DNA of 64,000 nt from Macrostomum lignano (taxonomy: Eukaryota): NCBI GenBank assembly GCA_002269645.1, contig NIVC01000185.1:27169-91168 (forward strand), read 5' to 3'. The number at the start of each line of letters is the position of its first letter. The stretch's first letter is position 1. The notes beneath the pieces are model-generated. The model saw nothing but the letters and a program-made list of their open reading frames with translations. It did not search any database and was not told the DNA's origin. Position numbers and translations under genes: made by a program. Shown piece after piece: positions 1 through 64,000 of this stretch.

Positions 1-244
<244 letters not shown>

Positions 245-3200
245 ATAGTTTGGCTCAGGCAAATAGCTTGCTGTTTGGCCAGTATAAGCCAATGTTTAAT
301 AATAATTAAAAAATGAAGGGACTTTTTTGATGTGTAAGTATATGCATGTGTTACGATCGTTTTGTAAAAAATGTAAAAAAAATTTTTGAAAGAGTGCCAA
401 ACTTTTTTCTACGAATTATTCGAACTGTATATCCTTTTAATAAGTTTCGAAATCCGAACTATCTTTGTGTATTTGTATCTTTGATTAGTTCGAGCGACCA
501 GAGATCCCAACTTATGACTCGAAAAATATCAAAATCGTCATGCAATTGAAGTTATAACAGCCGCAGACTAATAATTAATGCGGCGATCGTATATTGATCC
601 ATAGTAGTTCAGACCGATAAGATGTGCTTGACACGAGGAGAATCGTATATTAAGCGTATATTAGTAGTGATAGCAACTCAACGCAGCAGTTATAGCTCTT
701 AGAATTCCTGGTTTTTGCTACCGTACGTTTTGCATGGTGTTTCTAATAGACTCCGGGGTGTGCGGGAGAAGTGTCTATATTCATTGAACACCGTCATATC
801 TGGAGAGAGCGTAGTATTACATTTATATTTATGTACATGCACAATCAATTTTTAAGAATGCATATATCCGCGGCTGATACTTTAATCAATTTAGTCAATC
901 TATTTTTTCTAGGATCCACGCCTAAGAGAAAACAATATGCAATAAAAATGAAATGAAGTTCTCTTTGTTGCGCTTTTTTTATGGTCTGAAATGGTAAACT
1001 TACACATGCTGTTAAAATTAAGCTAAAATTCAAATTCAGACCGGACGCCAGAATCGTAATCTAAATATACTAAATCTTCCATATACTAAAAATGATGTTT
1101 GTTTGTACCAAATCGATTATTTGCTTGCTATAGTTTTGCTGTAGCTCCGCTGTATATGCAACAAACAAGCCTTATATATTATAGATGCATTGAAGCTTTT
1201 TTAGGGTTTTTTAGTAAGGAATAGATATTTTGTAAAGGACAATAAGATATTATACTGCCTTCGCTATTTAATTTTTATTTTGTCCCCTTATTCACTCAAT
1301 ATCATTAGGGCCTGGCCTACCCATCCCAGTTAGTCTATAGGGCGATCTTCCAGTTTGTTTCACGATATTATTCGCTTGTTTATTTTAGTTTGAAATTGTG
1401 CGTCAATGTAGTGAAACATCTGAAGACGATACCTACGGCCAAAAGGGATGTGAAATAGAAGCAGACGAGTAACAGTAACAGATGGGGGGGGGGCGGAAAA
1501 CAGAGGAACTGTTTACAGAGGATAATAATGCAACACCCAATACAGCACAGCGCCAAATGCTGTGCCAGGGTATATGCGGCGCCACAGAAATTCCTCAGAC
1601 AGCCAGTGAAATCAGAATGTCTTTAACAGTGCTATTTTGCATCCCTTTTGGCCATAGAGATTATTTTCTGACGTGTCATTACGTTGCAGCACCAATTCAA
1701 ACTTGAGAATAGACTCATAGACAGAGTACTCTACTGAGTCTACTCTAGGCTTGCATGCAATGTGGTACCACTGGTATGGAGCTATTTCTACTGACACTTA
1801 GGGCCTAGTATCAGTATGTATAACAAATTGCATGTTGCTACATAGCATACAAGATTGTGCAGCTCATAAAACATAACCAAATTGAAAATTCACTAAACCA
1901 AATGAACACTTTTGTTAATGAAAACAAGTTTCTGTTTTTTTAATAAAAGTAATATTTTTTATGTTTGAGCAAATTTATATCAATGTTTATAATGTAATAA
2001 ACAAACAAATACTAGACCTAACAAGTATTTTTTTAATATATTAATCTTTTGACAAAGTTTTTTAAGTTTGTCAATCTTAACAAAACCATAGTTTGGATTG
2101 TGTATTAGTGTACACCAGGTCTAATAGGGGAAATATGGGACTATATTTGTATGGTGAGACTAAAAAATATTTTTATTATATATACTATGTTGTACACTTT
2201 TTCATTTTTTAATTCATTATTCATGCAAATAACAAACTTAAAATTATATACTTTTGAAATATGCACTGAGAAGAAATAATTAAAAAAATACTTGTAATAC
2301 TTTTAATTTTCTAAAAATAAGAAAAAACATTTTTAGGGCATAAAGTTTAAATTTGTTTTATTATTATTCATAATTGTTCCATGTTGATGACATTGTATAT
2401 AGCATATTTTATATAAAGTTGCTTCATATATACATAAGTAATCCTAATATATGCAGTTATGTCATTATAATTATGTCATTATGTCATTATAATATGCATT
2501 ATAAAATAACTACAAACTGATATTATAAAATGCTTCTTGTTTCAAATGATTATATTTACCTAATCTTTAATTTTTTTCACCAAAGGAATAGTGTGTCTAT
2601 TGCAAAAGCAATTTGTTACCAAAACAACTGGCATGCAACTGCAAAAAGGTCCTTTATTATTGCAATGCCTCTAGGCCATACATATAAAGTTGACTACTGC
2701 CTACACACCATGGACAACTTCTGTAGCAGTTAAAAGGTGTTCTGCATGGCTGGCATATCCACGAGACCATGGTATCTAGAATACCTAGAAGATAAAATAG
2801 ATTTTATTTTAAATATTTTCAATAATTTCAATATTCTTAAGCAATTAAGGCAGAGAAGAATATCTGCTTAGTATTTTTATAAAGAGGCTTATAGAAAGGA
2901 ACCAATCAGATACAATGTTTATTTTCCTTGCTAGTAGCTCATGTATTTAGGTTTATCATTTATAGTTTTTTGCATCAATCTAAATCTCCTAAAGTATACA
3001 AAAACATGTCTGAATTATTTTTGTCTTTTATTTCTAAAAAGCTTTCTTTCTAAATGCATTTTTGTAGGATATTAATTAATATATATATTGTTATTCTAAT
3101 TTGTTACTAAAGTGGCTGTTACCAAAAATGGTTATCATTTTTTACCAAAGGGACTATTATTAAATTGGACTGTTTTTGTCATTTTCTAATCTTTTTTCCT

Positions 3201-3726
3201 TTATATAGTCTCCTAAGTTTTGCTATCTTGCTGTGGCTATATCTATCAAAAATAATCTTGTTTTTTAATTATTGTTGTTTTTATGCTTTTGAACTTTGAT
3301 TAGACATTTAATAATAATATATTAGAGCATTTCAAGAAGATAAGTTTTGCAATAAGGCTTAAATTGTCAAAATGTTTAGATATTGCTTTGCATTCTTAGT
3401 AAATCGTAGTAATATCTTAGTAAAACAAAATTATATAGTTTTGAGACTGCCTAGATAGAAATTTATTGCTTAAGACACTATTATGTAGAAGTTGTATGAA
3501 ATGAATGAGCTTCATTATATGAATTATATGAATTAGACTACAAGAAAATGTAGATATGGCTACAGATATAGATATGGGAAAATTTTGCTATTAATTTCAA
3601 GTTAATTATGCATGTATTAATCTTTCATATTCGATGCCATAAAATTTTGTCATACATTTCACTGGCTGCTGGCTCCACCAAAGCGCCAAGCAAAGCAGAC
3701 AGCTCAGAACAGACTGGGCATTTCAG

Positions 3727-5997
3727 CAGCCAATGGCGGCATTTCCAAGCCTGCTTCGTCGCCTCTAGCAGCAAAGGCTGATGTGCAAAACCGGCGACCA
3801 CCATCAAGGCGACAGGCTGCGGTTCAGGCAATTGCTGCGTTGCCTGGATTGGCTAGCCAGGACCGCAGAAGGCAGTCTGCTCCGCCTGTTGCCAAGTTCT
3901 CTGCTACCAAGGATGCTGCGACCAAGGGTGCTGCTACCAAGGATGCTGCCACCAAGAGTTCTGCTACCAAAGTTGATGCCACCAAGAGTTCTGTTACCAA
4001 GGATGCTGCCACCAAGAGTTCTGCTACCAAAGATGCTGCCACCAAGAGTTCTGCCACCAAAGTTGATGCCACCAAGAGTTCTGTTACCAAGGATGCTGCC
4101 ACCAAGAGTTCTGCTACCAAAGATGCTGCCACCAAGAGTTCTGCCACCAAAGTTGATGGAGTTAAAAAGGCAGCACAGGTGTCGAACAAGGCTTCAGGTG
4201 AGTGACGTGCCATAATACACATTGGGAAGAGGTGCCTAACCTACACGGGGCGGGTAGTTGCTCAGCCTACAGTAGGGAGTGGGTAGGTGGCCAGCCTACA
4301 GTAGGGGGTGGGTAGGTGCCCAGCCTACAGTAGGGGTGGGTAGGTGCCCAGCCTACAGTAGGGGGTGGGTAGGTGCCCAGCCTACAGTAGGGGGTGGGTA
4401 GGTGCCCAGCCTACAGTAGGGGGTGGGTAGGTGCCCAGCCTACAGTAGGGGTGGGTAGGTGCCCAGCCTACAGTAGGGGTGGGTAGGTGCCCAGCCTACA
4501 GTAGGGAGTGGGTAGGTGGCCAGCCTACAGTAGGGAGTGGGTAGGTGGTCAGCCTACAGTAGGGAGTGGGTAGGTGCCCAGCCTACAGTAGGGGGTGGGT
4601 AGGTGCCCAGCCTACAGTAGGGAGTGGGTAGGTGCCCAGCCTACAGTAGGGAGTGGGTAGGTGGTCAGCCTACAGTAGGGAGTGTGTAGGTGGTCAGCCT
4701 ACAGTAGGGAGTGGGTAGGTGCCCAGCCTACAGTAGGGGGTGGGTAGGTGCCCAGCCTACAGTAGGGAGTGGGTAGGTGGCCAGCCTACATTAGGGAGTG
4801 GGTAGGTGGCCAGCCTACAGTAGGGGGTGGGTAGGTGGCCAGCCTACAGTAGGGAGTGGGTAGGTGGTCAGCCTACAGTAGGGGGTGGGTAGGTGGCCAG
4901 CCTACAGTAGGGAGTGGGTAGGTGGCCAGCCTACAGTAGGGGGTGGGTAGGTGGCCAGCCTACAGTAGGGGGTGGGTAGGTGCCCAGCCTACAGTAGGGA
5001 GTGGGTAGGTGCCCAGCCTACAGTAGGGAGTGGGTAGGTGCCCAGCCTACAGTAGGGAGTGGGTAGGTGGCCAGCCTACAGTAGGGAGTGGGTAGGTGCC
5101 CAGCCTACAGTAGGGAGTGGGTAGGTGGCCAGCCTACAGTAGGGAGTGGGTAGGTGGTCAGCCTACAGTAGGGGGTGGGTAGGTGCCCAGCCTACAGTAG
5201 GGGGTGGGTAGGTGGCCAGCCTACAGTAGGGGGTGGGTAGGTGGCCAGCCTACAGTAGGGGGTGGGTAGGTGCCCAGCCTACAGTAGGGAGTGTGTAGGT
5301 GGCCAGCCTACAGTAGGGAGTGTGTAGGTGCCCAGCCTACAGTAGGGGGTGGGTAGGTGGCCAGCCTACAGTAGGGGGTGGGTAGGTGCCCAGCCTACAG
5401 TACAGAGGGGGGTAGCGGCCCAGCCTGCAGAGCCTGACCTTCCTCCGTCTGATTTCTCAATATTCCACAGGCGCCAAGCGGCAGCCGAGGAAGCCAGAAG
5501 CGGAAAAGAAGCAGAGCAAAATGGCGCCAAAGCAGAAAAGAAGCGGCGCCGGCGGCGGCAGCAGGAAGTCGGCAGCGCCCCGAGACCCATTCGACATCAG
5601 CGGCCTGGATGTCGATGTCGACGAGGACGATAGTGTCGCGACCAGCGTTCGACCGAAGTCGAAAGGTCCCAAATCTTCAACAACGCCAGCTCCAGCGCCA
5701 GCATCGGCGCCAGCGACTAGCGCTGTCGGGCATTCCCAGCGCCAACTGCTGCTGTGCCACAGGCACGCCTATCAGTTTTTTACACCGGGGCGCCGGCGCC
5801 AACAGAGCGGCGCTGGCAGACAGTTGGTCAAGTCGGCTAAGGAGAACCAATCCGCCGCGTCTGGCGCCAGCGGTAGCGGCGCCGATTCTGACGTAGACAG
5901 CGCCGAAGAGGAGGAGACCGCGCCGGCGTCGCCGCGTTTTGACCGACAACGACAGTCGGCGTCGGCAACTGCACCCGCGACGGATGCGTGGCGTTAG
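3727..5997 (+). CDS. Low-complexity Lys/Ala/Thr/Ser-rich protein of unknown function (two visible coding exons; 5' end uncertain)
   Basis: Frame is open from 3621 to a donor TCAG|GTGAGT (exon ends 4197, phase 1). Acceptor CCACAG|G at 5470/5471 restores the frame of ORF 5521-5997 (...NKAS-G-AKRQPRKPEAEKKQSK-MAPKQKR...). The exon start at the TTTCAG acceptor (~3727) is a guess. Contains a 15-bp coding repeat (ATKDA/ATKSS) at ~3895-4155. Confidence 0.65.
4240..5405. repeat. 28-29-bp G-rich minisatellite (CAGCCTACAGTAGGGGGTGGGTAGGTGCC) filling an intron
   Basis: About 40 tandem copies with variants, lying between donor 4198 and acceptor 5470. Confidence 0.97.
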
Positions 5998-6009
5998 GGG
6001 AGGAGGACA

Positions 6010-6230
6010 TCTAATGCTTATCCAATAGGAAAGTACGTATCTGATGGGGAGAAAGTGCTTATCCAAGGCAAAAAAGTACATATCTGAGGGTAGAAAGTGC
6101 TTTTACAAGGGAAAGTACATAGCTAAGAGAAAAAAGTTCTTATCCAAAGGAAAAGTACATATCTAAGAGGAGAAAGTGCTTATCAAAGGTAAAAGTACAC
6201 ATCTAAGGGGGCAACTGCGTATCCAAGGTT
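6010..6230. repeat. Degenerate ~40-bp tandem repeat
   Basis: Recurrent AAAGTGCTTATCCAAGG...AAAGTACATATCTAAG units. Confidence 0.75.
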
Positions 6231-6614
6231 GCATTTTGCGGGTCATTTGTTCGGCTTATATTTTACCCATGGTGCTAAGAACCTTAATCCTTTGCCCAAT
6301 AAAAAAGTGTTCTTCGTTTTTTACCCTGTAATTCCAGTCTTTGTACATGCCAAAAATAATTTGTACATAAAAATTAGACTTTAAGTGTGGATATTAACAA
6401 ATTTTACTATTTTTGCTTGACTCAGTCTAATAATCAATGTAAGCTTTGTGCCATGTGTTTTAATTTCTAACAGTTTTATAAATATACGAGTGTGTACCTG
6501 TACTGTCAGGTCGGCCTGGCTAGATTACTAACAATTTTGTTAAAATAATTGATGCTCATTTTTCACTTCTGTGTTTGCCGGATATTTGTTGGGGTTCAGA
6601 CCTTCTCTAAGTAT

Positions 6615-7250
6615 GTTAGATCAGTGGCATCATGGGTTAGATCAGTGACATATCAGTGGGTTAGATCAGTGACATATCAGTGGGTTAGATCAGTGACATA
6701 TCAGTGGGTTAGATCAGTGACATATCAGTGGGTTAGATCAGTGACATATCACTTGGGTTAGATCAGTGACATATCAGTGGGTTAGATCAGTGACACCAGT
6801 GGGTTAAATCAGTGACACCAGTGGGTTAGATCAGTGACATATCAGAGGGTTAGATCAGTGACATATCAGAGGGTTAGATCAGTGACATATCAGTGGGTTA
6901 GATCAGTGACATATCAGAGGGTTAGATCAGTGACATATCAGAGGGTTAGATCAGTGACATATCAGAGGGTTAGATCAGTGACATATCAGTGGGTTAGATC
7001 AGTGACATATCAGAGGGTTAGATCAGTGGCATATCAGAGGGTTAGATCAGTGACATATCAGAGGGTTAGATCAGTGACATATCAGAGGGTTAGATCAGTG
7101 ACATATCAGTGGGTTAGATCAGTGACATATCAGAGGGTTAGATCAGTGACATATCAGAGGGTTAGATCAGTGACATATCAGTGGGTTAGATCAGTGACAT
7201 ATCAGAGGGTTAGATCAGTGACATATCAGAGGGTTAGATAAGTGACATAA
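6615..7250. repeat. 24-bp minisatellite (GGGTTAGATCAGTGACATATCAG[T/A])
   Basis: Tandem copies; gives the 8-aa repeat ORFs (W/R)VRSVTYQ. Confidence 0.97.
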
Positions 7251-7690
7251 ATGCATTAGGTCAGTGTAAACTACCCACATGTATTTATAATGAACAACTA
7301 CATGTGGTGCCTAACAGAGTTTGGATACTGGAGCATTGTGATTCGGTAACTTCGGAATTATTGTATAAAAGATCCTTGAAGTTTATTAATATTAGAAAGT
7401 CCAGTAGGAGTGTCAACTATCAAAGAAGAACATGTATATTTGTATCCACTCAGGTAATGTTAAAATTCGTTTTGCGATTTGGTCGGTGTACAAGCGTACA
7501 AAATACATGTACACTAATAAGTATCAGAATAATAATAGTAAAAGGAAAACTGATATTAACTAATTTGATTAACTGTAGGGCTTAGCGATAGTTTTCTGTT
7601 AGCAGCGTTATAACAATATCCATGTGATGAAGGTTGAAACTGGCATGTAATTTTTAGATAGAAAAGTCACCAGAGCACTCAGTAAACCTC

Positions 7691-9343
7691 CTACTCAGCG
7701 CTGTCGTCGTTGACAGCCTCTTCCACTGCCTCGGGCGACCGAGGCTCAGCCTCAATCGGAGCCGTTGAGTTCTTCCGCGGCAGCAGGAAGGGCTTCAGCC
7801 GGCGGGCCCAGCGGCCCAGACTGCGGCGCTGGCTCTCGTCGACGGTGCTGCAGCCGACGGTGGTCCGGTTCAGGCCGTCCAGCAGGTCTGCCAGACTGCG
7901 CAGACGGCGGATCAGCCGACCACGGAAGCGACGTCCGCGGCGGCGACGCCACTCGGCGGCGGAGTCCGACATTGCAGTCGACTTGCTGCCGCTACCGCGG
8001 CGGCTTCTCCAGCTGGCGCGTCGAAAGAAGCTCAGGATGCGGCGCAAGCGACTCGACCTCACTCTGCGCTTCGGGCTGGCAGTCGGCTCTCGATCTGGGG
8101 CAGGACTCCGCTTGGTTTCGAGCTCCTCCGATTCCTTCAAATACAAAAAATACTAGAAATACAAAAAGGCGCTTCGATTGTGGAAATCTTTCATTTGCAG
8201 TAGTAACGTTTGTGCATTCTATGAGAGATTGACTACTGAAGAGTAGCAAGAAAAGAATTTCAAGCGAATCTCTTATAGGACACAAGTATAGCTCACAATT
8301 CCTATTTGTACATGATTTATTTGCCCAACAATCCGTTCGCCCTCTACTCAAACACGCATACGAGCTACGTACGGGCGCGTATTCGCTCTTCTCCAGCTCA
8401 TCGGGATTGTCGACGCTTTCAAGTTCGTTGGCGATCTCTTCTGTAGCTTCAGAATCCTCAACGGGAGCAGCTGGTGAGGCGGCCGAGTTACTCGGCTTCA
8501 CTCTCCGCTGCGGGCGGGCGGTCGGCTCTCGATCTGGAGCAGGACTCCGTTTGGCTTCGAGCTCCTCCGATTCCTTCAATAGAAACACAATAAGCGCTCC
8601 GATTGTGGAAATCTTGAAATTGCAATACTAATTCGTGTGTGTGCATTCTATCGAAATCAACTACTGAAGAGTAGCATGACAAGACTCTCTCATGAAAGCG
8701 AATCTCTTATTGTACATGTGGAGGCTCACAATTCATATTTGTACATGTATATAGCGTATTAAACACGCATACTTACGGGCGCGTACTCGCTCTCCTCCAG
8801 CTCATTGGGCTTATCGACGCTGCCAAGGTCGTTGCCGATCTCCTCCGTAGCTGCAGAGTCCTCAGCGGCAGCAGGTGAGGCGTCCAATATGCGTTGAAGG
8901 AATCGCCGGGTACGGCGCGATCGACTCGAACTCTCGATTCTGCGCTGCCGGCTGGCGGTCGGCTCTAGATCTGGAGCAGGACTCCGTTTGGTTTCGAGCT
9001 CCTCCTCCGATTCCTTCAATAGAAATCCAGAAGCGTCAACTTTGTTAGTTTTACAATTAGCTCGTAGTAAGTCACGTGTGTGCATTCTATAGGAGATTGG
9101 CTACTGAAGAAGAGTAGCAAGAAAAGAATACACAACATGTATTAGCGTATTTCCCTAAAAATAATTGCTTACGGGCGCGTACTCGCTCTTCTCCAGCTCG
9201 TCGGGATTGTCAACGCTTTCAAGATCGTTGGCGATCTCCTCCGTAGCTGCAGAGCCCTCAGCGTCAGCAGGTGAGGCGGCGAATGCGGAGGCGGCCGCCG
9301 CGAGGCCCAGCAAGAGGAGCGCAGTCAGCAGCAGAGGTTTCAT
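7691..9343 (-). CDS. Secreted multi-module prepropeptide (signal peptide, acidic spacers, Arg-rich cationic segments); candidate antimicrobial/effector peptide precursor, ~350 aa
   Basis: Four phase-0 exons: 9173-9343, 8777-9013, 8373-8573, 7691-8134. Donors are CCC|GTAAG or CCC|GTACG; acceptors are TTGAAG|GAA. N-terminus MKPLLLTALLLLGLAAAASAFA is a signal peptide. The repeated module is EEIANDLESVDNPDELEKSEYAP|ESEELETKR-SPAPDREPTA-(basic segment). Confidence 0.85.
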
Positions 9344-10424
9344 GTTTGCAAGAACAGATTTTAGACCTTAGGCTTATATGGAGATACTGGATTCTGTAAT
9401 AAGCTAATACTGACGCTGTCTTTATAGACGATGGAATATCCTAGATAAGGCCTCTCAAATCCGGGCTAAGAGTTGCAATGCCATATCCGCAGCGGCGCAG
9501 CACAGGGCCGTAAGGCAGTTTTGAATAGAATGAAAACAATGCAGAATAGAGACACTTCATGGATTCTCGAGACACAGCGAGTCCGCGTCTTTGCCAGGGA
9601 GAACTAAAACGAGAGTCTGGATAGAGTTTCTTGGATGCGTGGCTTGCAAAGCTATGCATAGTCTTTTGGTTGAAGATCTCCTTGGCTTTGCTCGCTAATA
9701 AACAGGTCTATAAATACATTTGCACTGCCGTGGTTAAAGTTTAACAACAATAAGAGCGGAGAATGATAAATCCGGATTTCAACAAAATTCAAAGGCAAAA
9801 CCTTTATAAAATATAGTTAATGGTAGGTAAAGATGTGAATTATATTTTATAACATTGCACAAATATGTCCAATTTTGTTCTTTCGCGCTCGAAAATACTA
9901 CTGAAGTTAGTCTATACGAAGAATTAGTATTGCAATTCATAGGAAATAGTAAATATATAGTAGTTCTGTGTAACATTATAGAGCATTGAATTGCAGGCAG
10001 TATCGAGGATTTGACCAGAACTTTATATACGAGTATAGCAAATCTAAAACTAGAAAAACGCACAACAAAGCAGGCAAGCGTGGATTTAATAAATACTTTG
10101 AAAAGTCTCGACATCTTGAACTAGATTTAAGCCTGATAAAGCCAGTTTAAGCCAGTTGACAGGTAAATATGGCGTCTCAATCATTAGTAAACTGAAAGCT
10201 ATATAAAACGAATTTGCACATGCAGCAGAGTATTGCGGTACAGGTGGGGACATGCAGAATGTTTGATGTCAAGGGTTTTTCAGACAAGGTTCTGAGATGT
10301 AGGAGAGAGCCAGTGGCGTACTCAGGGGGGGGGGCACCCCCCCCCCAATTGCCCATACATAAAAAAGGTGACTAAGCTCGACGAATGACAGGAGCTGACC
10401 AACTTTTGCCAAGGAGACAGGGCG

Positions 10425-11035
10425 CCTATATCTAGGAGACAGGGGCGCCTATATCTAGGAGACAGGGGCGCCTATATCTAGGAGACAGGGGCGCCTATAT
10501 CTAGGAGACAGGGGCGCCTATATCTAGGAGACAGGGGCGCCTATATCTAGGAGACAAGGGCGCCTATATCTAGGAGACAGGGGCGCCTATATCTAGGAGA
10601 CAGGGGCGCCTATATCTAGGAGACAGGGGCGCCTATATCTAGGAGACAAGGGCGCCTATATCTAGGAGACAGGGGCACCTATATCTAGGAGACAGGGGCG
10701 CCTATATCTAGGAGACAAGGGCGCCTATATCTAGGAGACAGGGGCACCTATATCTAGGAGACAGGGGAACCTATATCTAGGAGACAGGGGCACCCATCTA
10801 GGAGACAGGGGCACCCATCTAGGAGACAGGGGCGCCTATATCTAGGAGACAGGGGCACCCATCTAGGAGACAGGGGCGCCTATATCTAGGAGACAGGGGC
10901 GCCTATATCTAGGAGACAGGGGCGCCTATATCTAGGAGACAGGGGCGCCTATATCTAGGAGACAGGGGCGCCTATATCTAGGAGACAGGGGCGCCTATAT
11001 CTAGGAGACAGGGGCGCCCATCTAGAAGACAGAGG
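10425..11035. repeat. 23-bp minisatellite (AGGGGCGCCTATATCTAGGAGAC)
   Basis: About 26 tandem copies. Confidence 0.97.
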
Positions 11036-11584
11036 CGCCACCATTGGAGACAGCATTTAGGCCAGATACTAAGATAGACGCTAACACAGACAGAAGTGAA
11101 AAGAAAGACGATGATACTTAAAGCACACAAAAAACTACAAACAGTTGGATCGATAATACAAAACCACGAAGAGGTCCAAGAAAATGACTTTTTATGAGGA
11201 GGGTTGCTTGATAAAATCGCTTTACATTGCCATATTATGAAGCGCTTATTAAAATAGGAGCAATAATTTTAACATTTATTAAGTAATAACAAACGCTTGC
11301 ATTTGAAATACACCAGCTGCAGTTCGATAAATTTTCACAAAACATAACTTAAAAATATAGAAACAATTTCCTAACACTATCCAATGACGAATGCAAAATG
11401 AGTAAAATGGCAAAACCTAAAAAATGACACGAAAAAAAATTGACATATTTACAGCAGAAAATAAATTTAAGTAACTGAAATATGGGGGAGTTAACTGCTT
11501 TTTGCAAGCGTTAAAAGTAATCTGAAAAAACCACACGTTTGGAAGTAAAGTTAACTGGGTAGTTACCTACGGGCTACCCAGGTA

Positions 11585-12205
11585 GCTCAGGTTTCCAGGT
11601 AGCCCAGGTTCCCAGGTTTTCCCGGTAGCCCAGGTTCCCAGGTTTTTCTGGTAGCCCAGGTTAACAGGGTTTCCCGGTAGCCCAGGTTCCCAGGGTTTCC
11701 CGGTAGCCGAGGTTCCCAGGTTTTCCCGGTAGCCCAGGTTCCCAGGTTTTCCTGGTAGCCCAGGTTCCCAGGTTTTCCTGGTAGCCCAAGTTCCCTGGGT
11801 TTCCCGGTAGCCCAGGTTTCCTGGTAGCCCAAGTTCCCTGGGTTTCCCGGTAGCCCAGGTTTCCCGGTAGCCCAGGTTTCCCGGTAGCCCAGGTTTCCCG
11901 GTAGCCCAGGTTTCCCGGTAGCCCAGGTTTCCCGGTAGCCCAGGTTTCCCGGTAGCCCAGGTTTCCCGGTAGTCCAGGTTCCCAGGTTTTCCCGGTAGCC
12001 CAGGTTAACAGGGTTTCCCGGTAGCCCAAATTCCCAGGGTTTCCCGGTAGTCGAGGTTCCCAGGTTTTCCCGGTAGCCCAGGTTAACAGGGTTTCCCGGT
12101 AGCCCAAATTCCCAGGGTTTCCCGGTAGTCCAGGTTCCCAGGTTTTCCCGGTAGCCCAGGTTAACAGGGTTTCCCGGTAGCCCAGGTTTCCAGTTTTTCC
12201 CGGTA
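11585..12205. repeat. Variable-unit minisatellite (GGTTTCCCGGTAGCCCAGG core, 16-27 bp units)
   Basis: Tandem copies just downstream of the tetraspanin stop codon. Confidence 0.95.
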
Positions 12206-12355
12206 GCATTCAGGCTTCTTAGATCCTTAGATATCCCAGATTATCCATTTGGAAAATGATAAATTCAACCACTGTTATAGTTTGTCTCAGAGCAGCCAGG
12301 CCCAGCAACAGTTGTTCCCCTAACAGACTCAGCCGAAATAGGCCAGCTGCAGCCC

Positions 12356-15300
12356 TCAAAGCCGGGTCTCTTGGCCGCCAGCCGGAAATCCGTCGGGCAA
12401 CGGCAGTGCTGAGTACTGGCTGCGCCGCCGCCTGTCGGCCCGGCCGCCGCCGACTCCGCACAGGCAGCAAATGCACAGCGACATCACTATTGTGAGCAGC
12501 TGCGGGCGCGGTCATTGGGGGGCGGGAAATCTGTCAGTACTTAAATTGTTACACTTTATTATACGCTATTAGATGTAGCAAAATCCTGATTTTTAAAAGC
12601 TTTTAAAGCAATCCAAATTAAAAGGGTGAATGTATGATAACAGTTGATTTCTGTCGCCTCAAAGACAGGGCTCAAAGACCCCCGTGCAAACTAAATCATG
12701 TAAACTAACTAAACCTTAAATATTCGTACTTTAGGGCAAAAGTCGTTTTATTAGCCCTCTTACACCTCCCCCAGCTGAACCCTCCGACCGCTTCTTGCCG
12801 CACAAAACCTCTACCCTGCCCGCCTCCATTTAATTGCCTTTCTCGGTGTTCTATATCTAAAGCTGCTATGTACATTAAAAAGACTCATTTATTGGCCCTC
12901 TTAACTCCCCCCGGTTGAATTCCCCGACCGCGTCTTGCCGCACGAAACCTCTACCCCCCCGCTCGCCTCCATTTAATTGCCTTTCTCGGTGTTCTATATC
13001 TAAAGCTACTATGTACATTAAAAAGATTCATTTATTGACCCTCTTAACTCCCCCCGGTTGACTTCCCCGACCGCGTCTTGCCGCACGAAACGTCTACCCC
13101 CCCCCGCCCGCCTCCATTTAATTGCCTTTCTCGGTGTTCTATATCTAAAGCTGCTATGTACATTAAAAAGACTCATTTATTGGCCCTCTTAACTCCCCCC
13201 GGTTGACTTCCCCGACCGCGTCTTGCCGCACGAAACGTCTACCCCCCCGCCGCCCGCCTCCATTTAATTGCCTTTCTCGGTGTTTCAGCCAAATGCTGAC
13301 TGCCATGTACATTATCAGTGGCGCTGGCAAATGTACATTATGCCTTATAAGTCACTCTCAACTACCTTTCGTGTCGTGAAATAGCTTACGCATGCTTCCT
13401 TACTACTGAACTGAAAGTAGAAAAACTGTCAAGAAAACTGATAAAAAATCCACAGCCACAATTATTATGGTTCTGAGAACTGGCAGAGACTATTCAAATA
13501 TGCTTTGCCAATTAGCCTACTTATTATATAGTAGCGTGAAATGTTGCTCATTATGTGATACCAGTTCTAATTAAAGTCGTCCCTGGATATGGCTAGTAAT
13601 ATTATAAATTAATTACAATCTGCCCTATTTGGGCCAGATGTGCAACCGACAGCTCAGCCGCAGCTATTGCGCGGCGCATCTGAAGGCTGCGTACGGCTGT
13701 TCAGTCCAAGGACTGGGGGGGGGGGTCGCCACACCCTCAATTACCCCCCATCTAATGCTGGCACCCATTTTACAGCTGGGTGAACTGAAGCAATGCAGAG
13801 TTAGGCGTCTTGCTCAAGGACACAAATTGTTCCGAGTGGGTCACGAATCAAACCCTCGACCTCGTCGTGAGTCTGACGCTCTAAGTCAAACCACTAGGCT
13901 ACAACCCGCCCTTACTTGGCTATCAAACACAACGCTAAAACATTTTACATTACTAATGTAAAAGTACTAGGATAAGTTAAGGATAAGTAAGGATAAGTAG
14001 ATAAGAATCTACTAGGATAAGTAGAATAATCGGAAAACTAGCGAATTAATTCACCTCTAGCGCTGTCAGGCCAACAGAAACGAATAGGCCGATGCGGATC
14101 GCGCGCCAGGTAGTTTCCATGACAACGGAACGGCAGCCCTGGAATAAAGCGATTGAGGATAGCCATGTCGCATCTGAGCTTATATACTATTTAAGCTCGC
14201 GTCTACAACCCCATTTGAAGTTTAGCAATTGCCACTGGTTTTGGATAAAAAATCTACTATTAGCAACAAGTGGCGATTCACACCATGAGGGCCAACCCCC
14301 AAGGCACAGAGTGTACATGGCCTTACGATTAGAAAGTCAGGGGGCTGCTGTAAACCCTGTGGGAGCGAGTGCGCGCCTGCGTACAGCATTGGCGCGCTTG
14401 TGTGCCCAGGAGTCAGATGAGGAATAGGCAGAATCAGCGCCAGTTGTGGGACAATGTCATCTACAGCACCTTAAGCTAATGCTCACCCTATCATAGGCCA
14501 GCTCAAACGGCAGCGAGTACGGCTTGGGCTCGCACTCTGTAGGGCCCAGCTTCTCTGAGTTGCAGCAGGACCAAGGAATCTGCAGGGTATCGCCGCCTGC
14601 GGCCCCTCTGTAGTCCCTGTAGGACTGACCGCCGCAGCAGTAAAACTGAAAAATAAGAGATTTTCTTGATTGTCAAACTTTTGACCCCGTGTGCAGAAAT
14701 CAGAATAAGAAACAAGAAATAACAGAACCAACCCGCTTGTGAAGGATGTCCATTAGGCCAGCATTGCCATCATTACTATACTGATAGTTGCGCTGCCAGG
14801 TATCGAAGGACTCGCCAATCGTCTCTTTAACCTGAATTTGTATTTTTAGTATGATAGAAATAAGCTACTTACACTGTTCAGTAGTATTTTCTGTGTGTTA
14901 AATTAAATAAAAACATTTGTCCAGAAAAAATATGACCCGTAGAAGGGAGTTTTCTAACGTCAGATACTAGCATCCCCTTTGACCCTTGGCATCTCAGCAA
15001 CTTCACCCGTGAGCATTGGCATCAGCAACTTCACCCGTGAGCATTGGCATCGCAGTAACTCCAGCCGTGAGCCTTGGCATCAGCAACTTCACCCGTGAGC
15101 CTTGGCATCTCAGCAACTCCAGCCGTGAGCATTGGCATCTCAGCAACTCCACCTGTGAGCATTGGCATCTCAGCAACTCCACCCGTGAGCCTTGGCATCT
15201 CAGCAACTCCACCTGTGAGCCTTGGCATCTCAGCAACTCCAGCCGTGAGCATTGGCATCTCAGCAACTCCACCTGTGAGCATTGGCATCTCAGCAACTCC

Positions 15301-15829
15301 AGCCGTGAGCATTGGCATCTCAGCAACTCCACCCGTGAGCATTGGCATCTCAGCAACTCCAGCCGTGAGCATTGGCATCTCAGCAACTCCAGCCGTGAGC
15401 ATTGGCATCTCGGCAACTCCACCTGTGAGCATTGGCATCTCCCATCTCAGCAACTCCACCTGTGAGCAGTGTTAATAAAGCTCGGCAAGAAGCCACTGGG
15501 TAATGTCCCCAGCTATTTCCCTAGGCATAGACAGAAAAGACAAATGCAAATAAATCAGTGAGGAGTTGCATTACCAGAGCAGAATTGACTATCAGGGAAG
15601 CGGCCAGTGCCAGGTGGCTGGCATAGGTGGCAATCATGATTGGTACAAAGCTTGCCAGCAGGCATTTCTTAGGCCAGACAGCAGCGCAGACTCCCAACAG
15701 GCCAGCCAGTCCAAGGCACCCATGCAGGCCAATGCACACATACTTGGCTATAGCTGGCACCTCTTTGCTGAATGGTGGTTCAGCCAGCACCACATAGATT
15801 GCTGCACCACATAGGCCACTGCCGATTAC
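12356..15829 (-). CDS. Tetraspanin
   Basis: All exons are phase 0: 15575-15829 (VIGSGLCGAAIYVVL...GLLGVCAAVWPKKCLLASF..., TM1-TM3); 14733-14831 (VKETIG...MDILHKR); 14487-14645 (FYCCGGQ...IPWSCC, the CCG and PxSCC motifs); 14055-14138 (GCRSVV...LTALE); 12356-12499 (LLTIVMSLCICCLC...stop). A tentative first exon MPGPFGGKYVL|GTAAGT lies at 17583-17615 (low confidence). Confidence 0.93.
12745..13290. repeat. ~125-bp tandem repeat, about 4 copies, in a tetraspanin intron
   Basis: Repeated CCCCGACCGCGTCTTGCCGCACGAAAC...CCATTTAATTGCCTTTCTCGGTGTTCTATATCTAAAG units. Confidence 0.92.
13608..13910 (-). mobile_element. tRNA-derived CORE-type SINE, copy 1
   Basis: The minus strand has an A-box-like TAGCCTAGTGG and a B-box-like GGGTTTGATTC. 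These are followed by GTGTCCTTGAGCAAGAC...CTTCAGTTCACCCAGCTGTAAAATGGG, which resembles the MIR CORE domain. Homologous to the copies at 42.3 and 59.1 kb. Confidence 0.85.
14272..14460. repeat. Unclassified dispersed repeat (GAGGGCCAACCCCCAAGGC / TTAGAAAGTCA family)
   Basis: Aligns by eye with 57770-57950; partial copies at 32870-32905, 34472-34540 and 58990-59085 (inverted). Confidence 0.8.
14985..15470. repeat. 30-bp minisatellite (GGCATCTCAGCAACTCCAGCCGTGAGCATT), intronic
   Basis: About 15 tandem copies in the tetraspanin intron 14832-15574. Confidence 0.97.
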
Positions 15830-18800
15830 CTATGAATAGAGGTTAGGGTTTAACAAATTAAAACCAATGATATTAAAGCAAATAAAAAACATACTTTCAT
15901 TTTTAATTATGCTCATGTAATAAATAATGTAAAATTGTTTTACTATACAAGAATTTGTACTTATTATATTATATTTCCAATTTTTCTATGGGTTTCTACA
16001 ACTTTTTATATAATATCCTAAAAAAATAAAGTATAGAAATCATTAAAATAAAAAATATTAGATTTGTTATAATATAAAGTATAATATATAAATAGGTAGA
16101 TAAAAATTTATTAAAAATAAACTATTTAAAAGTTTAAAATTAAAATGAAATGTTATATTTTGCATGACTATGAGGTTTCTTAATTACAAACTAATCGCAT
16201 AATCTATATTCTAGCCTTTGACTTTTGCCAATAATTTTATAGATTACAAAACTATAAATATAACCAAATATTAGGCATTTATCAATTTTTAAAACAAATT
16301 TATTTTTATTTTTAATTTATATTGAAGATAAAAATACTGTTTAATTAGCAACAGTTCCTAAGTCACTAAAATCTTTATAAATGTGTTGCAAATTTTTTGT
16401 AAAGAAAACATCAGAAAAAAGAAAATAATAATTTTGAACTTTTATTTATTATATTAACTAGAAATGGCTAAAAATTGTAAATGGAAAAAAATAAAAAAAC
16501 TAACTATTAAACAAATAAGTTTTTGTTTTTATGCAATTATTTAGTAGCAAAATAACATTTCATATTATAAAAAATGAGTTAAAGTATAAACAAAAACTTA
16601 AATTTGTATACAAATTATTAAAATACACCCAAAAAGTATTTAATCAGTTAATGACTACCACTAGATCTCCTTTAAATAATTCCAGCCGTGAGCCTTGGCA
16701 TCTCAGCAACAATTATGTAAAAAGATTCACACATTGGATCTTAAAACAAAACACTAGGAATAGTATAGGACAAGTTAAAGTTACAGGTTAAAATTGTTAC
16801 TTACCACGAAAATTACATTGAAAATTACTAGAAGAATGCGAGTAAGCTTTAAACAACTTTCTTTCATTTTACTGCTGCTGTTACTGTTATAGCAGTAGCA
16901 GGCTAGAATTATTTGTTATTGTTACCTTGGGCTTGACTTATCACTTGCCACTTGCTTTCTATACACTTTATGAATAAAAAATATTATCTATATTTTCAAT
17001 CGAAATCTAAGCAATATATGTAAGAAAAAGTCATTCAGATTCAAGACTATATTTATCTGTTTGGCCTTATCAAAACTTCAAAACGATAAAAGCAATGGTG
17101 CTCAGAATGTATGATTTGCCGAAAGGGTCGACCCGAGTCCAGCCGCGATTTCTAAATATTTTCATAAGTTAAATTGTTGCCATTTTATTACTGCAATGAC
17201 GCCGGTGATATTACGCTTTTTGTTAAGGTTCACTTATACCACTGCGAGGCTCTTTATATGATTAAGGCCGGGAGGCCCATTATGTGTGATCGACTTGCAC
17301 ATCTCTCTCTCTCTCTCACTTCCTTGTACTTCAGTTTGGGTTGGGAATTAGTGGCTGAGCCTTTACGGTGTTTTTTTAGAGAATAGACAAAAATAGAATT
17401 TAAAGGCAATTTTAAAACTGCGAACAAAATCCAAAGCCAAGTTCGACTCTAGCTGCTGGCCAGCGATCGCAGATCATGGTCCAAAAATAATACTAGCTGT
17501 AGCTGTCAAATGTTAAAACTCTTGCCTATTGTAATTAACAGCCAAGTTTTTTCCTGTTATAGATCTTCTGCTTGAGACTTACAAGCACATACTTGCCTCC
17601 AAAAGGCCCTGGCATGAGCGTAAGGCTCAAATATCAGAATTCTCCGTGCCGAATATTATTCAAGGCAGTGTATTTAATATTCAACGAGAACGCATAGACA
17701 CAATGCAGAACAAAACCATAGCAGTGCAGTTTCTCTCCCCCCAAACCCCCCAAAGCATTTGCTGCGAGTCTTCTGTGCCACGCGCCCGCAGGCTGCTGGC
17801 GCGGCCCTCAAAACTTAGCTTCGCTATTGTCCCCCCTGGGCCTTGAGGCCAATTAACCAGTCTAGAGCTGATTTGCTCGGGCAGCCCCGGTCGAGACTCG
17901 ACAGAGGTCGCAGGGTCGCTGCGATGTAAGCTGCACTTTTCCAGTGCTTACAATAAGTGTGGGTGGAGTGTTAGCATTCCTCTACTGACAAAGTAGAGAG
18001 TAGAGGAGGTAAACGCAAAAATAGCCCAGTGTCGCATTGGCGAAGCATCCAATAAAAAAGTAGGGGCTACTACTTCTTACGCATATAGTTCTGATCAGGG
18101 AATACAGCATGGAGGCGTCGTTTCTTGTACAGGTGTACGCGTACATGTAGATCTTTGATACCTGTAAAACGTTTATGGATTTCTGATCTGGCGCAATTGC
18201 TTTTGATGGGAAAGATTTAGCTCGATTTTTAGCAATTACACATGCATGTACATGTACAATGTATTATTTAGATACTGTATTTAGTTTTTAGTAAATAGCA
18301 TTAAATTAGCTTTCAAAAAGAGAATTGAAAAGTAAAGTAAAACTCGAATGCCCATACATGTACTTCTGGATCAGGGGCATGTTGCTCTTATAGTTTTATT
18401 TGAATTCTGAAAATCAAATCCAGGTCCGAGGTAATTAGTAAGAAGCTGTTTTTATTTTCAAGCGTTTTTTTCCTTTTAATTAGATTGAGCTACTGCATGC
18501 GTTCCATTTTTGCGAAGAAAAAGGAATTGTAGCTGCATAAAGCCTTCTTATACTCAGAGTGCTGTAGTTAAGGCTAAGTCAGTGCATGTGCGTAAAAAAG
18601 CGAGTTAAATGCGGAAATGAAATAAAATTCTGTAAAAAACGTAAAGCAATTAAGATGATTAACATTGAAACAAACAAAATATTTTTCGCCCAATAACGGC
18701 GAATAATGCAAAGAAATGTTATATAAAACAATAAAGTCTAATCCTTCCCTGATCAGGTGTCGGAACGTTTTAAAAGTGGCGGACCAGGTACCATGATGCC

Positions 18801-21800
18801 CCCCACTTGGCCATGGCCCCCGCCCCCCGTCTAGAATGTCCATCCAGATTGATAATTGAAATCGAAATCCAGCAAGGACAGGGTTGGTGACCTGGCCATA
18901 CATAACCATACTGTACGAATGTATTTAAATCTGCTAAACTGCATGATCTGACTGGATTTGACGATCTGACGATGTTGAGAAAAAAATATTTTTTGTCCAG
19001 TATCAAATTATACTTTAAAACAAATCATAGATTTAAATTTTAGCAATTTCATCCGCTTATAGCGGAATAGAACAAGCGAGAATTTCGTGTGTTTCTTGTT
19101 TCTATTTTTTACAGCTTCTATCTAGAAATACTGTACATGTGAATCTACTCCGGACAAAAAGACATCCTTGCAAAACGGACGGTTTTGGTGCAGAGAGAAT
19201 GGTCAGTTAAAGTACTAAAAACTGAAAATTTCTTACCATGCAAATATCCTACATGTTGTATATATGTATGCCTAAGAAGTTTCCAGTTTTCTATACTGCC
19301 TTTAGTGACGGATTTTATTATTTGCTTTTTCTGAAAGCGCGCCCTACATCCAGGTGCAGGTGCGGGGTCCTGCATCTCTGCATGGCTTTACTAAGAACTA
19401 CTCAGACCTACGAACCCCGTCGCACGCTGCTACTGCCAATCAATAGCACGACCCGTCAGTGCAGCACTCCAGCGCCTCCTTTGGGTCCGGATTTAAATTG
19501 CTTTTATGTTTGTTTTAATCAAGCAGCATCCATTCCTAACACGCGTGCCGCCGACTTCGAGATATCGCATGACGTCACACTGTGAGTACAAGAGCCTGCC
19601 AGGCGGCGGTGACTTTGGGTGAAATTGGACTAGCTCCAAGTGTTGAGCACGATTCGACCGTGCCGCAATTGAAATTGTAATTTGAGCCAGGGAGTCGCGT
19701 CTGTTTGCCAACACGCAGAGATGGAGGTTGCTTGACCCTTGGTCAGGTCGAGAGTATTTGGCGGCTGTTTTAAAATTTGGGCCGCAATCTCAGCCTTGGA
19801 CTACTGAGAAATTACAATCAGAACTTGTAAGATGAACCAACAAATAGTGTAATTCCCTGTTAAGTCTAAATTCCCATATACTTGCACAGGAGTCAGTCTC
19901 CACTCGTATATTGCATCGCAGTTCGGCAAGACGTTTCTTTTACACATTCGCCACTGCTCAGACGCTTGAACGGTGCTTGCTTCCTTAGAAATTTATCAAA
20001 GGGCATGCACGGTCGGATGCAGACAGTGCCGTGTGCTTTTGCGCTGTTAGTTCAAAGACTCGAAAGACGAACGCGGCACAACACCGTATAAAGGACATGC
20101 GAGAAGACAGCAACACCAACACACAACGTAAACCAGCAGAGACAACACAGGAGCTCAAAAATACAAAACCAAGAGAGCAGCAAGCGAGAACTGCGGCCGA
20201 GAACTATCGCGGCAATAAATATGGCGAGACACAGAAGGTGCAAGTCACGATAATCACCAAGGTTCCACGCCTCGCGGAGACAAAAGGGAAGACAGGAAAT
20301 TCAGTTCAAAGCTTGTTCGTATTTTTTATACGAACAAGCTTTATTCAGTTCAGACTTATGGCAGCTAGCTTGCACTGTAGACTAGAATGCTATGCTGAAT
20401 GATTTTAGACAAGAAAAAATGGCTTGCTTTGATGCAATCGGCAGCCCATATCTTGAAGCAATTTCGTTGAACGCGGTCTGTTAAATTACAAGCATCAGCC
20501 TTTGAAAATGCTATTCGTCAAGATCTTATTGCTTGATTTCTGCTTTATAAGGAGCCAAATCTGGACAGCAAACGATCCCCAATTATCTAATATATATTAC
20601 TACTATAAAGATTGAGCTCTCTAGTTAAAGCCTCGTAATCCTGTAATCGGACCCTAAAGATCTCACGTACACAAGTTTGCGCGTGTCATTCTTAAGATCG
20701 AAGCGAATAGATGATAGACACCAAACTCACCGAGTAACATAAGTGGGCAAGATATAACGAAATGATATACCTGAGTGGCACACGGGAGGCAGGTACGATA
20801 AATTGAGTCCACTAAATTAATTTGCAAGCCAATTAGTTGCTAAAGGAAGGAACTGCAGCAAAATACTCAACGACTAATGGCAAAGTGTCCCCCGTGTACT
20901 TTGCTTTGTTCTTACTGACAGTGCATGCTGGAGAATATCCACCGCTATTACTGTGGTAAATACGACGTGCACTTTTACAAGTAGAAGTGCGCGCAACCAT
21001 AGACAAAACGGACAAACATTACATCAGACCCAATGGGTCAAGGGAGGTCAGCTGCTGGCTGAGCCTGTTTACGCTTAGTCACCAACAAATCCAAATCCAA
21101 ATCGTTTCCAGAATCAAAACTGCCTTGATGAGCTGCTGTTTCACTCTGTACTTTTACGCAACTGCCGTCGGCTTCGGGTCTTGAAATCTTATTCGCTCAT
21201 TAACTCGTATTTTTGAAGCGCGATGACCTTGTGAACAATTTTTAGCTGATTATCGAAAATTTAAGCAGACTAGCGTTTTTTTAGGAAGCTTTCTAGTCGA
21301 TTTCTGCTTCGTCTGCAGGGGAGAGTTATCGATTTTTAGTTCATTTCCAGGCATTGGCGCAGAGAAGCTGACCCCTTCCCGCTAGCTGCTATGCCGACTC
21401 AGATGAATCGGACAGGCCGAGGAGAAACGAAAGGAGCATAGCGACCGAATAATTGAATGGCTGGAAAGACAGACAGAGGGACGGGCAGACGGACAGACAA
21501 TAAGACATGCAGGTAGACATTGAAGACGGGTAGGTACTGAGAAAAACATACTCGAGGCAGCGAGACGGCATGTAATGAAATGACGCAGGGGATTGCAGCA
21601 AACGGACTTTCGACATGAAGTTAGTTACCATGAAGCTGTTGCAGATGCTGTTCAGAGGTTAACTGTAGCAGACTCCACTGTTTGCACCATCGTTCTGGCT
21701 TAGCTTAAAGCACTACTGCGCCGAATCGAACCACGCCGTTAAATTCTGTCTGCTGTACAGTGTTTTCAAGAGTCGCTTCTTTTCTACGAGCTATTCAGAA

Positions 21801-22416
21801 TTTGCATCCGGCCTGGCCAAGCCAGACGAAAAAGGGATCGTATTTCACGCCGAAGAGGATTCTGTTCTGTCAGACTGCTTTCCCCTGGCCTCCCGTCGGC
21901 GCGCTGGGCAAGACAAGGACGCGGTTTGGAATTCGTCTTACACGAAGCGTCGCCTTTCAACTCCTGTACTCAATAGTCGATGACGAAGCGGCCCGAGGCG
22001 GATTCTGTTCTGAACTGCTTCTCAACAGCTCCGCTACATGTAGATGACTGTTTTTTCTTCACTTACTGCTGCTAGACCTCGGGTAGCGATTCGTGAACGG
22101 GTTTTAAGACAGTTTTTTTTAAAGTAAACCGCCTCCGCTGCACCAGTAAAAAGCTGCTGGTGAAAGAAATGAAAGGAAATATAAGTAAAAACTGCTTTGC
22201 CTGCGGCTCTGGGTTTACGGACTAACGAGCCATTGTATATTTGCGAGTTGAAATGCCTGTCTCCAGGAAATTGTAACACTTTCTGGTACAGAATTTCCTT
22301 TTCATGCTTGGGGTGTCATCTCGGTTTCAATTTGCCATGCGAAAGTTACAATCGAATTGGGGTGACTTCTGTTTGATCAGCTGAGAATGCTTGACTGCGT
22401 GTTTTCAAACTGAAAG

Positions 22417-23111
22417 TCAGTCATCATTGCTGAAAAACCGCTTGCCCATGCGGATGTAGCTCGCTCGTTTGTCGGCTTCATCAAAGGGACGTTTGCCCAT
22501 GCGGATGTAGCTTGCTCGCTTGCCCATGCGGATGTAGCTTGCTCGTTTGTCGGCTTCATCAAAGGGACGCTTGCCCATGCGGATGTAGCTCGCTCGCTTG
22601 TCGGCTTCATCAAAGGAACGTTTGCCCATGCGGATGTAGCTTGCTCGCTTGCCCATGCGGATGTAGCTTGCTCGTTTGTCGGCTTCATCAAAGGGACGCT
22701 TGCCCATGCGGATGTAGCTCGCTCGCTTGTCAGCTTCATCAAAGGGACGTTTGCCCATGCGGATGTAGCTTGCTCGCTTGCCCATGCGGATGTAGCTTGC
22801 TCGCTTGTCGGCTTCATCAAAGGGACGTTTGCCCATGCGGATGTAGCTCGCTCGCTTGTCGGCTTCATCAAAGGGACGTTTGCCCATGCGGATGTAGCTC
22901 GCTCGCTTGTCTACATCCTGATTCGATGGCTTGTCGCAGTTATCACAGGCGAAACCGAAGCCCACCAAGGATGCGGCAATTAGTAGGAGAATCTTAGCCA
23001 GCTTTACCTGAAAGTTAACGATAGGTATTTGCGATTGGAACCTAGCCGAGACCAAAAAAGTCCCTGGTCACTATGTCAAATCTTATTGCACGATTGCGAG
23101 TTTCTTACCAT
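22417..23111 (-). CDS. Neuropeptide precursor encoding 11 copies of ASYIRM-amide (197 aa)
   Basis: ATG at 23109-23111 is followed directly by the donor GTAAGA. The 101-nt intron ends TTTCAG, and exon 22417-23007 gives MVKLAKILLLIAASLVGFGFA (signal peptide). There follow 11x KR-ASYIRMG-KR (Gly amide donor, dibasic sites) with 7 acidic spacers (6 PFDEAD, 1 SFDEAD). Confidence 0.96.
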
Positions 23112-24294
23112 TTTTGAGAGCTTCTCGCTGCGCTTTCCACCAGGTTCACTGGAAGTCTTGACTCTACAGAGAGCTGTGTCTTAAAGTTCCTTCGGGTGGG
23201 GGAAGACTGACATGGTACGGATAACCCCTGTTTCTCCCCATCGCTTCCAGCCAATCAGCATGCGAGCCAAGAAGCCAATCAACCGCGAGTGAAAATCTGG
23301 CTGACACGCACTCAGGTACTCCTCATAGCATTCCTAGCAACATACCTGGGTTCCCCTACCACCAAAACAGCTGGTGAAAAATAACTAGCCAAGACTTTCT
23401 TTGGAGCAAATATCCGTATTTAGAAACACTCAGTCTAACTGCAGCTGCAGTTTGTCAGCTGCCACTCCAGCAGCTCCTCGGGTTTTGTTCTCATCAATTT
23501 CTTGCTGCAGCCTTGAGTCTTCTTAAACAAAAGACCCTCTCACTGTTTACCTGCTAGCTAGAGAAGAGAGACAAATGTCGCCAAGTTTAGAGACACTTGG
23601 AGTAGCGACAAAATTATCTCATTGCGAACAGAAAAAATTTGATGGGAAAGGCAAACTAAAAGACAAATTAGCTTGCCTTTCCCGCACAGCAGAGCAGGTC
23701 CAGGCTTGAGTCATTATTCTCATAATAAAACTTCTAAATAAGGTAGGAAACAAAAGCCAAAATTTTTGAGAGCCAAGAAAATTCATGCAGAAAAATAAAT
23801 TCGCTCTGAAAAGTTCTGCGAGAGAAAAGTTTCAGATTGAAGTTCTTCAACCGCAAGCCGATCTCCCTTTCTTCCCCTTTACTCCCCCCTTCATTCAAGC
23901 ACAAATCCATCTTCTATCGCCGTCTTCGGTATTTGGGCCAAAACTTGACAAGGCATGATGAATGCGGCTGCAAAACGCTGCGTGCCACCTCACTTCTGAG
24001 CGCTTTGCCCGAATATGCTGATCAAATTCTGAGCTTAGTCTCACTCTGCTGGCCTGGACGCTCCGATGAACTGGGCGCTTTAAGCGTGCGCCATATTTTT
24101 TAATTCAATACTAACGAAACCGCTAGTGAAGGAGTCGGAGTTTCACTCTTTAGTGCAGGCTCAGAACTGATCGGCTGTTGCAGGCAACAATAACAAAACT
24201 TGAATAAATTTTCCAATGCATTCTCCCGGCATACACAGTTGTGGCTGCAATAAATCATCAACGCAAATGATGCGATGTGAGCATCCCTCTTGCC

Positions 24295-25930
24295 AATCAG
24301 TCAGTCCCAACCAAGCATCCCTCAGTCCCAACCAAGCATCCCTCAGTCCCAACAAAGCATCCGTTAGTCCCAAACAATAATCCGTCAATCCCAAACAATA
24401 ACCTGTCAGTCCCAAACAATAATCCGTCAGTCCCAACAATCCGTCAGTCCCAAACAATAATCCGTCAGTCCCAACAATCCGTCAGTCCCAACCAAGCATC
24501 CGTCAGTCCCAACAATCCGTCAGTCCCAACAATCCGTCAGTCCCAACAATCCGTCAGTCCCAACAATCCGTCAGTCCCAACAATCCGTCAGTCCCAACAA
24601 TCCGTCAGTCCCAACAATCCGTCAGTCCCAACAATCCGTCAGTCCCAACAATCCGTCAGTCCCAACAATCCGTCAGTCCCAACAATCCGTCAGTCCCAAA
24701 TAAGCATCCGTCAGTTCAAACAAAGTATCCGGCAGTCCCAAACAATAATCCGTCAGTCCCAACCAAGCATCCGTCAGTACCAAACAACAATCCGTCAGTC
24801 CCAACCAAGCATCCGTCAGTCCCAAACAATAATCCGTCAGTCCCAACCAAGCATCCGTCAGTCCCAAACAATAATCCGTCAGTCCCAACCAAGCATCCGT
24901 CAGTCCCAACCAAGCATCCGTCAGTCCCAACCAAGCATCCGTCAGTCCCAACCAAGCATCCGTCAGTCCCAAAAAATAATCCGTCAGTCCCAACCAAGCC
25001 TCCGTCAGTCCCAAACAATAATCCGTCAGTCCCAACCAAGCATCCGTCAGTCCCAACCAAGCATCCGTCAGTCCCAAACAATAATCCGTCAGTCCCAACC
25101 AAGCATCCGTCAGTCCCAACAATCCGTCAGTCCCAACCAAGCATCCGTCAGTCCCAACAATCCGTCAGTCCCAACCAAGCATCCGTCAGTCCCAAACAAT
25201 AATCCGTCAGTCCCAACCAAGCATCCGTCAGTCCCAACAATCCGTCAGTCCCAAACAATAATCCGTCAGTCCCAAACAATAATCCGTCAGTCCCAACAAT
25301 CCGTCAGTCCCAAACAATAATCCGTCAGTCCCAACCAAGCATCCGTCAGTCGCAAACAATAATCCGTCAATCCCAAACAATAATCCGTCAGTCCCAACCA
25401 AGCATCCGTCAGTCCCAACCAAGCATCCGTCAGTCCCAAACAATAATCCGTCAGTCCCAACCAAGCATCCGTCAGTCCCAAACAATAATCCGTCAGTCCC
25501 AACCAAGAATCCGTCAGTCCCAAACAATAATCCGTCAGTCCCAACCAAGCATCCGTCAGTCCCAACAATCCGTCAGTCCCAACCAAGCATCCGTCAGTCC
25601 CAACAATCCGTCAGTCCCAACCAAGCATCCGTCAGTCCCAACCAAGCATCCGTCAGTCCCAACAATCCGTCAGTCCCAACAAAGCATCCGTCAGTCCCAA
25701 CAATCCGTCAGTCCCAAACAATAATCCGTCAGTCCCAACCAAGCATCCGTCAGTACCAACAAAGCATCCGGCAGTCCCAACAAAGCATCCGTCAGTCATA
25801 AACAAGCATCCGTCAGTACCAACAAAGCATCCGGCAGTCCCAACAAAGCATCCGTCAATCATAAACAAGCATCCGTCAGTACCAACAAAGCATCCGGCAG
25901 TCCCAACAAAGCATCCGTCAGTCATAAACA
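24295..25930. repeat. Large 17-21-bp minisatellite (ATCCGTCAGTCCCAA core)
   Basis: About 1.6 kb of interspersed unit variants (...CCAAGC, ...ACAATA, ...CA). Confidence 0.97.
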
Positions 25931-27097
25931 AGCATATGCAAGAAGTTCCTCTGTCCCACTTTTCAGCTCAGTATTAGATACATTCAATGTATTCCAGTCG
26001 CAGCAGTTTATTGCGGCAGAGGCGAGAGGCTGGGCCAAGTTCAAATAAAGCTCATAATTATTCATTTCACTTGTTAGCGCAGTTGGTAGGCAGGGCACGA
26101 TCACCGGAAAGAAACTCTCGATCTCGAGTGCTAAGAAGCAAAGGGAGCTTTGCATCTAAACTACTCTCATAAAATCCCCAGTGCCCGCCATTTTAGGCTT
26201 GCTCAGCCTTCTCCCATCTGGGTCAACTTGCCACCGGAAAGACTTAAGCTTTGGCTTTAGGATAAGTTCCAGCCTCCGGGATGTCGCATTTTTGTGCAAC
26301 TCCGCTGAGCGCAACTCTGAGCGCGAAGCTGCAGTAAAAGCATTAAAATTGCTACTTTTGCTCGTTGCTCATTGATTACTGGCAGCAGAGGCAACGCCCT
26401 GTCAGTCTTTGGGGCCGCTTTGTCCCGGCTTGAGGCTGCTGCTGCCAGTCAGACGAATTAGAAGAGAAATTTGGCTGAATTCGTCAAGCCTAGAAGGGCG
26501 GACAGCAGCAGCAGCTGCTGCAGAGTTTGGAGAGGCCCTCCGCAAGGCTAACAATGTGCAAACATCAGCGAACCTGCACCCCCCTCTCTAACCTGCTGCT
26601 GGCGCTCCCACAGGACTGTCTCCGTGGGATAACTCCCGCCAGGCAGCATTCGGAAACAAAGGACTTGAAAAAAAAGTACGAAGATAAGCATGAAATTCTA
26701 AGAAACCAAAGGAAGTGAATACAACAGAGGCAAAAAGCTGCATGGGATGCAGCCCCCTGTTGTATACGCTGTATACTTAGCCTCCTTTATTATTTGCTAG
26801 AAAGAGTTGCAACAAAAATTCGTTTGCAAAGAAATGGGGTAGCGGGGAGAGTTTACCGACTGTGGGCCGACCAAATGGACGAAATCTTCTGGCGAAACTG
26901 CCGAAACGCATATTATCTACATGAATATTAAACAGTAAATTAGATTATAGTATGCAGAAATGAAAATAATATACAAAATACGAGGCTATTCAGTAAATAG
27001 AGAGTTTTAAATACGGATTGAGAACCAGCCTTTATTTGATAGTCACTCTTTAGTCATTCATCGATCACTCTTTAGTTACTCGACCCGCGAGCTCAGG

Positions 27098-27630
27098 CTA
27101 GCAGTCCAGGCCAGCCAGGCCAAGCCGGTCGGTCACGCGGGCTCGCAGCAGGTTGCCGTCAACCAGGTAGACGCTGTGCAACCGACGCGGGTCCCCGCCA
27201 TCTCGGGCCGTCCGTTGTCCGGCCGCATCGAGGACGTCGCGCAGTGCGGCGCCGAAGGCCGGGCACGGGCATGCCGCCGCCAGTGCGTCAAGCGGCGTGG
27301 GCAGCGGAGATTCGCGACCGGCCTGTCGAAACAGCCGCCGACCGCATCGCCGGATGAATTTCTTGGCCAGTCGGATCGAGCTCAGGTACCGCCTCGGGTC
27401 GGTCCGGCGTCTGAGCTGGGCAAAGAATGGGCTCAGGGGGCCCACGGTGGCCAGGGTGACTCCCCGGTCTGGCACCTCGCACACGTAGGAATAGAAATAT
27501 TTCTCGCTGTCGGGCACTGTGGCGCAATCGGTCGGGCCGAGGGCCAGGTACAGGCAGGTGTGCTCATAACCAGGCGGCTGCGGCTGCAAATGAACTCTAC
27601 AGTTGTCTGCACTGCTTCTGCGTCGATTGA
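27098..27630 (-). CDS. GC-rich terminal coding exon of an unidentified protein
   Basis: Non-repetitive, GC-rich, stop-free frame (HTCLYLALGPTDCATVPDSEKYFYSYVCE...LHSVYLVDGNLLRARVTDRLGLAGLDC*) within ORF 27098-27877. A possible acceptor GACGCAG lies near 27630. No family recognised with confidence. Confidence 0.55.
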
Positions 27631-28459
27631 GTAAGCGAAGGGTGGTTTGCATCAATCCTTGAAGATTACTCCTGTTTGGGATTATTAGCCTTGCAAGAAA
27701 ATAACTGTTGCTCTGGCTACTGTGGCGCAATCTTGGTTGGAATATTCTGCTCAACACGGCTCTCTGATATATGAGATACTCCGGCCTGCATACATTCGTG
27801 TCCGATAAGATAACAGCAACCTTTGGCGGTTTAATAACTGCCCCAAGCATGACAGAGAGAGAGAGAGAGATAAACAACTGACGTCAATGGTTTGCAGAGA
27901 GAGCCGTTTGCATGGCTTACCTGTGCAGCTGTGAACTCTAGAAACGCTTGACAGACAAACCTTCGCTTTGTAGGTTCCAAGAAAATGCACAGTTTTTCTG
28001 CGTTTCTGTGTTTTGTTTTTGTTTCCGAGCACTTTTATTCACAGATTTCAGAACTGACGTCAGCTGAATAGTTAATCAGCTGCAGGTAAAAATCTTAAAA
28101 AACAATCTGGAGGCCTCTGAGTAATGACATTGTTATCAACCCCATTTAAGGCGTTGAAGTATAGTCAAGACGTGATGTTTTCAAGGTATTGAAGTGGCTT
28201 GCTGAGTGACAAGGTGAGTCAGTATTTGAAAGTGGGTCAGCAGAGGTCATCTAGTTGACAAGGTGGGTCTTTAGGGTGATAAGTGTGCCATCAGTATGTG
28301 CTAAAACAATGTATAGCGAGTGCCACCAGCTAGAATAAAAAAAATGTAATTTAGTGATTTAAAACGAAAGTAACCGAACGCTTTGTATTAGGAATACCGG
28401 TTGGCTCAACTATCAGCTTGGCTGATAAAAGCAACATTATAGCTTTTTGCAGTCAGTTT

Positions 28460-29592
28460 GAGCTTAGGAGCAGTTGACTTAATCCAGAGTGGCAGAACGC
28501 TACTCTCAAGACAATTGCTGCGCCAAGTCTATGGCCCAACCTATAAATCAGCAACAAGATGAGCTTGGAAGCTAAGATAGCGACACTATGAAACGGCCCC
28601 AGACGAGCAGGGTGACGGCCCGCAACCAAGAACCTGGACAAAGATCAGTGATGGAAGTTTTGGACAGAGATGAGTGACCGATCGATATTGCGAAATGGAC
28701 TAAGATTAATGTCTAGTTGCTATACGATAATAAAACAATGAAATCAAGATCCGAAGGGAGCAAAATAAACTAAGTTGAATGCTCCAAAGATGAAGTAGAA
28801 AACAGCCCCAGATTTGTTTCTTTGGCGTATAGAATAGCTGAGAATGGCGCAGTCCGAAGCCATTCTTTACGCCATAGACAGCAAATCTTGGGGTGTTATT
28901 ATATTTGAACCTAAGTGTCACTCAGCCAGGCGATCCCAAATCTCAAGCAGCTAATCAATTCGTAATCGTAATTTTTGGCAAGTCCAATTCGACATGGAAG
29001 ACGCTTTACCTTCCGATCCTGGCGATTTTGAGACCCCAGGTATGGAGGTTTCTCCGGATTTACTGGACTTTCTGATACAACCAGAAAATGCGTCACAGTT
29101 GGCGCGCTCTAAATATAATATAAGTGAAAATAAGGGCCGATTCCAGACACTGACAGAAGCAGACGTTCAGCGAGAGATTGAAGAGAGCTCGCCCTCGACA
29201 ACAAGAAGGAAGGCAGAATGGTCAATCAGGTGGTGGCGGTGGTCCAGCTCTACTGGTTTTAAACGACGTGGACGAAATGTCAAAAAGTGAGCTGAACTTT
29301 CTATTGAAGCTCTGTGTCCTGTTGGACGAACTGATTGGCTTTTTAATTTGTTATTTTTCTTCTCTTGTTCTAAATTTTTCGCTGTTCTGCACTAGCTGAT
29401 TTCACGGCCCGGCCATTAAATAAAATGCGTTACATACCATAGACACTGGACTGAGCCAGACTGGGGTTTAAGTTTTTTTCACCAGTCAAACTTCATCAGT
29501 CAAACCAGTCACCAAAGAATAATAGCTCAGTATTCTTTGGGCGGCAGTTGTCTTGAGTGTAGCGCTCTGCCGCTCTGGATGCTCCTAAGCTC
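28460..29592 (+). mobile_element. Inverted-repeat-bounded element carrying a disrupted Crypton/DUF3504-like N-terminal ORF
   Basis: Arms 28460-28526 and 29537-29592 are reverse complements (GAGCTTAGGAGC..ATCCAGAG.GGCAGA.CGCTAC.CTCAAGACAA.TGC; 10-bp indel). The internal ORF pieces RFQTLTEADVQREIEESSPSTTRRKAEWSIR and, after a frameshift, LNDVDEMSKSELNFLLKLCVL resemble the N-terminal part of Crypton-derived (KCTD1/ZMYM/QRICH1-type) proteins. Confidence 0.55.
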
Positions 29593-30324
29593 GCTAGGAG
29601 CCTCGGTAAAAGCAATAGAAGGCGGCGGAAACGCCTCATAGCTACCTGGGAGCTTCAGCTTCTGATCGTGCACTTCTGAAAGGCACTTCTAGCTCTGCTG
29701 CTAAGAACAGCATTCCTAAATAGATAGAAGCTGCAGATGAGCTGATAGAATTGCTAATCAATCACGCTAACGTGTCTTCTCCAGCCAAGCATGGTCAGCA
29801 TGCAGCTGCTGCGAGGGAAAATCGATAGAGTTATTGCAGTCGATAATTGCATAATTAATTTATAGCCTATTTCATTCCGGAGAGATATACTAGAGAAAAA
29901 GGCCAATTGATTTTTCTCAGTTCCAGGCTAAACTGTTGACATAAATATTGTCGCATACCACTCGGGTGCAAACAACCTGGGCAAGGATTATCTTGTCAGC
30001 AGATGACATTAAGCTATTTCATTAATACAATTCTGCTAGTATACTTAAAGTGTAGTTGTCATAGCCAACAGCCCCAAGATATTAATTTGAAATATTGGAT
30101 TGCAGTAGTCGAAATACTTCGTATAATTGGGAGGCTGAGTTTGGCGTGGGATCTGTAGTGAAGTCGTCGGGCAGCTGTTGCATTTCGGGTGAGCAGATTG
30201 GCCTTCTGCTCGCTAGACGGCCAGTAGAGATTGATGAAGTGAAGGCCACTGGATGGGCAAGAAAACATTTGGGGCAGTGAGGGCAGTAAAGAATGCTGAG
30301 ACACCGTGTGGGTGTGGGAATTCT

Positions 30325-31030
30325 GAGACTACACGGGGGACGCTGACACTACACGGGGGAAGCTGAGACTACATGGGGGAAGCTGAGATATCATGGAGGA
30401 AGCTGAGACTACACGGAGGAAGCTGAGATAACACGATGGAAGCTGAGATATCACGGGGGAAGCTGAGACTACACGGGGGAAGCTGAGACTACACGGGGAA
30501 GCTGAGATATCACGGAGGAAGCTGAGATATCACGGAGGAAGCTGAGATATCACGGAGGAAGCTGAGATATCACGGAGGAAGCTGAGATATCACGGAGGAA
30601 GCTGAGATATCACGGAGGAAGCTGAGATATCACGGAGGAAGCTGAGATACCACGGAGGAAGCTGAGATATCACGGAGGAAGCTGAGATATCACGGAGGAA
30701 GCTGAGATAACACGATGGAAGCTGAGATATCACGGAGGAAGCTGAGATATCACGGAGGAAGCTGAGATATCACGGAGGAAGCTGAGACTACACGGAGGAA
30801 GCTGAGATAACACGATGGAAGCTGAGATATCACGGAGGAAGCTGAGATATCACGGAGGAAGCTGAGACATCACGGAGGAAGCTGAAATATCACGGAGGAA
30901 GCTGAGATATCACGGAGGAAGCTGAGATATCACGGAGGAAGCTGAAATATCACGGAGGAAGCTGAGACTGCACGGGGGAAGCTGAGATATCACGGAGGAA
31001 GCTGAGACTGCACGGGGGAAGCTGAGGCAG
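30325..31030. repeat. 20-bp minisatellite (GCTGAGATATCACGGAGGAA)
   Basis: About 34 tandem copies. Confidence 0.97.
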
Positions 31031-31221
31031 CATGGATGGAGCTGAGAAGTTGAGACAGCTTGTGATGCAGAAATTTTCAAGCGTCACAATCTAAAAAACG
31101 CTCACTACTACCCAAAACTCACTTACTACTGATGGTGTCTTACTACTGACAAAAGTAATATCGTGCCAAAACATTTCTGATGAACTTGTCCGCAATTCGG
31201 CTGAGCCTGCGACGCAATATA

Positions 31222-32471
31222 TTGGGTTGTTAGGAAAGTTCTGTCCGTTTTTTTATTTTTCTATGCAGAGGATCATGAAGCTGTGTTGGATCCAATACTT
31301 GTGTATGCATATACAGCCAGAGTTGTGGTCATTCTAACCAAGTCATTTGCTTTTCAGCGCCCAATTATGGCCAGATATTTTGAATTAAACAGCATCGCTC
31401 TAAGGCAGTGCATGCTATATGATTTTCTAGCAGGTATTACAGCAGCCGAATCGACTCGACGCCTGTGCAGTGCATTTGGCCAGGATGCTGTCTCTGACCG
31501 CACAGCCCGTCGTTGGTTTGATCGCTTTCGCAGCGGCGACTACAGCCTTGCTGACGAACCTCGCCCTGGACGCCCATCTGAGATAGACACTGAGCTGCTG
31601 CGGACACTTGTGGAGGCCAATCCGCACCAGACTACACGAGAGCTGGCAGCCACTCTTGGGTGCTCCCATGTGCAAGTCGCTGAACACCTGGCTGCCATGG
31701 GCAAGAAAAGCAAGCTCGGACAGTGGACCCCCATGACCTGACTGACAGGGACCGTCAAAGCCGAGCAGACATTTGCACCTCACTGCTCTCCTACAAGAGA
31801 ACAACAGACTGGCTGGCCTCAATACTCACTGGCGATGAGAAGTGGGTGATGTACGTTAATATACACCGCAAGTGCCAGTGGGTTGATGCCGGCAAACCGC
31901 CACAGCCAGAGCCAAAGGCCCCACTGCACCCTAAGAAGGTGATGCTCTGCTGTTGGTGGGACAGTGAAGGAGTTGTATACTTCGAGCTGCTGCCGCCCAA
32001 CACCAGCATCACCGCCGAGCTCTACTGTAACCAGCTGCAGAATGTGGCCGACTGCCTCCGCACACAGCGTCCAGGGCGTCAGCATGTTTGCTTCCTTCAT
32101 GACAACGCTCGGCCGCACACCGCCAATTTGACCCGACAAAAGCTGCTGGATCTGGGCTGGGAAGTGCTGCCCCACCCACCGTACAGCCCCGATCTGGCCC
32201 CTACAGACTACCATCTTTTTCGAGCGCTGCACCATCATCTGAAAGAGAAAACGTTTGAAGATGACAAAGGGGTCAAGGACTGCATTACTAACTTTTTTGA
32301 ATCACAGCCCAAGGATTTCTACAGAGCTGGCATCCAAAGTCTGCCCTCTCGTTGGCAGAGGGTCATCGATTGCGATGGCAATTATTTTACTGAGTAACAC
32401 TGCTGCATTCCTATAAAAACTCGCTCCAACATATTTTAGTCAAAACGGACAGAACTTTCCTAACAGCCCAA
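31222..32471 (+). mobile_element. Tc1/mariner DD34D (mariner) transposon, full length, 1250 bp
   Basis: TIR TTGGGTTGTTAGGAAAGTTCTGTCCGTTTT at 31222 and its reverse complement ending at 32471 (1 mismatch). Flanked by TA at 31220-31221 and 32472-32473. Confidence 0.96.
31367..32397 (+). pseudogene. Mariner transposase with a single frameshift
   Basis: Contains an HTH region, WTPHDL (WVPHEL-like), TGDEKW, HDNARPH and YSPDLAPTDY with 34 residues between the last two Asp. One C is missing in the C5 run at ~31728-31732, splitting ORFs 31283-31741 and 31723-32397. Confidence 0.93.
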
Positions 32472-33759
32472 TAAATTGGCGAATATTTATAAAGAGCACC
32501 AGATCCCGTCTGGTCTGTTTGGCTCGGCCAGTGCGCAGTGTGTAATGCGACTCGACTAAAACGGACAGACAGACAGCTGCTGCGCAAGACAGATGGCGGA
32601 CGGTTGCAGACGGCTGGGGCTTCAAAGCTCTTTTTGATCTGGAGGGTTTGCCCCCGCTATTCCCCGTCCTGCAGGCGGAAATGCAGACAGGGGAGAGAGC
32701 TAGAATGATGGGGGCAGATGCAACGCCAGATGGTAGTTGCAGACGCGGCTGTGGGTTGTGCTTGGGCCATGATGATTTCGAGTTCTAGAATCTGGAATGA
32801 GAAACATCCCCTGTTCTAATACTAGGGCTAGGGAGATTGGAGCAAAAAATCTGCCTTACGATTTTTGACGTACATGCCTGAAGATTAGAAAGTCAGGGCT
32901 TTCTAACGTGCCCTATTATCATTATTACATTATAAGGTGGCATGGGTTCTTCGCGTGTATTTAGAAAGTATTAATTACTATCAACTGAACAAACACTAAG
33001 TCAAACTTAGTGAAATTCCATGTTCTAGCTATATCGATCTCCTTGGCCGGCTGGGCCGCCGTTGTGTGCGAGACCGAGCGTGTGTGCGTGTGCAGTGTAG
33101 CCGATGCCAGACCCCTCCGTGGCTCTCCCGCACCACCCTTGCACCCACCCCGGCCCGCTTTGGGTCTTCTTTCCAGTTTCCCGGAGCCAACTGGAGGCGG
33201 CAGCAGCAAACTGGGGCGATGCAGAGACAGCTGCAGCTACAGAGAGGAGAGAGCGGTACACTGCGGGTCAGGAAAGCAGTGCTTGCGCTTTGGTTCCGCT
33301 GGCCTGTTGGCGGGCTGAGCGCAGGCAGATACGCAATACTGCACGATAGGCATTATAAAGATTCGGCCGCTGTCTGGCATGGAATCTGCACTGTCATTTA
33401 GCTGCTAGTTGCTCCGCTGTCTCCTCTCCCTCTTCCCCTTTCCTCTCTCAGCGATCATCGGCATTAACGAGCCTGGCAGAGCGGCAATGGTCTCTCAGTT
33501 CGACCAGCCAGCTTCATCAGCACTCTATTAACGCAGCTATCTATAGCTTAAGCTACCAGAATAGAACTAGTTGATCGCTAGATTAGAATCCGACAAGCTA
33601 AATTTTTTTCTAAATTGGTAAGTTGTATTTTTTAACATCTTGGTTAAAAATATTGTCAAGCCAACTTGGTTTTGAGGCTGAATTTATTTTCCTTGTTACA
33701 GTTACGAAAGCAACACGAAATTTCATCGCTTTTAGACCAGAGATCGAAGGCTGATTTTG

Positions 33760-33960
33760 AGATAGAGGGGGAGAGGAGAGGGGAAGGAGAGGATAGAGGA
33801 AGGGAGATGAGTCGAGAGGGGAGAGAGACAGAAGGGGAGAGATGAGAAGAGACACAAACCTTGAGCGGGCCGGATTGCTATAATTCTGAAGTTTCAAAAG
33901 ACCCGAGGGCCGGATAGAGTGACGTCGCGGGCTGCATGTTGCCCGCGGGCCGGAGTTCGC
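33760..33960. repeat. Dispersed repeat end with degenerate (GGAGA)n tract; inverted homologue at 43855-43970
   Basis: AGAAGAGAC.CAAACCTTGAGCGGGCCGGATTGCTAT..TGAAGTTTCAAA.GACCCGAGGGCCGG.TAGAG...CCCGCGGG is shared in opposite orientation. Confidence 0.8.
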
Positions 33961-35149
33961 TTCAGACTATAGATATCAAAATGTTTTGATGCAGAGAAAC
34001 TGAATACTTGGCAGTCAGACTTATTGTATGAAGATGAGGATTTGGAGAGAGATATTACTTCAGATTCTGGTTCAGAATCACCTAGTATAAGGTCAAGAGG
34101 AGGGTTCACTAGATCAGACAAGCAGGTGCAGGTTACGCCAGTTGACTGTTTTGCCAAAGCAATCCATTAGCATTTCTCCTGCAGTGCCACCCCTGGAGCC
34201 TTCAATCGTTTAATGTATACAAACAGGTGAAACCTGACCCAGGGTTGAAGATACACGGAAAGAAACCCTGCTGCATAGACAGAAAAAAATCTTTGGCCTT
34301 AGACACGGGATGCGCTGTGGAGGGATGCGCGCACCAAATTTGAAAAGATTGGACGGGTCAGCGAAAATGATGCGCTTAAGCAGTGTCGGTACTGGAGTAA
34401 CTAGGCCGAATCTTTGAAACCTGGTGTTTGTGTACGAAAATTAGCCTTGAGGCTTGTGGTCTGCATGGGGGATTCACACCCGTGGCCGTGAGGGCCAACC
34501 CCCAAGGCACAGTTTAATTACTTGTAGAAAGTCAGGACTACTTCTTTAATAAGTTTCTAAATTCTTTTGGAACTCGAAATAAGCATATTGGATAAGAGCA
34601 GTGTGGAGCAGAACACCCTGGAATCGTTCATAACTTTTTAATTGTTTCTTTAACCCGATGGCTAAACTCTGAGGCTAGTAATAAACAGGGTGGAAAGCTA
34701 GTCCATCAAGTGACCATAATTTAAGCTCGATAAGAACTAGGTGCCCCCCCCACGCATTTAACAGCACCTCCTCTCTACTCGCGCCTATTACGTGAGAATT
34801 TGCTTTTAAAACGCAGTTCTCGTTTCTATAGCTTTGGCTTAAATAGTGACTCACGCTATCACAAAGCCTTTTGCTCTCGCTCTTTTCCTCCGCCCCCCTC
34901 TGTTTACTTCTTCAATACTCGACCTACTTGTGCGCCCAGTCACATGCCAACTAGCGAGCCCGGTCAGCTCGGAAAGATAAAGCAGCACTTTGAAACACGC
35001 AGTGACGCAACAGTTGGCTGCGTGTTGCCCAGGCCATTCTTAAGCTTGAAACCTGTCAGTCAGCTCACTGCAGTGATATAATAATTAGCTCGTATTTACT
35101 GTGCTCACAAGCCAGCCACTCGTTGAGGTAGGATAATCTAAGGCTAAAT

Positions 35150-35232
35150 TCCTTCCTAACCTTCCCTTCCTTCCTCCCTTCCATCCTTCCTTCCTTCCTT
35201 CCTTCCATCCTTCCTTCCTTCCTTCCTTCGCT

Positions 35233-35263
<31 letters not shown>

Positions 35264-35415
35264 TCGTTCGTTCGTTCGTTCGTTCGTTCGTTCGTTCGTT
35301 CGTTCGTTCGTTCGTTCGTTCGTTCGTTCGTTCGTTCATTCGTTCGTTCGTTCGTTCGTTCGTTCATTCGTTCGTTCGTTCGTTCGTTCGTTCGTTCGTT
35401 CGTTCGTTCGTTCGT
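35150..35415. repeat. Compound (TTCC)n-(TTCG)n microsatellite
   Basis: Tetranucleotide runs upstream of the Rho gene. Confidence 0.98.
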
Positions 35416-35496
35416 CCCTCCCTTTAATCATTCAGCCATTAATTAATTCATTTCATCACTCCTTCAGGGGCTCACTGCACAGCCTAGATCGCAGCA

Positions 35497-36376
35497 ATGC
35501 CCCAGCAGCAGCATCAACAGCAGCACCTGCACCCTCACCTGCCGGCTCGCATCAAGTGCGTAGTGGTCGGCGACGGAGGCGCCGGCAAGACCTGCCTCCT
35601 GTCCTCTTACTCACGCGGAGTCTTCCCAACTGACTACATACCCACGGTGTTCGACAACTACGACGCAGCCGTGATGGTGTGCGGGGCCCAGGTGCATCTC
35701 AGCCTGTGGGACAGCGCCGGCCAAGAGGACTACGACAAGCTGCGGCCGCTGTCCTACCCAGAAACCGACGTCTTTCTCGTCTGCTTCAGCGTCGGCAACA
35801 AGCCGTCGTTTGCCAACGTGCTGGACAAATGGAGCCCCGAGCTGAGGCAGCACGCACCGCAGGCCCCACTGCTCCTAGTCGGCACCAAGGCCGACCTGCG
35901 CGATGACGCCGAGTTCACGGCGCACCTGGCGCTGCACAACGACTGCCCGATCGGGCGCGATGAGGCCGCCGATATGGCGCGCGAAATTGGCGCCGTCAAG
36001 TACATCGAGTGCTCGGCGCTCAAGGGGATCAACGTGTCGCTGGTAATTCGCATGGCAACTAATTGGTTTTTGCAAATCTGTTTTGAGACTAGCTCGTTTC
36101 ACACCGCCATCAAGTAAGGCCAAAGGGCCTGTCAACTTAAGCTCATAAAGTAGAGTCCCTAATTATCCTCTTGCTTGTTTTCCCCCATCCTAAGTCCGAT
36201 TCTCGTCAATTTTTTTGCTAAACCCTGCTTTCTGGTGTTTCTCAGAACCTCTTGTTTCACCAACAATCCAGGTGTTCGAGGAGGCGGTGAAGTCCGTGCT
36301 CTGGCCCGAGTGCAGCGCCAGTGGCAAGCGCACGACCAGCAAGAAGCACCGGAAGCGGTCGTGCGCACTTCAGTGA
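35497..36376 (+). CDS. Rho-family small GTPase (Rac/Cdc42-like), 216 aa
   Basis: Exon 35497-36042 has [50 protein letters not shown] and YIECSAL. Intron 36043-36271 (GT..AG). Exon 36272-36376 reads [10 protein letters not shown]...[11 protein letters not shown] (polybasic region plus CAAX). Confidence 0.95.
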
Positions 36377-36574
36377 AGCGAGGTGGCAGCAGTCAGATGC
36401 GCTAACGAAGCCACGCTAGTCCGCAAGGGTGCAGGGGCGAGAGAAAATAATTACTTTGTATGGTTGTGCCACTTGGACTTGAACCATATAGCCGACACCC
36501 GGGCATAAAGACGGACGTTCTCATCCCCCCAGCTTTCAAATTTTGTTACTCGTCAATTTGTCACCTCAAATACA

Positions 36575-36905
36575 CACCCTGACGATCTGAGCTGCTCACC
36601 TCCACGCCCTGACGATCTGAGCTGCTCACCTCCACACCCTGACGATCTCAGCTGCTCACCTCCACACCCTGACGATCTGAGCTGCTCACCTCCACACCCT
36701 GACGATCTGAACTGCTCACCTCCACACCCTGACGATCTGAACTGCTCACCTCCACACCCTGGCGATCTCAGCTGCTCACCTCCACACCCTGGCGATCTCA
36801 GCTGCTCACCTCCACACCCTGACGATCTCAGCTGCTCACCTCCACACCCTGACGATCTCAGCTGCTCACCTCCACACCCTGACGATCTCAGCTGCTCACC
36901 TCCAC
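36575..36905. repeat. 30-bp minisatellite (TCCACACCCTGACGATCTCAGCTGCTCACC)
   Basis: About 11 tandem copies. Confidence 0.97.
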
Positions 36906-37784
36906 ATCTCAGCGAAAGGTTCACAAACCATGAATGTGGGAATGATGACTCGCAACAGTGCAACTGAGTAAAAGCCTAATACTATTTTATCATAGCCTTT
37001 TTGAAGCCGCGCTTGCACGAGAGTCCAGGAATATTTACGGATAATATTTTAGCTTGAAAACCTTTTACGAAGCAAAACTCAAGAGAGGTTTTAACACACC
37101 CGGACCAGCCAATATGCCTATAATAGCTTTTTACTGCAGGCGTGCTGTACATAGCCGTAAACCTATCCCTTAATATTGGGATCAACCTGCAAGGAATCCT
37201 TAGAGCCTTTGACATTTTCGCTTTAATTCCAAAAGGAGCTTCCGCAAATGAAAGCCTTGTAAAATATTGATTTCTTATGCTTTTTTAGCTGTCACAATTA
37301 ATTATTTCAAACAAGCGCTTTTCACGCGCTTTGGCCCTGTCGTAAATATACCTGTTGTACCGTTCCCGGCGCAATAACTTCGGTGTAACATGGAAAATAT
37401 ATGAAATTCCTGCAATAATAAATGTTGCTAAATAGTCAGAAGTTAAATATGACCAGTGAACTTTCTTAATTTTTGAAGAAAAATTGTGAAATTAACTTTT
37501 CAGTGAAGTGAGGACAGCGACTTGAGCCTGAGCACCGAATTTCACCATGCAGTTTAAAATAAAAAAACGCAATGGGATTGAATTATCTCTTGCTGGCTAC
37601 TACAAGTAGAGGTCTTAGAAAAGTTTTGTAAATATATACATGGCAGAAAGAAATGCATATATTTTTTATATTTGTCTAAAATGCACAGATTAGATAAAGG
37701 TAGTCATGATTTAAGCAGGATGAGCAACTTTCCACGAGTCAATTATATAAGGTAGAAAACTGCAATCACATTGGCTTGAAATAT

Positions 37785-38365
37785 TGGTGCGCGCTTGTGT
37801 CATTATGGAGCTTTATGCGCGCTTGTGCCATTACGGAGCTTTATGCGCGCTTGTGTCATTACGGAGATTTATGCGCGCTTGTGCCATTATGGAGCTTTAT
37901 GCGCGCTTGTGTCATTACGGAGATTTATGCGCGCTTGTGCCATTATGGAGCTTTATGCGCGCTTGTGCCATTACGGAGCTTTATGCGCGCTTGTGTCATT
38001 ACGGAGATTTATGCGCGCTTGTGCCATTATGGAGCTTTATGCGCGCTTGTGTCATTACGGAGATTTATGCGCGCTTGTGCCATTATGGAGCTTTATGCGC
38101 GCTTGTGTCATTACGGAGATTTATGCGCGCTTGTGCCATTACGGAGATTTATGCGCGCTTGTGTCATTACGGAGATTTATGCGCGCTTGTGTCATTACGG
38201 AGATTTATGCGCGCTTGTGTCATTACGGAGATTTATGCGCGCTTGTGCTGTTACGGAGGTTTGTGCGCGCTTGTGCTGTTACGGAGCTTTATGCGCGCTT
38301 GTGCTGTTACGGAGGTTTATGCGCGCTTGTGCCATTATGGAGCTTTATGCGCGCTTGTGCCATTC
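37785..38365. repeat. 28-bp minisatellite (ATGCGCGCTTGTGCCATTACGGAGCTTT)
   Basis: About 20 copies starting just 3' of the ankyrin gene stop codon. Confidence 0.97.
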
Positions 38366-38376
38366 CGGCGCGCAGG

Positions 38377-39465
38377 TCACCACAAGTCGCAGTCGTCTCC
38401 AAAGTCTGTGAAGCCTTGCTCGCCAGGCAAATCGTTGCAGGCGAATTCGGCCTCACCGCCAGCCATCGAAGCCGACAGCTCACTCGGTCGCCGGGGCCCG
38501 TCCAGCTGCTCGCGCTGCTGCAACAGGGACGCCTCGGTCTCCAGGCCCAGCAGGCGCTGGTGCAGCTCCGAGTGTCCTCCGGCCAAGGCGCAGTCGGCCG
38601 GCAGGCGTCCGGACGAGTCCTGAGCCACCGGGCTGGCGCCGGCCGCCAGCAGCACCTCCGCCGTGTCCGAGTGGCCGAACAGCGCTGCCGCGTGGAGGCA
38701 GGCGCCGAAGTGGCCAGCTGGGAATGGCCGGCCGCCGCAATTCAGGATGGCGCGCACCGCCTCCGTGTGGCCGGCGCGGCAGGCGCGGAGCAGGGCGGCG
38801 CCAACGGCGGCCAAGTCGGCGGGGCTGGCTGCGCTAGAAAACTCTGGCGCCGCGGACAGCAGGGCGCGGCACAGGTCGGCGCTGCCTCGCTGAGCAGCAG
38901 CCGACAGCGGAGTGGCGCCATCTCGGCGCGCCAGTAGTGGCCTGGCGCCGGCCGCCAATAGGAGCTGCGCGCACTGGCGCCGGTCGTGCCAGCAGGCCAG
39001 CTGCAGCGCCGTGGCGCCATCAGCGCCGGCACCGCGCCAATCAACGGGCGCCCCAGCCGACAGCAGCAGCCGCAGGCAGTCGGCGTGGCCGTTCTGAGCG
39101 GCCGCCATCAGGGGGGAGCCGCCGAGCCGGCCGCTGACAGGCAGGCTGGGATCGGCGCCGTTGCTTAGCAACAACTCGGCCAGGTCGGCGCGGCCCGCCT
39201 GGCAGGCGTAGAAAAGCGCCGTGGCACCGCTTCGCCGGCGCTGATTGACGGGGGCGCCGCGGCGGAGCAGGTCGCGCGCGATGGCAGCGTCACCGGCAGC
39301 GGCGGCCAACATCAGCGGGCTGGTGCCCTCCGGGTCGGCGCAGGAAGCCCTGGCGCGCCCGGTGTCCAGCAGGAGGGCGACGCGGTCGCGGCGGCCAGCC
39401 AGGACGGCTGCTAGCAGCTGGCGGGATTGACGGTCAAAGCTGGACTGCGGCTCCATTGTTGCCAT
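38377..39465 (-). CDS. ANKRD29: Ankyrin-repeat protein, ANKRD29-like (single exon)
   Basis: About 8 ankyrin repeats. LLLDTGRARASCADPEGTSPLMLAA...GAPVNQRRRSGATALFYACQAG...GGSPLMAAAQNGH...DGATALQLA follows the ANKRD29 pattern as recalled; orthology was not tested. Confidence 0.8.
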   Translation of the reverse strand: MATMEPQSSFDRQSRQLLAAVLAGRRDRVALLLDTGRARASCADPEGTSPLMLAAAAGDAAIARDLLRRGAPVNQRRRSGATALFYACQAGRADLAELLLSNGADPSLPVSGRLGGSPLMAAAQNGHADCLRLLLSAGAPVDWRGAGADGATALQLACWHDRRQCAQLLLAAGARPLLARRDGATPLSAAAQRGSADLCRALLSAAPEFSSAASPADLAAVGAALLRACRAGHTEAVRAILNCGGRPFPAGHFGACLHAAALFGHSDTAEVLLAAGASPVAQDSSGRLPADCALAGGHSELHQRLLGLETEASLLQQREQLDGPRRPSELSASMAGGEAEFACNDLPGEQGFTDFGDDCDLW

Positions 39466-42304
39466 GGTTACTCCGGTGTTGGCTCGTTGGACACTAGCTT
39501 AAAATAGGAGACAGCAGACACAATAAGATTGCAAGCTCATTTTGGATTTTCAAGTTGTTACATAAGAATTACATTTCTCATTACGCATTACAGTTGTTTG
39601 AAGTTGCCTCTACATCGCATTACAGTTGTTTGAAGTTGTTAAAAAGTTAATTCTCCAGAGTTGCTAAACTCACTAAACAGTTGTTCCTATGACTCTTTAG
39701 TGATTCTTGCCATAGTCATGTTTTCAACAAGCTGGGTCCAAATTGGGGATGCCAAATCAAAAACAAGAATGCCAATTGGCATGAGTCAAGATTTTCAAAA
39801 TCAACTCAATTACTGTCTCTATCATACTCTTTACACTACTGAGCCTCTGACCCACAGAAATTGTAGAAGTCTGCAGACTGCACATTTATAGATTACTCAA
39901 ACTTGGCAATTGATAGACAGTCTTAAAATCAGAAGAATATCAAAATTGACAAAACTGCTAATGCTTCAAATGGATTATAAATTGCAAAAAACCTAAATAA
40001 AATTATATCTATCTTGAAAAAACCAGGTGCCAATTTGGAATTTAGAGTCCAAAGATAATATATCATGATATATACTATGATATAACTTAGGCAAGACTAA
40101 GAATAAAATGAATTTTCAAAGCTTGAAACTATCCAATATATAAAGGGTAATTCCATGCAAGTTAAAAGCTAGTCCAAAATAATTTTTTTATTTTTTATTA
40201 CTTAGTTGGGCTTTAAATATATTTAGTCATGAATTTCAATGTATTATATTAATAATGCACTAGTTATCAACTTTTTGGTAGTATTTTTATAGTTTTGTAG
40301 CCAGTCATAAACCTTTTAAGGATTTTTAAGCGATATTCTCAACTACATGCATGATTATTTTAATTTAGTCCCTATAGGTATAGTATGATGTATGTTTATA
40401 GATAGGAAGAAAGTACTATAGGCAAATAGAATATGATCAAAATAAAAATTTTAATGATAGATAGAACTTAGTAATATAATATAATTTATTATAATATATT
40501 ATTTTTATATTATGATTATATGATGATTAATTTATGAATACAATTATAAAATTTATTGAAAACTTAAAACCCCAGGCTATGATGAGACCACAAATAGGAT
40601 GACTTTAAAACATTTGGCCTGTAGACAAAATATCGAAATCCGAGTTTTACGCTAGTAAATAAAAAGAAACGCTGGCAACTAACAAACAAGAATTCTTATC
40701 TTACTAGCTTGCTGGAGGAGAGACTAAAGACAAAGTATTAAGTTACCCTGATGTTTTAGTTGTAAATATTTTTTCATTCGCTTGCTTTCATCGAAATATT
40801 TTTAAATTAATAAGCTGCTTTTTTGCTCTTTAATCTCTTTCCTTATATGTTATATCATACTTATTTCATGTTCGAATTCCGGTCAAGCCAAAGGCCTGAT
40901 CCACTCGATCGAGTTTCTTATAAACTTCACAGTTCAAATAGTTGACGGGGAGAAACGTGCTTTGTAGACCTTCCGGGTTCATTAATAAAAAATTCAAAAT
41001 AAAATAATTATTGAAGTTCAACAAAAGTATTATCAGCCTTTTCAAATAAATTCTGCATAAAACAAGCTTTTAATCCGAGAGGGACTAAGAAGCATTATTT
41101 ATTACCATTTTTGTAGACATCAGCTTCAATTGGAGAATCATAAATGAATTGGATTTGTCTCAAGGACGTTCCTGCGACCTTAAAAAATACCATGCGTACT
41201 GGAGGCGATTAAATTTTTATTGCATACGTAGATTTTTTAAACGGGGTAATTAAGCAGCTGGGTTCACTCCATGGATTACTATACCGTATAACGCCATCGA
41301 CTGAAGACTATAACTTCACTTTGCTTCCACCTTTGTTTGTTTCACTTATAGTGTGCTACATGTACGTATATGTACATTGTCCTTATTTGTCCACGCATAG
41401 CAATAGCTCTGTAAAGTACTAAAACATTTCTGTTCTCTTGTCTCAACACTGCTTCGCCGCTGATGTGACAAATTTATAAGTAATGTAATATATCTATAGT
41501 GCACCCGATTGAGCAGGGCAAGAATTATAATTACGCCTCTCGCCCAACCAATTAGGGTGCCAAGATGTTTGGTTACCAGGAAGTTCGCAGTGACCAATAC
41601 AACCAGATGTGTGCTGCTGCTGTTCTTAGTCGATGACTGCTGCTGCTGTGGTGTAGATCTGGGGGAATATTATTGTGCCCGTTAGCTCATTTGGGGGTTG
41701 CAAGCAAGGCCTGGCCTGGAGTCTAGTACATGGAGAGGGCGTTTCAACGACGTTAATCAGGCGTTTTTGAGGGGCGGGCCATGCCGCCGCCTTTAAATGG
41801 TCTTCCAGCGGCTGATTTTTGTTATAACAAGCGTCTCGAATTTTTTGTTTGGACGAGCCCGAGATGACCAGCTCGATTCTGATTGGCTGAGCTCCAGACC
41901 CCGAAATCCTTTCCACCGGGCAACCTCTCAAACCCTTTGACACGTGAGGTCATAAATCATAAAACAGGGGAAAAGCTAGGCTAAAATGCCTCTACCAGAC
42001 ATCCTGGCACTAAAAAGTGACAGCTAGACTAGCATAAATAATTGTAAAATAATGTAAAAAACTGTCAAAATTTGGGAGAAGATATCAGAACTTCTCCAGA
42101 CTCATTAGCGTCAAGTGACTGGTAGTTAATCGTAAATCAGAATCAAAATAAAGAAGAAAAATCCAGAAATACAGTCTACTAGGAGTTAAGAAGAGAAAAT
42201 GAGAACTCAAAGCGCGATGCTAAGATTGAAAAAGTGATTATTTTGTTATACATTGCATGCTCTACATGTATTGCTTCTTTTATTTTGGAAAAAGTTGAAT
42301 ATCT

Positions 42305-42588
42305 GAATAATATAATAATGATAATTGATTACACCGCCCCAGTTGTGCAACCGACAGCTCAGCCGCAGCTATTGCACCGCGCATCTGAAGGCTGCGTTCG
42401 GCTGTTCAGTCCAAGGACTGGGGGGTCGCCACACACCCTCAATTACCCAGCTAATGCTGGGTGAACTGAAGCAATGTAGAATTAAGTGTCTTGCTCAAGG
42501 ACAAAAATAGTTCCAGTGGGATCGGGAATCGAACCCCCGATCTTCAAGTCATGAGTCCGACAACCTAGCCGCTATAGGCTACAACCCC
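42305..42588 (-). mobile_element. tRNA-derived CORE-type SINE, copy 2 (internal deletion)
   Basis: Homologous to 13608-13910. Minus-strand B-box GGGTTCGATTCCC and an AT-rich tail. Confidence 0.85.
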
Positions 42589-43570
42589 CTTTTAGCCTAG
42601 ACAGTCCAGGTGCACCAGTACAGGCTGAGCGCATCTATTGTTAGTTCTTAACCAGAAAGTAATCTGAAGTACTCGCAGTAAAAATACAGGAAATTAAGAA
42701 CAGGGTGTTCTGGGTACTTTCACATCATTAATTAAGCAAGAACAATAGAAACAGATTTAATTATTTTAAAGAATTTTGATCTAATGCCGGCGTTTTCAGT
42801 TTTTTATTTTAGCTAGCAACATGGATTTATGTTCTTAAAATTTTTCGCATTTTTTAAGTAAGTAATACACGAGTGTACACGAATTAAGTGCAACTGATTG
42901 AAAGTATTGAAGAAGATAGCAGTTATTGTTTTTCACACCCAGAATTATGAGTTATAAAAAGCGAGCATCAAAAATCAATAAAAGATTGCATCCGCTTAAA
43001 AATGTGGCCCGAAAATGTAGCATCATGCTGCTGGTTTTCCTGATAAGAGCGCTATTCAAATATTAAAGTTAACAGATTAGTATAGTGCCCATAAAGTTTT
43101 CCGAATCAGATCGAATTAAGTGTATAAACATCGCATTTTTGTTGCTTTTTTCTACCACAGATTCTAAAGTACATAGACAGGGCTAATCCAGCGTCTTTTT
43201 GGTCGCAGCGCAGCGCGAAAACCCCCCAGGTATGACCATAGACTATAGCTTCTGCTGCTCTCAAGACATTAGCAGCAGCTATAGTGTCTGTGGCCCTAAC
43301 CCCGTGGTTTTCGGGGCCTTCGATCGGTGACGGCCGCTAAATACATTGACAAATGCTGGAGTGATACATCTATCTAGGTACATAGAATCTGTCGTTTCCA
43401 CACTGATGAAGTCTTGCTTTTGTCAGCCAAAAAGCAACATTGAACTAGCTAGAGAATTGAAGCGGGTTAATATATTAAAGGCGTGCACACACTATTAGCT
43501 AAAAGTTAATACGCAGTAACAGTTTCACCAATCCATTGTCTTGGATGAAGTTTCTAGTCATCAATTGTCT

Positions 43571-46500
43571 CTATAACGCACTGCTGCCCATGTCCTCATC
43601 CAGGCTCATGCCGTACTGCATACGGCGTCTCCGTCGGCTCATGAAGCCACTCTGAGCTCCAGATTGCTGCTCCTGCTGTTGCTGTTGTTGCTGCTGCTGC
43701 TCCTGTTGCTGGCCATTGACTGTTTCTGCTCGTCGATTTCGCCTGCCAGCTTCGCCGCCTTCTCCTGCTTGCGCTCGGCTGGGGCTGCCAGTGGGTAATT
43801 GGAAAAGTGATAATTGTGCGAAGCGGAGGGAGTGGCTGTGTTCAGTTCAGGGTCGGCAAGCTCGGGCCCGCGGGGCGCATGCTTCCTGCCAAGCCTCTCT
43901 AACCGGCCCTCGGGTCCTTTGAAACTTCACAATAGCAATCCGGCCCGCTCAAGGTTTGCGTCTCTTCTCTCCTCTCCTCTCCTCTCCTCTCGTCTCCTCT
44001 CCTCTCCTCTCCTCTCCTCTCGTCTCCTCTCCTCTCCTCTCCTCTCTCCTCTCCTCTCCTCTCCTCTCCTCTCCTCTCCTCTCCTCTCCTCTCCTCTCCT
44101 CTCCTCTCCTCTCCTCTCCTCTCCTCTCCTCTCCTCTCCTCTCCTCTCCTCTCTCTCTCCTCTCCTCTCCTCTCCTCTCCTCTCCTCTCCTCTCCTCTCC
44201 TCTCCTCTCCTCTCCTCTCCTCTCCTCTCCTCTCCTCTCCTCTCCTCTCCTCTCCTCTCCTCTCCTCTCCTCTCCTCTCCTCTCCTCTCCTCTCCTCTCC
44301 TCTCCTCTCCTCTCCTCTCCTCTCCTCTCCTCTCGTCTCCTCTCCTCTCCTCTCGTCTCCTCTCCTCTCCTCTCCTCTCCTCTCCTCTCCTCTCCTCTCC
44401 TCTCCTCTCCTCTCCTCTCCTCTCCTCTCCTCTCCTCTCCTCTCCTCTCCTCTCCTCTCCTCTCCTCTCCTCTCCTCTCCTCTCCTCTCCTCTCTCTCCT
44501 CTCCTCTCCTCTCCTCTCCTCTCCTCTCCTCTCCTCTCCTCTCCTCTCCTCTCCTCTCCTCTCCTCTCCTCTCCTCTCCTCTCCTCTCCTCTCCTCTCCT
44601 CTCCTCTCCTCTCCTCTCCTCTCCTTTCCTCTCCTCTCTCCTCTCCTCTCCTCTCCTCTCCTCTCCTCTCCTCTCCCCTCCTTTCCCCACTTCCCACTTT
44701 ACTACAGCTTGAATATTCAAGCAGTTCAACCTAATATTTTTAATTGTTGTGCTTCGAGTGGCCGAAAGATGACAGAGGCGCCCAAAAGTCTACCTAATAT
44801 TTAGCATCCCTCCTGCAATTTAGAACAGCCAGTCAGTAACCCTACCGAGTGGTGTTCACAGCCTTGTCCTCCATCTGCAGCTCCTCCGTGGCCGTCTGTT
44901 GATCCCGACCGCTGCGGTATTGAGCCTCGAACTCAGTTTGAGTCGATGCGGACTCCATCTGAGCAGCTGCTGGGCAACTCCCGGAGGAAAACTGGCCAAC
45001 ATCTCTGGTCGGGGTGAAGTCAACAGACTCGAGCAGGAACTCAACCGGTTCTGTTTGAGTCTCGGTGCTCTGCAGCTCAGGTTGCTCCTCCTGACCAACC
45101 GTGTCAATGCTGTTCAGGCTGGAGAAGCTGCGGGCGGGTTACGGGAGGTGGCGACTCGCCCTGGGACTATGCAGCTTGCAACCTGTGCACTAAAGTAATG
45201 GCTAAAGTAAAATCAGACAGTCACGGGGGCAATCAGCTCAAGCAAGTGACTCAACTGTTGGCATCTATTTCAGCATACCAGTTTGCTGTTTGGGCGTGAG
45301 TTTCATAGAATTGTCACCACTTTGACTGCATACTCGCTGTTACACGTCTCCTTTGAACGCTAAGTTCTTCCCACTTGTGTTGCGGTTGTGTTAGTGCACA
45401 TGCTCGGCAATAGCAGGCTGCAGTACATTACAAAGGCAAGGAAAATTTAGCAAGCAAGCGAGTGATAAGACAAAATTTCCACTTTTCTAATTATTTTTCT
45501 TTCGGAGTCAGTCAGGAGTACATTTGTGGTATCTTTTCTTTATTGAAGAATTCAGGAACTTGAAACTTTGGTCCAAGTTCCAAGTTGCAGATGAAGAGTT
45601 TGCTTTTGTTGCACATAACTGGCTATGCATCTCAAAACCAAAATCAAGGAAACTTTACCTTTCATTCCTGGAACGCCTGAAATTGCAGTTTGATTTCAAA
45701 GGTGGGAAAATATTTCGATAATACGGGTATATGTTTTTAAAAAGCTCAAGTTTTCCACAACCTGCAGTGCTTTGCTAAAAACAAAACTCTTAAGCGAAGC
45801 AGTAAGCACGGTTTCTCAAAGTACGAGTAGGAATTAGTGGCGGAACAAAAGTGATTATTTGCGTTCTTTAGCGACTAAAAATCTACTGAAACCATAGCCA
45901 AACAAATGTCAAGCAATGTACTTTAACTTTGGGTCACCAGAGTAACAGAGTTTTCGGGAAGACCATCAGCTCTAGCTACTATACTAGGACTAATTCGTTC
46001 CTGTGTTTATTTACAAAGAAAACCCTGTCAACTTCGTAAACCTGTCAGTTTAGCATCTGAATCCATCTTTAATTTAATTTTCAGCAGTTGCACAGTGCAA
46101 TCAAACTGTGGAGATTTTTCCACCGGATAAGACATAAAAACTTGTAAAGTTAGGTCAGGACGAGTCACTACAGCCGCTGACATCAGGAAAGATTCCCTTG
46201 ATTGGCAAACCGACTTGTTGTAATTATAATTTCTGAACAGCAAACCGAGAATCCTATAGGCTGTGGAACTGCAAAATAAGAAACCTTAAAGCTGCGGATC
46301 TGGATACGCTACTCATTCTAACACAGATCCCATAAGCTGCTCGTGTGCTGTTTGGTCACAACATGAGCTCATGTAAGACTGATGTACGTAAAATCAAAAT
46401 ATAATAATCAGGCATTTGTACCTGGAATTGGAGATAATGCAAGACCGAAATTTGCTAGCATTTGGCTTGTCCATGTCCTGTATGGAGCCCAGCTCGATGT

Positions 46501-47840
46501 GGCCAGGTAGGAAACGAATCTCCTTGCTCATGGTCTTGGGCAGGTCTATTTGCATGGCCATGGACAGGGAGGAAAGTTTATCCTGAACCTCGCGCTTCAG
46601 CAGCAGCAGCTCGATATCCTTGCCTTGCAGAACAATCTCAGTTAGAGCGCAGGTGCTCTTCAAGGTCTCCAGGGCCGACTGCAGTTCAGCCTTCCGACCG
46701 ATCACCTCCATGGTCTGCTTGCCGTACAGATTGTGCACCTCGTCAATCAGCTGCTTCTCTCGATTACGAATCTGTTGACGGAGTGAGGGAATCGATTGAG
46801 ACGGCAATGATTGGCTGGACTGGGACAGACTTTGAGGGGTTCTGCTAGGCATCACGTGACGAAAAATGAAGAGTTACTAAGCACTGATTGGCTGGCTTGG
46901 AATGCAAAGTCTATGGTTGGGTCTGTCATCACTTGTCGTTTGCTTCTATTGAATACAAGGAGTAAAAGTAGGTGGAGAAAATTCGCATCCTCATATGCAT
47001 TATTGCAACATTTACATTACAAGCTACTGATGAAAGGCAATGCAGCTTCAATGTCGAGTTAACACAAGCTCTTACATCAGCGACAAACTCGATCGCAAGC
47101 TCGCGAATTTTCTTCTCCGCCTCGGTGATCTGTCTCTCCGTGCTGTTCACTCGCTCCATGTACTTTTCGTAGACGCCAATCTTCGACTTGCAGTCAGCGA
47201 GCACAGCTTCAATGTCGGCCTTGTACTTGACCACCGCCTCGCTGAAGTTGGACACCTCGTGCTCTTTGTGCTCGTTGAAGGCGCAGATGATGCACACACA
47301 GGCTTGGCATGGCTCGCAGTAGAAGCGGACGACCTCATCCGGGTGGTCCTTGCAGATGATGTCCTTCTCTGTTTCGACGTCAAATATCGCATGGTCGCGT
47401 GTCACCTTTGTCTCCTTGTGCTGCTCAACGCAGGCCCGGCAGAGCAGCTTGTTGCAGTCCAGGCACTTGCTGCTGGCCTGCTCCTTGGCCCGCCGGCCGA
47501 CCATCTTGCAGATGTCGCAGCTGGCCGAACTCGTACCAGACTTCTGCTGCCTGTCCATCGTGTCGGACAGGTTGGAGATGAGGAAATTGTCCGGCAGCTT
47601 CTTGGCGCCGCCGACCGGCAGCTGAGTCCGCTTCCGGCACAGCGGACAGGTGAACTCTCGATAATCTGAGTACTTCTTGTAGGCCGCCTCGGAGGCGATA
47701 TGGTTCTCGATACAGACCTCGCAAAATGTGTGCAGACAGGACAGACACTTAGGCGTCTTGAACGGGCTCATGCAGATCTTGCAAACCAAAAATTCGTCGT
47801 GAATCTCCTGCACAAGCTTGCCGGCTTGAGTTGTTGCCAT
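43571..47840 (-). CDS. TRIM/RBCC E3 ligase: RING, two B-boxes, coiled coil, disordered tail (536 aa)
   Basis: Exons 47076-47840 (CKIC...CLHTFC..C...CPLC RING; CDIC...CLDC...C..C..QH B-box1; CKDH...YCEPC..CVC..C...EHKEH B-box2), 46422-46771 (coiled coil), 44846-45127 and 43571-43784. Phases 0, 2, 2 are consistent and all junctions are GT-AG. Confidence 0.9.
43965..44680. repeat. (CTCCT)n/(AGGAG)n pentanucleotide microsatellite in TRIM intron 3
   Basis: About 700 bp near-perfect polypyrimidine/polypurine tract. Confidence 0.99.
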
Positions 47841-50328
47841 GACGACCGGACTGACTCGCGGAAGTACCGTGGCGGAAGTGGCGGTAGAAGAGGTCGGCGA
47901 TAGACAGGCAGATTCTAGGCGGCTGCTTTTGGAGCGGGATTTGTCATCCCCGGTGGCTGTGGGTCAGTTGAAGGGTGGTTTGCTTTTACCTGGAGATGGT
48001 ATTTTTCTTAATTTTTATCTGCAAAGAATATGCAAGAATATGGAACAGCGCAAGGATACGAAACACGGATACCAGATCATCTGTATCAGTTGAAAGACGT
48101 CCTTAGCCTTCTAGAGTATCAATCTGCCTGCCCTTTGTCTGAATATTCGATAGTTAGTTGCATAGCTCACCCGGTTCGACTGATCCTAGGTGTGCTTTTG
48201 ATTGAAGTTTTTCGACATACGATACTGAAGGCGATAAAGCTGCGTCAGAGCTGCAGTTTAGGGCCAAAGTGCACTCAGACCCGCTGAAAATGCTTCTAAG
48301 CGTCTAACACATTCCCTTTCACTGCGTTCAGGCAGGCAGGCGGGGACAGGGCCAAGTCACCATTGGGTCTCGTCTCGCGGTGCAACGGCGCAAATGGTCG
48401 AGGAACATTCGGAAAGCTGGAACATCAGCCCCTCATCCCCAAAATGCAGGTCAGACTTTCGAGAGAAGGACGGGGAGCCTGGGAGGAAAACTACTGGGGT
48501 GCAGGGCGGGGTTTAGAATCATTTTTAGATTTCGCCATCCTGGAATTTTCCTTGCCCCACAGACAGAGGACGTTTCTGCGTAATTTCTAGCGCTTGCCAT
48601 TTTGCTTGGCCCAGGTGTACAGTCCATTTGTACAGTTACAGCAACACGTACAGGTTGGTGAATCAGAGAGAGGGGCAGTACGACAGGCCAAAGCTGATCG
48701 TTGCTATATCGATGCAGTTAAACACCGAAGAGAGGGAAGAAGTGGAGAAAGGGCTTAGCTGTGGCCTAGCAGCGGAGCTTTAGATTGTGCAACAGACTAC
48801 TTCAGAAGGATTAAGACACAAGTTTCAATGCTGTGGATACCATGCTTTAGAAAACTTTCAAGACTTCGTCTGACACATTCGTGTGCTATTTTTAAGCAAA
48901 TTTATTTAGTTTAAAATGGCCCATGACGATGAAAACTAGGAATGTTTCCAACAAAAGTTTTGTTATAATCGTTGTTTTGATTAAGTTGATGCACCGACGA
49001 GCGAGTCACCAACGCGGCACTGTATCGCCGACCTGGTCCATCCAAGCGACCTGTTGCTCGGTCGACGACTTCAACTTCCAGGCCTCATCATCCTAGAAAA
49101 GGATGTTGCTCCCAAAGCTTCAAACTTACTAATAGTTTCAAAGCCCACCACACTTTGGCTGACATCAAAGACTTTTTAGGCCTTTTAAAGATGAAAACCA
49201 TTTAAGATCTGCTAATGCATTCATGCTTAAACAAAAATCTGTCTGTATCCTGTCACGCCGTCCTCAGGGTGTGCCAAGCTGGCATGATAAAACTAGAGCC
49301 CATTTCCCCAGCTAGACTGGTTGCTCCTTAGACCTTATCTGGCTCGAAATAAAACCAAAAACAGTTGTACAAACAAGCATTTAAGCGGAACAACACGCGG
49401 CTGCTTACTCTGCGTCCGGTAAGAGTACCGGCCCGAGACTCCGCTGGACATGCCAATCTGCGCGCCGTTGATCTGAGGGCTTCCGAAGTTGCGGCGAAAA
49501 CTCTACCAGCTACGTACTGGGTCGTGAAGATTCTCCGCCTTTTATTTCCTAGCCACATGCTTTCCAGTCGATTTCAAGCTGGCGTACGCGAGCGAACTGC
49601 TTTTTCCCCAACGATCAGAAGTTAGGGAAAGGTAAAGTGTGTGCCCCTACCTGCGCCGCTGGATAATGAGGCTGTGAGGAATGCTGCACCTTGCAGTGGA
49701 ACAGAGCGACGGGGTAGTTGGAGAAAAGGAGGCATTGGTACTTGCACAATGCAGTAATACTGTATTATGTATTTTTGTTGTTTTTGTTGTTGTTGTTGTT
49801 GTTGCTTTTGTAAGAAAGATGTTTTCTAGCCGGTTTCTAGCTGGTATATTAATATATTAACACCAATGATAATAACCAATATTAATACCAATGATTTGCG
49901 CGCGTTAACGGCGCCTTTTGAGTAGTACGAGCTACATTAAAGCTCGTAAAGCATTTTCCATGAGTACATTGAACCCTTTCTAATTGAGTGAGCCACAGCT
50001 CTATTAAGCGCCCAAAAATTTTAGAAAACAAAAAATATTCAATGGTGGTGGCTCACCCTCACGTTCTAAACCCCCGTGCTTCACTCTCGGAATTTAGTCA
50101 TATAAGTTCTAGATTTCTATGGTGCAGCTTAGGCAAAGTGCCTGTAGTACAATATACTCTCTCATTATAATGAAAGATGCCTGCTGTCTATGGACAAAAC
50201 TTAGAGCAGAGTGATGCTATCTGTTAGTCTGTCACGAACTTTCATTGTGTCATGCTGTACGCTCATTATTCCACGCTTAGGGATCATTATTTTAGGCTTC
50301 TAAAAATACATTCATGAGACAATGTGTT

Positions 50329-50430
50329 TGTGTATATGGTTTTGTCATAGACAATGATAAATTTTAGTCACTCGTGGCTTCGCCACTCGTGAAAATTTTA
50401 TCATTGTCTACCTCCAAAACCATATACACA
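50329..50430. repeat. ~100-bp palindromic (hairpin) element
   Basis: TGTGTATATGGTTTTG/CAAAACCATATACACA and TAGACAATGATAAA/TTTATCATTGTCTA arms surround a central CACTCGTGGCTTCGCCACTCGTGAAAA. Confidence 0.85.
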
Positions 50431-50683
50431 ATCTATCATTGGTAGGTAGTATAGCGAAAAAAGGTCAGTCAAAAAGAAAGTCTAGCAGCAGACTGCTACT
50501 TGAGGCATATTTTGGCAATCAACTTGTTCAGAAGAGTGCAGCACAGCAAGGCGGCATGCAGAAGCGTTTTATGGAACAAGGCTAGCTTTGTGGCGGCGCA
50601 TTGTGTATTTAATAGAAGCGTCACAAGACTATATATATATATATATAATATTTATTTATTTATGATGAATGTTCAGTGCGAAC

Positions 50684-50825
50684 TCAAATCTGCTGCTGGA
50701 ATGAATAAATGCCTGCGCTGCCCACTGCCGATACTACTAACAAGCAGACAGCTGGTAGAATGGCAAAGCCGGAGCCGCACTCGGAGCTGTCCTCCTGAAA
50801 TGCGTATGATGGATATCTATTTTAG

Positions 50826-50908
<83 letters not shown>

Positions 50909-50909
50909 G

Positions 50910-50948
<39 letters not shown>

Positions 50949-50957
50949 GTGTCTGTG

Positions 50958-51008
<51 letters not shown>

Positions 51009-54000
51009 GTGTCTGTCTGTGTGTCTGTCTGTCTGTCTGTCTGTCTTAGTGTCTGTCTGTCTGTCTTAGTGTCTGTCTGTCTGTCTTTCTGTCTGTCTGC
51101 TGAGTCCGTCAGTCCCTCACCCGCGGATGCCATCTGTAGCAGCTGTTCGGCCGCATGCGGAAGCGTGACTCCATGGTGCACACATCTGGCCCGGGGTCTT
51201 CGCGCGTCTCCCGTAGCAGCTCCGTGAAGTCCAGCCGGTCGTCGCCATCGGCTCCGTCGACTGGCTCCCTGGCCAGCAGCAATGCCGGATCGACGGCCGG
51301 AGACCGGCTGACGGCCACCAGCAGCAGGTTGGTGCCGTTGAGAAACAGCACCGTCACGCTGCGGCCCAGCGAGTCAACAGATTGGAAGGTTTCGCGACCC
51401 TGCGGCTCACTGCGGAGTTGATCAAAAAAATAAGCTGGCGGTGAATTCGCGAGACAACTGATTTACTTTCCTTCATTTCCCCGAATTCTTTTCTAACAGC
51501 TGATTATGAGTCTGAAAAGTTAAAACGAGCTGCATGCAAGTTGTAATATTTACTTTTTAGCTGATTTCTGTAGCTCTATATTTTAGGTACCTTCTTCTCT
51601 CCTCTTGATACAGAATAGGTCTAAAAATAGAATGTGCAGTTAGACTCTTATTCCGCGTCACCTTAATGTACTCCATCTCGAAATTTAGATAGTGCAGTTT
51701 CACCCATTTCGCGTCACTCTAATGTACGATCTACACTGTCTAAAAATAGAACTGTGCAGTCCCAAGCCATTTCACGTCAGTCTAATGTACACTGTGTCCA
51801 AAAATAGAACTGTGCAGTCCCACCCCATTTCTCGTCATTCTAATGTACACTGTGTCCAAAAATAGAACTGTGCAGTCCCACCCCATTTCTCGTCATTCTA
51901 ATGTACACTGTGTCCAAAAATAGAACTGTGCAGTCCCACCCCATTTCTCGTCATTCTAATGTACACTGTGTCCAAAAATAGAACTGTGCAGTCAACCCTA
52001 TTTCTCGTCATTCTAATGTACACTGTGTCCAAAAATAGAACTGTGCAGTCCCACCCTATTTCTCGTCATTCTAATGTACACTGTGTCCAAAAATAGAACT
52101 GTGCAGTCCCACCCCATTTCTCGTCGTTCTAATGTACAATGTGTCTAAAAATAGAATATTGCAGTCAAACCCTATTTCGCAACACTCTAATGTACACTGG
52201 ATGGAAAAATAGAACTGTAGGACACGTGCATTGGACCGTCCCCTTCCTGCTTTAACTATACCGAAGGAATCGCGATTACATACCCCTCTTCATGTACTTA
52301 TAAATTTGATTATGAATTTTCTAATTGTGTAACTTTTATACTTTATAGCATTGAAAAGATGATTTCAAGACTTTTATACCCTCTGAATGACGTGTACGAA
52401 TGATAACTTAAACATACCCTTGGAGATGCAATTCAAAAATGACAGCCTTAAACGGTAAAATCATGAACGAGAGGCATGCATGCATGCACAGGCAAGTTTT
52501 TGATGTCATGCACACTATAGTAATAATGTTTTTCTGCGTCTCAGAGTAGACTATAAATAATATTCCTATGCATGCAGTGACAATAATTCCAACTTGCATG
52601 AACTCTAAGTTCTCTACGTAAATTGTGGTGATTCATGCACTTACAATTAATTAATTACAAGTATTGATTAACTATTCGGTGTAACCAGCCCCTCAGTAGA
52701 GAGTTGGGGGGTTGTAGGTTACAAATTGAGTGACACACTGAGCCAGGAAACAAGCAATATTATAAGTACACGAGGTCCTGAAAAGGCACACCAATTTGTA
52801 CATTCCAACAGATGCCTTAACATTTGCATTCCGAGAGTACACGCGCACACTTACAGACACGTAAGCCGCCAATCCATGCGAATACTCGTAAAAGGCACTG
52901 GGAAATATCGCTACCCATTTGGTCATTTGAATTCGAATGCGATTCTGAATGAGAAAAATTCGTCACTATGATTACATAACAGTTTCTGTCTTCGCAACTT
53001 GTTTGAATCTCAATCTTCACTGCGACCGAACAGTGAAAGGCTAGATCTGTCTCATCTATCTCATCTATCTCATCTATCTTATCTGTCTCATCTATCTCAT
53101 CTGTCTCATCTGTCTCAGCTATCTCATCTGTCTTATCTATCTCAAATATTTCATCTATCTCATCTGTCTCATCTATCTCATCTATCTCATCTATCTCATC
53201 TATCTCATCTATCTCATCTGTCTCATCTATCTCAAATATTTCATCTATCTCATCTGTCTCATCTATCTCATCTATCTCATCTATCTCATCTATCTCATCT
53301 GTCTCATCTGTCTCATCTATCTCATCTGTCTCATCCATCTCATCTATCTCATCTGTCTCATCTGTCTCATCTGTCTCATCTATCTCATCTGTCTCATCTG
53401 TCTCATCTGTCTCATCTGTCTCATCTATCTCATCTATCTCATCCATCTCATCTATCTCATCTATCTCATCTGTCTCATCTATTTCATCTGTCTCATCTAT
53501 CTCATCTGTCTCATCTATCTCATCTGTCTCATCTGTCTCATCTATCTCATCTGTCTCATCCATCTCATCTATCTCATCTGTCTCATCTGTCTCATCTGTC
53601 TCATCCATCTCATCTATCTCATCTGTCTCATCTGTCTCATCTGTCTCATCTATCTCATCTGTCTCATCTACCTCATCCATCTCATCTATCTCATCCATCT
53701 CATCTATCTCGTCTATCTCGAATTTATCTCATCCATCTCATCTATCTCGAATTTATCTCATCTAACTAACAGATTCTACAATCGCAAACAAGCTGACCAA
53801 ATGGGCAAATGGGGAAATATTGTCAGCGTCAGGAAAAGCGAGCACGAGAAACGGCAGAGAGCACAGGGTCAGGCCTATCGGCAAGGGCACAGTTATAAAT
53901 ATTGATTATAGAGACTGGAAAGCTGGATAGCGTTATTAATAAGAGACAAAATATGGTGTTTTAAACAAAAAATTACACATATTTTAAGTATATTAGACTA

Positions 54001-57000
54001 AATTAACGAATTTGTACCTGCTAAAATGCCTGAAATGGAAGATTATCGAGAGAATGTTTGTTTAGTCCGTCAGGCGAGAGCTGTCGTGAAACAGAGCGTT
54101 ATCAAGTGTTTTAAAAAGCTTATTGTGTTAGTAATAATGGGTGACTGTAGTCAACGGAAGAGAAGTAAAGAGTTGCCCAAAATTCCAGTTATTAAAAGTA
54201 ATGCTTCAATCTGAAAGCAGACAATCTGCAAGTAGAGCACCAAAAAGAAATATTCACTTGCAAAGCAGATAAACTACCAATGTAAAAGAAGGAATTCCCG
54301 TTTAGATAACCGCTAAGGCTAACAAGGTCGCGAGAATTCCCTCTGGACAGAGACCAAACTACCAAAGCGAAGGGAATTCTCTCTAAGACAGCTATAAAAC
54401 CTACCAGGGCGAGGGGAATTCCTTCTTAGACAGCTATAAAACCCACCAGGGCGAGGGGAATTCCCTCTGACAGCCATTAAAACTACCAGGGCGAGGGGAA
54501 TTCCCTCTTAGACAGCCATCAAAACTACCAGGGCGAGGGGAATTCCCTCTTAGACAGCCATCAAATCTACCAGGGCGAGGGGAATTCTCTCTGACAGCTA
54601 TAAAACCTACCAGGGCGAGGGGAATTCCTTCTGACAGCCCTCAAAACTACCAGGGCGAGGGGAATTCCTTCTGACAGCAGAATGTGAGTGAAAAAAGGTC
54701 GCAACTTCGCCTGCATCTTTGAAAACAAGAAATAGACCATTAAGATTAAGGTAAATAGATTCAATTTTGCAAGAAGGCAATTAGTCTTTTCATGAGGCAA
54801 CGCAGCTATATGGCTTAATCTTGAACGTCACAGCAAAGCATTGAGCTAATTTGCTATTGATCAGCAATCTGAATCGATTGTTAAATCGCACTACTTACCG
54901 ATAGTAGCGATAGCCGAGTTTTATACAGCTATCGGGCTGCTGCGCCAGGGCGGAGTGGGCCAGCCACACCAGACCCGGGACAGTCAGCAGCTGGCGCTCC
55001 AGGCTATTGCCAGCCGTTGCTAGGCAACCGAGCGCCGCCGAGGCCAGGCCACCAGCTGCGACAGTCAATGACGCGGCTGAGTTCTTTGGCGGCTGCACCT
55101 TCCGTTTGATGCAACTACCCTGATAGTCGTATTCTTGCACGCTGAGGCGGTGGCGTGTGGCGGTGGTGTAACATTGGGGTGTAACATCGATGGGTAGCAT
55201 TGGTGGGTAGCATTGGTGGGTAGCATTGGTGGGTAGCATTGGTGGGTAGCATTGGTGGGTACCAGTGGTGGGTACCAGTGGTGGGTACCAGTGGTGGGTA
55301 GCATTGGTGGGTACCAGTGGTGGGTACCAGTGGTGGGTACCAGTGGTGGGTACCAGTGGTGGGTAGCAGTGGTGGGTAGCATTGGTGGGTACCAGTGGTG
55401 GGTACCAGTGGTGGGTAGCAGTGGTGGGTAGCAGTGGTGGGTACCAGTGGTGGGTACCAGTGGTGGGTAGCATTGGTGGGTACCAGTGGTGGGTAGCAGT
55501 GGTGGGTAGCATTGGTGGGTACCAGTGGTGGGTACCAGTGGTGGGTAGCAGTGGTGGGTAGCATTGGTGGGTACCAGTGGTGGGTACCAGTGGTGGGTAG
55601 CATTGGTGGGTACCAGTGGTGGGTACCAGTGGTGGGTAGCAGTGGTGGGTAGCAGTGGTGGGTACCAGTGGTGGGTAGCATTGGTGGGTACCAGTGGTGG
55701 GTACCAGTGGTGGGTAGTATGGTGGGTACCAGTGGTGGGTAGCAGTGGTGGGTAGCAGTTGAATAGGCTGTGCGTAGCCAGCCTACCATTGGCTCCCTAG
55801 AATGAATTCGTTGCACATTTTGTGCGCCACCTTCATTCAAACCAGGAGTCTATCTCACCTGCCGTAAACAGACAAATTGTATATCAGGTGTCGCATCAGG
55901 GGCTTGTCAACGTGTCCGAGAAAATGTCCGATCACCTGAGAGTGAGCAAATAAAACAAATAAAACAAAATTATGCTGATTAATTTAAGGTCTCGAAGTAA
56001 GTACTCGTACCTGAATGCTGAGAACTTGTTGTCTTTGATAGATTCAAAATTTAAATTTGGGCAGGAATTAGCTCGGACATGAAGATTGGGTCAGGCAAAA
56101 AGCAAATTTAAAATACATTCAGTGACAGCTGATACGCTATAGATGATATATGATAGGTGACAGGTGATTGATGACAGGTGATAGGTGACAGGTGATAGGT
56201 GACAGGTGACAGGTGATTGATGACAGGTGAATGGTGACAGGTGACAGGTGATTGATGACAGATGATTGATGACAGGTGATAGGTGACAGGTGATAGGTGA
56301 CAGGTGATAGGTGACAGGTGATAGGTGACAGGTGATAGGTGACAGGTGATAGGTGACAGGTGATAGGTGACAGGTGATAGGTGACAGGTGATAGGTGACA
56401 GGTGATAGGTGACAGGTGATAGGTGACAGGTGATAGGTGACAGGTGATAGGTGACAGGTGATAGGTGACAGGTGATAGGTGACAGGTGATAGGTGACAGG
56501 TGATAGGTGACAGGTGATAGGTGACAGGTGATAGGTGACAGGTGATAGGTGACAGGTGATAGGTGACAGGTGATAGGTGACAGGTGATAGGTGACAGGTG
56601 ATAGGTGACAGGTGATAGGTGACAGGTGATAGGTGACAGGTGACAGGTGACTGATGACAGGTGATTGATGACAGGTGATTAGTGACAGGTGATGGGTGAC
56701 AGGTGACAGTCGACAGGTGACAGGTGATTGATGACAGGTGATTGATGACAGGTGATTGGTGACAGGTGACAGGTGATTGATGACAGGTGAATGGTGACAG
56801 GTGACAGGTGATTGATGACAGATGATTGATGACAGGTGATAGGTGACAGGTGATAGGTGACAGGTGATAGGTGACAGGTGACAGGTGACAGGTGATTGAT
56901 GACAGGTGATTGATGACAGGTGATAGGTGACAGGTGACAGGTGACAGGTGATAGGTGACAGGTGATAGGTGACAGGTGATAGGTGACAGGTGATAGGTGA

Positions 57001-60000
57001 CAGGTGACAGGTGACAGGTGATAGGTGCCTGCTCACCTCGTGGCGCTCATTCGCTGACACAATGTAGCCGCCGTCCTCCAGCAGGTAGCAGGTGTTGTTG
57101 GCCAACTGCAGGTTGCACAGTGAGCCAAAGGTACTGTTGAAGATGCTGCCGGAGATCCAACGCCACGACAAGGTCACGCCAGCCACTGGCAGAATGAGGA
57201 TTGGGTGGGTCGAGTTTCTGTGCCATTCCAGCTACTGTTCATAGCAGAAAAAGTTGAACGCTATCTAGAGTAGGGAAAAGTCTCTAAGGTAGAATGAGAG
57301 TAGAATGAGACTGGAGCAGAAGCCAACAGCATCTTGAAGAGTTTTTTGAGTCGAGTGTAGGCTAATCTAAATTAGAACCTAAATTAGCATCCTACCGGCA
57401 ACTTTGAAACTGTCTGGCCCCATCGTGACCGCCTGGAACATGGTGACGGGCGGCGGCTCGGCGGGCCCGATCTCCTCGTTGCTGACCACAGGCAGAGCGG
57501 TGGACGCGGTGGTTGAAGCACCGGCAGCGAATTCCGAATAAGCCAGTCCTTCCTGCCTGCCAGCCGATGGAGGAACCTCTGCCGAGCGGAGGAGTTGTGA
57601 GGTGTTTTGCATCGGCTATAGATGTTCAGTAAGCAGATAGAAGGCTGTTTTGCCAGATACTCTAGCTACGAGCGTACCTTCGGTGAAATCGTCTCAAACC
57701 ACAAGCTGAGGCAATTCAGCCCCTGCATTTCCTCTGACTCTGACTCTCGCGCCAGGACCCAGCTGCTTCAATCCGCACCCGTGAGGGGCCAACCCCCAAG
57801 GCGCAGGGTGTGTACATGCCTGATGATTAGAAAGTCAAAGGGCCGTTGTACACCCTGTGTGAGCGTGTTGGGGCGCTTGCATGTGCTCAGGAGTCAGCGG
57901 AGTGTCAGCAGTCAGCGGAATGTCAGGAGTCAGCGCTGGTTGTAGGACAATGTCTGTGTTAGTAAGCCCACAGCTCTCGCGAATTTATTATTACTGGTAG
58001 TACGCAGACTCTGGTGGGACTCACCACCGCTCTTGAATGGCACAACTGACGCGAAGATCAGATCCGGCCGTTCAAAAGCTCGCTGATAGTAGCCCTCGAA
58101 CCAGCCCTCCCGCCAGCTCTGATAGCGAGACGCCTCGGCCGCTGGCAGCACGCCCATGATGCCGCTGAGACCGGTGACGAACACGGACCTGACGGTTGAC
58201 CCAACGAAGGTCATCTCGTTGAACAACTCCTCGTATAGCGCCATGTCGAGGGCCACCGCGCGCACCCAGTGCTCGTTGCAGGCGCTCCGGTTGTGCATGA
58301 AAGTCTCCAGCAGGTTTGCCATGTTGTGCGGGGCGTGCCGGATGTGCTCGACTACTTCCGGCGGCTTTGCTGCGGCCCGGTTACCTGGCGGTACTAGGGT
58401 TGGTGTCGCCGAGGTCGAAGCAGCTTTTGGCGTTGTCAGCGACGGCGGCAGAGGCCGCCACTCTTGCGCACTGCGACGCTGTCGACGCACCTGCGGAGGC
58501 GTCTGCTGTGTCGACGGTGCCGGGGGCGGAGGCGGCGGTGGCGGCGGAAGTGGGATAAAGTACTCCCGACAGTAGGGCGTCTTGCTGGACACGAGGTATT
58601 CGTGCCACTTGCTGGGGAACTTGGCCTGTCTATTGGGATGAAAGCCTCTCTCATCCGTGACGTCGATAACGGTGATGAATGGATCCACAGCAGTTGGGTT
58701 TTCGTGACGCTGCCGACTGATGGTGACGGCCAGTGATGGGCTGAACTCGGCGTACCTGTTTCCTGATGGTGGCAGCACGACTGAGACGCTGTGGAGCGAG
58801 GAGAGGCGCAGTGGATAATTCGATTTACGAGTGTTATCCTCAACTGGAAAACTCGAACAAGCATTAAAGCGTTTATTTTAGTTAGATTTAATATTTTATT
58901 CCAGCTAGATTGTTTGCAGGGGGGGCTTTAGGCACAGCGCAAATTTAGTTAGATTAGAAGGAGCAGTCGACCCGCAACCAGGGTGAAGAATAGCAGTTCG
59001 GCTGACTCAGTACACGCATAAGATCACACGGGGTGTACGAGCTACAGCAGCCTTGACTGCCAGGGGTTGGCCCTCATAGGCAAGAATCCGAATTGAACAA
59101 ATAATAATAATAATTATAGTAATAGAAATAATAATAATAATAATCTATTACACCTGCCTCAATTGGGCCAGATGTGCAACCGACAGCTCAAACGCAGCTA
59201 TTGCGTGGCACATCTGATAGCTGCGTACGGCTGTTCAGTCCAAGGACTGGGGGGTCGCCACACACACCCTCAATTACCCCAGCTAATGCTGGCACCCATT
59301 TTAAAGCTGGTGAACTGAAGCAATGCAGAGTTAAGTGGTCTTGCTCAAGGACACAAATTGTTCCTGTGGGATCAGAAATCGAACCCACGGCCTTCAAGTC
59401 GTGAGTCCGATGCTCTGACCACTAGGCTAAAACCCTAAAAACTAAGCAAAGACGATGACCGCGTCGAGTATTTTTTGAGGCAGAATGTGTTATTCGCTTA
59501 GTTAGCCTGTTCTGAGGGGCTCAAATTAAAGTGCAATCAAGGTATACACCCACGCAAACGCTGTCCTGTTGACATTAGTAAACGCATAGTTCCGCTCAGC
59601 CCAGTATGTGTGAACCGAGTCGGATATCTTGAGAAAGTTCGGTATCCTCTCTTCGTAAAGTTGAAACGTCGCCTCCGTTCTCCCGGTCGCTTTAATGATT
59701 TTCTTACGCACGCTGCGCTTGAGCTCGCTGTCAAACTCCACCTCGATCAGATCCACATTGGGCGAGTCTGCGAGCCAGCCGTACTGTTTGGAATTAAGAG
59801 GAATTCAGGGGTGGGTTGGTGAACTGCTTATGTTCTCATTCTATTGTCATCAAACAATCATTCATATGCTATATTCATTGAAGTAGTAATGAAATTTTAT
59901 TGCATGCCATTTTGGTTTGTTTTGTTCACCATGTGCCGAAACGCACCTGGGCCTTCAGTTCCGGGTGGAACACGATGTAGCCATTGGAGTTTACTGCAAA

Positions 60001-63000
60001 GGCATATCCGTTCGGCCCGAACTTGTGGTACGGAACCATTGCGTTCATCTCCTTCACGGTGACATCGGTTCCGATGAGTCCTAGGAACGACTGATTGCCC
60101 TGAGGGTAATTGAACCAGAATAACATAGCCTACTATAGACCTGTCTGCTTGATGACTATCACGTAGTGTAGCTGATGCCCGCATGTGAATCTAGCTCAAG
60201 TACAATATAAAGTACAAATGTACAGTCCAGGGTTTGCATAGATGCGATAGTCTATGGCCAGTTCCGCTTGCATCAGGCTTCTACGCTCGTACGAGTGAGG
60301 AAGAAATTTCTAATCTTTGCCATCTTGCTATCAAATTATTTCTTCAAGTTCAACTAACTTACCGACGTGTTGTATAGCGGCATAGTCAGGCTTGTCATGA
60401 GACCCAAGCCCTGTGGAGAATGTTAGTTTGTATGTTTCTGTTTCATAATCATAGAATCCACAGGTTTAATTTTTTCTGTAACAATAAATAACAGTTGAAT
60501 TGGCCAGAAAGGAAACCTCCAACCCGAACTAACCAGCGAGTCCAGGTAGATATTGTGCCACAGATAGTACTCAGCTTCGTACAGTGTCATGGGCCGACTG
60601 AGAACAGTTGTGATGTGCTGGAAAATTGCAGAAGATTATTTTTTTACAAAATTTTATATCAATCAGCCATTGATATCAATAGCCTGGCTCGCATCCCAGG
60701 AGTCAATGTGTGAAAACGTACAGTTTGTCAGGAGCATTTTGACAGGTTATTTTCGTGTCAGTCCACAGACTCATCAGTGCTCTCCACTTCTCACACGCAG
60801 TGTAGCTCACTATGCTAAAACTCTTCAAAGTTTACGCCACCCCACTACCGTGCGTGTTGCAAATATTTTTAGATCCAGACCCTGCAGCGCGTCCGACCTC
60901 CGCTTCCTGGCCTCTCACATCCCGGATGCTGGGCGGCAATGGCATTCATATCACGCGTCATCATTAGCGCAGGACTCAACTGACAAGTGATTGTACCACT
61001 CTGTATTGTAGTGCTAGGAGAGAGCAGCAGCGCTGCAGTGAGCCTGACAGCCCGTGACCCGCCTCTATCCCTCCAATGAGCATAACTGATACCTACGCAT
61101 AGGCTAAATCTACAATCACGAGCCCATTGCGAGAGTGAGTGATAAACTTGGGCTAAAATTGCCCCTTACTCAACTAGACTGCTATAAAAATGTTTTCCAT
61201 TTGTTTTATTGGATCGAAGCTGTTTCCAACTCATCCTGGTCGCCTCAGAAACGCGATCGAATTTGGTAACTCTAGCCACTGCCTCAATAATTATCTATAG
61301 GGTCTATATGATCCCTAACTCAGAAGTGTCTCAGTCTCAGAGCGCACATGAAGGCAATCAATATTGTCCTTAAAGCATCCGCATTCAAGTCAATCACCTC
61401 AACTTGACTGGTGACGGCTCCCATGGCCGGGATTTCGGCGAAGTAACCTGAAAAGATTGCGATGAAGCTTATTTAAAACTCAAGCCCTCGTAAAACATGC
61501 TGGACATTCGACTGCTCTCAGTAAAAACCGATAATGAAAAAGATGAGCAGAGTGCGCGGAAGTGAGGCGGCAGCTTGCCGAGCAGCGATAAAACCTGCTC
61601 CAATGATTGATTTCGTAAAGCAGCGAGATGGAAGAAGAAAATTGAGACAAGAATGCTCATCATCGCTTGCCCAGCTCGCTCTCCGCCAAGAGTATTAACT
61701 AAGCCGCTGGTTTTGCTCACCGCGATTGCTGCAGGCGACTTCCAGCAGCGGCTCCGTGGGATTTTGATGCTGCCCGACCGAGTAGGTGAAGATTCGGATC
61801 TGGGGGGAGAGGCAGGGAAATAGAAAAATAATGAAGCGCGGTGGGAATCCGCTAGTCGGAATTGGACTCTGAGATGGCCGGCGCTATAATTCCCGCTGGG
61901 AGTTGCTGAAGCAAAGGATCACAGAGGCTCGGCAGGAAGCCGCTATTATCTTGCTGTTTCGCCGGTTTCTGCTGTATACCTACTTATGCGAGGGAAGAAA
62001 TTCGCTGGATACTTTCCCCGATCGACTCAGTCACGAGGAAGCGGCTGGTGCTGAGCCGGCTTTTCCTCTAACTCTGTGTTTTACTCTTCTACAAGCGTAC
62101 TCTGAAGTGAAAGCGGCTCAAGTAACAGGCGAGCTATACATGTAGTTGCCAAACACTGGTTGCTGCTGTTTACACGAGGCGTGACATGAATGCCTACACT
62201 GGGCCAGAAATTTCAGTAAACACTGCAGCCTGCAGTAGCCACTATTGACCTTGACTGATGATCATTTCTCTGCTTGCATGGTCGGGATTGGGGCTGTTGA
62301 ATAGGGCTCTGTTCCACAAAGACAATTGTGTACTCTCGAATGTACACAGAAAAAACATTATTGACTGGGAAGGTGCCTAAGTGTCAAGTGACATATGCCA
62401 GGCATATTCTACGGCTTATACTGCAAATAACAACGAGAAACCCAAAGGCACTATAGTCTATCCACACCTTGTCTAAAAGTGCGCTCCTGTTTCTCCAGGT
62501 CCTGATGAGTTGCCGGGTCTCGTCCATGCTGTCGCTCACATCGCCGTCAGTGAATATCATGATCATGCTGTTGCACAGAGCTCCATGGTTGTTGACGGGA
62601 GCTTTGTAGAACTGAAATATGATTGGCAGAAGCTCTATCAGTCGTTGAGTAATTAAAGAATTGTTACATAAGGCCAGAATTGGCGTGCACCTGAGCGCGT
62701 AATCAAGCTCACCTCTTCAAACATGCTGTAGGCGAAATCAATTGCCTCGTAGAAATTCACGATCCCATAGGCACTGAGGTCGTTGATTTGTGCGAATAGA
62801 CGCTGAAATTGATGCATAGCAACTAGAGGCCTCAGAGGTTTTGACTCGTTATTCGATTACTCATAACTAAATTCCAGTTGACACTTACGTCTTTATTGCG
62901 CTTTGTAGCTTGAACAAACGACCTGAAGCAGGTGCCGTTAGATTTGGATTCCTCCGGCACAGCGTCCCGAAGTAGGTGCGGTTTGGCCGTGTGGTCCGTG

Positions 63001-63985
63001 GTCACCTGCCTGCCTGGATACTGCGAGGACAAAGGTCGTTGTTGGTAAGTCGTTGATCAAGTGGACTGAAAACTTGTGTTCTGTTCTGCCATGTATCAAT
63101 AGATAGGGGTGGCTAGCCGAGTAGGTTAGAGCATTCAGCTGCAAGTTAAGCAGAGTTGACAGTGGTTAGTTACCTAGCTTAACTAGCTAGCGCCACCCTC
63201 AAGGCAGCGCTGCACGATGAAATGTCATTATTTTTCGGGCCTTAACGCGAAAATTTGAGAATGCTTGAAATTACCTTCTAGGAATATTCAAGAAAATTGG
63301 AAGAGCACTTGAAATGAAAGCACCTGGCGCTTCCATTATCCTAGCTTTCTTGGTTTCCCATCTAGCTTTATTGATGCATTTTGTAATTTTCCACACGCCT
63401 TATGGTTTGTTTCGCTAATTTTTAGGTGTCTCGCTACAAATATTTACTAAGCTCATCTTGATGAAAGCTCTGCTTTGAGACAGCCGTAGGAATAGAGAAA
63501 ATGAGCCGGCACGATGGGGTGACTGCATGTGCATTTGTGACAGCGCGGCAATCTTGTTTGGAAGAAAATCCAATTCAGACCGGTCGGGAAAGACGTTTGA
63601 GTTTGCTTTCGCTGGCTTGCCTGGCAGATTAATCCGCGCTGCCCACTTCTTACAGCGGCTGGAGAAGGAAATCTAACATGTCAGTAGTGTGACAGGTTTG
63701 ACAGACAGGCATCCTGCCTGGTTGCTTTTAGCCAAAGACTAACCAACAGTTGAGCGATTTGGTAAATGCCCAGATGAAGCCAGCATTTCTGCTTCCTTCA
63801 TTTGAACAGCTGCAGAAATTTGCGGTTCCTTTCCTCCCTATTTGTTAATCTTGACTCAAGCCAAGACTCAACCGCTCGTTCTACCTGAGCGACTGCAACG
63901 AAGTCGTTCTCGCCCAGAGTGTTGATCAGGCTGACCACGGCCAATTTCGTCAAGTCCAGGGCTTGGCCGTGCATCGAGCGCGCTC
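50684..63985 (-). CDS. CACNA2D: Voltage-gated calcium channel alpha2delta subunit (5' part outside the window)
   Basis: 17 phase-consistent GT-AG exons: 63885-63985, 62889-63020, 62713-62802, 62468-62611, 61721-61799, 61398-61447, 60534-60617, 60363-60410, 59947-60099, 59554-59783, 58004-58788, 57396-57578, 57037-57185, 55859-55935, 54899-55141, 51121-51409, 50684-50794. Motifs: VWA ([43 protein letters not shown]), Cache ([19 protein letters not shown]), [30 protein letters not shown], and a C-terminal EDSSECGS plus hydrophobic GPI-type signal. Confidence 0.95.
50825..51100. repeat. (TCTG)n microsatellite in the last alpha2delta intron
   Basis: Tetranucleotide run with TGTG variants. Confidence 0.98.
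51700..52215. repeat. 58-bp tandem repeat
   Basis: TAATGTACACTGTGTCCAAAAATAGAACTGTGCAGTCCCACCCCATTTCTCGTCATTC, about 8-9 copies with degenerate ends. Confidence 0.95.
53045..53762. repeat. 9-bp minisatellite (TCTCATCT[A/G])
   Basis: About 700 bp tandem array. Confidence 0.98.
54290..54675. repeat. ~42-bp tandem repeat (CTACCAGGGCGAGGGGAATTCCCTCTTAGACAGCCATCAAAA)
   Basis: About 8-9 copies, each with a GGGAATTCCC palindrome or a variant of it. Confidence 0.93.
55190..55758. repeat. 13-bp minisatellite (TGGTGGGTAGCAT / TGGTGGGTACCAG)
   Basis: Tandem array in intron 55142-55858. Confidence 0.97.
56150..57025. repeat. 7/14-bp minisatellite (GGTGACAGGTGATA)
   Basis: Tandem array in intron 55936-57036. 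Confidence 0.97.
57770..57950. repeat. Unclassified dispersed repeat (same family as 14272-14460)
   Basis: Shared blocks GAGGG(G)CCAACCCCCAAGGC, GTGTACATG, TTAGAAAGTCA, CAGGAGTCAG and GGACAATGTC. Confidence 0.8.
59095..59435 (-). mobile_element. tRNA-derived CORE-type SINE, copy 3, with (ATT)n tail
   Basis: Minus strand reads TAGCCTAGTGGTCAGAGC (A box), GGGTTCGATTTC (B box), a CORE-like GTGTCCTTGAGCAAGAC..TTAACTCTGCATTGCTTCAGTTCACC..TAAAATGGG and a 3' (ATT)n tail. Confidence 0.9.
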
Positions 63986-64000
63986 CTGAAAGGGAGACAT

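Follow-up and report, generated by a model that had tools for sequence, protein, structure and literature searches.

A Macrostomum lignano gene with repeated acidic and Arg-rich segments as a possible charge-masked precursor of secreted cationic peptides

Amphibian precursors of the dermaseptin type combine a conserved acidic propiece, which ends in Lys-Arg, with a hypervariable, cationic and amphipathic helical peptide. In the honeybee apidaecin precursor and in promelittin the tandem units consist of a basic processing site followed by a spacer of X-Pro and X-Ala dipeptides and then by the cationic peptide, and the arminins of Hydra are taxon-restricted secreted precursors with an acidic N-terminal part and a cationic, Arg-rich, helical C-terminal part which carries internal RR. 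The granins (chromogranins and secretogranins) belong to the regulated secretory pathway, are acidic and disordered, have many dibasic sites and can be a source of antimicrobial fragments of cationic character, e.g., catestatin; in the eosinophil, proMBP is stored with its toxic, Arg-rich protein neutralised by an acidic propiece. For the cnidarian peptides, arminin 1a-C is the active C-terminal peptide and the layout of periculin is anionic at the N-terminal and cationic at the C-terminal side (PMC11767717). A 2019 review of worm antimicrobial peptides (AMPs) covers annelids and nematodes only, with flatworms unmentioned (PMC6780910), and we found no described Macrostomum AMP in the literature.

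In this work we analysed a gene of the flatworm M. lignano located on the minus strand at positions 7691-9343 of the window, i.e., of the whole stretch of 64,000 nucleotides under study. With dermaseptin-type precursors its predicted product has in common a signal peptide, an acidic propiece with KR at its end and a variable peptide which is cationic and amphipathic; with the arminins it shares taxon restriction, the combination of acidic and Arg-rich helical parts and the internal RR; with apidaecin and promelittin the order of basic site, Pro/Ala-rich spacer and cationic segment; and with granins and proMBP its acidity (pI 5.1), its predicted disorder and its 20 dibasic pairs. The reading that we prefer, to which we assign a probability of about 0.4 as judged from the sequence, is that of a secreted, charge-masked pro-protein from which a convertase would free Arg-rich amphipathic helices as membrane- or polyanion-binding effectors. 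By homology the gene belongs to no known family, while by design it is a variant of the precursor composed of an acidic propiece and a cationic peptide.

The gene is intact, has four exons and encodes a product of 350 amino acids, and the interval 7691..9343 is bounded exactly by its stop codon on one side and its ATG on the other, the CDS being on the minus strand. Exon 1 (9173..9343, minus strand as are all features of the gene; 57 codons) contains the start codon, encodes the signal peptide and the N-terminal half of acidic module 1, ends with ...EKSEYAP and shares its junction with UniProt model P0004. Exon 2 (8777..9013, 79 codons) encodes ESEEELETKR, the linker SPAPDLEPTAS, cationic segment 1 and the N-terminal half of acidic module 2; exon 3 (8373..8573, 67 codons) encodes ESEELEAKR, SPAPDREPTAR, a degenerate cationic remnant PQRRVKP and the N-terminal half of acidic module 3; and exon 4 (7691..8134, 147 codons plus the stop) encodes ESEELETKR, SPAPDREPTASP, three Arg-rich segments and an acidic tail. 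The introns measure 159 nt (intron 1, 9014..9172, GTAAGC..TTGAAG, GC 0.35), 203 nt (intron 2, 8574..8776) and 238 nt (intron 3, 8135..8372, GTACGT..TTGAAG, a splice also present in UniProt models P0001 and P0004), and all three are of the GT..AG type and in phase 0. Exons have a GC content of 0.60-0.68 against 0.35-0.37 for the introns, GC3 is 0.70, the preferred Arg codon is CGC, and the choice of Arg and Glu codons resembles that of the other coding ORFs of the window. The UniProt models of M. lignano (P0004, 363 aa; P0001, 227 aa) share the junctions, and P0004 uses an alternative intron 2 acceptor 39 nt upstream (exon start 8612) which adds ISTIGALIVFLLK. A first-pass annotation, made from the letters of this DNA, had proposed a four-exon gene; the canonical junctions, the GC contrast between exons and introns and the identical junctions in the UniProt models bear this out, and every sequence string which it quoted is present in the product.

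A TATA-like box, CTATAAAG (9420..9427), precedes the ATG by 83 nt, and a candidate AATAAA polyadenylation signal (7382..7387) lies 303 nt past the stop codon, both on the minus strand; both are pattern matches, and the function of the former is putative. The plus strand has two ORFs (7710-8156 and 7765-8232) which overlap the exons of the gene; no start-codon context or splice structure was seen for them, and we regard them as artefacts arising antisense to a GC-rich CDS. A tblastn search of the 64-kb window with the protein detected no second copy of the gene outside 7691-9343, and the region 7300-9600 gave no Rfam match. Contamination by diatom food, which was raised by silaffin-like RRIL motifs, was rejected because the same window also carries metazoan-type genes, namely an amidated neuropeptide precursor, a RING/B-box protein and a mariner transposase, the identities of which were judged by eye.

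Residues 1-22 represent the predicted signal peptide, MKPLLLTALLLLGLAAAASAFA (9278..9343), for which inspection showed an n-region MK, a 16-residue hydrophobic core, small residues at -3/-1 and an S-A-F-A end, and for which a helix is predicted at residues 2-21. The remainder is dominated by a module present in three copies, each composed of an acidic stretch, an invariant Lys-Arg, the linker SPAPD(L/R)EPTA(S/R), a (R/P)(Q/K)RR site and an Arg-rich segment. The acidic stretches are about 44 residues long, with net charges of -14, -12 and -14 in modules 1, 2 and 3, and each module has one Tyr in an acidic, sulfation-like context (EYAPESEE) and one S-x-E motif; the Pro/Ala linker is 11 residues long, and the KR before and the RR after it are invariant in all three copies. 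The Arg-rich segment is 22 residues long in module 1, a degenerate stretch of 8 in module 2, and 26 residues or longer in module 3. Cationic segment 1, RQRRIESSSRSRRTRRFLQRIL (8885..8950, charge +8), is predicted to be helical in its C-terminal part (residues 87-101), and cationic segment 3, KRRVRSSRLRRILSFFRRASWRSRRG (7994..8071, +12), at residues 231-245. The last exon adds two further segments rich in Arg, Leu and Trp: segment 4, WRRRRGRRFRGRLIRRLRSLADLLDGL (7871..7951, +9), is located inside the longest predicted helix (260-295), where mean pLDDT values of 10-residue blocks reach about 70, and segment 5, QRRSLGRWARRLKPFLLPRK (7772..7831, +8), corresponds to a predicted helix at residues 303-320. 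The protein ends with an acidic C-terminal tail, NSTAPIEAEPRSPEAVEEAVNDDSAE (7694..7771, -7), and contains one Cys and two N-glycosylation sequons. This anatomy agrees with what had been described at first pass: the signal peptide is typical in its n-region, core and -3/-1 residues, the succession of acidic part, KR, spacer and cationic part does occur in three copies, the charges of +8 and +12 given for two of the cationic segments were correct on recomputation, and the extra Arg/Trp/Leu-rich segments and the acidic tail are found in the last exon. It should be noted that module 2 has almost no cationic cargo, which counts against the precursor reading.

The mature protein has a net charge of -10 and a pI of about 5.1; charged residues make up a fraction of 0.38, the net charge per residue is -0.03, and the segregation of its charges is far above chance (z = 7.9 with respect to 2000 shuffles). 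AlphaFold, run on the single sequence, gave a model of low confidence (mean pLDDT 53) with helices in the signal peptide and in the four long cationic segments as listed above, two very short extra helices at residues 34-37 and 78-83, and the bulk of the acidic modules as coil; according to this model the pro-protein, with its strongly segregated charges, is largely disordered. Hydrophobic moments over 18 residues were 0.5-0.7 and exceeded the shuffle mean in all four long cationic segments, but amphipathicity was marginal for each of these segments alone (P 0.03-0.25 against shuffles). The linear amphipathic segments proposed in the first-pass annotation thus stand as far as predicted helicity and the direction of the moments are concerned, and are marginal when taken segment by segment.

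Analysis of the genomic sequence identified three tandem repeat units (8051..9284, minus strand; families D1 and D2) with a spacing of 396-440 bp. Each unit of about 400-440 bp consists of the end of one exon, an intron and the start of the next exon, and the intron interrupts the acidic module, splitting it at EYAP/ESEE, rather than separating one module from the next. The exon duplication suggested earlier is confirmed in the form of a tandem triplication of exon-intron units, though with the intron within the acidic module. Comparison of the three intragenic copies of the acidic module plus linker gave dN/dS values of 0.18-0.63 at dS values of 0.15-0.35, with a divergence of the aligned introns (0.21-0.56, JC) that is similar to or above dS. 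Where exon parts of the repeats are aligned, the visible gaps have a length of 3 nt, while intron gaps have arbitrary lengths. The dN/dS values together with the 3-nt exon gaps argue that the acidic module has been kept by purifying selection. The cationic parts can be aligned only at their start, over the first ten residues or so (RR-V/I-x-SS-R..RR), and differ in length. By analogy, a conserved acidic part joined to a length-variable cationic part would be in line with the way in which AMP and toxin precursors evolve; the same conservation of the acidic module between repeats also counts against its role as a mask, since classical multi-copy precursors conserve the product and not the spacer.

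In the mechanism which we propose, the signal peptide would be removed and the three acidic modules (-12 to -14) together with the tail (-7) would mask five Arg-rich segments (+4 to +12), and as a result of this masking the stored precursor would be close to neutral, as its net charge and pI suggest. Subtilisin-like proprotein convertases would then cut at the invariant Lys-Arg which closes each acidic module, and also at the (R/P)(Q/K)RR site past the 11-residue Pro/Ala linker. These cuts would part the mask from its cargo and free amphipathic, helical peptides rich in Arg, most of them encoded by exons 2 and 4; these peptides would act extracellularly on membranes or on polyanions. Host defence, i.e., an antimicrobial function, would be the most likely role of the freed peptides.

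The sequence of the putative processing sites bears on this mechanism in several ways. The spacers read SP-AP-DR/DL-EP-TA-SP/SR/RP, with D-L in module 1 and D-R in the other two modules, and in all three copies the third dipeptide is without Pro or Ala at its second position. An X-Pro/X-Ala periodicity is present in 4-5 of the 6 dipeptides (hypergeometric P 0.04-0.12, for three copies which are not independent of each other), and taken by itself is a weak argument. As the third dipeptide is D-R or D-L, a dipeptidyl aminopeptidase would be expected to stall after SP-AP, and the stepwise trimming of the spacer by such an enzyme, as assumed in the first-pass annotation, has to be given up because its register is broken. 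Release after the dibasic KR, which had also been proposed, is in keeping with the invariant KR at the module ends, but all seven furin-type sites (R-X-[KR]-R) and most of the dibasic pairs fall within the proposed mature peptides. A convertase able to cut at KR (between ETKR and S) would be expected to cut these internal multibasic sites too, i.e., RSRR before T, RTRR before F, RLRR before I and RRRR before G, and processing might then shred the very peptides that it was supposed to release; because of these sites the sizes of the products are not readable from the sequence. Arminin, tachyplesin and the protegrins carry internal RR as well, and for this reason the precursor model survives the presence of internal sites. 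Taken on its sequence features, the interpretation as a precursor of AMPs or other effectors is plausible, if tentative.

The likeness to the described systems is limited by a series of differences. The gene resembles dermaseptin-type precursors in design only and not as a member of the family, as no sequence similarity was found among the 1.84 billion representative proteins searched with HMMER; it has three propiece modules and, in addition, a Pro/Ala linker and a further multibasic site, its introns lie inside the propiece, and its cargo is Arg-rich and full of RR rather than Lys-rich. Homology to the Hydra arminins is likewise absent, the same search having returned no cnidarian match, and an arminin has one acidic and one cationic region whereas the module is repeated here; the activity of arminin has been shown experimentally, while the gene analysed here is known from its sequence. 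Apidaecin units are near-identical peptides separated by few dipeptides, in contrast to the differing cationic segments (22, 8 and 26+ residues) and the acidic module of about 45 residues in M. lignano, and the uninterrupted X-Pro/X-Ala run of apidaecin and melittin is replaced by a register which is broken after two dipeptides. With respect to granins and proMBP, the gene has neither a granin nor a C-type-lectin domain and no sequence similarity, and its size and repeat structure differ. A further comparison is offered by the neuropeptide precursor located 13 kb away in the window, which is composed of 11 copies of ASYIRMG-KR with 6-residue acidic spacers and Gly as amide donor. The two genes share a signal peptide, KR sites and acidic spacers, but in the gene described here the acidic modules are long and conserved, an amidation signal is lacking and the cationic parts are not identical to each other.

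Relatives were searched for exhaustively with HMMER/phmmer in 1.84 billion representative proteins. The three matches were two UniRef entries of M. lignano, A0A1I8H1N8 (100% identical over residues 136-350) and A0A1I8F4J0 (92% identical), and one locust protein. We discounted the locust match, a 'mucin-2-like' protein (P0003, E 3.4e-4), as a product of composition and repeats, its best pairwise segment having 13 identities out of 32, and the search thus yielded no relatives outside M. lignano. A further entry, A0A1I8JF40 (363 aa), which falls into the same 90% cluster, differs from our gene model by one substitution and by 13 extra residues resulting from the alternative acceptor. The database copy P0002 is without cationic segment 3 and is frame-shifted, both of which may reflect assembly errors, and the ORF is intact both in the window and in UniProt model P0004. 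Pfam searches with E values up to 10 gave no significant family (best matches SLX9, E 0.28, and BNIP2, E 2.6), and there was no sequence match in the PDB. The earlier statement that no named family could be recognised agrees with the outcome of the Pfam, PDB and HMMER searches, and the description of the gene as undescribed holds for its function but not for the gene model, which is already public as A0A1I8JF40, A0A1I8H1N8 and A0A1I8F4J0, under a wrong name and without a functional description.

That name, 'Retinitis pigmentosa 1-like 1', is attached to all three entries, and no literature on Macrostomum was found under it. It is the sole point in favour of homology to RP1L1, a possibility to which we give hardly any credence. 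RP1 and RP1L1 are doublecortin-domain proteins; nothing related to RP1L1 appeared among the Pfam matches, no RP1L1 protein was among the HMMER matches to the 1.84 billion representatives, and a signal peptide clashes with the nature of a ciliary microtubule-associated protein. Most likely the label arose from a compositional match to the Glu-rich repeats of RP1L1, and the database name, being wrong, should not be propagated. It could also be argued that the gene is a young orphan, or a decaying gene without selected function, whose ORF persists only through recent internal duplication. The lack of homologues outside M. lignano, the one frame-shifted database copy and the low-complexity composition would be in line with this, but each of the three module comparisons gave a dN/dS below 1, with dS reaching 0.35, the aligned exon parts of the repeats differ by in-frame gaps, the splice sites of all three introns are intact, the ORF is uninterrupted in the window as in P0004, and the codon bias matches that of the neighbouring genes, all of which make the absence of a selected function highly improbable.

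Two other explanations accept a selected, secreted protein and differ in what would be done with it. The protein might be a polyampholyte with a structural or functional part in a gland secretion and might be released largely intact, with prostate seminal fluid, the adhesive or releasing gland, rhabdites or mucus, and the cement gland as candidate sources; its acidic and Arg-rich blocks would drive complex coacervation in granules and would afterwards bind charged surfaces. The strong block charge and the mostly disordered model detailed above would suit such a role, as would the one Cys and the two N-glycosylation sequons, and the many internal multibasic sites are easier to accept if no convertase ever meets the protein. 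The gene is also lineage-restricted and repetitive, and many prostate-limited transcripts of M. lignano are orphans too, 31 out of 76 having no BLAST hit, with a signal peptide in 38 of 65 translated proteins (PMC5977470). We nevertheless regard intact secretion as somewhat unlikely, given that the KR and RR at the module boundaries are invariant. The gene is furthermore small and without the Tyr/DOPA-, Lys- or Gly-rich signatures expected of adhesive or eggshell proteins. The terms 'retinitis', 'RP1L1' and 'pigmentosa' are absent from the supplementary text of the seminal-fluid screen, including its Blast2GO table (PMC5977470), which, as a match of the database label only, is a weak test against this role. 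The conservation of acidic module and linker would also be in line with a granin-like prohormone of dense-core granules, in which the conserved parts would be the products and the Arg-rich stretches would be processing and sorting regions. These products would be either the acidic peptides, three in number and about 42 residues long, or the linker SPAPD(R/L)EPTA(S/R), which occurs three times between KR and RR but has no Gly donor and is conserved no more than the acidic module. The signal peptide, the low pI, the 20 dibasic pairs and, in each module, the Tyr in its sulfation-like context together with the S-x-E motif would be consistent with it, and dibasic processing is known for flatworm neuropeptide precursors (reviewed in PMC9042389). 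On the other hand a Gly donor for amidation is missing, as is any short peptide repeated in identical form, Pfam gave no granin or neuropeptide match, the clear-cut neuropeptide precursor 13 kb away looks quite different, and long helix-prone Arg/Leu/Trp segments would be unneeded in a spacer role. A granin-like prohormone therefore appears improbable to us.

The charge-masked precursor remains the reading that we prefer, and the AMP-precursor interpretation of the first-pass annotation is partly supported, the analogy on which it draws being attractive but tentative. The wider proposal, that this would be the first linear, Arg-rich, cationic host-defence peptide family described in a free-living flatworm, i.e., a Macrostomum-restricted orphan which arose by tandem exon-intron duplication, with a conserved mask and a fast-diverging cargo and with a design convergent with amphibian and Hydra AMP precursors, is in our view unlikely. 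With antimicrobial or otherwise membrane-active products, the gene would provide a clean example of an orphan gene building a charge-masked multi-peptide precursor via exon-intron duplication; should the product instead be a seminal-fluid or adhesive polyampholyte, it would be one more fast-evolving gland protein of modest interest. Free-living flatworms are models of regeneration and stem-cell biology which live in microbe-rich sediment, and their peptide effectors are almost unknown. RNAi by soaking and transgenesis are established in M. lignano, and if the freed peptides are antimicrobial or membrane-active, the gene would represent a testable humoral effector for this animal.

Alongside the secreted charge-block precursor gene the window carries a neuropeptide precursor of textbook type on the minus strand (22417-23111), the 197-aa product of which begins with the signal peptide MVKLAKILLLIAASLVGFGFA. 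The GT donor of its first intron directly follows the ATG (23111-23109) and exon 2 starts at 23007. Within the 197 residues the heptapeptide ASYIRMG occurs 11 times, every copy being flanked by KR, and the copies are separated by PFDEAD spacers. From this arrangement the mature peptide is predicted to be ASYIRM-amide, which is similar to the YIRFamide peptides of flatworms but differs from them in ending in Met. Searches of the literature for ASYIRM, YIRMamide or YIRMG as a peptide found none.

The three introns of the charge-block precursor gene each carry one copy of a short hairpin on the minus strand (9100-9118, 8661-8675, and 8233-8247), in which the sequence GCTACT-CTTC(TTC)-AGTAG(C/T) is kept in all three, with ATAGAATGCACA following about 12 nt after the hairpin. 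This stretch looks more conserved than the remainder of the introns, and the 15-mer has no further occurrence in the window. Analysis of folding energy showed that the copy in intron 1 is exceptional (z = -5.95), whereas those in introns 2 and 3 are not, and a search of Rfam over 7300-9600 gave no match.

A second M. lignano copy of this gene, 92% identical, is present outside the window as the UniRef model A0A1I8F4J0 (P0002). In this copy parts of the cationic region lie in other frames, the Arg-rich cationic segment 3 is missing, and the end of the sequence is read in a different frame; P0002 is either a decayed paralogue or the result of indel errors in an older long-read assembly. It should be noted that the name "Retinitis pigmentosa 1-like 1", which UniRef attaches to P0002 and to the other two predicted models of the gene (P0001 and P0004), was not supported by Pfam or HMMER searches and is probably a compositional annotation error. 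A homologue search with a 59-aa query missed identical database entries, so negative results from that search method are untrustworthy for a protein of such low complexity.

Inspection by eye of the remaining ORFs identified a candidate mariner/Tc1-type transposase on the plus strand (31283-32397), composed of two overlapping ORFs of 152 and 224 aa that look like N- and C-terminal halves with a frameshift between them. Translations judged in the same way gave three probable gene fragments: a Rho-family small GTPase exon (35497-36117, plus strand), an ankyrin-repeat protein (38377-39465, minus strand), and a RING/B-box (TRIM-like) protein (46929-47840, minus strand).

The charge-block precursor gene itself sits between two minisatellite arrays, each 95% matching: one of 26.7 copies of a 24-bp unit (6615-7249), and one of a 23-bp unit (10412 to at least 11000) which extends to the end of the range scanned, so that its copy number is at least 25.9. 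Several long ORFs at 24277-25320, 37776-38400, 43814-44804, 52817-53769, and 54895-57186 are not genes; by appearance they are translations of tandem minisatellites, with multiple frames open on both strands. These ORFs illustrate the high repeat content of this region of the genome.
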